Of a stretch of DNA of 64,000 bases, positions 1-64,000 are shown in pieces; positions within the stretch are counted from its first letter, which is position 1; each line of letters opens with the position of its first letter. The DNA is from Gekko japonicus. Lineage: Eukaryota. The stretch covers positions 548,136-612,135 of the forward strand of contig NW_015174861.1 of assembly GCF_001447785.1 (NCBI RefSeq), read 5' to 3'. A program made the translations under genes and the position numbers. Below the pieces are notes generated by a model that did no database searches, was not told where the DNA came from, and saw only the letters and a list, made by a program, of their open reading frames with translations.

Positions 1-300
1 TCCAGGGAACAGTCAGGGTTGATTTCTTTTAGGATTGACTGATTTGATCTTCTTGCAGTCCAAGGGACTCTCAAGAGTCTTCTCCAACACCATAGTTCAA
101 AAGAATCTATTATTTGGCGCTCGGCCTTCCTTATAGTCCAACTCTCGCAGCCATACATGACTACTGGGAATACCATTGCTTTGATCATGCGGACTTTTGT
201 TGGCAGGGTGATGTTTCTACTTTTTATCATGCTGTTTAGGTTCGCCATCGCTTTCCTCCCAAGGAGCAGGCGTCTTTTAATTTCATGGCTGCTGTCACCA
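1..300 (-). mobile_element. BovB (RTE) LINE fragment
   Basis: Reverse complement of the BovB RT C-terminal region also present at 15888-16833 (VFPVVMYGCESWT, ELWCWRRLL). Confidence 0.9.
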
Positions 301-3300
301 GGTCTAGGTCTTTCTAAAAGCAAAGCTCAATGGTTACTGGGCAAATTGGATTTTTTTAAAAAACTGACTGCTAATGGCAGCATGTTTCTCTGATGTAAAA
401 GGCTTTTTTGTTAACTGAGAGAAGTAGGATGCCACCCACTGTAAAGAATGCCCATCCCCTTTGTTTGGTAGAGGGAGCCAGCCATTCACAACTTGAAATA
501 AAAAAAGATTTGAAATTTGTTAAAAGGCATAAAAAGGAGTCCTATTGCACAAGTAGGCTCAGGGTATAATACTATTGAGATATAGGATGAGTTTCAGACC
601 AGCGTTACTATTCATGATTTATCAGTCCCTAAGCCAAGATGTGAAATACAGTAGTCATGTCAATTTTAATAACTGACCTAGAACTGCAACTTTTCCAGGT
701 CTCTCCAAAATTCCCTCAGAAAAACAGCATTTACTCAATGTGCTTGCTTATTAAGAGCTTTGTGGATTTATTTTAAGGGATTCTACATATTAGTTTTGCT
801 TTGTTTTCAGGTTTTAAACAAGATTATTTTAAAAAACAAATAAAACTGACTTCTTTTTTTTTTAAATTATTGATTTACCTTCACTCTGCACCTAACTTTT
901 CTTACTACCTTCAACTTTTGGAGAAAGTGTTAAATGTTTTAATTGGATTAATGAAAGCACCTGCTTAACACTGTCCCTGTAGCTGAGGCTTCTGCAGATA
1001 AGAGTAAACATCAGTTTCTCCACTATAATTTTAATGTATTTGTAATTTGTTGATAGCTGTTTAGATAGAAACAGGCAGCAATTTATTCTTTCAAAAGTCT
1101 AGAATCTTAAACACACTAACAAAAGGGTAGCAGCTATTCAGATCTTAACTTGCAGGAAGAGTGGAATCTTCTCTATATGAAATATAACTTAAATTACCCA
1201 AAAGACTGCACAGAACTACATGGATCATTTTGGACCCATCATGAGACACCATGCAAGTCATATGCTAGCCAATACATGGACATAAAACTGGTAACACTTT
1301 AGCATGTACATTTCCCCCCAAGATGTTTGCAACTTAATGAATCAATGCATTCCCATTTGCTGTGCAAAGTGTCTGGGAGGGTACCCATCAGTCCACATCC
1401 TACAAATTAAATGGTGATTGCATTGGATTCAGTCCACATGTTTAGTTCCAATATTTAACAAGAAAGTATGTGCAGAAGATTGTTTCGGTGTACTCTCTTG
1501 TAAGATCAAAGCATGTACCTATAGTGGTATAGAGAGACAGAAAGAGCCTAGATAGACCAATAAAATGAAGATCAATACAGACGAGACCGGGGTGATGCTG
1601 GCAAATGGGACAATAAATGTAAGAGGAGTTACAGCATGTTGTGGATGGGGTTGCACTCCCTTATAGCAGCAGGTTTACAGCTAAGAAAAAGTTATCTAAT
1701 CCACACCTACAAACTAGATGTCTAGCTCACACTGGAGGTGACGCTCATAGATATACCTTGTGTGCACAAGGTCCCAGGTTCAATTTCTGCCACTTCTAAT
1801 TAGAGGGTATTAGGTACAGATCTTGGGAAAGACAGCTATGCCTGAGAGCCTGGACAGCCGCTATCTGAGTATATTACATTGAGATAGGTGCAGCAATGGT
1901 ATGATTTGGTATAAGGCAGATTCTTATGACACTCAGCACCTTCGGCCAACTTTGGGTTGTGTGTCAGCTCCAGCCCTTCCCTAGAATAAGATACAGCTCT
2001 TTCTGTTGCAGTGCCTCATCACTATTAAAATACAAGCACCAGGAAAGTCCATTCTTATTGTTGCAGGATGTTGTGATTTAAAGTTGTTTAGCTGTCTGTC
2101 TTTTCTACCTCTTAAAAATACGCAAAAATATTAGTATAAGAAAAGCAAATGAGTCAGGAACCCTATTTTAGATAATTTAAATTTGTTGCACCTGACACCT
2201 GGTTTTTTTTTTTAATGACATTACTATTTTGAGACAACTCTTGCACTATTCTAAAGCAAAGTACCTACTGTAAGAAAAGCTATTCTCAGCCTTATGTTAT
2301 ACCAATGTAAAATATGAACTGTGAGTGCCACTGACAAAAAAAAAAAAAATTATCCCATTATATGTCAGTGTCTGCAGACACATGGGTCAAATGCACACCT
2401 CTCAGTACAAGCAGAAGGCCACTCCTATCATACAAGATGTGTATGGAGGGAGTATACAATTTCTGCAGATATTCCCCTTGACCATCAGTTTCCTGAGCCA
2501 CATCTTGAGGATTTCATTCCCAGTAGCCCCTCAGTCCCTAGGAACTGCTTTTCAGAGTACATGAGGGGCTGCTGCAGGATTAATGATGCAGGAAATAGTC
2601 ACTTTGCAAAATGTAGTTTAACACCTAGAGGGGCAACCCATTGTCATTGAAACTCTTGAAATATATTTTAAAATGTCCCATTATTTCTGCCCCAAAACAA
2701 AATTATGGAAGATAAAAATCAGGTATAAATTAAATAAATATACAACTAGCCTTTAAGAACACAGTAAAATACAATGTAATTCCATAGAACTGGCTTAACT
2801 TCGTTTTAGCATGAGATGGAATCTTGGGAATATGTATACCAGCTGAGTGAGATCTGGAATGAGCTTGTTTCCTTTTCTGTTATGTGTATTTAAGCCTGGG
2901 CTTGGTCAAGGACACAAATCTTTCAGCAAAAGCCAAAAGGGGGTCTTGACCCCATAACCCGTTGGTCTGGGTAAGCCAGGCCAGCCGATCCATGGCCAAT
3001 CTAGGAGCTCTGTTGTACTGTTATCTTTGTTTCGTTAAACTATATTTTTGTATTTCCCTGTAAGCCATTTTAAATCCTCAGTTTGAAGCTAAATGGGACA
3101 GAAAATTTAATTTTATTCCCCAAAGTTCCATACAAATGCAATTTCTGCCCACTTCCTATTAGAGGATGGAAGGGGCCAGCCATGGGTGGGGGTCCTAAAT
3201 GGGGGGCCTCAGTTTGTATAACATTTATAAAGAATTCTCCCTCGCTCCAAGATCCTTCTGGCATGGTGTTAGCATATGATAAATGATAAATGTAACAGAA

Positions 3301-3509
3301 TGTAACAGTTCTTTCCCCCAACCACTTCCTCTAAAAAATCCACGGGGACATAGGGGATGAGATGGAACTTTGTGATATTACATAGGGCAGAACAACGGCA
3401 CTGTCTCGAATCTATATGCCAGGTAGGAGCAGAAGCCCCACAGAATGGCTTCCCCAACTCCTAGAATAGTTAGATGACTCTTCGTTAATAAGTATCAAAA
3501 AGCCACTCA

Positions 3510-3592
3510 GACTTGGTTGGTCTTAGAGGTGCCACTGGACTCAAACTTTGTTCTGCTGCTTCAGACCAACATAGCTACCCACCCGAATCTAT
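3510..3592 (+). mobile_element. Penelope-like terminal repeat fragment
   Basis: ttggtcttagaggtgccactggactc...cagaccaacatagctaccc, homologous to the PLE termini at 21945 and 38060. Confidence 0.6.
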
Positions 3593-3716
3593 CCACTCAG
3601 AGACAGTTAGAGTTAACAGGGGTGTACTCCCACATCCGTCTTCCAACTTAGGTCACCCACCAAGATAGCCTCTGTATCTATCCTCATCTTGTAGCCAGAC
3701 TAATCGGGATCTAGAC

Positions 3717-4017
3717 CAGGCATCCCCAATGTGGTGCCCACAGGCACCGTGGTGCCCACCAAGTTTTTAGAAATGGATAGAGCCAGGTGGGGCTTTCACC
3801 AGCAAAGCTTCTGAATGGCTGTGTAGATTTTTTTAAATGTTGCTTTGGTAGAGCTGCCAACACAGTACAAGGATCTTCACTGTGTCACTGAAGCTAAGGT
3901 ACGACAATCATTTTGCATCTAGCTCTGCCCCCTGTGGTAGCCACTTTGTGGCTGTGCCCACCACACTGTGTGAGAATTCCAAAGGTCCCTGCAAGGCTCA
4001 AAGTTTAGGGACCCCTG
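3717..4017. mobile_element. hAT (Charlie-type) MITE A
   Basis: Imperfect TIRs CAGGCATCCCCAA / TTAGGGACCCCTG; 8-bp TSD ATCTAGAC at 3709-3716 and 4018-4025. Confidence 0.85.
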
Positions 4018-4025
4018 ATCTAGAC

Positions 4026-4220
4026 CAGGGGTGGTCAAACCGCAGCTTGGGAGCTGTATGTGGCTCTTTCACATAGTCTAATTTAATGTTAATTAAAAAA
4101 GCAAATTTGCATATTTTCCAATAAAAATGTGTGTGTAATATTTGTTCAGGTCCTGCGGCTCTCAAGCATATGACGTCTATTCTATGTGGCTGTTACATTA
4201 AGCAAGTTTGGCCACCCCTG
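4026..4220. mobile_element. hAT (Charlie-type) MITE B
   Basis: TIRs CAGGGGTGGTCAAAC / GTTTGGCCACCCCTG; TSD ATCTAGAC at 4018-4025 and 4221-4228. A partial second copy lies at 47745-47884. Confidence 0.88.
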
Positions 4221-4923
4221 ATCTAGACGGTTACCCAGAAGAGACTGGAACTGAATTACTATCACACGCTCAAGCACTTCGCCCAAGAATAAGAGGAACC
4301 ATCACAAGATGATAGTTGCACTGGTCAAAGAGGGCTTTAAAGAGTCGCCTTACCATTGCCTCTTACAAAGTACAGACTACCACCCCCTTCTCAACTACAA
4401 GGTTTTAATCTTCTGGACCTATACAACTAGATATAATTAGCCACGAATCGCAAGTATATAGTAAGCTAGTGGTTAGCCAAACTGATCTAAGCACTCTGTA
4501 TCCTCAGGAGGCACAACATGAAATTCATTCAAGTGCTTGTGAGTGGAGGAGGCAGGTTTATATTTCAGATTATTTGTAATTAAAGTGACATCTAAGTAAG
4601 AAAGCATGCAAAGAAAGTGCTTTACAAATAAATCATGAGGCAACAGAGTAACAGACAAGACTTTTATAATAGTACTCACTACCATCATAACACAGCAAAC
4701 CTCAAAATGAGCTGTAAGCCTTCCTTCATTTCTACTCTACCCATTATCCCTGCTACTTCAGTACCCAAGTAGCTGAATGTCATATGTTTAGAAAGGGGAG
4801 AGTGCATAACTTTGGCAGGATCCCTAAACACATCAATAGGGAAATACAATGAAATCTACCAGATCAATCCCTATCAGACTCTAGGTTTAGTACATCCTAA
4901 TTAGCTCCACCACTGTGGAGGTT

Positions 4924-5156
4924 AGAAGAAAAGAAGGTTTTTATACCTTAGTTTTCTCTACTCTAAGGAATCTCAAAGCTGCTTAAAATCTCATTCCCTT
5001 CCCCTCCCCATAACAGGCACCTTGTGAGGTAGGTAGGGCTCAGAGATAACTATGACTGGCCCAACATCACCCAGCAGGCTTCATGTGGAGGAGTGGGGAA
5101 ATCAAACCCGGTTCTTCAGATTAGAGTCCACCACTCTTAACCACTAGAACCATGCT
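4924..5156 (-). mobile_element. tRNA-derived SINE (Squam3-like)
   Basis: tRNA-like head with A/B boxes, cctacctcacaagg core, CTT-type tail. Confidence 0.85.
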
Positions 5157-5553
5157 CGTTAGGCATTCCTAAGAGACTGGACTTAGCCAGGCAGTTACCT
5201 ATCCTTGATAAAGCAGTCCAATGTATGGCATGCCATGTGTAATTGCTAAGATGTCCTTTGGCAGTAACAGGGATCACAAAATCTTAAACTGCACCAGATA
5301 AAAGAGGTTCAGAATGGATGCTGAAGTTCTCTTGTACAAAAAATGGGTGTCCTCAACATTCAGTCTGAGACCATCTCTGCTATATCATCAGAAGCCAGAC
5401 AATATGGGCAGTGGTAAACCAACAGAATCCCCATTCTGTCCCTGGACCCCAACACTAGGTACATACATTCGAAATTCGCCGTCTGCTGGAAATGGCACCT
5501 GAAAAGTGAGAAAATGAATGTTAATAAATTAATGTTGATGAAGTGAATGTTAC

Positions 5554-5622
5554 CTTTGCAAATCATGTTCTCCCTTCATTTTCTCTACCTTCGTCAACAT
5601 CTCATCTACTTTGAATGTTTTC
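5554..5622 (-). CDS. SUZ12: SUZ12 exon 4 (69 nt)
   Basis: tattacag|...|gtaaca; encodes KTFKVDEMLTKVEKMKGEHDLQ. I found no exon 5 in 1-5553, so the gene continues beyond the left edge. Confidence 0.96.
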
Positions 5623-8221
5623 CTGTAATAAAAATAGAAATTAAATTTTCATTACATAGTACAATTCTTTTTCATAAACATTTCTAATACTGTTTTGCAA
5701 ACCTCCAGCTGCTTGGAGGTCTATACAAGTGAAACATTTTTCAGTTTTGAATACAAAATTTGGGCCTGTTTCCTAACAAAGTGATCCAGAAGTCCTGTGA
5801 TTTTAAATTCTGTATTTGTTAATCTTAAAATCCTACTACATAATACAGATATACTTAATTATATTTCTCAAGATTATAATAGACAAAAAGAAAATTTATT
5901 GGGATATACATGTCTGCATGAGAATTCCAGACTGTTTGAAGCTATGCTTTCCATGCATGATTATGCAATAGAGAAGTTAGGTTCATAGAGCTGCCGTCAT
6001 CTGAACCTATCAGTATGCTTGACTCCTCTACATATACACAACTTCTCAGCACTATTAAGCAGAAGTACACTCAGTAAAATTAAAATTGCTGGGCACTATG
6101 ATTTGTAAATTTAATCAAATTGCAAACAAAATCTCCATGTAATATATTTCACTCTAAACTAAGTGACAAATAATCCAGCCTCCTGATATGCTGGACAGGT
6201 ATTTGACTTTTATTAGAAATGATGATGCGCTAAGAGCATTACAACTCAAATATTTTCTTTTAATTTTTTTAAACTCACAGAATTCTGAGAGTCAACAGAA
6301 AAAATAATATTGCAGAGTCAAAAGAAAAGGACAATTATGCACTTTTAGTCTTACATTACGCTACATGCAATGTAACAAATTCTTTGTTCAAATTTTTACA
6401 TACTAATATATTTCTACAACTCACATTAAAATTCTTTGACAAAATGTTTACATAGATTTATTCACAGAATTTATTCCACAACTAGTACAATTTTTCCCCA
6501 GTAGAACTGCAAATGTTTAACACAAATAAATTAGTGAAACTACTGGCTCACACATAGAGCCCTCAAATTTACTAGCCTACTCACACATAGCTAGCCTAGT
6601 CATTTGCAACACACAGACTGGGAATACAAAACAAAAGAAGGAACCAATTTTTCCAGTTCCCAAAGCTTCACATCCTGGTCTCTTGGTGCCAAAGGCTTAC
6701 CTAAGCAAGTGACTACTTGCAAACATGGCTTAAGTACTACAGTTAAGAATTCAGACCATAATCAAATATGGTATTTAACCAATAGCTGCAGCATGGAAAA
6801 AACTAGTTTCATGTTCCTTCAATGCACTGCAGGGAAAGATGTACACCACACACAATATAACAGAATGCCAATGAAGATTTTTACTAGCAGCAAAACAAAG
6901 AATCTTGCTAGACTTTAAACAAAAGTGTGTGAAAACTTAAGAGTTACTCCAAAGAAGCACATTACAGATTTTAAGCGGGTAGTCCTCCAAAATGCAACTA
7001 ATACAAGAAAAATCAACCAATACAAAAATGCAACAGACAACTCTACATCTAGCGCATGTTTTCTACCACTGTCTAATAGCAGCAGTGGCCACTAGATCAC
7101 CACTGATTTGGGGTGTTACTTAAGATGGCATCACAGAATCAGAGTTGCATAACGGTAATCTTAAGGCATCATCAATTTGCCTGCACAAAACACTACAGCT
7201 TTAGTTATACCGAAACCTATCAAACTTGGCGTTTGCCTAGATAACTAGATTAACTTCTGGTTATATTTCTTAAATGCATATTCTTGCTCTACTTTTGTAG
7301 TTTCAGAAAATAGTTAATTTTAATGTCAGAACAGCAGCTCCTTTACATACATAAAGAATCTATGGAATGCTCCTCCTCATGTTAACAAGGTCATTTCTTC
7401 AGACTTACTCTTTAAATCCCTGTGTTCTTCATTACCTCAAAACTCAGTTTTGTCAGCCTCATAAAAGTTGGTGCCTAAAATGCACACCTCATTTCTTGAC
7501 TCAAACGATGTCTTACACCTCTAATGCCACTCAAGTTGAAGTTACAAAATTAATCTTGCTGCAAGGTTTCAAAGCTTTACATTTTTGGTCTGATTTCCAG
7601 ATTCTTTGATTGCCAAATCAAGGGCTCCATGTTTAAATAATGGACAGCTAGAGTTACAAACAGCAATCTTTTAAACTGGTTTTTACATCATTATGCTAAA
7701 ACTAAACTCAATATGAATGGTGCATAGAAAATTCCTGCCATTAGTAAAACCACACTGACCATATGGTGTAGCAGCTCAGGCACAAGAATTAAATGATACT
7801 CACTATTCATTGTTAATTAGCAACTGTTATGACATGCTTCTGAAGTAAATTCCTTTTTTGTACTTCTGATCTTTGGTTTGTGTTGTTGTATTTAACATCT
7901 TTGCCAGCATACAGAGATGTCAACACTTTTCATTGCTGAACATCAAGAAAGTACATTTCCAAACAACTACCACTTCCAGTTTCATAATACACACCACACA
8001 AATAAGTCAAGACACACAACATACGTCAATTCGCCCCACTGCATAAATGCAGCAATCACAGGGTCATGCTCAATGGAAGATCACAATAATTTGATCCCAT
8101 TTACAGACATAGTGACATTTCATCTCATACACTGGTACCTGCATACTATTATTGTCATTTCTTTGGAGGGGGGGGGGCTTTAGCATGTTAAATAACATGC
8201 CCTTTTTAATGAGTGAAGTTA

Positions 8222-8323
<102 letters not shown>

Positions 8324-8368
8324 TTAAGGATTGTCTAAAACTAAAAGCAAAGATTAAAAATTACTCAC

Positions 8369-8415
8369 AGCTATAAGATTGCGGGTACGTAGAAATCTAT
8401 ATATCTGTGTTGGTT
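8369..8415 (-). CDS. SUZ12: SUZ12 exon 2 (47 nt)
   Basis: ttctctcacag|AA CCA ACA...GCT|gtgagt; encodes PTQIYRFLRTRNLIA. Confidence 0.97.
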
Positions 8416-9699
8416 CTGTGAGAGAAAATAAAACAAGCAACCAATTTGATACTTTTGATACTTTTTCCACAAGTACAACAGTACTAAACACCCCAAATAT
8501 CAAGAGAAGTAAGCATTTTTAACAGTAACCTAAAAACTGATGCTACCACTAAATGATGCTACTGTGTGACATCGCCAGCTATGTACAAATGGTACATATA
8601 AATACATCACAGTATGTTTAATAAATTCAGAAAGATACCTTTAGCATATACAAGTGTGGCCAATACTTTAGATTTGTAATATCATTTTATAGAGATGAAA
8701 CTCATTGTTTTAAAATTCTAACCAAATTTTCTGTCACCGACTCTCATTTTGAATAACCACGAGGAACAGCACTGATTCCTGTATACAAGTTGTTTTATTA
8801 CATTTGTGAGTAAACAACTTTAACGTTTTTTTTCTATGGAACATATGTGCACTTGAATGCTAAAATACCAACACATTTGGACAGGGTAGAGGCATTAATA
8901 GTAACTTACTCAAGATGTACAAGATTTCTTGTACAGTGAATTGCCTAGTTACAACTCAGCTTTCCTTAAAAAGTTTCTTAAATATAAACAATAAAACAGT
9001 CTCTTAAAGATTTGGCCAAAATAGGCTTAACACACACACACACTAAATTGATGATGCCCTTATCTTCCAGCTACATCAACTTACATTTGTATCATAAACC
9101 ATATTAAATGCTTACTAATAATTTCAACCTACAATATTTTTCTGTCTTGAGGAATATAAGACATGCTTTGACTGTACTACAGGCAGTTACACTGTTGACT
9201 TTTCACAATGCAGTTAAGTTGCTCTTTTATTATCAAAGTCTGCTGGAACTACTGTGAAACCTTTCAAGTTTAAATACACACCAAGCAAACGAAACACACA
9301 AAACAGCAGTATCTTGGGTAATCTTACAACCAGCACTTGGGCAGCATCTCCTTCTTACTTATGTTTTCCTCACAATCACTCCATCCCAACACTTGATCAA
9401 GACACTCTCTTTTTACAATGCAACTTAAACATGAAATTCATAACTTTCTCCTATGCAGGTAATCAACATAACGCATCATAAGCCCCTTTTCATTCCGTAA
9501 ATGCTAGTAACGCATTCGGCATACTTAGTTTACACTTTTAATTATTATGGGATGTCCACAATTCAACAAGAATAGGACAAAACAATTCCTGAACATCAGA
9601 CTTCCGAAAATATCTTTAGCTCTCTTTCTGCAGGAACTCTCAAAGGCACGAAAAAAGATATTCAAAACAACAAGGTATCATCTTACAGGGTCTCGGCGG

Positions 9700-11070
9700 C
9701 CTGGAGACAGAAGGGACCCCCAAACGCAACCCGAGCAAGAGACGCAATCTCAAAAGCGTTGACGTGGGAGTGTACGACAGCACCTCGTTAATGAAACAAT
9801 TAGTAAGGCACGGATTTCCCTACGCCCCCCAATCCCCTCGAGCTGACAACTCTGACACAGAAGCAACAGCTCTGCCTCCAGAGCCCCCCCCCCCCCCGCA
9901 ACCTCGATTGCCAACTCCCCAGAAAGGTTCGCATCGCGCACACGGGGCTGAAAAGGTGCCTTCGCCGCGTCCCCATAAATGAGCGCCCAATGCGGCTTCT
10001 CTCCGCCCATCCCACCTCGGCCCGGGGAATAGCTGGAGATCGCCCTGGCTCTGCTCCATCTTCGGCTTCTTCACTGGCGGGAGGGCCGCAGCCGAGGCGG
10101 CCGCCGCTGAGGACGCCGAGGAGCCCCCGCCACCGGTACCGCCAGAATAACTACTGCCTCCGCCGCCAGCGGCGCCGCCGGATTTGCCGCCCGGGGTGGC
10201 GGCTGAGGTAGAGCCAGCGAACCCCCCAGCAGCACCAGCACCACCTCCTCCTCCTGCCGCAGCGGTGGCGGCGACGGCGCCTCCCCCTCCGCTGGGAGCA
10301 GCCGAGCTGGGCCCCGCGCCGCCGCCGTGTTTTTGAGGAGCCATGAGGGCCTCTTCGCCGGGGCGGGAGTGTAGCGGAGACCGGCAGCGAACGGGGGCGC
10401 GGGGGAAGGCAAGGGGGCCAGAGGCAAGGTGAGGTAAGGAGGAAGTGGAAGCGCGGCGCTTCAACTCCTCTAAGTCTCCCCCGCTCCGTTCTCCTCAAGC
10501 GCCCTCTCTATCCAGCCAAACCCGACGGCATCGCCGTCGCTCCCGCCCCCTCCGCCGCGCGGCTATTGGCTCCTGCGATGGCGCCGTGCTGCGTCATTGG
10601 TCAGGAGAGAGCCCGCCCAGGCGTGACGCTAACGAAGGCCCTGCAAGAGTTTGGTTGGACCGCGCGCTTCACCGCTGGGAGCTTTCCTCACCCCCCCTCC
10701 CTCGCCTTCCTCCTTTGAACTGAATTCGCGGGAAAGCGGCGCTGCTCCTCCTCTTCCCTCCCCACGCTTGCGCTGCCGAAGTGCACGATGGGATAGAATT
10801 CTTCGTCTAACCAACGACTCGGGTGCAGCTCCCTCAGAGAGCGCGAGCTAGCCCGCCCGCCTGAGATTGACAGCTCCCAACCTCCAGTCCGTGTTTTGTG
10901 GCATCCCCCACCCCACCCCGCCGCTAATTAAAGGAGTCCGCGCGCGGGAACGGACGAAGGCAGACAAGCCACCAAGCTAGTGCCTTGCCCATGCTGCAGA
11001 ACGGGAAGGGGGGGGGGGTCTGCTTGTGGTCTACCATTGGGAGCCGCAGCCGGGGGGAGACCGCCTTTGA
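9700..11070. promoter_or_regulatory. SUZ12 CpG island and promoter
   Basis: Very GC/CpG-rich. Contains CCAAT boxes on the minus strand (ATTGG at 10565 and 10596), YY1-like GATGGCG (10578), a CRE-like half site TGCGTCA (10590), canonical E2F site TTTCCCGC (minus, 10728-10735) and CHR-like TTTGAA (10714-10719). SUZ12 is an established E2F target. Confidence 0.85.
10016..10344 (-). CDS. SUZ12: SUZ12 (PRC2 subunit) coding exon 1; 3' boundary uncertain
   Basis: ATG at 10344 reads MAPQKHGGG, then a Gly/Ala/Ser tract, then ALPPVKKPKMEQ, matching the SUZ12 N-terminus. It lies in a CpG island. The first donor is AG|GTGGGA after 10016 (329 nt, phase 2; see findings). Confidence 0.85.
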
Positions 11071-13011
11071 ATGCTCTTATACTTCTAAATGATCCTCGCC
11101 CATAGAGAAAGAGTATGTCAGTGAGGAAGAAGGCGCTACCCCACCATCCTTTCCTTGCTGTGCTAGTTTTCTGTTTGCAGGGAGTTGTTGGATTTCGAGG
11201 TTCAAGAGCATTAAGAAATAGCGTCCCTCACCTGCAGTCTGAAGTGGTATAGACCATTGTGTCTTATTGTGCTGTTAGGCTTGGTCTACACGACAGGCAG
11301 AGTGAGATGATACAACTGTATCCTAGGGGGGGGGGTTGATTCGTTGTTCCCTCATAAAAAATCTTCCTGTGCAGAAAAAAAAGAAAACACCTCTAGCTTA
11401 GCTCTTCACGCATGGTGTTAATTTTCTGCTTGTGAGGAATTATTGGTGTTAAGGGAACATAGAAAACCGTAATTTTTTGCCCACAGTCTAAAGTGGTGTG
11501 CTCCACTCTGCTACCTGCGCTTCTTTCATTAACTCCCCCAAATCATGCTGCCTATGTACACTGGGCCTTAGAAGCAGGAAGTGTTGGAGTGTATTGGTGG
11601 GGAGGGGGAGTGTTAAGGGGTCTTACTTAACCCCTCAGATTTACACATAACCTTCCAGGCTGAAAGCTGGCGGCAATATATTTTGAAACAATAGTTATAG
11701 TAATGTTCTTTTGAGAGGAAGCCCAGGTGATAGACAAAACAGCTACACATTCCAGAAGTAAAACAAGTGGATAGCCTTACTTGTAGCTGTATGTTATTGG
11801 ATTTAATTATGTGATTCTTTTTTTAATCTACAAAGCGCATGGATGTAGTTACAGATGATGTTTACTGGTCTCACGGTGGCTTACAAAATGAAATCTTTTA
11901 AAATACAACAAGATAGCAATACACACATGGTGGGGACAGGCAAAAAAAGCCACCCTTAGTTACAGATATAGCTTACACACAACAGCCAGATATTGCTGGT
12001 TTCTGTAAGAATGAGTCTTTGTTGTGCAACTACAGTGGCGGGAGCTGGAATCTAGGTGGAAACGATGCTTTGCTGGATCCAGGCACAACAGAGGGGTGCC
12101 TAACAGCTACCTCTTTTTGACAGCCTCCACAGTGGATCTCTTAATATTGATTGCAGGGTTTAGCAGCCATGTGATTGGCTGCCCTGCAAGGCAGGAGGGT
12201 AATAGAAATGCAAGTATTTCTTTTCTCCTTAATGTGTGTTCTTGCATAGAATGGCATTATCAATTATGTTTCAGAGTGACTAATAAGTAAATTCTATTAC
12301 TTTAAGGTTGATAATGAGCTCTCCTGTGGCTCACACGCTTTCTGCCTTGGAGTGGGATCTGGCAAAATGCCACCTGTCAACTTGAGCAAAAATCTGCTCA
12401 CTGTCATGTGGGAGCTGCAAACACACGCTTCTGTAAATTAAACAGTGAATAATACTCTTTATTTGCTATATATTATACTTCCTTCCATCCACCCACCAAC
12501 CAATAGTCTCATTTCCTGTCAACGTTCTTGCCTTGTGATCTTTTTCTTAGCTCTGTATTTGTGATGGCCTTTTCATCAGCTCTCCTTTCATTCCCCGATT
12601 TTCTCTCCATCTGGTGTTTCCTGAGCATCCTTTTTTTCTTCTTCATTCCAGTACCTGCACAGTCTCCTTGCTTATGCCTCCTTGTTCCCTACCTGTGATG
12701 GGCACAGCTATATCTGCTTATACCCCAAACAAGCTGATTTGGGAGAATAACATCTGTAATCCCTTCAGCCATGCCTGGATCTAACTTTACCAGCTGAGAG
12801 CCCTCATCTCCTTTTTACTTATTGCTGTTCCAGATGCAGAAGAGACAGCATAGCGTCCTTTCACTGAATTTAGCATCAAAATCACATGGATCACCTTTTA
12901 TAATATAAGATTTGTATCTGTTTTTAAGACATTTTAAAGATTTGGGGCAGAAGAGTGGAGTTAAAAAGGCAAAGCAAATAGAAATTGTCTCCCAAACCAA
13001 AGACCATACTT

Positions 13012-13097
13012 ATAGTGCCATCCTAAGTAGTGTTACACCCTCCTAAGCCCTTTGATGTAATGGATTTAGAATGACCTTCTGTTTAGAATTGCACTGT
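13012..13097. repeat. ~86-bp palindromic MITE-like repeat (other copies near 44522, 52180-52262, 57740, 63300)
   Basis: Inverted arms agtgccatcctaag...tttagaattgcactgt around a central ttgatgtaa; recurs several times in the window. Confidence 0.65.
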
Positions 13098-15887
13098 TAG
13101 AAGTAGTACAATGGTCAGGCTGGCAAGTGGGTGTTGAACAAAACATACAAAAATAAATAGGTTGCCTTAGTAAAAGATATTGGAGCAACTGCAGACCAGG
13201 TGTTTCTTCTTACATGTGCATATATGTATATATAAGAAAAATTTTAATGCAGTGCGTTACTAGTGTGAATGAGTTCTCTGCTGAAACTGAATAAAAGGCC
13301 TTAGTAGATTCAAGATTGTTTCATGAAACAGGAAGATAAGCTAGTGAACATCAGAGGTTAACAAAATGTGGGTCACATCTGACTAATTAATGGGAAAACT
13401 ACAGTTATGCCAACTACAGAAAATGTCCTGCCTACCAGTGTTTAAATCCAGCAGCAGCTTAAAAAGTAGCTCATTTTGTTCTACATATGAATAATAGGCA
13501 ATTATGACTCAAGAGATATTCATGCACAGAACCATGTTTCAGCAGCAAATATGATCTTGCCTGTTGGAGGGGGGGGAAGGGTATGATCAGGATTCACTTG
13601 TAGTGTCAAGACAAAGGAAATCTATGCCTATTGTTTCTGCTGATGTCACGGAGGATTATGGGGGCTGTTCTCCTTTCCCCATGTGAAGTATGGTCTGAAT
13701 GTACTGCCACTTTTATCTCCAGTCACTGAGTCACACACAGCATGTTCCTTGGATAGGTCCACAAGTGTGTAGCTTGAGAAGTATATCACACTTGAGTTGA
13801 CAAGATACTACATGTCAGGAACAATTCTTCATGAGGAACTACAAGAGGTACTAGCCCTCCATTTTATGGAGAAGTCAAGCAAAGGGTAACAATTTAACTT
13901 TTACAACGTGACTGTTTCATAATATTGGGCCACTATTGATATTTATTTATTTTAAATGTAAAATATAAGTTGGTTTGTTACTTTTATATTTATTAAGCTG
14001 ATTATTTTAATGAAATGAAATGTCTTTTCTGTGTTAGTTGTCTGACCTGTGTCTTGATGGAAACTAGTAGCACCAGTCTTAGGTGGGTTACAAGAAGTTG
14101 TACCATGAGGTCCTGCACAAGGGATGCTACTTGATATAGTTTCTCAACAACAGATTGTTCTTCAGCAAATACATGGTTAAAAGGTTGGAGCAGCAATGAA
14201 ACGTGTGACGACAGTGGGTCTCTTCCCCCACCTCCCTTGATTATCCCACTATCTGACCCTAATGGTGCAGAACTGTGCAGAGTTACTCCATCAAAGCCTG
14301 TTGAAATGTCAAGGCTTAGATGGGAGGAACTGGGTATAGAAATGCACAGCCAGGCTCCCCTATTCTTGAAAATGTGTACTGGATCTTTTCCTCCCAATTT
14401 TGCTAATGTGTTCAGATTATAAATTTACCAAAAAAAAAGCACATGGGAAGCATTTAAAGTAGATTTTCTGAAAGTGGGGGGAGAACAAAGGACATGTCAG
14501 GTTGCATTTTGATTTTCACTCCGAATCTACTGTGCAGTGTTCTGGTTAGGTCCAAGTTTTGCGTGCCTGCCATGTGTTGCATCTGTTACTTTCGTCTGAA
14601 TACTTTTGACAGACCATAATCTTAATTGTTCTAAGGATCACTTTGTTAGGCATTTATTGGTGCACTCTTTTAGGCATTCCCCCCCCCTGCCCCAGAAATG
14701 GGATATTCTTTTCAATGCACTGAGTTGCAGTGGGAATAGACATGTAATGTCACATGTTAGTTTATCTCAATCTTTTCCATGTGTTGGTTTTTCTAACCCA
14801 ATGTTTGTGTTTTTAGCAAGGAGGCTTTAGGCACACTTTGGAATGCCATTGTTCAGCTGTACACTGGTTTCTTTCTTTCTTTCTGTTCTGCTTTGAGCCT
14901 CACAGCTATAGGTCATGCAGAGGGGCTTCAGCTTTGCCTGTGTGTTCATATCAGTAGTGATATTGTAAGGCTTTGACAGGCTTTAACTAGGGCTTCTAAT
15001 GGCCGACAGACCAGCATGGCCACAGATTGTTCCTCTTTTGTGCACAGCCTATGCATAACTTAACATGTAAAAGCAAGTCTGTAGGTATTTTGACCTGAGA
15101 ATGGCTGAAAGGGTAATCAAAAATTTGAGAGGAAATACGCTTTTTCTTTTCTTGCTTTCATAAGGCAGACACATAGAAAAAACTAATCACACTGTGTCCA
15201 GCTTCACATCACATGCAGGTTAGAAATCGATGCTGGGTTTGGCGAACAAGCACATACCATAAAAGATGCAAAAATTGTAATTCCCAAGCCTTGCCTCAGC
15301 TTTGGTTGTAGTACGTTATTCACGACAATGGTTTTACAAATTGCTTTTGCTAATTTGGGCATTCCTTAACTTGAGCTGAGGCATGGACAAAGCACTTGTG
15401 GATCTGAGTAGCTGCTGTCCTGCTGCTGAAGCAAAAGAGGCTCCAATGGGCCCAGGTATGCCATCTGACTGAAGTTATAACATCCCAGACACCCAGAGTT
15501 AAGGGCCAACCTGAGTAGTTGCCAAAAAATGCTCCATGTGCTCTCCCTCAGCTTCCTGTTCAGATTAATGTGCAGCTCAATCATATTCATGTTTATTTAG
15601 AAGTAAATTCCACATTGTTCAAAGGATCTTACTGTCAAACATATATATAAATGCAACCAAGGGAGTATTTTGAGTACTCATGTTGAGTACAAAAAAATTT
15701 TTTTCTACTGGTAGATACATTTTTATTTTCATCTATTGGAAATATATTATTTGTTGTGTGATCAAGCACATTTCTGTGAACACACAACTTTCTAATTGAT
15801 ATCAAAAATAAGAGCAAGAAACCAAAAACAATTCTCAGAGTTTCCATAGAATGAGGATAATTTCAGAAGCATTTATAATTTTTGCAT

Positions 15888-16833
15888 CATCATGGCATCC
15901 GGCCCCATCACTCCTTGGCAAATAGAAAGGGAAGTCATGGAAGCAGTGACAGACTTCGCATTCCTGGGATCCAAGATCACTACAGATGGTGACTTCAGCC
16001 ATGAAATTAAAAGACGTCTGCTCCTTGGGAGGAAAGCTATGGCAAACCTAGACAGCATAATAAAAAGTAGCAGAGAAAAGAAGAGAAGAGACTGGATTTA
16101 TACCCCGCCCTTCACTACCCGAAGGTGTCTCAGAGCGGCTTACAAACTCCCTTCCCCTCCACACAACAGACACCCTGTGAGGTGGGTGGGGCTGAGAGAG
16201 CTCTTGACAGAAACTGCTCTTTTTCGAGAACAGCTCTTATCAGAACTACGGCTTGCCCAAGGTCATCCAGCCAGGTGCAAGTGGAGGAGTGAGGAATCAA
16301 ACCCAGTTCTCCCAGATTAGAGTCCGCGCACCTAACCACTACACCAAAGTAACCACTACACCAAAGTAGAGACATCACCCTGCCAACAAAAGTCTGTATA
16401 GTCAAGGCAATGGTATTCCCAGTAGTAATGTATGGCTGCGAGAGTTGGGCCATAAGGAAGGCCGAGCACCGAAGAATATATGTGTTTGAATTATGGTGCT
16501 GGAGAAGACTCTTGAGTGTCCCTTGGACTGCAAGGAGATCAAATCAGTCAATCCTAAAGGAAATCAACCCTGACTGTTCCCTGGAAGGCAAGATCCTGAA
16601 GCTGAAGCTCAAATACTTTGGCCACCAAATGAAAAGGGAGCACTCACTGGAGAAGTCCCTGATGCTGGGAAAGATTGAAGGTAAAAGAAGAAGGGGACGG
16701 CAAAGGATGAGATTGTTAGACAGTGCTATCGGAGATTGAGTAAGCTCCAGAGGGCAGTGGAGGACAGAAGGGCCTGGTGTGATGTGGGGTTCCAAAGAGT
16801 TGGACTCAACTGTGCAACTGAACAACAACAACA
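15888..16833 (+). mobile_element. 5'-truncated BovB LINE with (CAA)n tail, interrupted by a SINE
   Basis: Translations ASGPITPWQIE...EIKRRLLLGRKAMANLDSI and MVFPVVMYGCESWAIRKAE...GKRRRGRQRMR; tail gaacaacaacaac. Confidence 0.95.
16071..16346 (-). mobile_element. Squam3-like SINE nested in BovB
   Basis: Reverse complement of the family at 31232; splits BovB at aaagtag|agacatcacc. Confidence 0.9.
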
Positions 16834-17018
16834 TACTTTATATAGCACTGGTGTTATTCATGTGCTGTTTTCTGGGTTCCCAGTAGCCAATGTATCCAAA
16901 ACGTTTAATCATATTGATAAAATTATACTCTTCCATACAGATAGTTAGGAACAGGAATGGAATTTTACATTCTTAGTTCTCAGTGCAGTGTCTCATAAGA
17001 AATACATTCAGAACCTAG

Positions 17019-17190
17019 ACCTGGATAGCCCTGGCAAGCCCGATCTTGTCAGATCTCGGAAGCTAAGCAAGCTAGATGCTTGCAAGTACTTGAATGGGAG
17101 ACTTCCTTGAAATGTGGGAGGCAGGAGAAGGCTTTATTCAGCCACCTCTCTGAATATCCTCCAGGCCTCGCATAGGGGTCACCATGACAT
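17019..17190 (+). mobile_element. 5S rRNA-derived SINE-like element
   Basis: gcccgatcttgtcagatctcggaagctaagca...gtacttgaatgggagac is a degenerate 5S rRNA internal region; flanks are not 5S. Confidence 0.75.
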
Positions 17191-18486
17191 CCAGGTGCAC
17201 ACACACGCACATATAAAAAATACACAAAGAAAAAAAGAAAAGAAAAATACATCCAGACATTTGATGCTGTCTTGGCTTAAGAATCCTTTCTTTCTTTTTT
17301 GGTTTTTAAAATATTTATTAAGATCAAGTATAACTTATAACATGTATAATACCTGCAAAACAGTATACAAAAGTCCTGAGAATCCAAAATTACAGACCAG
17401 CCAGTTAATCAATTCCCAACTTGCTATGTCATCACACCCAGTAGCCCTTTAATCCTAGATGTGTGCAGTCTAGTTATGATTGTTCACACATTTAAACATG
17501 TGTTCTGAGAACCACACCAATATGTAGTTTAAGAACCATTTGATTTTATGTGCTTGGTTCACAACAGAAGTCAATTTTATCTCACAGGGGTACTTCTACT
17601 GCACAAGGGAGCCCTCCCTCCTCTGTCATGTTGGCAACCCTTGTATGAGTTGGACATATTGCAAAACATTCACACGTTACTTTGCCACATATCCAGGGGT
17701 TAATTTGACCCATGATCCAGGGCTAAGCAACGTGTGATTTATAACCACAATAAAACTCATGTTTCTGAGCATGTTCAGAATCCATTTCCCACATGACCTC
17801 CAGCCTGAAAGTGTATCAAAAGAAAGGTCCCGGGTGTTCAATGGGGCCCAATTCTTGGTAAGTGGGAGATTGACTATCCTTTGACAGCTATTAGTGGGAA
17901 GAAAAGGGGGGGGGGAGAAGAGACTATCACACACCTGGTCCTAGATCAGTGCAGATTTGCCCTGTCTGCTCTCCTCTTCCCCTTTGCTCAGAGGCCAGAA
18001 TATTCTCCATGTGTAGGAGGGTTTTTATTTAGATTTTATTTTGTAGAAGGGGTTGTTTGGGTTAGGAGTTCAGTATTCTCTGTGAGATTTTTAATCTGAT
18101 TTATTCCCCATCTCTCACACCTCTTTTCATAGGTCCATTTATTGTAGGCTTAATGTTTAGATTAAAATGTACTTTTATTTTTTTTACAGCATCTTTTGCA
18201 TTTTTCAAAAGCTGTGAGCGGAATTTGGGATGCCAGTCAAAAATTAGGATACAAATCTAATAAGTATGCATAGAATTTTAACCCCCAAGCAATGACAGAT
18301 CAGCTGCAACACCCCTGAAATAGGGGCCACTTAGATATTTTAGACTGATCATATGTCCCCTGGACAGGCTTAAATCCCACCTTCACTCTTACCTTGTAGA
18401 AGTGGGCCATGGCAGTGAAAACAGGTTCTGGAGACAGAGCCATCAAGAGAGAGGGACTAGAGGCATAAAAAATCAAGGGACTTGGT

Positions 18487-18906
18487 GGGGCCGGCATCAG
18501 CACTCCCTGAGGCAGGGCAGGATGGGGCCCAGGACCTCTAGTGGGACCCACTGCTGCCAACCCTCCCCCCACCAATTAACCGCCTCTGCGGGTCACCTGA
18601 GCACCATTCCCATGCCCACTCATTTCCAAGTTCTCTGGCATTCTTGTTCCAGGCTGCACATGTTGCCCAGCACTTCTGGGGAGGGGTGTGTGTGGGTGGC
18701 ACATGGTGACAGTGCACAATGATATTGGAGAAAAGTCATGTGAGAAACTAAACCCAGGTCATGAGTGGGCTGTAAAAAAACACAGAGGTGGGTGGGGGAC
18801 ACATGGAGGGGGAAGGGAAAGGAGGTCTAAGTAGGGGTCCTTGTGGTTGCAGGAGGGAGGTCCTGGGCACTTTGCCTGGGACTTCCCCAAACCTGGAGCT
18901 GGCCCT
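18487..18906. mobile_element. Old MITE-like element
   Basis: Imperfect terminal inverted repeats GGGCCGGCATCAG / CTGGAGCTGGCCC; no TSD visible. Confidence 0.35.
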
Positions 18907-19023
18907 AGTCATCTTCACTACAAGTTTTGATTTTACATGGATTGAACCATCATGAAGTACCTAAGAATCCTGAGAATAATAGTTTAGTGGCAGTATTGAG
19001 AACTCTCTGAAGTATCCTCAGGT

Positions 19024-19379
19024 GGGGTTGCCATCTCCAGACTGGAAAATGCCTGGAGATTTTGTGGGTGGCGCGTGAGGAGGGCAGAGTTTGGGGAGGG
19101 ACTTCAGTGGGGTATAATGGTCTTAAAGGTAAAGGTTCCCTTGCTCGAAAGCCAGTCGAGTCCGACTCTAGGGTTGCGGTGCTCATCTCCGTTTCAAAGC
19201 CGAAGAGCCAGCGCTGTCTGAAGACGTTTTCGTGGTTGTGTGGCCGGCATGACTAAACACCAAGGCGCACGGAACGCTGTTACAAAGTGGCTATTTTCTC
19301 CAGATGACCTGATCGCTGCCACCCGGAGATCAGCTGTAATAGCAGATCTTCAGCAACTTCCTGGGGGTTGGCAACACTA
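19024..19379 (-). mobile_element. MITE (TAGGGTTGCCA-TIR family), interrupted by a Sauria SINE
   Basis: GGGGTTGCCA ... TTGGCAACACTA termini; the interior is the reverse complement of 19488-19700. Confidence 0.75.
19125..19283 (-). mobile_element. 5'-truncated Sauria SINE
   Basis: aaaggtaaaggt tail (reverse of (ACCTTT)n); near-identical to the 3' half of 27277-27630. Confidence 0.9.
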
Positions 19380-19487
19380 GGCTGCTACCTCTCGCAGAAC
19401 TACAGTTCCCCCTGGGTAAAATGACTGACTATTGTATCAAATCAGTTTAAGGTCTGTGTGTAGGAGGATCCCTCCAACATGTCCAGC

Positions 19488-19700
19488 TAGGGTTGCCAGG
19501 CTCCAGGTGGGGCCTGGTGATCTCCTGCTTTTACAACTGATCTCCAGCTGATAAAGATCAGCTCCCCTGGAGAAAATGGCTGCTTTTAAGGGTGGACTCT
19601 ATGGCATTGTACTATACTGAAGCCCCTCCCCAAACCCCACCCTCTCCTGGCTCCACCCCAAAGTCTCCAGGTATTTTCCATACCAGACCTGGCAACCCTA
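19488..19700 (+). mobile_element. MITE (TAGGGTTGCCA-TIR family)
   Basis: Perfect TIRs TAGGGTTGCCAGG / CCTGGCAACCCTA. Confidence 0.85.
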
Positions 19701-19779
19701 TCAAACAATGCTTTCTCCACGGTGTACGAGATTTCTTGTTGCAGGGAGCTTAAGTTTAAAAAACAAAACCCGACAGCAT

Positions 19780-20170
19780 TCACATACAGCGTCCCAAGCC
19801 GCCCTCTGAAGAGTCCATCTTATCACCCTCGTTAGGCTTTGCTTCTGAGTCGTAGATGTGCCTCGGCTGAAAGCAATTCAGTTTTTTTCCCCCAGAAGCC
19901 AGAAATGTCGCAGTTGCACTGGGGAGCCGCTGGGCGGCTGCCGAAGGAGTGAGTGGCCTGTCTAGGCAGTGACTTGTGCCCGGGACACCGGAAGTAGAGG
20001 CGACGTTCCTGCATGTGCGCGTGTTGCTGGGCAAGGAGCTCTGCGGACAGATCCAGAGGCTTTCCGGATCATGGCGGAGAGGGTTGAACAGCGCATTGAG
20101 GATCGGATCCCTGAGCTAGAGCAGCTGGAGAGGGTCGGATTATTCACTCACAAGGAGATCAAGTGAGCAA
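19780..20170 (+). promoter_or_regulatory. UTP6 CpG-rich promoter
   Basis: CpG-enriched. ETS motif ACCGGAAGT at 19987-19995 and NRF1-like TGCATGTGCGC at 20010-20020 lie just upstream of the ATG. A ZNF143-type ACTACAGTTCCC is further upstream at 19399-19410. Confidence 0.75.
20071..20162 (+). CDS. UTP6: UTP6 (U3 snoRNA-associated protein 6, SSU processome) exon 1
   Basis: MAERVEQRIEDRIPELEQLERVGLFTHKEI(K); donor AA|gtgagc. Confidence 0.97.
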
Positions 20171-20226
20171 GGCAGAGGCAGGCTGCCTTAAGGGTCACGA
20201 GGGCAACAACTCTGACCATTGGGACG

Positions 20227-20449
20227 TAGGGTTGCGAAGCTCCAGGTGGTACCTGGAGATATCCTGGAATTACATCTGATCTCCAGATTAATGAGATCAC
20301 TTCCCCTGGACAACACGGCTGCTTTGGAGAATAAACTCCATGGCATTATATCCCACTGAGGTCCCTTCCATTCCCTCCCGAAAACCGGCTATGCTCAAGT
20401 TGCACCCCCAAATCTCCAGGAATTTCCCAACTAACAGTTGGCAACCCTA
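20227..20449 (+). mobile_element. MITE (TAGGGTTGCCA-TIR family) in UTP6 intron 1
   Basis: TAGGGTTGCGAA / TTGGCAACCCTA termini; same interior as 19488-19700. Confidence 0.85.
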
Positions 20450-21102
20450 GAACTTGAGAGGGATCTAGACCAAAGTCTAGATTTGATCCTTGGGGCTAAG
20501 AACTTGTCTCAAAACAAATTTGTAACAAAGTCCTGTATGTATGCGAGGACACATATTGCTGTAATAAATCTAGGATGCCATGATTCCATTTTCCCACTTA
20601 TTAATGCTGATTATAATCCTGATGGTTATGCATAAATGTTTTTGACCCATGGTAATTTTTAGGTATTAAGGATGGAGGGGTTTGCAAATGTGTAATATGT
20701 CCATTTGGGTGACTCTGTCTCCCAATTAATGCTTCAATTGATACTTGCTTGTTTTGATTCTCATATGAACACTATGCTTGTTTTTTACATATCTGGCTTC
20801 TAATTCTCTGACTCTTAACAACTGATGGCCCTGGTTTGCCACTTAAGTAATGGAAAGTCAAGTTTTGTGAAAACATTGCTTAATTCAGCTTTCTTTTCAG
20901 TGTATGGTTTGGTCAAGGAAACCCATTCTCAACCTAGAACTGCAGAGTTCTGCAGAACAAGAGTCTCCCCCAGGAAACAGCATTAGGAATCCATATAGTG
21001 TTTCAGGCTATATTAAAGTGCTAGATCATTGTTAGGATACTCCTGATTGTGCTATAGCCATTTATTCCCCAAACAGAGGTGTGGAAGATAACTTTCTGTG
21101 TA

Positions 21103-21290
21103 TAGATCAAGATGGGTAGCCATGTTACTCTGTCTGTAGCAGTAGAAAAGAGCAAGAATCTAGTAGAACCTTAAAGACTAACAAAATTTGTGGCAGGGTA
21201 TGAGCTTTTGTGAGTCACTGTTCACTTCTTCAGGTATCTGCCACAAATGTTGTTAGTTTTTAAGATGCTACTGGACTCTTGCCCTTTTCT
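21103..21290. mobile_element. Penelope-derived fold-back fragment
   Basis: Arms agaaaagagcaagaatctagtagaaccttaaagactaacaaaatttgtggcag / ctgccacaaatgttgttagtttttaagatgctactggactcttgcccttttct around a hammerhead-like core. Confidence 0.75.
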
Positions 21291-21711
21291 GTGCATAATC
21301 TGTGCAAGCTGTTAATGTGATACTTAAAGCTCACTTTCAAACTACACTTTCATTTAATCTTGGGAACAATTTGGTGAATTAATTCAAAACTCTTAAAGTG
21401 AATTATAATTGCCAGTTTAATATAGGAAAGCGATGAGAAGCTGATTTAATAAAAATCCATTTCTAGACCCCTCGATTACAGAGAAATGTTTGCAAATATG
21501 AAGGCACTATGAGATAAAAGGTAGGAAGGAAGTGATCAGGTAGGAATTATGATTAGGGTTTGGGATGTTATATGGGATATATATTTTTCTGGTACTCTTC
21601 ATGTTGAACACAGTTTGTTATGTCCCTTGTTTATTTAGGCTTCTCTCTCCTGCCACCACATTTCCCATTAAAAACTTGCACTTTCAGAAGGGAGGTCTAT
21701 ATTCTGTGTAT

Positions 21712-21900
21712 AAAAACATAAGGAGAGCCCTGCTGGATCAGACCAAAAATCCATCCTAGTCTAGCATTCTGTTTTCCAGGGTGGCCAACTGAGTGTCTCT
21801 GGGAAGTCCCCAAACAGAGTATGAAGCCAATAGCTTTGTTGCACTGCTGCCTGCCACTGGCATTTAATTATGGCTAATATTTATAGACAGGCTTATCCTC
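21712..21900 (-). mobile_element. CR1 LINE 3' end fragment
   Basis: aacataaggagagccctgctggatcagacc...ccatcctagtctagcattctg matches the reverse of a typical squamate CR1 3' end. Confidence 0.6.
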
Positions 21901-21941
21901 CATTAATATACTTCATTCCATCAAAACGTATAGAATAAATT

Positions 21942-22030
21942 AGAACAAAGTCTGAGTCCAATGGCACCTTTAAGACCAACAAAGTTTAATTCAAGGTATA
22001 AGCTTTCATGTGCAAGCACACTTCTTCAGA
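21942..22030 (-). mobile_element. Penelope terminal repeat fragment with hammerhead core
   Basis: gagtccaatggcacctttaagaccaac...agctttcatgtgcaagcacacttcttcag. Confidence 0.75.
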
Positions 22031-22123
22031 ATAAATTAGAGTTGAATAAAGTTAAGATGATGTTTTGTTCTCCTGAGAACGTTTTAGCACATAAATCTAG
22101 ATATTAGATGACATAATCGTGAT

Positions 22124-22526
22124 CAGGGCTTTTTTTGTAGAAAAAGCCCAGCAGGAACTTATTAGCATAATTGACCACACCCCTGACAGTACAGCTCATT
22201 AGCATATTAGGCCCTTGGAGGGGAGGGAAGGAAGGCCGTTTAAACGGCCTTCCCTTGGCTTGCTCAGGTGCCCCACAGCTGCAGAACACCCGGGTAAGCC
22301 AGCCCTTGGACAGGCCAAGGAAGACATAAGGAGGTACTTAAATGCCTCCCCGATCCTTCCAGGGGCCCCCCTGGCCCACTCACCTCGGAGTCGCTGGGGG
22401 GGGTGTCGCTCTCCAGGCCTTCCCTCTGTAGCTATGCACACAGATGTTTTGGCTGTAGTGGGCATGGCCAACTCTGAAGCCAGCCAGAACTCTGTTCCTG
22501 TGCGTTCCTGCCCCAAAATAGCCCTG
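22124..22526. mobile_element. hAT MITE with perfect TSD
   Basis: TIRs CAGGGCTTTTTT / AAAATAGCCCTG; 8-bp TSD ATCGTGAT at 22116-22123 and 22527-22534. Confidence 0.9.
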
Positions 22527-22975
22527 ATCGTGATGCTTCCTGGACTTTTGTGAACCATCTGCTGCAAGTGAGGTGAAGCCAGGATTGGCTGTTTGTTCTG
22601 GCAAAGAGATGTTTTAGGGAAGAAGCCAGTAGTATGCCAGGAAACAAAATGGTGGGTGCTGTTGTATTCATGGGCACCATGTATAGGATACTGTTGTAGA
22701 AGAATGAACAGGGAAAGAAAAGGAACTGAATACTTTCAAATATTGGCTGTCATTTGATTTCTTCACACACACACTCTTATGTATAAGCATTGGAATTTAT
22801 AAGTAGTATGCAGTTATAAATGGAGCTGTGGATAGATGTAAGTCAGTCTAGCCAACACCAGTTGTCATATTTAAAAATGCAAAATTTTAGAAGAGGTTTT
22901 TATAAAATGGTACAGTGAAGGTATATTGTATGGATCAGAACCATGACAGGATGCTACCTTCTTACATTTCTGTAG

Positions 22976-23060
22976 GACAGTTATTAAGAAGACCTCGGCT
23001 CTAGAATATAAAATACAGCGGAGAGCGCTTCATAAGGAGGATTTTATCAGTTATATTCAG
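22976..23060 (+). CDS. UTP6: UTP6 exon 2
   Basis: tgtag|...TVIKKTSALEYKIQRRALHKEDFISYIQ|gtaact. Confidence 0.97.
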
Positions 23061-23919
23061 GTAACTTTTCTATGTAGAGTTCTCTCTTGATATTTATCTC
23101 GGTTATCTCTTTACATCAATTGTTTTTGTCTTTTTTCCCTGTCCTTCATTACACAACTCAAAGAAGACTGATTAGCGGCTACTGTACAGTTTGGCATACG
23201 AAGAATTCCAGATTCTGATTCTGGTCATGTTGTATCCTGTCTTAAGGATGTTTGAGCAAATTGTTTTGGTCCCAGTTCTGTGGATACTCAAGGCTTAAAT
23301 ATGTTGTGCCAGAATTTTCATCCACTTGTGGTATAACTATAGGGGTGCAGAGTGTCGTGTGCATTGAGACAGAATCCTCAGTACTGGGCAACCTTATTAG
23401 TTTAGCCCCTGTAGAATTCCAGTTAATTCTGCTATGGTGAGATGAGAGTGTCTGAGTTAGGCTAGGCTGGTAAGAAAAGGAATCTTTTAAGTGAATTACT
23501 CCCAAGAGGCTCAAGACAACCTGTTCTGCCACAGGCTCCAGGAGTACCCCTCATATAAAAGGAAGGAAGAAAAACTAGCTGGTCCTGGCAACGTGTTGGC
23601 AGAATGGGCCATCAGCGTTCTGCCACTACACTTCTGTCTTTAGGAAGAATATGGCTTAGTTAACTCTGCGTTTTCAAACTTCAATAGATATAGTAATAAA
23701 TCATATATGCAGTATGGGTGTGTATAACTGATAGCTAAAATTGTTACTGGGATTAATTAATGTGTTGGCTTTTCCCCAGCCCTTATGTCCCAGACGACCT
23801 CCCTTAATTGTCATTATCTTTGTGTATTTGTCTAAATGATAGATGTGTGGGCTTGGCATACTAGCTGCCCAGTCTTGGATAATCCTGCTGTTCTTACTCT
23901 AAATATTTTTCCTTCCTAG

Positions 23920-23961
23920 TATGAAATCAATCTGTTGGAATTGATTAAGAAAAGAAGAGCT
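23920..23961 (+). CDS. UTP6: UTP6 exon 3
   Basis: cctag|YEINLLELIKKRRA|gtaagt. Confidence 0.97.
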
Positions 23962-24053
23962 GTAAGTAGACAAGTAACTGAAAATTTGAAGAAGTGGTTG
24001 GATTATTTTAAAAGACTGCAATGCTGGTAATTGTGTCTTTCCCCTCCCCTTAG

Positions 24054-24146
24054 CGCATTGGCTACTCGTTTAAGAAAGAGGAGATTGAGTACTCTATTGT
24101 GCAGCGGATACATGGCGTCTTCAAACGTGCCACAACAAAATGGAAG
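24054..24146 (+). CDS. UTP6: UTP6 exon 4
   Basis: cttag|RIGYSFKKEEIEYSIVQRIHGVFKRATTKWK|gtaatt. Confidence 0.97.
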
Positions 24147-26092
24147 GTAATTTTTAAAAATCCCATAGAAATGGATGGTTTTGTATAATGTCTTGTGTAA
24201 CGTGACATCAGGAAAACAGTTTAACTAACCTGGTTTGTGCCATCCAAACTGGTATGCCACTTATTGAAAATATTAAATATGAGGGAATTTCATTGCTAGA
24301 AAAAGAATAACCACAGTCAGATGGCATGGAGCTGCTTTTGGTGAGCTCAGTATTGAGGTCTGTATGGTGAAGATGGGGGCTGGCTGGCTGGAGGACCAGA
24401 TCCCCTGCAGCCATGCTGCTCAGGGCCAAACACCTGTCCCAGTCACTGTGTCACTGCTGCCTCTTGCCCTTGGGCTGAAGAATCCTGACAGTGCTCAGTA
24501 AGAGGGATGGGCCCAGAATTTCAGCAAAAGGTAGAAACCTCTGAGGTGTCTTCTGATTTCATTCTGAGGGAAGTGTTTGTGCTTCAAAGCACCATGTGTA
24601 TTGTAGCTTCTAATTGCTACCCTATGTGAAAAGGTTGCTGCAACAGCAGTCAGGTCAGCAGGACTTTGCTTCCTTGTAAAGCCTCCTGGTGGCTGTCAGA
24701 AAAGGAAGGATCCGAGAAGAGAGATCGAGAGCTTCCATTCAACAGCTTAGTCTGAGTGAGGGAGCCCTGCTTCTTATCTGTTGAGACCCAAGTATGTGGG
24801 GGGATTAGGAAGACCAGCAGTAGTGACAGCGATTGGTTTAGCAGGAGGCGTGGGGAGAAGATTAGAGGTAAAAGCTTCCAGTGTGGGATGAGAATCCACA
24901 TGCCACCCCCTTTCAGCCATCCTTTCTTTCATTTCCAACACACTGATCGTTGAAGAACGCCCTCTTTCCAACATGCTCAAGGGTCCTCCCCTTTCTAAAA
25001 AGTATACCCGTGCAATTCCCTCATCCAGGTTGCTTCATTGTTATTTTGAATTGTATATTGTTCTGGATTTGAATGGTAAGATGCTTTGGGAGCCAGCGTG
25101 ACTGCAAAGAAAGGGTATAAAAATGATCAGCCGTTCCGGATTCCGAACAACAAACTTGTCAGGTTGAAAGCAACACCTTGTGTGGGGCTTTGCAGCCCTC
25201 GCTGTGGTGCTTCTCACCAACAGGTACTCCATGTAAAAAGAGTGGATGCCCAGCAAGCCGCTGCAGTGTGCCACATCCTCTTGTAGCACAGCTGAGAGAG
25301 GGGCCTTGGAGGCTCGGTGGCTTCTGTGTGAACATTGTCTAAATATTTTCCTTGAACGATGGGAGGGGTTTAATGCCAAAATATTGTGCTCTGGTTTCAT
25401 TTTTAAAAATTCACGAGCTGAATACTGTAGATGCTATTGGGTGTTCTGAAATGCTCACAAATGAATGCACAGCGACTGCATGGCCCAGTGCATAATTTTC
25501 TGGGTTTGGATTTGTGGATTCAGTTCTCAGCTCATCTTGGCCTCGTGTTGAGTTGTCACCTTTCTCATTTGGGGAATAAACATGGTCTATCTGTAGGGTC
25601 AGCTTGAAAACGAGACACAATAAATATTTGTAGTTGTTGTAATGCCATACAAAATGATGACAGAAAAGTAGTGCAGATTGAGAAATCAACAGTGGTTCTG
25701 GAGGAGTGTATTGGCAAGAGGTGGGGTTGTCTTGACCTGCTTACTGGCTCTGAGCCTACCACCTGGTGGCCTTGCTACTCCAGTGGATCCTTCCACTGCT
25801 TAATCTCCTCAGTCCTTGCACAGCCCCGTTGCTAAAACTGACAAGCTATGCTGATTTGAGTATTTTTCCATACGTGTATTGGGTTGTTCTTGGTGACGGC
25901 GTTTACCTAGCCTTGGGTATACATTTCATTGAACCATTAGAGGGAAGGATGGGGATAAAGTGAATGAGGCCTTGTAAAGAGGCATCCGTAGTGGCTGCCC
26001 CAAAACATAGGCACCTCTTCCCCATGGAAACACCAGTGAGCATGTTCTGTGAGGCCCTTCTTTGGGTGTTGGCTTCACAAGGCAAAGGTTTG

Positions 26093-26328
26093 TTTATTTG
26101 TTTAGATATTTATATCCCACTTTTCCTCCAGTGGAAACCCAAAGCAGCTTACAACATCATTCTCCCTTCCTCTGTTTTATCTTCATAACAATAACCCTGT
26201 GAGATAGGTCAGGCTGAGAAAGAGCGACTGGTCCGAGGTCACCCAGCAAGGTTTCATGGCTGCGGGGTGGCTTGAACATGGGTCTTCTTCCAGATCCTAG
26301 TCCAGCACTAATCACTATTAATACTGGG
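26093..26328 (-). mobile_element. tRNA-derived SINE (older Squam3/MIR-like)
   Basis: tttatatcccac...aacaataaccctgtgagataggtcaggctgaga...ggtcacccagcaag. Confidence 0.7.
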
Positions 26329-26554
26329 TCTTCTGATGTGCTTGGTTTAAATTTTAATTTAATTTCAGATCAAATGAAATTGATTTTAATTTAATTTTAG
26401 ATCAAATGAAATTAAAACATTTTTTGGCTATGTTAGAATAGGCTGTAAAGTCCAGCGAGTAACTCAAGCAGAGAGAACAGAAGAAAAGAGTTGTAATGCA
26501 GGGAATCTGTTGCATACTTTATGGTTGCAGAACATGAGTATATGTTTTCCAACG

Positions 26555-26770
26555 GCATACAATGGATGTGAGGAAACGCTTCTTCTTTTGTTTCTGGAGG
26601 AGAGGGCTAGAATCGACGGTCACCTAAGGGCAATAAAGCGATGCTCCTTCATGTTCTGGCTAGCATACAGTGGATGTGAGGAAACGCTTGCTCTTTTGTT
26701 TCTGGAGGAGAGGGCTAGACTCGACGGTCACCTAAGGGCAAATAAAGCGATGCTCCTTCATGTTCTGGCT
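26555..26770 (+). repeat. Tandem duplication, 2 x 108 bp
   Basis: gcatacartggatgtgaggaaacgc...gcgatgctccttcatgttctggct repeated at 26555 and 26663 with few differences. Confidence 0.95.
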
Positions 26771-26934
26771 CCCTCTGCAGATCGTGGGATTTTTGGTTGT
26801 GTTCCTATGTTGCTCCCAATTCTTTTGCTGCCAGTTGTTACAGGAAGGTTTATTGTGTGTTGGGTGAATGGTATATAGAAAATAGCACTTGTGTGCTCAG
26901 CTGTTTCTTTTTTCCCTTTGCTTCATCCCAATAG

Positions 26935-26982
26935 GATGACATTCAACTGTGGCTGTCTCATGTTGCATTTTGCAAGAAATGG
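26935..26982 (+). CDS. UTP6: UTP6 exon 5
   Basis: aatag|DDIQLWLSHVAFCKKW|gtgagt. Confidence 0.97.
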
Positions 26983-27276
26983 GTGAGTATTTGGGCATGA
27001 CGTCTCCCATTCAGGCTGCATGAATTGATATAACACACAACAAGGGACATCAGCACAGAACAGGAGAGAAAACTAGAACTGTTGCTGCTGTGGGATATTT
27101 TATTCCCAGTGGAGTATCCCAAATGCTTTTTCCAGAAAATCAGCTGTCTGTTAGAGGAATGTAAAATATTGTATTAGTGTGCTTGTACTGAGAACTGAGG
27201 GGCTGCGGTGGCTCAACTGGTTAAGACAGAGGAATGTAAAATATCATTGTATTAGTGTGCTTGTACCGAGAACTGA

Positions 27277-27630
27277 GGAGCTGTGGTGGCTCAAGTGGTT
27301 AAGACGCTGAACTGCAGGCTGTGGAAGGTCGGTAGTTCAGCAGTTCGAGACCCGGGTGCCGCATGACGGAGTGAGCTCCCGTCTCTAGTTCCAGCTCCTG
27401 CCAACCTAGCAGTTCGAAAGCAAGAAATTGCAAGTAGATAAATAGGTACCACTTCGGTGGGAAGGTAACAGCGTTCCGTGCGCCTTGGGGTTTAGTCATG
27501 CCGGCCACATGACCACGGAAACGTCTTCGGACAGCGCTGGCTCTTCGGCTTTGTAACGGAGATGAGCACCGCAACCCTAGAGTCGGATTCGACTGGCTTT
27601 TGAGCAAGGGAACCTTTACCTTTACCTTTT
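27277..27630 (+). mobile_element. Full-length Sauria SINE
   Basis: tRNA-like head, (ACCTTT)n tail, 13-bp TSD TACCGAGAACTGA at 27264-27276 and 27631-27643. Confidence 0.95.
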
Positions 27631-27808
27631 TACCGAGAACTGATATCGCCTGTCACTTGCTTTGACCACTGACTAGCACTGATAAGCCATTGAGCTTCTT
27701 TCAAGGAAGTACTGGGTGCAGTCTTGGCATTGGTGAAGAACTTGATCAAAGTGACTGAAATTGACTGAAGCTTTTATTTGTACTCGCTTAACACCAAGCA
27801 CACCCCGT

Positions 27809-28010
27809 CCTGGATGGCCCGGGCTAGCCTGGCCTCCTCAGATCTCAGAAGCTAAGCAGGGTCGGCCCATGGATGGGACATCACCAAGGGATACCAGGGT
27901 CACTATGTAGAGACAGGCAATGGGAAACCACCTGTGACTGTCTTTGGCCTCGAAAACCCTATGGGATCCCCATAAGTCAGCTACGACCTGATGGCGCTTT
28001 CTACCACCAC
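27809..28010 (+). mobile_element. 5S rRNA-derived SINE-like element
   Basis: cagatctcagaagctaagcagggtcggccc...ggatgggac...ataccaggg, followed by a BovB-like 3' end. Confidence 0.75.
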
Positions 28011-28707
28011 CAGCACCAAGCGCAGGGTTGGCCTATGGATTTTTCTCTTTCCTTCATATATGGGATGAAGCTTGGAATGCTTCAGATTCTGCGGTCTCTG
28101 CAACAGTGGCCCTTTGGAGGAATCTGTTGTGAAAAGAGGGAAAAGAGCATCAGCTGCAGGCTTACTAGTGTAACCCTTCTTGGGATGCCAAAAAAACACC
28201 ACAAACTGATCCCCCCCCCCCCCAGAACAAAGGGGGACATTTGATCCCCCCCCCCCCAAGTAGCAAGAGGGTACTTTTCCAAGATCCATCTTTACTCCCC
28301 TCCCCCAGTAAGATTGCAGGTTAGCCTCAACAGTACTCTTCAGGGTGAGGTTTCTCATTATGCAAGAAATGACTGTGTGAATTGTCCCAGATGTTTTCAG
28401 AATCTGTCAGAAGACAAGGTCACTGTGCTTTCCTGGGTGACTGCAAGCACTGTTTGCCTTACAAAGGAGGCTCATTTGCACTCTTGGTGCCATTTGGGTT
28501 TTCTTGCTTCTCTTCCAAACCGCTCTCTTGGGGATGGTGGATGCTAAAAGTTAAGTCTCTTGCATTGCAGAGGTGGATGGATCTTTTCCACTGTTAATTG
28601 TACTAAAAACCAACAATATAGCCACTCTTTGTAATGCAGGCGAGTCTATTTCAGGCTGAAAGGTTAGCAACACACCAGTGTGACTGATGCCATCTGTCTC
28701 CTTACAG

Positions 28708-28771
28708 AACAGGAAAATACAGCTGAGCAAGGTGTTTTCTTCCCTGTTGGCCCTTCATTCAAATAAACCAG
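28708..28771 (+). CDS. UTP6: UTP6 exon 6
   Basis: ttacag|NRKIQLSKVFSSLLALHSNKP|gtaccg. Confidence 0.95.
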
Positions 28772-28850
28772 GTACCGTAACTTAACAGCAGTAATTTGCA
28801 AGCAGAGAGGTATGATAAGCTAGTACTGAAATATAATTGAGGGTTGTTTC

Positions 28851-29056
28851 CAGTGTTCCCTCTAAGCTGAGTTAGTGTGAGCTAGCTCACAGTTTTTTAG
28901 CCCCCAGTTCACACATTTTTGTCTCAGCTCAGGAAGGATGGCTCCAGAGCAAACTGATTTATGCAGTAGCCAAATCGCTTGCTCACAACTTTACTGCTAG
29001 TAGCTCGCAAAATAGAATTTTTGCTCACTAGATTCCACAGCTTAGAGGGAACATTG
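28851..29056. mobile_element. hAT MITE
   Basis: TIRs CAGTGTTCCCTCTAAG / CTTAGAGGGAACATTG; reverse-complement copy at 55943-56148. Confidence 0.85.
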
Positions 29057-29089
29057 GTTGGAAAACCCCCCCAGGAAAAAAGAACAAGG

Positions 29090-29465
29090 GAGAAAAACCC
29101 TTAAAATCCAACAACTAAACAAAGTTAAAAAAGAAAAAAAAGATATATAGAGAGACAAAATTATAACAGTGGTGGCAGATCTATACATAAGTTTCTGTAA
29201 ATGGTTTCCAAATATCTAAAAATAAGTCCATATGCAATTGTTGTGTATATGCCATGTGTTCAGCTATTGAAAGAATTCTGAGGTCCTCAGTGCACTGATT
29301 TGTGATGGCATTCACCAATACTGAGTAACAGCACTTTTTCCGGAGGTGGGTTTTTTATCTTTCCTGCGTCGTAATATGACCCCTTTAGCTGTAGTAAGGG
29401 CCTGAAAGGTCCATTTTTGTTGACCATCATTTAGCCTCCAAGAGATGGGCAGCTGGTTTAAATAG
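29090..29465 (-). mobile_element. L1-clade LINE ORF2 C-terminal and 3' remnant
   Basis: The minus strand reads YLNQLPISWRLNDGQQKWTFQALTTAKGVILRRRKDKKPTS, resembling the L1 ORF2 C-terminal motif (compare TTARILSAKYWK near 49800). Confidence 0.55.
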
Positions 29466-30748
29466 TTTAAAAAAAAACATAAGCATCCTCATAAATCCAT
29501 GCACAGTCTAATACAAAGCAACTTCTTTCCAGAAAAAACTGAATGACTGAACACACCCAAAGCATGTGTTTAAGGAACACTTCCTGTGAGTTACAGTGCC
29601 AACAATTAGACACCTTACTCAGTCCTTTGCTAAAGAGTCTCTGTGGTGTCCAGGATACCCTAAACATAATTTTTTGCTCAATGAGTTGCAGCTTTAAGAT
29701 ACATGGAGAGAGCTGGTATAAACTTGGCCATATCCAGTTGCTTTGGCAAAACAGGGAGATCTAGTTTTTTGTTCCATTCATTGCTGAGACTCTGCATATT
29801 TCAGGCTTGTTTCACATTAAACAACAAACAGAAGTTCCCTGGTTAACACTGTGGGTTACCACCACATTTTTTCTTTGGGTGCTTTCCTGTGGAAAGTAGC
29901 ATTGAGTTGAAAATGGGGGGTGACTATCTTTCCCTCCTGAGGATGTTTCTACCAGGTGTTGGAAAAGACCATTCTGTGCCTGGGATCTTGGAGATCCCAA
30001 AAGGACTATAGAGACCCTCTCCCCTTGCAGATTCATGATTTGCGATTTCACTTATTCTGGATCAAATCTCATTATACAGTCTCCAGCAAGTTTTTATTCC
30101 TACTATGCCATCATTGTAATAATTATGCAGTTAAATTTTGCTGGGAATCTCATGGTTTTGGTGCTGGGTTTTGGAGGCAGAAGATCCCGGTCTCCCAGTA
30201 TCTGTGGATTTAGCTGTTTGCTGTTATCACTTGTGAACGGCAAGAGTCCACCATATTACTGAGCTACATGGATCTGATGTGGTCTGAAACTGCTTCAGGC
30301 ATTCCGTGTGTTAAGCCTTTTCCCACCCAGGTCTTCTGGATTAGATGGGTTTTTGTTGTTTGTGAACAAGTACAATCCAGATTTTGCCTCCACCACATTT
30401 ATTATGATGTATGTAGTGTGTCTTCAAAACTGCCCTGAGACCGGTGTGTGTGTGTATACACACACATTTTCAAAGTTTATATGAATAGCAGTTACTTGTG
30501 TGAAAATATGTGGTAGTCATTCAGTCAAAGATAGTGACTGCATGTTTTCAGATACACAAATGCTTAATCCAGGGATTTGTTACTGCCATATGCAGTGAAC
30601 TGATAGCATCAACATTAACACAAGTACTGGGGGCAAAAATCGAGTAAGCGGGAATACAGCGTAGATTCTTTTGTTTGGAATAATGTCTTATTGCCTGTTA
30701 GTTTTGCAGCAGCTGTATGCAGTAACAGCCAGCACCTTTCTGTTACAG

Positions 30749-30867
30749 CTCTGTGGATTATGGCTGCAAAATGGGAAATGGAGAACCGCCTGTCATCTGA
30801 AAATGCCCGGCAGTTGTTTTTGCGTGCATTGCGCTTCCACCCAGAGTGTCCCAAACTTTATCAAGAG
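30749..30867 (+). CDS. UTP6: UTP6 exon 7
   Basis: ttacag|(A)LWIMAAKWEMENRLSSENARQLFLRALRFHPECPKLYQE|gtagca; HAT repeat. Confidence 0.97.
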
Positions 30868-31054
30868 GTAGCATATGGTTTTGCTCTATATATAAATATC
30901 TATTTCTTATGTACAGATATATTCACACTTCTTAGCTCATAGAGTTATATGTTAATAGAACGTGTCATTAGGTTGTCACTTTCTACCCGGTAAATGTGTT
31001 CAGTGTGGTGGTTGGAGCCTTAGTTTTTATTGTTACTCCTTCTGTTTTCTGTAG

Positions 31055-31132
31055 TATTTTAGAATGGAGCTGATGCATGCTGAAAAGCAGAGGAAAGAAA
31101 AGAAAGTGTTTGAGCAAGCAAAAATGGACTTG
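31055..31132 (+). CDS. UTP6: UTP6 exon 8
   Basis: ctgtag|YFRMELMHAEKQRKEKKVFEQAKMDL|gtaaga. Confidence 0.97.
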
Positions 31133-31231
31133 GTAAGAAAACATGGGTGGGTGGGTCTGCCGTTGAAAATGCATGTATGTGGGTGAATCAGTTCCACTGA
31201 GGTGGTCAAGATGTGGCATTTGATGTGGTGA

Positions 31232-31496
31232 TTTGGTGTAGTGGTTAAGTGCACGAACTCTAATCTGGGAGAACCAGGTTTGATTCCCCACTCCTCCACT
31301 TGCACCTGGCTAGATGGCCTTGATAAGAGCTGTTCTTGAAAAAGAGCAGTTTCTGTCAGGAGCTCTCTCAGCCCCACCTACCTCACAGGGTGTCTGTTGT
31401 GGGGAGGGGAAGGGAAAGGAGTTTGTAAGCCGCTCTGAGACACCTTTGGGTAGTGAAGGGCGGGGTATAAATCCAATCTCTTCTTCTTCTTCTTCT
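31232..31496 (+). mobile_element. Squam3-like SINE
   Basis: tggtgtagtggttaag...ggtttgattcccc head, (CTT)n tail. Confidence 0.9.
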
Positions 31497-31599
31497 GTAT
31501 TAAGAGACAAGAATTACTGCCCCGTCTGTACTGGTTCTCCCATAGACTGTTCCCACACGTTAAAGCTAAAAAAAAGGCATCATGCGAAACCCTGCTGAT

Positions 31600-31822
31600 T
31601 CTTTGGTGGTGAAAAGTGCTGTTAAGTCACAGCTGATGTATGGTTGACCCTGAAGATTTTATAAGGCAAAAGACGTTCAGAGGTGGTTTGCCATTTCCTG
31701 CCGCCACATCAAACCCCCCCCCCAAGAACTTCTTGGTGGTCTCCCATCCAAATACTAGCCAGGGCCGACCCTTCTGAAATCCGATGAGATCAGGCTAGCC
31801 TGGGCTATATCCAGGTCAGGGT
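31600..31822 (-). mobile_element. 5S rRNA-derived SINE-like element
   Basis: ggtctcccatccaaatactagccagggccgaccc...ccgatgagatcaggctagcctgggctat. Confidence 0.75.
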
Positions 31823-32812
31823 TACTGATTTTTGTCCTTAAGATGTAGGCAGGGTTGAAGGGTGGTCTTCCCAGGGAAAACCTTGCATGTTAGGAGGAGG
31901 AGTGATGCTGGCACCGTGGTCTCCCATGCAGCAGATCTTCTGGGTTTTGCATCAGGAGCCTGGAAAGCTTGAGGTGCACTGTCTGTTCATGAAGGCAAGA
32001 TAACTGGCTCATAGAGCATTGATTTTAATTCATTCTTTCAGAGATCACTGGGAAATTGGTGTTCAAAAGTCTACGTCTCTGTATTTTATTCTATGGGATT
32101 TAGAGTTCCCTGTGCTCTGAGCCCTTGTGGGCATCTGATGCTAAATTCCGCCCTGGCTGCCAAAGGCCGGTTTGAATGAAGATGTTTTATGCTACTTCTG
32201 GAACATGCATTTCAGCTGATGGAGTACTGTAATAATAAAATTGGTTGTTTTAGGAACATGCGTTGACTCAAGTTTTAGTGAATATCTAGTTTGCTTTGTC
32301 CTGGCACTTTCATTCTCCTCCTTCTTCCCCCCCCCCCCCCAGTTAATTTTCCACTTGAAAATAAATATTTCCAAGAAACACACTAAGCTACCTACCTTAT
32401 ATTGAATCAGACTATTGGTCCATCAGGATCAATATTTCCTACTCTGACTGGCAGCACTTCTCTAGGATCTAAAGCTAACCAGTGATGTGTGCTTTCTTCT
32501 TCGACTGCTGCCTTTGCATTATAGTCTGATTCTTCCCCGATAAGTAATGGTGCCTGTGCTTTGTTGTGCTTTATGCAAGAAGGGGCTGCACCATCTTCTT
32601 CATTGTTGCGTCAGTAATGCTACTGTATATGGAGCATTCTTCTGAACTCACCTGCATGTGGAACCCTGTACGTGCACTGGAGCTCTATCGAGCTTTGGAT
32701 TGCATCAGTACTACGGAGGAAAAAAGGCTCAGTTGCATTCTATACATGTTTCTGTCTTCTCTGCATACGAGAGAGATTGTTAACTGTAAAATCACATTGT
32801 CTAAAATTTCAG

Positions 32813-32894
32813 GGTGAGTTCAGTTATTCTGATGACATACTTAATGGCGAACTGGCTCGAATAGTCTGGAGAGAGGCCATCCAGAAAATCAAAG
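32813..32894 (+). CDS. UTP6: UTP6 exon 9
   Basis: tttcag|GEFSYSDDILNGELARIVWREAIQKIK|gtaacc. Confidence 0.95.
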
Positions 32895-33290
32895 GTAACC
32901 AAATCCTTCCTTTTCTCCTCCTACCTCCGACTTCAGTTTTTTTAAAGAAGTAGCAGCCTTGCAGCATGTTTACTACCATGTATTCAGCCACCTTGGGGAG
33001 CCTTGAAGATGGCTGTCATTCGCTTCAGTTTGCATATTGTTAGTGTGCTAGGTTGGACGGCCCAAATGTCCGATCTGTTTTGAGCTGCGTGTGCTGAAAA
33101 ATGGGGTCTTGCAAAGGCAAGCAAATAATGCAGTGTATTGTTGGCGTAAACTGATGTTCCATGCTAGCTCTGCTTCGTTCACAAGCTGCTCGGACGACCC
33201 TTTTCCTCTCATTTAATAGTTGACAAGAATTAGGGTGCCCACACAGCTCAGAACACCCATTTTTAGCCCCTCTCTCTCTCTCCATTCTAG

Positions 33291-33372
33291 GTGCGGAGTT
33301 TCAGTTGACGCTGCTCTCTATTGCAAAACTGTTTGATTTTACACAGGACTTCCAAAAAGAAATTTTGGACAA
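33291..33372 (+). CDS. UTP6: UTP6 exon 10
   Basis: ttctag|(G)AEFQLTLLSIAKLFDFTQDFQKEILD|gtaagt. Confidence 0.96.
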
Positions 33373-34038
33373 GTAAGTAGGCAGCAGTGGGGGGAGTGGT
33401 GCAGACAGTGAAGTTTCCATGGTTTGTTCTTCGTAAGGATTCATTGCAGGCATGAATTCGGCTTTTAGGTCTAGAGTTGTACTTTGAATACAGCTGAAAA
33501 AGTTGAATTGGATTCTGTAAATCTGCCCCATTGACTGTGGTCATGCATTCCCCCCCCCCCAAGTAACCTGCTTCTCCCCAAAAGCTTTGTGTAGGTGTGT
33601 GACTGGCTGGTCTAGTGCACTTCGTAGCCTTCTCCATCAAGTGGATTTGAAAACTTGGGAAATTATGAGAATAGATAGCTATCTTCTCTCCCCGCCCCCT
33701 GTTTGCAGTGAGATCCAGTGGCCTAAAGACAATTGTTGCATAGAGTAAACACCACAGTTCTTTAAGCCTCCTCTGTAGCACTGTGAACCTGTAGAATATG
33801 AACCTTCTGTTACCTTTCCTACAAAAGGATAATCTAGCAGACTGCTGCATCTTTGACAGTTCCATCAGCTTCCCCCCCCCCCTCCAGGCAGCATCAGCAG
33901 TATGTCAGAAGGAGCAAAAAAGCATCTTTGCTTACAATTGCTTTGTTGTTTGAACAAAATAACTCTTCACTCCAGAGCCTCATAGCGAGAGAGTGAAGAC
34001 ACAGATAAAGGCATGACGTCACCTTTTTGGTTTTTAAG

Positions 34039-34220
34039 ATTGCAGGCAGAGCACGCTAACGATCCTTTTGTGTGGGATTACATGGCACGGCGGGAGCTGG
34101 AGATGGACTCCCTGCCGTCAAAAGAACACCCGTCTAAACAGTTAAAGGCACTTGAGGTGGCCCACAAAGAAGAACGGTGCTGTAGAGTGTTTGAGGAGGC
34201 CGTGACGTCCCTTCCCACAG
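34039..34220 (+). CDS. UTP6: UTP6 exon 11
   Basis: tttaag|LQAEHANDPFVWDYMARRELEM...EERCCRVFEEAVTSLPT|gtgaga. Confidence 0.96.
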
Positions 34221-34804
34221 GTGAGAAATTGTAGAGAGATGTATTAAGCGTTGATTCATGCTGTTCTTTTAGAATGGAGGTTTTGGAGGTGCGTGCAGTC
34301 ATCAACTTGCTGGAGCTCTTTACGAAGCAGTGGGCTTGATTAAAGGGCAGCATTTTCTACTGGCATTGGTTTTGACTCTCTCTCCCCCTCATCTTCTTGC
34401 GTCTTTCATTAACGTCTCTATGGTAATAGGTAGCAGTTCTCTCTCTAGCAAAAACAATACTGGGAACGATGCTGTTAATTTCAGCCAGTAGTCTCAAAGG
34501 GGAACTGGAGGCTTGTTCTGTACCAAGGTCTAGTTCTTGCAAACAGCAGGTGAGGTGGCAAGCCTGTTTTTCGAGAGGATCGCTTGAGACTGCAGGGGAG
34601 GGCTCACATAATTTAATGTTCCTCCATAAAAATAAAAAGCAATTCCCTGTATATGGAAAGCTAGGATTCAAAGGGAATGATTTTAGCATAGCCATCATCC
34701 AAGCACATATGTGTAATTTTTTGGTCTGTGTGTGTGTGAGAGAGTGAGAGAGAGAGGAAGCATTCGATCAACCTTTTGGTGCAAAGTGGTACAGTCCCCC
34801 TTTC

Positions 34805-35363
34805 ATAACTCCATGGCTGATTACTGTAATGGGGATCTATGTGGGGCTACCCTTGAAGGCAGCCCAGAAACTGCAGCTAGTTCAGAATAAAGCAGTCTGA
34901 TTGTTGTTGCGAGCCAGCTGACAGGAAGGGATCTCACCTATTATAAACCAGTAACTTGGATACCAGTTTGTTTCTGAGTTCAAATCCAGGTGCTGCTTAT
35001 GACTCTTAAAGCCCTTCGTGACATACCCCGTCTGAAAAACTGGCTTTCCCAGTATGTCCCCATCTGCTAACTCCTGTTCTTTAGACTGCCACCCTTTGGT
35101 GGTGCCCCCTCTGCCTGGCATGGTCTCGAGCCCATTCCTTTTTGAGCAGGAGCTTTCACCTTGTTGAATGGGCTCCCTGAGGAAGCAAGGGGGCACACCA
35201 TCACTATAAGTTTTTAGGAGGTCTTTCAAGGCCACCTTATTTGCTTGAGATGCAAGCTGCATGCATTGCGGGGTGAACTGGGGTTTAATTGCCCTTTGTA
35301 AATTTGGAATTTTAAGCTACCTTGAGCTATGGGGACAGGGTAGGGTATAAATATTTTAATAAT
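34805..35363 (+). mobile_element. L2 LINE 3' fragment
   Basis: Degenerate DYCN-YVGLPLK--QKLQLVQN coding motif of the L2 RT C-terminus. Confidence 0.75.
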
Positions 35364-36476
35364 TCCAGTCAAGTGATACCATCCTACCACATCTACTCTG
35401 TGGGAAATGGGCCAGTGGGTGAGTCTGGGGGCCACCATCATTTCCCAACCAAAGAGAAGCCCAAAGGAAATTTGAACACAGCCAAACTCATAGACTCACC
35501 TAGCTTCACTGGAGCTGGGTAGCAGACCAGAGAGCTTTTAAGCCACTCACTCCTGTGTGCACTACTGTGGAGCCAGAGACCTTCCATCTCTTCTGGGACT
35601 ACAGCATTCTAGCATGCTACAAAGCCTGAGTAAATGGGATCCAACCTGCAGCATTGCCAGAGCCTGCACCTCTCCCCACAGCCCCTTAGTGCCCTGTATG
35701 GTTGTATCTTGTGTGGTTGTATCTTGCCAATCAAGTGACCTTCACTCTAACTATTCCCTGTGCCCACCCGCACTTGAAACCCTCCATGTTTCCCATAATC
35801 TTTAACAACCTATTCAGTCTCCTCCAGGTCCACTATTTCTTCTGTTCCCTGTATTCTGTCCTAGCCCCTCTCCATTCTCTCCACTTTTGAAGACTCATCT
35901 TTCATATTTAGTGCTGGCATAGACAGAATGGAATCAGTGACAATAAAGTATTACACACTTTTAAAAAAAAAGGGGGAAATGGGCCAGGGGATTGGTAGGT
36001 GGTAGTGGATGATGGTGTCTTATAGAAGGACTGTGCCATAGCTTCCCACAGTGCAAAGTATTTGTTAGCCCTATTTATTTTATTGCTTATATATCACCTT
36101 AGCCATGTTTTTTCCAGGCAAATAAAACTGTTATACTGGTAGTTTTCTTATATGATTACATTCAGCAGTGATGACATTTAAATACTCCAAGCTGTGGCAG
36201 TGGGCATCCAATGAAACAATTCACTGTAGCAGCAAGATATTGAAAATAAACACATTACTGGGCAGCAGTTTAAGAAAAAACAGAAGCAGTTCAGCAAACA
36301 AGCAAAGCCAGCCATAAAAAAGAAAGAAGGAGAAAGCAAAGACTTAAAACACTGGATGCCAGGGAAAAGAGAAACTCTTTTACCTGGTGTCTAAAACTGA
36401 AGATGCCAAGCAAAGAGACGTGGAGGGAGTGCCACAGACATGTGCCACTACAGAGAAGGCCCTGGCAACATAGATG

Positions 36477-36845
36477 TTTTGTAGAAAAAGCCCAGCAGGA
36501 ACTCATTAGCATAATAGGCCATACCCAACAGTAGGAACTCATTAGCATATTAGGCCACACCCTAACAGCACAGCTCATTTGCCTATTAGGCAACACCCCC
36601 ATGCTACCAGAAGTGTGGTCATCCAGCCACACCCACCTATTGCTTCTTATTCTGTTTACCTTGTTTGTTGTCAAAACCCAGGGCGTTTTTGCATGTTAGG
36701 CCACACACCCCTAATTGTAGCCAATCCGAATGAGTCTCTGCTGTTGAGTGTGGCCTATTATGCTAATGAGTTCCTGCTAGGCATGGCCAGCTTGGGAGCC
36801 AGCCGGAACTCCGTTCCTGTGCGTTCCTGCCCAAAAATAGCCCTG
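36477..36845. mobile_element. hAT MITE, same family as 22124-22526 (left TIR lost)
   Basis: ttttgtagaaaaagcccagcaggaactcattagcata...gttcctgtgcgttcctgcccaaaaatagccctg. Confidence 0.8.
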
Positions 36846-37470
36846 GATGTTAACAACTTCATCTTAAGAACACTGGAATAAATTTTCCACTAACAGAAGG
36901 GGTTCCCCCCAGTTCCCTCTTCCTTCTGCAGGCCCCCAATTTGCCTCTCCTCCTGCTCTTAAGGGTCATCTGTCCACCAGGAGCCACATTTGGGGGAGAT
37001 CAGTGGAATGCAGCAGGAGGAGGGGAGGCAGGAATGCTCTGTTCCAAGAAGCACCTTGTGTGAGCAGAAAATTGAGCCTGGATGCAGCCCTCTTCTTCTG
37101 ACAGTACAGTGAGAGTAGCTAGTGCAGCAAAAGACCTGCCTTCTTCCTCCTGCCAAGGACACTGAACACTTCAGGAGTCGTTTCTGAAGGGGAAGTGCCA
37201 CCCACTTTTTGCTGTTTTGCTATGCCCAGTATGTATAATATGAGGGGAGAATATAGAGGAGGGTGGGCCTGTCTGTATTCCTCACAGTTCATTCTCAAGA
37301 GTTGTTCTTTTTCGATAAGCCTCGTACACTTTGTGAGCCATGTGAAAGTAAAAGGAATGAGCAAGAGGCTCAGTGTTGCTGGGATTGGGGGGCCATGCTG
37401 GTAGTTCTACATCTTCTCTGGGAGAAAAAGAACCTATGAATTAGCTATTCAGTCTTAAGAGAAAGTGCTA

Positions 37471-38103
37471 GATTCAAGTCCAGTAGCACCTTAGAGACCA
37501 ACAAGATTTTCGGGGTATAAGGTTTTGAGAGTCAGAGCTCCCCGCATCAGAAACTATTCCTCTTCTAATGTCATTTATGACATCAAATGTCAGCAGTTCC
37601 CTTCCACTCTCTACATCGGACAGACAGCTCAGTCCTTACACAAAAGAGCAAATGGACATACAACCAACATTAAAAACCACAACATTCAAAAACCAATGGG
37701 AGAACATTTTAATCTTCCAGGACATTCCATTGCTGACCCAAGAGTGGCAGTCCTCTAAAAAAGAAGCTTCAAGGGGAGATTACAATGTGAGATTGCTGAA
37801 TTTGAGTTCATTCACAAGTTCAGAACAGTGGACCCCTAGGGCTGAATAGGGACATAAGGTTTTTATCTTACTACAGATGCTAATTTTCTGTGCCCCGCCA
37901 TTTCCCCTCTAATCAAGCTGATTACAATGTGTATTGTACGTCTGCATTCTGAGTTCCTTCTTTGCAACATTCCTCCCACCTTCTGATTGGGATATAAGGA
38001 CTCAAAGATCTCCCTTCCCATTTGTATTTGCTAAACCTTTGACTTTCGAAAGGTTATACCCCCAAAATCTTGTTGCTCTCTAAGGTGCTTCTGGACTTGA
38101 ATC
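37471..38103 (+). mobile_element. Truncated Penelope-like element: GIY-YIG endonuclease remnant between inverted terminal repeats
   Basis: SSNVIYDIKCQQFPSTLYIGQTAQSLHKRANGH...KPMGEHFNLPGHS; termini gattcaagtccagtagcaccttagaga / tctctaaggtgcttctggacttgaatc. Confidence 0.9.
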
Positions 38104-38261
38104 CTCTGAAACCATGTCTTCTTTTTAAAAAGGTTGATTTCATAGGGATTATTTAATACTTGGGATTTTCTTTTGCTGACCTTGGAAGGGCAGGTGGTTA
38201 CTGTAATTGTTACTCTCTCTGAAGATCATAACTATCATTTTTATGTCTTTAACACTCCCAG

Positions 38262-38341
38262 AGGACATGTGGAAATGTTACATCACTTTTTGCTTGGAGA
38301 GATTAAACCGGAAGACCAATTGCGAAGAGTTAAGGCAGAAG
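38262..38341 (+). CDS. UTP6: UTP6 exon 12
   Basis: cccag|(E)DMWKCYITFCLERLNRKTNCEELRQK|gtaaat. Confidence 0.96.
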
Positions 38342-39231
38342 GTAAATTTCTTACCTTCAGAATAATAAGCACATTCTTCTGTTACTGGTTTCTCTTAACT
38401 ACTTTTGGAGAAATGTTGTTGGAAACCCCTCAGTTTGAGGCAGAAATGCAGCTTGCAAGCCTGGAAGCACTTGCTACCTTAAATGCTATATATTACTGCT
38501 AAGCTTCTATCAGTTTCTACTGGTGGGCCCCACTGTAAAACAGAAAAGGGTCCTTTGTACCACAGGTTCATGATTCTTTCAATCTGATTATTTTGATGGA
38601 TGATTCTTTATTCCTGTAAATATCTATAATCTTATTAGTGCACATCTTTAGCCTGCCCTTCATCATTCCAGTTACTTCATTTTTTTAGAAGTTATTTTTG
38701 GAAGATCAGATTGGCTCTGGATGCCCTGGCTGGACTTTTCAAATGGCTGCTTCCCTTTACAGTCATTGATGAAAAGCTCCATATGACATCAGGGCTCTTA
38801 GTGGATAGTGATGGGCAGGTATCTATACAAACAGGATTTGCAAGCATTTATAAACAGCTTTAGTGCGGTTCGAAGTGATGATGTCAGAGAGATGCTGTCT
38901 TTTAAACTGTCTTGAGCGTCTTCTGTGGAAGTGCCTAGAACCTTCTGTCAGATACCGCTTCCAACCTTTTAAGGGGCTAGCTCTAAAATCCTGAAATCTA
39001 GAACATGCTTGGGACCTTACAGGAATTGGATGAATGACCTGAACTTTAAAGTACCAGTTCAGTTCTGCAGTTTATAGTGCACTTTTTAGGTACAGTACCT
39101 CTTTAAAGTCACATTGGTTGTTGGGTGATTTACAGGAGGTTTCCTCTCTCAAAAGTTCCATTTTGTTTTCATGGTATCTAGTTTACACAGAAGTAAAAAT
39201 TACATTTCTTCTCCCTGTCTTCTTGTTGTAG

Positions 39232-39309
39232 AGGCTGGAAAGGACATTAGGCACCTTCAATCAAGCTCACGAGTCACAGTTGCTACCAGCTTCATTGTAT
39301 AAACAATGG
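39232..39309 (+). CDS. UTP6: UTP6 exon 13
   Basis: ttgtag|RLERTLGTFNQAHESQLLPASLYKQW|gtaagg. Confidence 0.96.
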
Positions 39310-39456
39310 GTAAGGATGCTTGCAGTTCTGAGGGGGCCGCCTCACACTTTGCAGTTTCAAAAGTTACTGCCTCACATCAAACAGGAAGGCCAGAGGTGAA
39401 TCTTGTAAGGCTGCTTCTAAATGCTGACATTTTACCTTCAAATTACTCCTCTTCAG

Positions 39457-39636
39457 CTTCAGGTCTTACTGGAGCTTGACCTCCAAGAGAAGGCCGAAGA
39501 GGTGGCAGCGGCAGCCACCAAGCAATTCAGCCACTTGGTAGAAATGTGGGAAATGAGACTGCAGCTGCTAATCAAGCAGAGCAGTGATGGTCTGGCCTCT
39601 TGTTTCCAGGAAGCCTTTCGGGCAGTTAAAGATAAG
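39457..39636 (+). CDS. UTP6: UTP6 exon 14
   Basis: cttcag|LQVLLELDLQEKAEEVA...SCFQEAFRAVKDK|gtgagt. A second in-frame cttcag acceptor lies 6 nt downstream. Confidence 0.93.
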
Positions 39637-39945
39637 GTGAGTGACTGGCCTCTTGTAATGGTGGCATCTGAAGAGGTGTTGGTCAGAAGCCTCAGTGTGC
39701 ATGTGTGGACTGAAAGCTTGAGGGCAGCTTTTAAAATTTGCCGCACCTAGGGTGAGTAGCAGTTGATTATGGGGACACACCTCAAAGCTACTGCCGTTGT
39801 GCACCTTCCACTCTGTGCTCTTAATCCTTAAAGGCTGAGATACTAATCCACGCAGTTATGATAGCAACACTGTTTCCTGCTTGGACTTGTGTAGGCTTGG
39901 AGTCCCTCCAGATTCCTGATGTTTCATACAAGATTTGTATATTCT

Positions 39946-40227
39946 AGTAAAAAACAATCTATTTTACTTTGACAATTAAGGTTGGATGGACATTTAGATT
40001 AAATTTAAACATACATAAATAAACAGATAAAAAGATACGTTACCTGAAAGAATTATGTTGTTAAAGAATTGGAAAAGGAGAAAAAAATTAAGAATGTAAT
40101 AGAGGTTTGAGCACTGTGGGAAGTCAGAGGGGGGGGGAGATATTTGGATAAAAGGATATGAAAAGTTTGTTATATGACGTATAATTTTACTTATTACTAT
40201 ATCCTAATAAAATTGTTTTTTAAAAAA
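39946..40227 (+). mobile_element. 5'-truncated L1-type 3' end with TSD
   Basis: G-run, AATAAA at 40206-40211, A-tail; 13-bp TSD ATTTGTATATTCT at 39933-39945 and 40228-40240. Confidence 0.75.
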
Positions 40228-40776
40228 ATTTGTATATTCTGCGGGATGAAGGATTCCCTGACTGGCTTAACTCCCTTCAAGAGAAGGGAGGCTCATTAAT
40301 TGTCCGTGATATCCTATTCTTCAGCCCTGCTCTGGGCTTCCTGTTAGCTTGAAAATCTGCTACACAGTTGGTCCATAGTTGCTTTGCATATGATAACACG
40401 GAAGACTCCAGTACTGTTCATAGCGTGTGTGTTGTGAGTTCCAACAATCTGCGGCCCACATCATGTGGGGAGGGAGACTGTGCACTGTCCCTGTCCCTGT
40501 GCCTCCATGCAATTGCTGAGTCATTTGTACCACGTGAATGTGCTGCGGCAGTGCCTACAGGTACACTGCCTCTCCTTGAGTGGTGACATTGCCTTGCTGA
40601 TCATAGGGAAGGGGATATGTGCACGGGCACTTCCTCCAGGCATTCACACCATGCAGACCACTTGGCAGGTGTGCAGGATGCAGCCAGCCACTTGTGCCTA
40701 GTCTCCTTTCCCATGCAGTGAGTTGACGGTGCATCTGCACAGGGCTAGTATGTTTTTGGCCTCCTGTGTCACTGTG

Positions 40777-40907
40777 ATGGTTAGACAGTGTTATTGATGC
40801 AACGAACATGAAATTAAGCAAACTCCGGAGCATGACGGAAGACAGCAGGGCCTGGCATGATGTGGTCCATGGGGTCGCGAAGAGTCTGACTTGACTGTGC
40901 GACTGAA
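40777..40907 (+). mobile_element. BovB 3' end fragment
   Basis: Homologous to 16706-16822; 13-bp TSD CTGTGTCACTGTG at 40764-40776 and 40908-40920. Confidence 0.88.
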
Positions 40908-41481
40908 CTGTGTCACTGTGTTTGGTTTTCCTCCCCAAAATACTATTGACTCCAGACTGCATCTAAAAAAGTTTTTTTTTAGACTGCATCTAAAAAAGTT
41001 TTTGGACCAGGAGAGGAAGGTATACAACTGAATTACCATTCAAGACACGTGTACCTGACCAGGGCAGCAGGTTATTTAAAACGAGGCCTCTGAATTGTAT
41101 CTCTGCCTTAGGTCACAGATATTGATTATAAAACAATTTTAAGATGGTCTAAAGCCACTGTGAAACAACACTGTTTGACCACTGAAGAAGGCCAGCTGGC
41201 CAAAACATGTTTGGTCAGGGTCAAAAATGGTCTATGTTTGAAATAATTGTATGATTTTATTCTGACTTGAAGCTACTATTTGGGCCTACCTTTGTTTTTA
41301 TCTAATTTGTAATAAATACATGCATTTAAAAAATTTATTTGGTAATACTTATGTTTTAAGTTTAGATCCAGAACTATTGGGTGCTCACATTCTGACACTT
41401 TAACCTTTAAACTCTTAATTCAATTCTTTTTGGGTTAAGTTCTCCCCCCTTGTGTCTTTTGTTGGTTTTTCTCCTCCACAG

Positions 41482-41562
41482 GACAGCTTGCCATTATGGA
41501 TTTTATGGGTTGAATGGAGTGAGACAGTGAATAGCAAGGCTGAAACTGAAGCTCTGTATCAG
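41482..41562 (+). CDS. UTP6: UTP6 exon 15
   Basis: ccacag|DSLPLWILWVEWSETVNSKAETEALYQ|gtattg. Confidence 0.96.
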
Positions 41563-41579
41563 GTATTGTGCATCAACAG

Positions 41580-41775
41580 GAGCCTTGTGGTTCCAGAAAG
41601 AACAACACATTTTATTCCAGCATAAGGTTTTGTGGACCAGAGCTCAGTGCACTGAATAAATAAACTCTAGCCCACAAAAGCTTGGGCTGGAATAAAATGT
41701 TATTGATCTTTAAGATGCCACAAGACTCCACTTCTATTTTTACCGCAACAGACTAACATGGATACTCCTTTGGAA
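41580..41775. mobile_element. Penelope-derived fold-back fragment
   Basis: Inverted arms acattttattccagc / gctggaataaaatgt; ends taagatgccacaagactc...cagactaacatggatac. Confidence 0.65.
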
Positions 41776-42084
41776 GTATTGTGCATAGAAACCATTTATT
41801 AAAAATATTGAATGGCAAAAAAAAAAAATCATGATGCTGGGAATGACATCTATTTTTAAAAAATGAATTTTAGACCTATCGTTGAGATAGTGGCCTTGGA
41901 GACAGCTAATTGTTGGGCCAAGTCTGTGATGGTGCAATATAGAGGACCTGTAGACAAATAGAGCTTACAAAAAAGGAAATTTTTCTTGCTGAAGATTTTG
42001 AGTTTGAAAAGGGGGGTGGTTTAAGGAAGGGAAGGAAGAAAAAGATAGGGGAAGATTTTTGGGTCACAGTAAAAGGCATTTGCA

Positions 42085-42343
42085 AGAGAAGGAGAAGAAG
42101 AGGAGTTGGTTTTATACCCCGCTCTTCACTACCTGAAGGAGTCTTGGAGCAACTGACACGCTTCTTCCCTTCCTCCCCTCCCCCCGACAGACACCATGTG
42201 AGGTAGGTGGGGCTGAGAGAGCTCTGAGAGAACTGTGACTGACCCAAAGTCACCCAGCTGGCTGCATGTGGAGGAGTGGGGAATCAAACCCAGTTCTTCA
42301 GATTAGAGTCCGCTGCTCTGTACCACTACACCAACCTGGCTCT
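42085..42343 (-). mobile_element. Squam3-like SINE
   Basis: Reverse complement of the 31232 family. Confidence 0.9.
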
Positions 42344-42918
42344 CTTGATGATATTAATACACAAAGTCTCCAGCTACATATGTGAGGATTGTACTTGTGA
42401 ATCAATAAAGTACAAAACTGGTAGATAGTTAAGACAAAACTGAATGCATGTCGCTGTGCTATAGAATCAGATTTTTATCCTATGCAAACACAGTGAATAC
42501 CTTGTGCATGCCCTGATAATACTAAATTGCTGAGAACTCAATGGGAGGCCAGTCAGCCAACCCATTGCATTTACGATTTTATGAGTGTTCAGTTCCCTAA
42601 TAAGCATACAAATTAAATAAAGACCCCTGTTTGTTCAGTACCGACAAGTCATTTGTAAATTCATACCCCTTGAATATTAACTGTTGAAATTACTATTGCA
42701 GAAGGTATGAAGATGGTATGTCCAAATGTGTATGTTCTTTAAATACGCCCCTAAAATCAAAAGGCAAGTTGACTGGTCTCCCATTGCGTCTTCAGTGATT
42801 TAGCAGCAACAGTATCCTGTATACACACACTGTGTGACTTTTACTTACAAAGGATAAAGATTCTGGTTTCGTAATTGATCTGTGATGTGACACTGTTTTT
42901 TTAATATATTTTTATATT

Positions 42919-43143
42919 GAGAGCTAGCATGGTATAGCAATTAAGATCAACAAACTCTAATATGAAGAAGCAAGTTTGATTCCCCACTTCTCCACATGAA
43001 GCCTGCTGTGTGGCCTTGGGCCAGTCAGCCCCACCTACCTCACAAGGTGCCTGTTGTGGGGAGAGGAAGGGAAGGTGATCTTATGCTGCTTTGAGACTCC
43101 TTAAGGTACAGAAAAGCAGGGTATAAAAACCAACTCTTCTTCT
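42919..43143 (+). mobile_element. Squam3-like SINE
   Basis: gtttgattccccac...ccccacctacctcacaagg...ggtataaaaaccaactcttcttct. Confidence 0.88.
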
Positions 43144-43847
43144 TATATGCTTTTTTGTACTTGGAATCTGTTTGTGAGTTGGGAGATTCAGCTGTGCATG
43201 AGTACATTTATGCTGCTATTTTTTAGTGTACTTTTGGGTCCATTGCCATCCCTCCTCCATAGTAGTTTCCTTTGCGGGTGGTGACAGTAGCAGATGAACT
43301 GTCACTGCACTGCTGCGTCGTATGGAAGGTTCCATGGGAGCAGACTTGGATTCCTTGAAGCCTTAAACTTAAATACGCATCCTTTTTCTCTCCTGCTTGT
43401 TCCTTATTTTGCATGTGCTCCTTATCTTCAACTCTGGAGCACTCCTTCGTGCATGTAGGCCAAATAAGAACGTTTCTAACCAGTGCAAGAGAAGAATGAG
43501 TCTTGGGCTTGTGCAGGACATCAGCAAGTCTGACTCTTCTTCCATCCTATTCTCTCCAGGTAGCATATGATGTGGCACAATATTTTTGCATAGGGGCAAG
43601 GGCTTGCACACAGCACACAGAAACCCAAGAACATTTTCCCTTCTTGTACCAGATAGACAAGTGTTCATCTACCTGTCAAGTCCCTGTTTTAGGAAAAGGT
43701 GATAGCAAGACATCATTGGAGAACATTGTTTCAAAAGTTGTATTCTCTGTGTATTAAAGATCACTTATTTGTTACAGACTTAGCATATTTATGTAACAGA
43801 AGCCGTGGTTGGTTTTTCTAAATAAAAGTTTACGTTTAACTTGGCAG

Positions 43848-43957
43848 AAATCCTTACTTGCCACAGTCCCAGCTGACTCTGTAATGATGAAACAAAAGTA
43901 CCTTGAATGGGCTTATAGGACAGGTGGCTATAAGAAAGCCAGAAAAGTCTTTACCAG
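43848..43957 (+). CDS. UTP6: UTP6 exon 16
   Basis: ggcag|KSLLATVPADSVMMKQKYLEWAYRTGGYKKARKVFT|gttagt. Confidence 0.96.
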
Positions 43958-44060
43958 GTTAGTGAACTTCATTTTTGGAACAAACACCAGAATTATTAAC
44001 ACACACACACACAAAAGCCCCATTGTTAAGCTACATTCACATGCCTGCTTTCTGTTCTAG

Positions 44061-44127
44061 CTTGCATGAAAGCCGGCCATTTTCACTTGAGTTCTTCAAG
44101 AAGATGATTGAGATAGAAAAGGAGCAA
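44061..44127 (+). CDS. UTP6: UTP6 exon 17
   Basis: ttctag|(S)LHESRPFSLEFFKKMIEIEKEQ|gtaagt. Confidence 0.97.
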
Positions 44128-44991
44128 GTAAGTGTTAAGCGTATCTCAGGGCTGACTTATTTTAGGTTGTGTGTTAATGTCTTTAGAGGTATGTACAGAT
44201 GCAAACTTTGTAGAGAGCTGGGTGGATGTGGGGGAACTCCATTGGGCATGATGGAAATAGTAGAGATGGAAACTTGGGGGAGGAAATTGGCAAGGGAGAA
44301 AGCACAGAGGGGTTGGAGAGGCCTGGAGGGCTACAAGATGGGGGAAGGAAGGAAGATGGGGGAAGGAAAAGAGTTACATGGCCAGGGGCCGAAAACTCCT
44401 CATGACTTACTGCCCAAAACGTGCCACGGCCATTTCTGTCTACCTTACCCTCAGGCAGCTGATTCTGTGAACAGAAGTGAAATAAGGCTGCATAGATCTA
44501 ACAAGGTCTTCATTGATTGGTAGTACAGTCCTCAGCTAAGTGACATCCTTCTAAACCCATTAAGTTAAACATGCCATTCCAGTTGTATTATTGCTGTGAT
44601 GCATTGATAGTGCAATACCCAGCCAATGTCCAGATGTAACCCCAGGCTTTCAATTGAGTTTCATCCCCTTGTGCAGTTTTCTCCCCAGTTTTGTTCTGCT
44701 TGATTTTATGCTGCTGTTTTAAAATTGTTTTCTATTACTGCCATTTTAGTTTTATTCAACCACTTAATTGCAAGGTATTTTGATTTAAAATAGTATATAT
44801 ATTTTTATTTTAGCTGCCTCCAGCAGATTCTGGAGAGTACAATATACAAATCTTTCAAATATTTGTTTGCCTAGATTTGCATTAGATAAACAATAGTTCT
44901 TAAAGGTGGTGAGGGGGAAAGGGGATCATGCATTTTTTAGATGTTGCTTATATGCACTGTAGCAAGTATTATCCTGGAGGCATAGGGCAAA

Positions 44992-45574
44992 TGTATGGCC
45001 AGGGTCCAGCTTACCTAAGAGATCGTCTTTCCCCATATATTCCCTCAAGGGCACTACGGTCGGGGAGTCAACATCTCCTGTTTATTCCAGGCCCCAGGGA
45101 CATCAAATTTGCTGCTACTAGGGCCAGGGCTTTCTCAGTGGCAGCTCCTACCTGGTGGAATGAGCTCCCAGAGGAGATCCGGGCCCTGTGGGACCTTTCG
45201 CAGTTCCGCAGGGCCTGTAAGACGGAGCTCTTCTGCCAGGCTTTTGAGTAGGAGCCGCCGCCACTACTATTCCACCTTCGTTATTTCTACATCATCGCAC
45301 CCCCCACCACCATCCATGTGGGTACCATCGGGGTGCGAGATGACCCTGGATTGAGAAGGGATGACAGTGCTACTGGAACATACATTGGTTTGGAATTAAC
45401 TCCATCTTGGGATAAATGATTGATGTGATATCTAGAGCACCAATATTTTATTCAATTGTATTATATTGTTTTATATTGTTTTTATCTGTTTTAATGTTGG
45501 CATTCATGCCATCTTGTTAGCTGCCCTGAGCCTTCAGGGAGGGTGCGGTATAAATCTAATAAATAAATAAATAA
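44992..45574 (+). mobile_element. L2 LINE 3' end with (ATAA)n tail
   Basis: GQGPAYLRDRLSPYIPSRALRS...TRARAFSVAAPTWWNELPEEIR...FRRACKTELF; tail aataaataaataaataaa. Confidence 0.88.
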
Positions 45575-45643
45575 AATTACTTGGCACAGCACATTCAGTA
45601 GCCGAATGCTAAGTATTTCTTGCTCCTTTTTTCCCTTTTGAAG

Positions 45644-45716
45644 GAATCTTGTAAAATGGTCAATATCCGAGAATATTATGAACGTGCCTTGCGAGAGTTT
45701 GGTGCCACAGAACCTG
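45644..45716 (+). CDS. UTP6: UTP6 exon 18
   Basis: ttgaag|ESCKMVNIREYYERALREFGATEP|gtaaga. Confidence 0.97.
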
Positions 45717-46167
45717 GTAAGAACTCTTTGTTTCAGTGGGGTTTAATCAGTAGTTGGTCTCCCTTTTTTTCCTTTCCCTGAATCTTGGCTAGAGATACTA
45801 ACTTTAAAATGCTTAGACATTCTATTGTGATGTTCTTTGAGGGATGCATTGGCCCAAATGACATCACATGTGTTTTAAAAACAAACAGATACACATGTTT
45901 AAAAATATATGATTGTATATGGAACAGAGATTAGCCAGGTAGATTGGTAGGCAATCCATCAAGCAAACCATCAGATTAAATCATCAGATTAAGCATCCCT
46001 GCTTAAGCCTGAGGCCTAATGTGGGGTTGGCTGTGAGACCGTGGCAGCCATCTCTATCTAAATAAGCAATTCAGTGTGCAAAAGTGGAAAGATGAGGTAT
46101 TTCACCATCAGGAGGGTGCTGGTAGCTATTGGTTTGTGAATTTAGCCCAATGGCTACACATTGGTGC

Positions 46168-47226
46168 TGTGATGGACCCCTGTTGCTTCCAAACTCCCAG
46201 GCAGATTTGTCCTGCCAAAATTGAGTTCCATTCTGTTTCTGAGCCGCCTCTCAGTAGTGTGTATTGCTTCTTTGTCATAAAAGACTTGACTGTCCCTCCC
46301 TTTGTCAAAGAGTTCGTTTGGCTTTGGACCCAGCACAGGAACTTGAGGGGAAAACAGGAGCCCTTTTGTCTTAAACCCTTTGAAATGGCATTGGAGACTG
46401 TATAACTTTCAAAATAGAATAAAAGATATTTATTTAACAGGCAGGGAATATATATAGGAGAAGTCAAGGTTTAGAAATACTGAGGTAAAAGTTATATTTT
46501 GTACTGGAACGAATACTTAAGACAAACAAATGTGTTGTAGCTTATTTTCAGAGATTTCTAGATCTTTTCAGTGAGAGGTATTTGCTTAGTATAATTCAGC
46601 AGTTTCAATATTAGTTCACAGAGTTTCCTGGAGATTTGCTGTTTCTTAGAGTATCTAACTTTCTCCCTTTCGAAATCACAGTTTCCCACTAATTCTGGAG
46701 GTGCCTAAAGCCACAGACCAGGTTTCTCCCCAGATCTCAACCCCTTTTTAATTGGCAGAAATTATTCTTCTTTTTCCTAAGAAGCAATAACCCTTTTCTG
46801 TTTGGCTTTATTGAGAGTTACAGCCTAACAACCCAGTCACCCTTGCCAAATCTCTCTTCCAGTACTGATGTCTGTGTAAAAGAGTTTTTTAGCTTTCTCG
46901 ACTTAGAATCACAATTCTTTCTCAGAGTAGCTTTTATTCAATTAGGGCAAAGGAGTCTCTTCTCTCAGAAGAAGAACCTGTCTGACTAATCCTGTCAGAA
47001 CCACTGACTCCAGCTGTCTCTCTGTCAGAAGCCAACTCACTGGCTTGCTGACTCCAGATGAAAAGCCTTTTTCCCTCCAGTACACAGTTGATCTTATACT
47101 TTCTCTCAGCTGATGCTGCAGCCTATCAAACAAGCTGTCCACTCCGGGGAAGGTTAGCTCTTTACCTCCCAGGCTCTCTGAACTAGCAGCATTTTAAAAC
47201 TTGCTTTTTAGGTGTAATCCATCACA
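46168..47226 (-). mobile_element. Solo LTR-like element (1059 bp)
   Basis: TG...CA ends with a perfect 9-bp inverted repeat TGTGATGGA / TCCATCACA; flanks GGTGC / GCTGC (4 of 5 match, candidate TSD); minus-strand AATAAA at 46429-46434. Confidence 0.65.
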
Positions 47227-47744
47227 GCTGCCCACTGCGTTCTTCTGTTAGTGCTGCATCAACATACAATATTACAATACAGTTCGGTATTATGAGGAAC
47301 ACACACTGTAAACACTTTGTGCTCTCAGTCCCCCTAATAAATAAGTGAGGTTTGGTGATAGTGTTTGGTTAGCTTACGATATCAAAGTGAGAGATCTTAA
47401 TGGAGGGTGTGAGGTATTTAACAGCAACAATCTCCCTTTCTTCCTATTATTTTTTTGACCAAAATAATGTGGGGATAGCAGGTCAGCTTCAGGGAAGGGG
47501 GGAGGGAAAGAGAGCAAATTCTTTCATCTTTCTCATGGATAACTGTCCTTGTTCCAGTCAAGACAGTGTGTCACTGTGCAGCTTGTATCTTTCTCTTTCT
47601 TGAAACAAGGAATGATCAATGCAGAATGACTAGGGTGCAATTTCCTCTTAACTAAGGAATAAAAAAAATGAAGATGCCTCTTGTTTTGAATATCTGTTTA
47701 GCAATATCTGTTTTCACCCCCTTTTGTTTTTATTTTTGGTAGCC

Positions 47745-47884
47745 TCATTTAATGTTAATAGAAAGCAAATTTGCATATTTTTCAATAAAAACATGTGTGT
47801 AATATTTGTTCTTGTCTTGCGTCTCTCAAACATCTGATGTTTATTCTATGTGGCTCTTATGTTAAGCAAGTTTGGCCACCCCTG
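47745..47884. mobile_element. Partial copy of hAT MITE B
   Basis: Matches 4080-4220, including the TIR gtttggccacccctg. Confidence 0.8.
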
Positions 47885-48204
47885 CTATAGTGTAACATGT
47901 TTGTTGGAGAAACATACAGGAATTGGGGAAATTGAATGATTATCAAGCTGTGATAGCTGCTGCATCCACATTCCCTTTTCTTCTACAGATTGCCTAATTT
48001 TCCAAAAGGGAGGCAATGGGTTCTTTGGCAGTGATGGGGGTAACCCTTTGCAGACACCAAAATTCTGCAACAATATTTTCTAGTTGCAAACTGTGTGGAT
48101 CTGATGCACAGGACCATACCCTGCTAGTATTTTTGCACACAATAGCATCTTCTTTAGCATTTCCATAATTATAATATTACCATACTTTCTTTTTCCTTTT
48201 GAAG

Positions 48205-48359
48205 ATCTGTGGTTGGCCTACATCAGAGAAGAGCTGAGTTCCCAAGGCAAACCTGAGAACTGTGGCACTATTTACTGGAGAGCTATGAAAATGTTGCAAG
48301 GAGAACAAGTGGAAAATTTTATTTCAAAGTACACATTGCTGCAAACTGGACATCTGTGA
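48205..48359 (+). CDS. UTP6: UTP6 exon 19 (last coding exon, TGA at 48357-48359)
   Basis: ttgaag|(D)LWLAYIREELSSQGKPENCGTIYWRAMKMLQGEQVENFISKYTLLQTGHL*. Exon lengths sum to 1791 nt, i.e. 596 aa plus stop. Confidence 0.97.
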
Positions 48360-48699
48360 AAAATGTAGTTGCATCTGTGTCTTGGAGGACAAGCATTGAA
48401 GGACTAAATTATTCTATATTTCATACTCCCCACCCACCCCCAAGCAAAAATATCTGTTTCTGGTCTTGTAGATTTATGTGCATTGGTGATTTTTCATTGG
48501 ATCAACACTTATATTCAACATGGCGTACTGAATATCCAGTGGCTTGAATGCAGCAACCTAATGACATTGGCAGGGTGTATGTGGAAGAAAATTATTTCAT
48601 CTTGGCATAGAACTGTATGGCGTTCAGCCCTATACATCGAGGGATGCAAAAAAGTTGGTACACTTGACTGTACCAACCATTTTGAGAAGAGTGCCAAAT

Positions 48700-49580
48700 G
48701 TCTCATGGCCAGATCTCAGTTCAGAGGGCATGGGAACACATCTGGAAACAAATACTTCTTCAGCTGTCATGAGTGTTAGGCTGTACAGGGCCTTACAAGC
48801 TAAAAACAGCACGGTTAATCTAGTCCGTGAACTAATGGGCAATCATTTAAATAGTCTGAAAACAAGCATAATGTGCTACCTGTGGTCAACCTTGTGCCTC
48901 AGGCTGACTGTTGTGTTTTGAATCGATGGAAGTTGCCCATCAGTCTCCAGGGGAACCCCATAGAAAGTGCATTTTAATAATCAAGCTGAGGTTGCAGGGG
49001 CAAATGGGGGCAAGTGTGTATTTCTAGGACAGGATTCAGCTGGTACATCAGCTGAAGCTGGAGAAAAGCTGCTACCTATGAATCCAGGACTAGGAAGCTG
49101 TTCCTTTGGTGGGGATGATAACTCTATTCAGAAAAGGCTAGATAAGGGGTTGGGATGTCCTCCTGAATATCATACCAGGGTGGTCCACGATCCCTTTTTA
49201 CAGTTGATCTTGGAATTGTAAAAAAAGTTTTCAGTAATTCCAGTAACTGGGAAAATTTTTAAGAGTACTATCTATAGGTCCTGAAATAATCCTATTCCTT
49301 AGTCAACATCGGAAAGTTCAACATTAACTGGAGTTGTTGAGCCAATTTTGGGGACCATTTCCTGGCCCTAAGATTGGGAATACATCCTTTCATAACATTT
49401 GTAATGGACCAATGAGCAGAACTGTGTAACACCTAATCCATACAATCTCTGCAGAAGGAGGGCATGGTACTGAAGTTCAGGAGCATCAGCCAGCAAGATA
49501 ATGGCTGTTTCAGTCCCAAACTCTGGCTAGTGACTGTAATGAAATTGACCCAGATAACCTCCTTCAGCCAGAAGTATCTG
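48700..49580 (-). mobile_element. Ancient L2 LINE RT fragments downstream of the UTP6 stop
   Basis: Minus-strand remnants PEFGTETAIILLAD...HALLLQRLYGLGV and LPISSRTRLTVLFLACKALYSL resemble L2 RT motifs. Confidence 0.6.
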
Positions 49581-49654
49581 AATGGTGGCAGGACATAAGT
49601 ACTGCTTGGAAAGGGTGTCCAGGTCTGAAATGTATTTGAAGTATAAATGCAGAA

Positions 49655-51290
49655 CTACCAGTTATTCTCAAAAGTTTCTTCTTTTTTGTCTTGTAGTTGT
49701 AAAGTCAAATTGTCCATTTCTGCTGCTTCTAAGAGTTTATAAATCATTTCTTCTTTTGTTGGGTTTTCTTCTTTTTTCCAATACTTGGCAGACAGTATCC
49801 TAGCTGTTGTTACAACATGTATAATCATATAAACATCTGCTTTCTTGTAATTTTGTGGTACAATATTTAATAAAAATAATTCTGGAATAAATGGCAAACT
49901 TGTATCTAATTTTTTTTTGGCAATATCTCATGTATCCAAATCCAATACTTTTTAGCAACCTTACATGTCCACCAACGCTATGCTTACATTTCCAACATAC
50001 ATTCAACATGTTTGGATACCATTTTGCTAGATTTTCAGGTGTCATATGCCATCTATTAAACATTTTATATATGTTCTCTTTGAATGTAGTAGCTTTTGTA
50101 ATTTTCATATTTATCTTCCATACCTTAGACCATTGCTCTAATTGTATGTTGTGACCTAAGTTTTGTGCTCACTTAACCATTGATTCTTTAACTATCTCAT
50201 CTTGCATTTTCATATCTAATAGCAAAGTATAAAAACGTTTTATATATTTCCCATCAAAGCACAACAAAATTTTATCTAGTTCAGAAGGTATATCGCAAAA
50301 CCCTGTGGATTTATCCTTTACATATCTAGAATTCAGTTGTGCTCTTTCCCACCAATTTAAGTTAATGTCTTTTTTATTTAGGTTATCTTGCTGTAATAGT
50401 TTATTCCGGTTATCTAGGAGGTCTTCATACCTCCATAGTAATTCTTGCGTAAATATCGAAGGGTTTGTAAAGGCCTCTAGTGGTGAAACCCAGTTTGGAA
50501 TTTGAGTATAATACCTCTTCTGGATCTCTTCCCAAATCTTTAGTAATGATGCTCTTATCATATGTTGTTTGAAGTATTTATGGTTTTCACTTTCGGTACC
50601 AGACAAAAGCATGCCATCCTAGCATTAAATCATGTCCTCCTAACTTTAATAATCTTGAGTTTTCCAATGTAACCCATTCTTTCAGCCATGTCAGGGCTGC
50701 TGCTTTATAGTATAACTGCCAATCTGATAGTGCGAAGCCTCCTCTATCTTTTGTGTCTTGCAAGGCTTTCAATTTAATTCTAGGTTTTCTGCCTTGCCAA
50801 ATAAATTGTCTCACAAGCTTATCCATTACTTTTTAAAACTTTCGATTTCTTAAAATTGGTATTGTTTGGAATAGGAATATCAGTCTCAGTAGTATATTCA
50901 TCTTCACAGTAGCAATTCTTCCCATAAATGACAACTGTAAATGTTTCCAGCTTTCTAAATCTTTTTTTATGGTTGATAGCAGTTTCATATAGTTGTCTTT
51001 TAACAAAGAGCTGCATCTGTTAGAATTATTCCTAAATATTTTATTTTCTTCTGCACTTCCATCCCCGAGTGTTCTTGTAGACTCTGTATCTGTTCTGTGG
51101 CACAATTCTTTGTTAATATTTTTGTTTTCCTGAAATTAATTTTAAACCTGCAACTTGTCCATATTCTCTTATCAAGTCCAAGAGTTGAGTACTAGATGAT
51201 TGTGGATACCAAGTCATCTGCAAATGCTTGTAGCGTATACTCTTCGCCTTTAATTTTAAGTCCTTTAATTGCTGTACTAGTTCTTATAAA
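49655..51290 (-). mobile_element. L1-clade LINE ORF2 fragment (frameshifted)
   Basis: RT motif IKGLKIKGEEYTLQAFADDL, then LSFMGRIATVKMNIL, FIWQGRKPRIK...RGGFAL, and C-terminal RWHMTP...CWKC, in broken frames. Confidence 0.92.
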
Positions 51291-51532
51291 GCCAGAAAAT
51301 CTTGAATGTCTCACCATTAGCCCCACTAAGATTTGTAGATTGCTTCGGGGAGGGGGTATGGGCCAGCCTTGGTTGAGAATGGTTAGAGCAGTAATTCTAT
51401 TTCATGTTGAATATCACAGTTGCTGTCTTAATAGCAAGCCTTGGAATGCCTTCTAGTAACAAAAGGTTTTCTTCTTGAATCACTAAGCCATGCAACAAAT
51501 ATGATCAGAATTATTATTAAAATTGTTACAGT

Positions 51533-51732
51533 GCCAGTGTAGTGGTTAGAATGTCACACTAGGACCTGGGAGACTCAATATTGAATCCCCAAACTGCTAT
51601 GGAAGCTTGCAGAGAGACATTGAGCCTGCCACTCTCACACTAACCTACCTCAAAGGGTTGTTGTGAGGATAAGATTAAGAGGAGAACAATGAAAAACACT
51701 TTGAAAGGTGGGGTATAATTTAAGTAAATAAA
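51533..51732 (+). mobile_element. tRNA-derived SINE (older Squam3/MIR-like)
   Basis: gtgtagtggttaga...ctaacctacctcaaagggttgttgtgaggat. Confidence 0.7.
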
Positions 51733-52498
51733 ACTATCACATTCACATAACTAGCTTCAGTTTTTCCAGTGGTGCCAAAAAGGAATTTTCTCTGCAGGAT
51801 CATCATGATTTCCAGTCCATTACATCACTCAAGCCAATGTTGTTACCTGCAAATAAGAACTAATCATTTTTATGGGTAGCAAGGGAAGATTAAAGTCTCA
51901 GCTCAAAGCACACCTGATTATAAGCATTTGGTTTTTAAATGGAATGGCTCTAAAGGTTTGCCTGGCATATAATCCTGAGCAATGTATTATATGCAGTGTA
52001 TTGCATTTCTAATTAACAGAGTGGTAGCAGATAATGTAGAACTCCAAATACAAATGGGAAATTCAAGCTTGACTCTCAGAGTGGACAGATAGTACAAAAT
52101 AACATAATATATACAAATGCACAATCACATGGGCAGACATGCCGAGATTTCCCCAAGCATCTCTATCAGCCAGCCATTAACAGCGCCAAACTAAGCAGGG
52201 TTATACCATCCTAAACCCCCTTGAGTTCAACAGAAGGATTTAACTCTGTTTAGGATTGCACCATTTGTCATGTTTGTTTGCCACTGATTGCCTTCAAGCT
52301 GGTTTCTGGGGGATTCTGGTCTCACCCTCAGCTCCATAGCTGTCTGTCCTTTCCTACGTTTTTGACAGCTCTGTTAGCCACTATAAATTTTGCAGTGTAA
52401 AGTGAAACCTTAGACTGGATATGAGGAATTAATATGGAGTTTTCCAAAGGCTGCTTCCATCTTTCTCCTCCAAGGAGCTCAAAGCAGTGTACACTCAT

Positions 52499-52698
52499 GT
52501 AGTTACCAGCCTCAAGGGAGGGCCTGGAGTTCTCCTGGAAATACAAGTGATCTCCCGTATGGCGGAGATCAGTTCCCCCTGACAAAAAGGCAGTATCAGA
52601 GGATAGACTCTATGGCATCATATCCCCACTGAGCTCCCTCCCCGGGCACCCCCCCCCCAAATCTCTAGGATTTTCCCAAACCAGAATTGGTAACCCTA
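52499..52698 (+). mobile_element. MITE (TAGGGTTGCCA-TIR family), degenerate
   Basis: Interior shared with 19488-19700; ends ttggtaacccta. Confidence 0.7.
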
Positions 52699-53410
52699 CT
52701 TGCTAATTTTATTCTTGCAGGAACCTTATGAAGTAGATGAGGTTGAGAGATAGCGACTGGCCCAACGTCACCCATGCTGGAGTGAGCAACCCTGACTCAG
52801 CTTGCCTGCACGTTGGGGGGGTGCTATATCACTCTTAGTATGTATAGTTGTTATCTCCTTGAATGGGATGCCTCTCTTTGTCTTAGCCTGGGAGCTGCCC
52901 TCTGATCCCTTCTCTGGCTTTGCCCTCTCACTGGCTTCAATTGTCCTTCCATGGAGACACATGTCTCTGCAGGTCTCTCCTGTAGAAACAGTGCCCTCAT
53001 GCTCCCACACATGTGATGCCGGACTAGCTGGCCATTTGTGATAGGGAAAGTACCGTACTCTTTAGAGTAGGCTTCTCTCTACTTTTGACTGCAACCTGAA
53101 TAAGAACTGGATCTACTTGAATAAATGTAAGCTTACCTTTTTTGCGATATACTTCTCGGGAGAGTCATTTACTGCACTCAGTATCACACTTCTATGACTC
53201 TGCAAACCTCTGCTATATTAACCAAATATCTCAATAACCCAATGAGTTTCATGATAAGAGCAGGGATTTGAAGGTAGGGCTCCTGGATGCTAGTCTGACA
53301 CTCTGTTATATCGTATTGGTGATTCTATGTCATTTTACTCATGATCACTTCCGTACATTTCTCCTTCTGTATTTGATATTTACTCATTATCCAAATTAGC
53401 TGTGTTCACA

Positions 53411-53754
53411 GGTAAAGGTTCCCTTGCTCGAAAGCCAGTCGAGTCCGACTCTAGGGTTGCGGTGCTCAGCTCCGTTTCAAAGCCAAAGAGCCAGCGCTGT
53501 CCGAAGACGTTTCCGTGGTCATGTGGCCGGCATGACTAAACACCAAGGTGCACGGAACGCTGTTACCCTCCCACCGAAGTGGTACCTATTTATCTACTTG
53601 CAATTTCTTGCTTTCGAACTGCTAGGTTGGCAGGAGCTGGAACTAGAGACGGGAGCTCACTCCGTCATGCGGCAACTCGGATCTCGAACTGCTGAACTAC
53701 TGACCTTCCACAGCCTGCAGTTCAGCATCTTAACCACTTGAGCCACCACAGCTC
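53411..53754 (-). mobile_element. Full-length Sauria SINE
   Basis: Near-identical reverse complement of 27277-27630; TSD GTGTTCACA at 53402-53410 and 53757-53765. Confidence 0.95.
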
Positions 53755-54237
53755 AAGTGTTCACAAGGTTTGGTTAAATTCAGAATACTGAAAAGTGTCC
53801 CATACACTACAAGCCACACCTGTTTATCAGTTACAACTCTGTCTTCTACCACATAATTCCAAAAGGACTGTCTTGTCTCTTCTTCGTGCGCAGAAAACAT
53901 TTGACAGGAGACAGAAAACAAGGCATCCGGTTGTCTTTCAATACACTACTTATTTTACTTGGTCATATCTTAACAGGAGGCCTGGATTGTTCCCCCCTCC
54001 TCCCATCCTGGTATTGGATTTTTCTGGCTCATGAGCTACTGATTAAGTAATCTACACAGATTCTGACAGGCAAAACTGTAGTAGTATAGTCTTCAAATCT
54101 AGAAACAACAAAAAAAAGTGGACTTTGTCCCTTTCATTGTTAAAACTCTAAGATTTTCTCCTGTCAGATGGGGATGTGTAAAGATATTTTGTGAAAAGCT
54201 GTATGGCCATACTGTTACAAAATGGCCTAATGATGTT

Positions 54238-54521
54238 TAGCATTGCCACCCTCCAGGTGGCACCTGGAGATCTCATAGAATCATAGAATCACAGAGGTGG
54301 AAGGGGCCATGCAGGCCATCAACCCCCTCCCCATTACAGGATCAGCCACTATTACAGTTGATCTCCAGACAACCAGGATCCCCCAGAGAAAATGGCTGCT
54401 TTGGAGGGTGGACTGTATGGCATTATAACCTGCTGAGCTTTCCCCCTCCTTAAATCCCACCCTCCCCAGGCTCCACCCCCAAAATCTCCAGGTATTGCAC
54501 AACCCAGAGCCGGCAACCCTA
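54238..54521 (+). mobile_element. TAGGGTTGCCA-family MITE containing an inserted CR1 3' end (~54273-54345, minus strand)
   Basis: tagcattgcca...cggcaacccta termini; internal tcatagaatcatagaatc is the reverse of the CR1 (ATTCTATG)n tail. Confidence 0.75.
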
Positions 54522-54715
54522 TATTCCTGAAAGATTATCATGAAAATAGGTGCTTGTTTATTAAGGTAGACAAGATTGCTGAATGTGCGCAGCAGCCATT
54601 TGGGTTTTGGACTTGGGGAGGGGACCAGGCTGATTTTGCAGTGAATTTGGAGCAATTAGGATGCATATTTCTGCAGGCACCCACAAACACACAATCCACA
54701 ACTGCCTAGTAGAGA

Positions 54716-54918
54716 ACGAGTGTGGTGTAATGGTCAGACTAGGATCTGGGAGACCCAGGTTCAAATCCTCACTCTATCATGGAAATTTGCTGGGTGACTG
54801 TAGGCCACTCACACACTCTTAGCCTAAACTGTCTCACAGGGTTGTTAAGATGATATAATAGAGCAGAGGAGAACAACACCAGCCACTTTCTGTTGGGGAG
54901 AAAGGTGGGATATAAATG
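54716..54918 (+). mobile_element. tRNA-derived SINE (older Squam3/MIR-like)
   Basis: gtggtgtaatggtcaga...ccaggttcaaatcctcactc...gaaaggtgggatataaat. Confidence 0.75.
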
Positions 54919-55179
54919 AAGACAAGAAATTTTAAAAGTCAAGTTATTCATTTCAAAACAATCCAGAAACACCAGCAGTTTTCATTCTTCTCTCTTCAAA
55001 ATAACATTTGCCCTGTAAACTTCGTTGCTTAGAGCTTCACATTACTCTGGGAAGAAAGGGTACAGGAAAATACATATGACTAGGAATAAGGCCTGTTGTG
55101 GAAATAAATACAAGCTCTAGAAGGAGGCGCTGGGCAGGCGCCATGGCCTTGGGCACTCAGCGTCAATTTGCTGTGGTGA

Positions 55180-55835
55180 CCTCAGCAGGGTATAATGACA
55201 CCGAGCTTACCATTTTCTCCAGGGGAACTGATCTCTGCCATCTGAAGAGCAGTTGTAATTCTGAGTGATCTCCAGCTCTCTCCTGGCAGGTTAGGCTGAA
55301 AGTCTGTGAGTGGTCTGAAATCACCCAATCAGCTTCCACAGGAAGAACGTGGGTCTGGAAGACCCTGCTCTGAAGCGCTAACTACTACCTCACACTGGCT
55401 GTCTTGGGGGGGGGGGCACCTCAGTAGAGTATAATGACACAGAGCCCACCATTTTCTCCAGGAGAACTGATCTTTGCCATCTGGAGAGCAGTTGTAATTG
55501 AGTCATCTCCAGCCCTCACCTGGAGATTGGCTACAATGGTCCCCCAGGAGAAAATGGCTGGTTTGGAGGGTGGAGTCTATGGCATTGTGCCTGTTTGATA
55601 TCCCACCCCTCCTCAGACCCTACCCACTTCAGGCTACACCCCTAAAATCTCTTGGAATTCCCCAACCTGGAGGTGGCAACCCAATCTCCTTCCCAACCAA
55701 CCACCAACCTACCATTATCTGCCCTTCTGACTTCCCCCCCCAGCCTCTGCCTAGGAAAACTAATCTTTCTCTGCAGGACCCAAGCAGGAGGGAAGCAACC
55801 TCAGCAGGGTATCACTATACAGAGTCCACCCTGCA
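55180..55835. repeat. Cluster of rearranged TAGGGTTGCCA-family MITE pieces
   Basis: cctcagyagrgtat motif occurs three times (55180, 55418, 55798); minus and plus MITE halves abut near 55535. Confidence 0.65.
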
Positions 55836-55942
55836 GAGCACATACATATGAGATTCAGCATCTAGGAGCTTTGCAATCTTTTCTGGTACTTGCCGTACCA
55901 ATGGAGGCACATCCAGTGCAAATGTTGTGATATAGCTGGCAC

Positions 55943-56148
55943 CAATGTTCCCTCTAAGTGGTAGAGTCTTGTGAGCAGAAATTCTACTTTGTGAGCTACT
56001 GGCATTAAAGTTGTGAGCGAGCGATTTGGCTACTGCATAAATTAGTTTGCTCTGGAGCCATTCTTCCTGAGCTAAGACAAAAATGTGTGAGTTGGAGGCT
56101 AAAAAATTGTGAGCTAGCTCACACTAACTCAGCTTAGATGGAACACTG
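55943..56148. mobile_element. hAT MITE
   Basis: TIRs CAATGTTCCCTCTAAG / CTTAGATGGAACACTG; TSD GCTGGCAC / GTTGGCAC (7 of 8 match). Confidence 0.88.
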
Positions 56149-56659
56149 GTTGGCACACAGCATTGCCTACACTATAGCTTGCCTTGCTGCAACTTGTCCC
56201 TGAGACATCCCTTCCTTTTCAGGATATAATGTTGCATCAGGAATAGACTGAAGTCATAAAGAATTATGAGTTTGAAGAGACCTTGGACATCACCTACTCC
56301 GGCCCCCTACAGAGTCCAATGGCTGGAATCATATGCACCCTGCGGGGTTAGTACCACTGAACTCAACGGGAATAAAGGCTGCTCTAACACATTCAACTGT
56401 GAGGGATGGTAGAGCAGAGGGACTTGCCGAAGGAAGCAATTACACTTTTCAGAATTTCTCTATCTTAATCATCCCCTGCAAATGGTAAACAAGCACAGCA
56501 TGCTAAAAGCTCAACGGCATTTTTTCCCTCCCGTCTGTGCGTGCTTAACAAGCAGGAACTTTGAGATGGGAAAGCATATATATTTTTTAATGTGGCCTTT
56601 CCACCTGCAGTCTGTCTGTCTGAAGTGTGGTGCAGCTAATTTTACCACCTCAGAATGCC

Positions 56660-57200
56660 ATCGCCTTTTTGCATTGCGCATGTGGGCAATGCCTCACTTC
56701 CAAACAAGTATATAAATCACCCGTCTCTCCCATAACAAGGGGCAGCCCACGGGCTAACCAACAGCGCGTCCCCTTGCAGAGAAGCTGCACGAGTCCTCAG
56801 ACAAATGCCGCGTTCTTCCTCCCCAGGCGCTGATTGGCTGGCTCCGGCACAGCGGCTCGTCGGCTGAGCACGTGACGCGTGTGGTAGCCTGGCCGGCGGC
56901 GCTGTAGCCGAGGTCTGAAGAGGGGGCTAAGGGGAGTCTCTGCTGTCCGGGCATGGAGGCGACCGGACAGCAGGATCCCCCAGGGGATATCCCAGGCCAG
57001 AGGGTGAGGAAAGAGGCAGCGGGTGGAGGGATCCCGTAGAGTGTGTGGGTGTGTGGGGCTCGGAACAGCCTGTGGTTTGAGGCAAAACGAAATGGGAGTG
57101 AGTGCAGTGCGGCGGTGTAAATACTTAAACAATCTTTATTCCAGCGCTCACTTCGTCACGTCAGGTGCTTTGTGTGCTTGAGTATCTCAGGTGTGAAGCA
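56660..57200 (+). promoter_or_regulatory. COPRS CpG island and promoter
   Basis: CpG-rich. NRF1-like TGCGCATGTG near 56675, reverse CCAAT box TGATTGGCT at 56831, E-box CACGTGAC at 56869-56876, CRE/E-box-like CGTCACGTCA near 57154. Confidence 0.75.
56953..57003 (+). CDS. COPRS: COPRS (coordinator of PRMT5) exon 1
   Basis: Good Kozak context GGCATGG in a CpG island; MEATGQQDPPGDIPGQR|gtgagg; phase 0 fits the next exon. Confidence 0.75.
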
Positions 57201-59413
57201 GCTGCCACCCTGAGTAGGTTTACTTGGAAGTAAGGACATCTTTTTTTTTTTTAAAGAACACGTACAGCAAGTTTGTTTTCAAATCGTTCCTCGCTTCGTC
57301 TTGAGCTCGGAGGGCTCTCATTCCCACGGGTTCCTAAGGTCCTTGTCTGCTTCAGCGTTGAGTGGCACGGGGTAGAATTTGAATGGCTGGTGTCTCGGTT
57401 GACCCCCCCCCCCCCCCCCCGGGGGGGCCCCCCCCGCAGGGATATGGTGAATTTTAAGGTGTTTTCGTAAAGATGAATGCAAACAAAGGCTAATGAGGCT
57501 ACCGTACGATTCTGGAATACACATTCTCCCTCCCCGCGCGATGAAACATGTTGGTAAAAAAATAAAATCAAATTCAGTGTAGCCTCAAACGTGCGTCTGG
57601 AATAGCTCTGTTATGGGGTTGGTGCTTGCCTGTGGGCTAGATTAAATCTGTGTCCTCCAGATCTAGCAGTGAGCAATTGGAAGAAACTTGCATTATTATA
57701 TGGAGCCTGCAGTCAAGTAATACTGCAGTATTGGAAGTAAATCTGTTGAAACTCGGTGGGACTTGCTTCTTAGAAAACATGCATAGGATTATGATTTAAA
57801 TCTTTGCCCTTTTTTCTGAAAAGAGGAAAGAATGATACGGAAAACAAACATAATATTCCTGAAACAATGGGCAATTCCAGTAGGTAGCTGTATTGCTTCC
57901 CAGGCTGATTCATGATACAGAAAGCAGCTGAAAACATACTCTTAATTGCTTAAGGCAGAGGTCTGATGAGGACCCCTAGAAAATCTCTTATAGGGACCTG
58001 GTGCATTGCAGAGGAGTCTGAAGTATGTTGTAGGATGTGTACTGTGCATGTGCAGGGCACCTACTCCTTGAGCCTCATACACATAAACTGAAAGTGCACT
58101 CCAGAATACACCTGACACTATTGCTGTGCACATTGCACCACAATACTGGTAGAGACAAAGGTGGTTGTAAAAATATGTTATTTTGCCATCAGTTTGAAGC
58201 CCTTGATTTAACTTACAAGGAACCCCAGTATGAAAATCACTGCTGGAAAGCTTTGTAGAAGAATAGTTCTTAAAGAGTAAACCACATGTTTCTAAGAGGT
58301 CTCAATCCATGATTTCACATAAAGGGAAGGTTGATACTGAAACTACTCTTGAGGTTTTTAAAAATCTAACTCCAGGTGTTTTATTAAGCTGTCTTTCAGT
58401 AACTTTTTCTGTGGAACAATATTAGATACATTAATACAGGAGTTAGAGTAAACCAATAACAGTTTTGAACAGCAGTGGCAAAGTTGCAACATTCAGCAAT
58501 CAACAACTATTCTGTATAGGATGGTTTTCAAAAGCCCCCAACCGCCAGCTCTTATCTTAACCACAGTGACCATAGAAGACCATAGAACACTTTTATATTC
58601 CTGACTGCCTTTTGCAGATTTTAAGAACAGTTCCCCCTTTATATTTTGCATGCCATTTTCAAATGCCTTCTTCCTAGATGACGTTTTCAAAACCTGTCTT
58701 TCTGTTTTATTTATTTTGAGCTGAATTGCATGAATCCATGTCTGATTTACTGTGATCTAATCAGCAAAATATTACATCACTTGATCACTTTTAAAATCTC
58801 AGTTTCTGGAGTTGCTTTATAGTTCCTAAACAAGCTGGACTTGCATGAAGTTCTTCTAAAATACCAAATGAAAATCACTAGCTCTTCTATAGTCTATATG
58901 TTATTGTACTACTGGCAGTGAAGCATCTGAATCAGATTAGCTTAAATTTATTCTATGGAACATTTGTGCTGTATAGTCTGTGGAATGAACGTGACAGAAT
59001 GTGTGCATTTCCACTCAGAAAAAGAAGGGAAAGCTGTCTTTGGGATCAAATATCACACAATCCCTGTGGACAGGAATGGCTTTGAAAGGCTGCCTGGGAA
59101 GAAATCACATAAGAAGTTCCCTTATGGATCAGACCAGTAGTGTGTCTGGTTCAGAATCCTTATCCTTGTGATGACCAACTGGTTGCCCTGGAGGGTCAAC
59201 AAATAAGGTATGAAGGTTAAAACCTTCCCCTGATGTTGTGCTGGTATACACAGCTTGGCTGCCTCTGTATATAGAGGTTCCCCTTGTAGTCACAGAAAGT
59301 AGGAAAACTAGGGCCTGGTAGCCCGGAAGCAAAGTGTGTGAAAGAAGTGTTTAAAGAAGGTAATCAGTTGAACAGTCAAGTCTGAACAACATGGCTGGAG
59401 TGTTTTTGGTATA

Positions 59414-59651
59414 GTTTGGTGTAATGGTTAAGAGCGGTGGACTCTAATTTGGAGAACCGGGTTTGATTCCCCACTCCTCCCCTTGCAGCTGCTGGATGAC
59501 CTTGGAGAAGCCATAGTTCTGTCAGAGCTGTTCTTGAAAGAGCTCTCTCAGCCCCACCTACCTCATAGGATGTCTGTTGTGGGGAGGGGAAGGCAATTGT
59601 AAGCCGCTCTGAGACTCCGAGTGAAGGGTGGGGTATAAATCCAACTCTTCT
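59414..59651 (+). mobile_element. Squam3-like SINE in COPRS intron 1
   Basis: Same family as 31232-31496. Confidence 0.9.
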
Positions 59652-60397
59652 TGTTTTGGATAAACCTGGGAAATCGTTGCTTTAGAGGTAAAGGCCTTTG
59701 GCATACTTCTAGTTTCTGAGCTTGAGGAAGCAAATATTCAATGCCCTTCTACTCCTGGCAATGAAAAGGTTCTCCTTTAAGGCAGGTCTTGAGAGTAGTA
59801 GGAGGTGAGTGACTGCATTTCCAAGCCCATGTTGGAAATCCTCTTCAGTCAGCAGTTTACTGAGTAGCTTATTAGGTCATGGTCATGACATTAACACAAA
59901 AATAAGCGAAAATTGGTCACATAACTCAATAGCATAAAAAGAGTGATATGATAACTAAAACCTCCGAAACATTGGAACTCCCTCCTCAGGGAGATTCGTT
60001 CCTGCCTTCCTCTGTTGTCGTCTTCCACCAGCAGGCAAAAGACTCTTTTTGTTTTGTTTTATGTTCCCCCAATAACTGTTACTGGCCCTCCTCCTTGGTT
60101 TTGGTGTTGTCTGTGTTTATATATTTCTATTGAATTGTTTTATGTATACTTTATATTTTAAATATTGTTTTGATGCTCACTGTCTTGGGGATCTTATTTG
60201 GGTGGAAAGGTGGTATGAATGTGGTTTTTTAAAAAATAATAATACAATTTACAATCCACAGCATAAACCTTCACTTCCTGTACTTTGCTTGTACTGTATG
60301 TTTAGGTTTTCTGAAGGTACAGTGTTAGAAATCAAGGTTCAGTCCCATATAATTCCTGTGAGGAGATATTACTTAAACAAGCATTTTTGCCCTGCAG

Positions 60398-60476
60398 ACA
60401 GAAGTTGACGCATCTGCTGCCACTGGACAGGGGGAAGTGGTGAAGAGGGTGACTTTCAATTGGAAACCTAGAAAAG
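60398..60476 (+). CDS. COPRS: COPRS exon 2
   Basis: ccctgcag|TEVDASAATGQGEVVKRVTFNWKPRK|gtattt. Open frame; phase 0 to 1 bridges exon 1 to the acidic exon. Confidence 0.75.
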
Positions 60477-61142
60477 GTATTTTATGATGAGTTGGCAATT
60501 TTTGCGATAGAAAAGAGTACATAACCATGGCAGAAGGATCCATAGCTCAGTAGATGAACAGATACTTTGTATATGTCTTGGATAAAATCCACCTATTGGG
60601 AAGCTGGGCTGAAAGATTTTTACAGTTCCTTCTATTGTAATGTAAAAGTGAGAATTGTGATACAGTAGCCAAAATAAATGCTATTCTAAAGAGAGAGAGA
60701 TGGCGTTTAATATATGACTGGTAACAATAATGCTCTTTTTAATAGTGTGTCATATCCCAAAAAAAATCAATTTTGGATTAAGTAGACATAAGGCCATATT
60801 TTCTTTAGAATTCTTGTAAATATAGACCACATAAATGGAGCAAGGAGGAGAGGGAAATAGATAATAATTTTTTTAAAAAACCCTACCCGTGGAGGGAAAG
60901 AATAGTGCATTGTAGAAGGTGCAGTATAGTAGTTTAATTATGTAATCAAGAATACAGGCAAGTAAAAATTTGGGTTATTTAAACAGATCTTACAGCGATG
61001 GATTTAGAAAACATACTAAGGAGATTAGAAGACTTGTAAATATTAATCCTTGAGAAAAGGAAGCTATCAGGTCTGGGTTTTTAATCTGTAAATATTTCTT
61101 ATGGTTGTATCAAAGAAGATGGAGAGCGATTGTTTTCTGCAG

Positions 61143-61175
61143 CTCATCTGGAGACACGAGGAAGTATCTTAACTG
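61143..61175 (+). CDS. COPRS: COPRS probable 33-nt in-frame exon
   Basis: ttgttttctgcag|CT CAT CTG GAG ACA CGA GGA AGT ATC TTA ACT G|gtaagt. Symmetric phase 1-1, no stop, followed by a 77-nt intron. Confidence 0.55.
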
Positions 61176-61252
61176 GTAAGTTCCTTTAGTCCGTTAAACT
61201 ACTCTCTTTCTGTATTGTTCACTTTAATTTGCTAGTGGTTTTTTCTTTATAG

Positions 61253-61450
61253 ACGTAGAAGACAGTTTGGCAGAGGAAGACGAAATCATTCTTGAGGACA
61301 TCAAAGATCTGGATGATGAAGAATTGGAGAATGAAGCCTACAATGTCCCCACAGATACAGCTTTTCCTGAGAAGAACCCGACATCCCATTATGAGGCAGA
61401 AGACTGGGATAAAGAACTGGCAGAGATAGAATACAATAACAGTCCTTATG
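61253..61450 (+). CDS. COPRS: COPRS acidic exon
   Basis: tttatag|(D)VEDSLAEEDEII...EAEDWDKELAEIEYNNSPY|gtaggt. The EDWD-EL...PY motif is characteristic of COPRS. Confidence 0.92.
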
Positions 61451-62629
61451 GTAGGTCTGTGGGGGCCGCCATATGCTTTCTTCGAGCAAGTGCTGGGTTC
61501 GGTGTTAGGGGAGAGCAGCATTATGGGAAGATATTTATGGAATGTGCTTTTGAAGCTGACTGTGAGCCTTTTCTGAACTCAGCTGAGAGAAACAGTAGAT
61601 TTTTAAAAGCAAGAAGTGAAAGGGACAAAGAGTCCCAGGGGATTATTACAGTGTTGAATTGGTAGGAAGGTTAGATAGATAAAGGCGGCAGATTTGCACG
61701 TTTATTTACTTCATTTATACCCCGCTTTTCTCCCTGATAGGGACTCTTGAGTGGCTTACATCATTCTCTCCTCCTAAATTTTATTCTCAGCTCCATCTTG
61801 ACCACTGGAAGATGTAATAGACGCTGTCTGGTTTAATTCCACATTGTGGCACTGTCAGGGCAAGCCTGTGCGGTAGTTTTCTTTGTTCTTTCAGAGCTTT
61901 GGTGTTAAGCCCTGAAGAGCAAAGAAGCATCTGTTGATACAGCATTTTCCTGACCTGAAACAGGCCTTGGGAGCTGTTCTTTGCTCCATTGGGAGAACTA
62001 TTGTGTACTGATGGGCTAAACTTGTTTTGATGGGATGCATGCAGGTTTTCCCAACGGGGTCGATAGCTCCCTCCCCAGGGCTGTTTCAGACCTGGAAAAC
62101 GGCAGGCTTAAGACCTCTCTCCATGAGAATCTTAAGTTTCAAAAAGGAACTCCAGCATGTGACTAGACCCTGGACAGGCCCAAGAACAGTGTAACATTTA
62201 GGTAGGCCCTCAGTGTACACACAGTACAGGAGTGAGATGTGTGTTCAGTCTCACCGAAACCTTTTCATAACTTTATAGGTGCTTTCCTGAGGCCTGGAAC
62301 CACATGGATATAAACAGTACGATTATGAGGAAGATGGCAGATTTGTGTGCAAGAGACGATAATGCCAAATAACAAAAAAACAGGGAAAGCTGAAGGCTGT
62401 AAATGGGTACAGGAAAACTCTGGAGAAGGGAGAGAATGGAGATGGTTCGGGGATGCCAAGGGGAGGTAGTGTGGGGAGGGGGGCTGGACAGAGGTGAGAT
62501 TCCTTCCTTGTGGATCCCCTATTTGTAAAACCTATAATATCCAGCTACCTATAACTGGTAATTTTCCTGTTCCTTCATGCTAAGTAAAAATGGTCTTCAG
62601 ACAGTTCTCTGCTGTTGAGTGGATACAAC

Positions 62630-62760
62630 AACCCTTGTAGCATATTGATGATAGCCAACCCCCAGACTAAGAATGATTTGTCCTAAGGGCTTTATGCGGA
62701 GATTGAAAAGCATGGGGAACAGGATTGCACCCTGTGGCATAATATGCCCATGTGAAATTT
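62630..62760 (-). mobile_element. L2 LINE RT fragment
   Basis: PQGAILFPMLFNLRIKPLGQIILSLGVGYHQYA corresponds to the RT PQG motif through the start of YADD. Confidence 0.7.
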
Positions 62761-63416
62761 TATATACGTGTCTGAAGTCTTGGTGCACAGTTGTTTTCCA
62801 TTAGTGTGTAAGAGAAAATGATTTAAAGCACATCTAGTGGACTTGAGCTTAACCTTAGAAATCAATATTTTTCACCCCATTTGTGCTTTTCAGCCCTAGC
62901 ATTGCCCTGTCTGTCCTTTGACTTCTTTCTGCATCTTTTCCCTTTGCTTTAAAAAGCTGCTGGCTATTTGGAATGAATTGGGAAATGTAAGAAGTCAGCT
63001 CTGTGTGCAGTCTACATAGTGCCACTTTGTTTAGCACTGTGATGGCTACAGATTGTGCTTTCCTGGGTTCCTTTCTAGGCCTTTGAGGCACACGCTCTTA
63101 GTAGCTTTGTTGTCTTAGGAGGCTTAATACAGGGTTTGATTTCTTCTTCTAAAGCCATTTGACATTCCTGGATGAGTTGCGATTAATTACAAAATAAGCA
63201 CTTGCACTGATGAATGCTTTCCTATTTATAATAATAAGCTTCTAATCTGCTTGGGCACAAGGAAGAAAAATGTTTGCATGATCTTAAACTTAGAAGGTAA
63301 ATTTTAGCTCAGTGGGGCTTTCTCTGTACAACGTGTTTAGGATTACTGCTTAAATCCAATGAAACCAAAACATTTTTTTTTAAAGTACTAAGATGACTTC
63401 TAAATTATATCTTTAG

Positions 63417-63589
63417 ATTCTGAGGATTTGATCTTCCATGGTAAAATGCAAGACTGGGATCCAGTGGCATTATGTTCTATTAAAGAAGAGCCTCTGTATG
63501 ACCCAAGCGCCTGCCATGTGGCACCAATGACTCTGAGGCACCGAAAGACCACACCAGTGGATGGCCAGTTTGAGGATGCTGTTGACTGA
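63417..63589 (+). CDS. COPRS: COPRS last coding exon (TGA at 63587-63589)
   Basis: ctttag|(D)SEDLIFHGKMQDWDPVALCSIKEEPLYDPSACH...GQFEDAVD*. Contains YDPS and a C-terminal GQF(D/E)DA PRMT5-binding motif. Synteny with UTP6 and SUZ12 is as in human 17q11.2. Confidence 0.93.
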
Positions 63590-64000
63590 AGTACTGTGAA
63601 CATTGCAGTGGAGATTTATTTCTCATGGCACTGACCTGAGAACAATGGGTCAGACCCCACAGTTTGTCAGTGGAAATTGCTGATGGCTGCAGGTCTTCCA
63701 GGCTCTTCCCTAGCAGCCATTTCTGACCTTGGGAAAGTTTATTCCTGGGGTTTCAGGACTCTTAATGAATAATAGGCTATTACAGAAATGGCTGCTGGTG
63801 GGAGTGAGAAGGCCAGGAATGTTGTGCTGGATCCCGTAAGCACCTTTTATGCTCCATGCTGGGGCTCTCATGTATTATTTTAAAACAACTGCATATCACA
63901 CTGTTGGAAAGCAGAGAAAGAGGACAGGTGTTGGATCCATGGCAAAAAGTAGCCCTGTTTGATTTAAAGAAAACTGTTCTGGAAATGATTTGGGTTTTAT

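Follow-up and report, generated by a model that had tools for sequence, protein, structure and literature searches.

A gecko SUZ12 locus that appears to lack the start of the ZnB helix: a very probable assembly mis-join at the exon 1/intron 1 boundary

In vertebrate SUZ12, the scaffold of PRC2, the ZnB segment (human residues 76-110) and the zinc finger together form the surface that binds JARID2 and, in an overlapping position, EPOP, according to the available passages of two sources (PMC9255955; bioRxiv 10.1101/2021.04.15.440052). The same passages report that losing the first 93 residues abolishes the binding of JARID2, EPOP, and PALI1. An earlier reading of the locus described here (the original prediction) had named the ZnB helix and the zinc finger as the docking surface for JARID2 and EPOP, in agreement with the available text of these two sources. 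No published work on gecko SUZ12 was found among the matches listed by a loose literature search, which is a weak sign of absence.

Two further systems provide points of comparison. False gene and exon losses have been described by Kim et al. in 2022 (PMC9516821), where, in the portion available, missing or erroneous sequence in vertebrate assemblies is biased toward GC-rich promoters and 5' exons; excerpts of PMC8848313 add that gap-closing often puts in inaccurate sequence. Genuine deletions that involve G-quadruplexes and polymerase theta are described for C. elegans dog-1 in excerpts of PMC4654259.

Here we analyzed 64,000 nucleotides of Gekko japonicus DNA (contig NW_015174861.1, positions 548,136 to 612,135), referred to as the window, in which the original prediction had described the start of the ZnB helix as missing from SUZ12 exon 1. 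The original prediction took the motif concerned to be conserved as far as Drosophila Su(z)12. It had offered three explanations: a 1-nt assembly error, an added lineage-specific exon, or a remodeled PRC2 accessory interface. The locus resembles vertebrate SUZ12 in its N-terminal Gly/Ala tract, in PVKKPKMEQ, in exons 2 to 4 and, as read in independent sequencing runs, in its complete motif and phase-1 splice. The difference from vertebrate SUZ12 is confined to the window letters at 10016-10049.

The end of SUZ12 exon 1 as read in the window

The minus strand encodes SUZ12, whose ATG is at 10344. The SUZ12 features considered here were read from exons 1 to 4, the zinc finger and VEFS exons being outside the window. 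The Gly/Ala-rich N-terminus ending in PVKKPKMEQ, a feature of SUZ12 orthologues, is present. Exons 2 to 4 are bounded by AG/GT ends, and their residues are identical to those of Paroedura picta SUZ12 (P0004) at 59 of 59 positions, in keeping with the original prediction, which had called exons 2 and 3 canonical. The features of the locus are as follows (X1, X2, X3, and X22 are the sequencing runs described in the next section).

10050..10344, minus strand: sound coding part of SUZ12 exon 1, starting at the ATG and ending with the first base of the codon that follows MEQ (translation; X2 record 12 has 0 other letters over 10050-10550)
10039..10049, minus strand: bridge of 11 nt that forms the junction of the missing stretch and is a degraded version of the exon letters following MEQ (X1 and X3 contigs, X22 reads)
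10038..10039, minus strand: site of the missing stretch, at least about 73 nt (loose ends of X1 and X2; size by arithmetic)
10016..10038, minus strand: intron-1 DNA misread as LQLFPGPR (X1 record 1 and X2 record 11 are continuous as genomic intron to 10038)
10010..10015, minus strand: GTGGGA taken for a donor, an intronic GT in phase 2 (no RNA joint to this GT listed)
8416..10038, minus strand: rest of SUZ12 intron 1, which differs by about 1% from X1 and X2 and is thus another haplotype (run comparison)
8369..8415, minus strand: SUZ12 exon 2, 47 nt, needs phase 1 (RNA joints)
8223..8287, minus strand: SUZ12 exon 3, 65 nt (15 X22 reads join exons 2 and 3)
5554..5622, minus strand: SUZ12 exon 4, 69 nt (4 X22 reads pass from exon 3 into exon-4 letters)
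9850..10700, no strand: CpG island (GC 0.69, CpG observed/expected 0.86) that takes in the junction, exon 1, and the promoter

The original prediction was right in its description of the end of exon 1. After PPVKKPKMEQ, the translated window frame is SQGDLQLFPGPR; the frame as a whole reads ...PPVKKPKMEQSQGDLQLFPGPR and is open to a stop at 9822. The ZnB start motif DHELFLQAFE is absent from the window letters at this exon end. The nearest donor (GAG/GTGGGA, after 10016) follows 329 coding nt. As had also been pointed out, it is in phase 2, exon 2 (8415-8369, AG..GT) requires phase 1, and splicing the two directly, in window letters, leads to a stop after 115 aa.

To place this departure among homologues, we used a set of 37 non-window proteins, of which 33 contain K[KR]PKME and 4 do not. 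DHELFLQAFE is found in 30 of the 33, and the other 3, all from birds, have DHDLFLQAFE. Two of the 4 proteins without K[KR]PKME keep the motif, and two do not include that region. Other geckos have the canonical motif as well, among them Gekko (P0032) and Paroedura (P0004). The window's exon-1 end departs well beyond the normal range of variation. No protein with the window's junction peptide was found, a weak result, since clustering at 90% conceals members and, of the 70 members, 15 were listed.

Independent DNA and RNA across the site

Four runs (4 samples, 3 studies), out of 24 matching runs listed, were aligned on 8150-10550. X1 and X2 are DNA contigs from one study, X3 comprises contigs from a second study that we guess to be RNA, and X22 comprises raw RNA reads from a third study; about 12% of the X22 run was read, and 38 reads aligned. 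The runs come from individuals other than the window source, and none of the 24 listed shares more than 0.84 of the window's words. The canonical end of exon 1 was found in three of the four runs (X1, X3, and X22). A copy of the window's junction was seen in none of the four, a count to be read with the points that contigs lose rare variants and that X22 offers little depth at the junction, with 3 reads at 10043 and 10049.

On the intron side, X1 record 1 tracks the window from 8150 to 10038, with 14 other letters and 4 gaps, and then diverges for 41 letters. X2 record 11 equals the window over 9884-10038 (0 other letters) and continues with 42 unlike letters, and the loose ends of X1 and X2 past 10038 carry the same unlike letters. 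On the exon side, X2 record 12 is identical to the window over 10050-10550, which covers 501 nt of exon and promoter. X1 record 2 reaches 10026 only with 6 other letters and then runs on for 53 more bases, which on the coding strand give LQAFE codons followed by the phase-1 donor A/GTGAGC. In both the X1 and the X3 contigs, alignment over 10026-10049 requires 6 other letters. All 3 of the X22 reads that cover 10043 and 10049 have the canonical letters, and X1 and X3 also differ from the window there; X2 contributes no more than the intron side plus, at 10049, the canonical letter, its exon end itself not being displayed. These alignments show that the window is intron at 10038 and below and exon at 10050 and above.

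The RNA and RNA-type data give the splice itself. X3 record 17 (depth 117) connects 8415 with 10026 across 15 intervening letters, which is the canonical splice, and 11 raw X22 reads have a loose end at exon 2 (8413) that reads ELFLQAFEK. An RNA joint to 10016 is listed in none of the four runs. As read in these runs, gecko SUZ12 is ordinary: its transcripts encode ELFLQAFEK-PTQIYR, and the start of the ZnB helix is intact. The original prediction had stated that finding the canonical motif in reads or cDNA from this locus would point to a local consensus error, and such sequences were found, in other individuals. Two of its three explanations find no support in these data: the X3 contig and the 11 X22 reads join the end of exon 1 straight to exon 2, leaving out an added lineage-specific exon, and a remodeled accessory interface conflicts with transcripts that encode ELFLQAFEK.

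Three other observations were made in the same alignments. X2 record 12 departs from the window at 10050 (10048-10050) through a GATCGATC junction into unrelated sequence, which looks like a proximity-ligation (Hi-C type) junction; a GATCGATC junction needs a GATC site, which the canonical Ile codon supplies and the window lacks. About 5 X22 reads match only the Ala/Pro-coding stretch at 10262-10294; they show 3 differences there, run into unlike letters at either end, and are likely another gene's mRNA rather than SUZ12 variants. At 8414, X22 reads appear to have a different synonymous Lys codon at the exon 1/2 junction from that of the window and X3, which is probably a polymorphism.

The missing stretch and its possible origins

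Between the flanks shared with the window, the runs have two loose ends plus 24 exon letters, and the window has 11 letters. Since the 30-letter parts shown of the two loose ends have no overlap, the net loss is, by arithmetic, at least about 73 nt; the loss is 77 nt if the X1 contigs overlap by 30 letters and 107 nt if they abut, and it may be longer. The true exon 1 would have 334 coding nt and end in phase 1. The loss takes in its last 39 nt, the genuine phase-1 GT donor, and the G-rich beginning of intron 1. The missing piece was not found elsewhere in the window, which has no match, at up to 2 mismatches, to two motifs taken from the loose ends.

The window still resembles a diverged motif because the intron letters at 10026-10038 imitate the ELFL codons of the exon, with about 10 of 13 letters alike (two of the differences were read from the X22 loose end, and the third was deduced from the His codon). 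The bridge at 10039-10049 resembles exon sequence and probably carries three changes. Two of these are listed, and the bridge letters at 10043 and 10049 agree with neither the exon side nor the intron side. A second copy that could serve as the template of the bridge was absent from the window within 3 mismatches, the only match being the site itself. An inverted repeat (I4, 71%) is no higher than the level common in this GC-rich stretch.

We consider it very probable that the exon 1/intron 1 boundary of SUZ12 lost at least about 73 nt through a local assembly mis-join. A poorly covered G/C-run within the CpG island would have broken the assembly, the two ends may have been merged across the imperfect 13-nt look-alike common to the exon end and the intron, and low-quality letters may have remained in the 11-nt bridge. 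That both DNA contig sets (X1 and X2) also break inside the missing stretch indicates that assembly is difficult here. A simple merge leaves the letters at 10043 and 10049 unexplained. The original prediction is likely correct as to the class of the event, an assembly error. Its specific form, a 1-nt slip, is not supported, since the flanks are unlike the window for 41 to 53 letters and at least about 73 nt are lost.

As far as the available parts of PMC9516821 describe them, the false losses of Kim et al. resemble the gecko case in their GC-rich first exon, CpG island, and missing bases, and in the apparent loss of a conserved element that independent data contradict. Unlike the cases in those parts of the source, the gecko loss was closed without Ns, and a plausible peptide and a GT remain, so that the site mimics a diverged exon.

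Alternatively, the window might carry a private deletion allele of the sequenced animal, most likely heterozygous, generated by end-joining at a G-rich replication block, a reading that we regard as improbable. The window haplotype differs from the DNA runs compared, and the missing part is G-rich on the coding strand, with a loss in the 50-300 bp range. The loss extends 5' of the G-tracts, and the short altered bridge is of the kind seen in polymerase-theta deletions, so that in size range, G-rich content, one-sided extent, and bridge the site is like the C. elegans dog-1 deletions as described in the excerpts of PMC4654259. In the loose-end letters printed, which cover the two edges of the missing stretch, the nearest G-run lies 13-19 nt from the 3' junction, whereas the same excerpts give a distance within 3 nt for most worm cases at single-fold motifs. 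Against this reading, the gecko site also has no read support (0 of 4 runs, from other individuals) and no bridge template elsewhere in the window, and there is no protein record of the junction, itself a weak point.

Selection also bears on this allele. Homozygous loss of Suz12 is lethal in mouse embryos and heterozygous loss is pathogenic in people, according to the available text of PMC6803372, and heterozygous mutations lead to overgrowth syndromes in people, according to that of PMC13471259. SUZ12 null alleles are under strong selection, and real ones should therefore be rare.

If the allele were real, its transcript could give the 115-aa nonsense product through the phase-2 GT. Alternatively, it could give an in-frame protein without the first half of ZnB, through a weak phase-1 GT after 9903. 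The frame through this GT is open through exon 4. This cryptic donor counts in favor of a real allele in being in frame and against it in fitting only 4 of 9 consensus positions. Spliced in frame, such an allele would, like the JAZF1-SUZ12 fusion and the SUZ12 delta-93 protein, lack the first half of ZnB and, by analogy with the available descriptions of the latter (PMC9255955; bioRxiv 10.1101/2021.04.15.440052), would be predicted to lose JARID2, EPOP, and PALI1 binding. JAZF1-SUZ12 is a tumor fusion, however, and SUZ12 delta-93 is an engineered construct, and no such transcript was seen in the runs. A living gecko with a natural SUZ12 deletion allele, either null or without half of ZnB, as a wild counterpart of SUZ12 delta-93 is accordingly a doubtful prospect; were it real, the locus would supply a reptile example of a naturally occurring SUZ12 allele, either loss-of-function or ZnB-less, private to one haplotype.

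Humans have a partial SUZ12 pseudogene. The window could similarly be a decayed SUZ12 duplicate, with the reads coming from the working copy; the intron divergence of about 1% from X1 and X2 would fit such a copy. Against this, X2 shows 0 differences over 10050-10550, exons 2 to 4 match at every residue compared, contig depth is flat across the stretch, and X3 has the window's letters at 9249 (in one of two contigs) and at 9530, where X1 and X2 differ, as alleles would. Neither neutral divergence across the exons and promoter nor lesions in the flanking gene were found at the locus. That gene, UTP6, provides a further control.

20071..48359, plus strand: UTP6, head-to-head neighbor, intact; control for decay of the locus (protein matches)

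UTP6 and SUZ12 are arranged head-to-head, about 9.7 kb apart. UTP6 has 19 exons encoding 596 aa, GT-AG ends at 18 of 18 introns, and a Pfam UTP6_C domain. Exact 6-residue words in the window account for all 596 residues of the predicted Gekko japonicus UTP6 (P0040), in accord with a window from this species or its nearest relatives, an identity that may be circular if P0040 was predicted from the same or a similar assembly. Its length equals that of UTP6 in three other geckos (596 aa), which indicates that the neighboring gene is whole. With UTP6 intact and exon 1 otherwise the same as in the runs, a decayed duplicate is disfavored, and we judge this explanation highly improbable.

A lineage-wide remodeled ZnB helix or an added phase-restoring exon, suggested by the window letters only and by the resemblance of LQLF to HELF at the protein level, is scarcely credible given that the RNA-type contig and raw reads splice the canonical exon-1 end directly to exon 2, the DNA contig has the canonical donor, and the Gekko (P0032) and Paroedura (P0004) proteins are canonical.

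Other features of the window and consequences for gecko SUZ12

A candidate hidden exon that a six-frame motif scan gave in intron 1 (LNIFFRAFE followed by A/GT, about 9633-9659, minus strand) was rejected: it is preceded by an in-frame stop with no AG between, and the RNA bypasses it. We take this look-alike as chance. A match of the post-junction frame to the read-through protein of a relative (P0005), which would point to the same deletion, scored 51, against a mean of 29 and a maximum of 58 in 300 shuffles, and was not counted. Upstream of exon 1, an ATG frame at 10347-10597 (minus strand) is like the N-terminal extensions of P0005 and of Rhineura P0037. This frame is interrupted by a stop and by a change of frame, and it probably goes untranscribed, since RNA coverage ends near 10450.

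Elsewhere in the window, a UTP6 intron at about 45150-45250 (plus strand) encodes FRRACKTELFCQAFE and then a stop. Its resemblance to ELFLQAF is by chance, and the FRRACKTELFCQAFE stretch is presumably the C-terminal tail of an L2/CR1-type LINE ORF2. The sequence at the window edge (1-300, minus strand) looks to us like a Bov-B/RTE LINE fragment. A weak GIY-YIG match at 37495-37755 (plus strand), below the Pfam cutoff (E 0.0008), may be the remnant of a Penelope-like element.

For SUZ12 itself, a gene model built on the window sequence would be truncated or mis-started, and the sequence could seed a false claim of PRC2 remodeling in geckos. As a very probable mis-join, the site would be a clear example of one that is free of gaps and leaves behind a convincing fake peptide and donor, in a gene whose transcripts in the runs carry the ordinary start of the ZnB helix.
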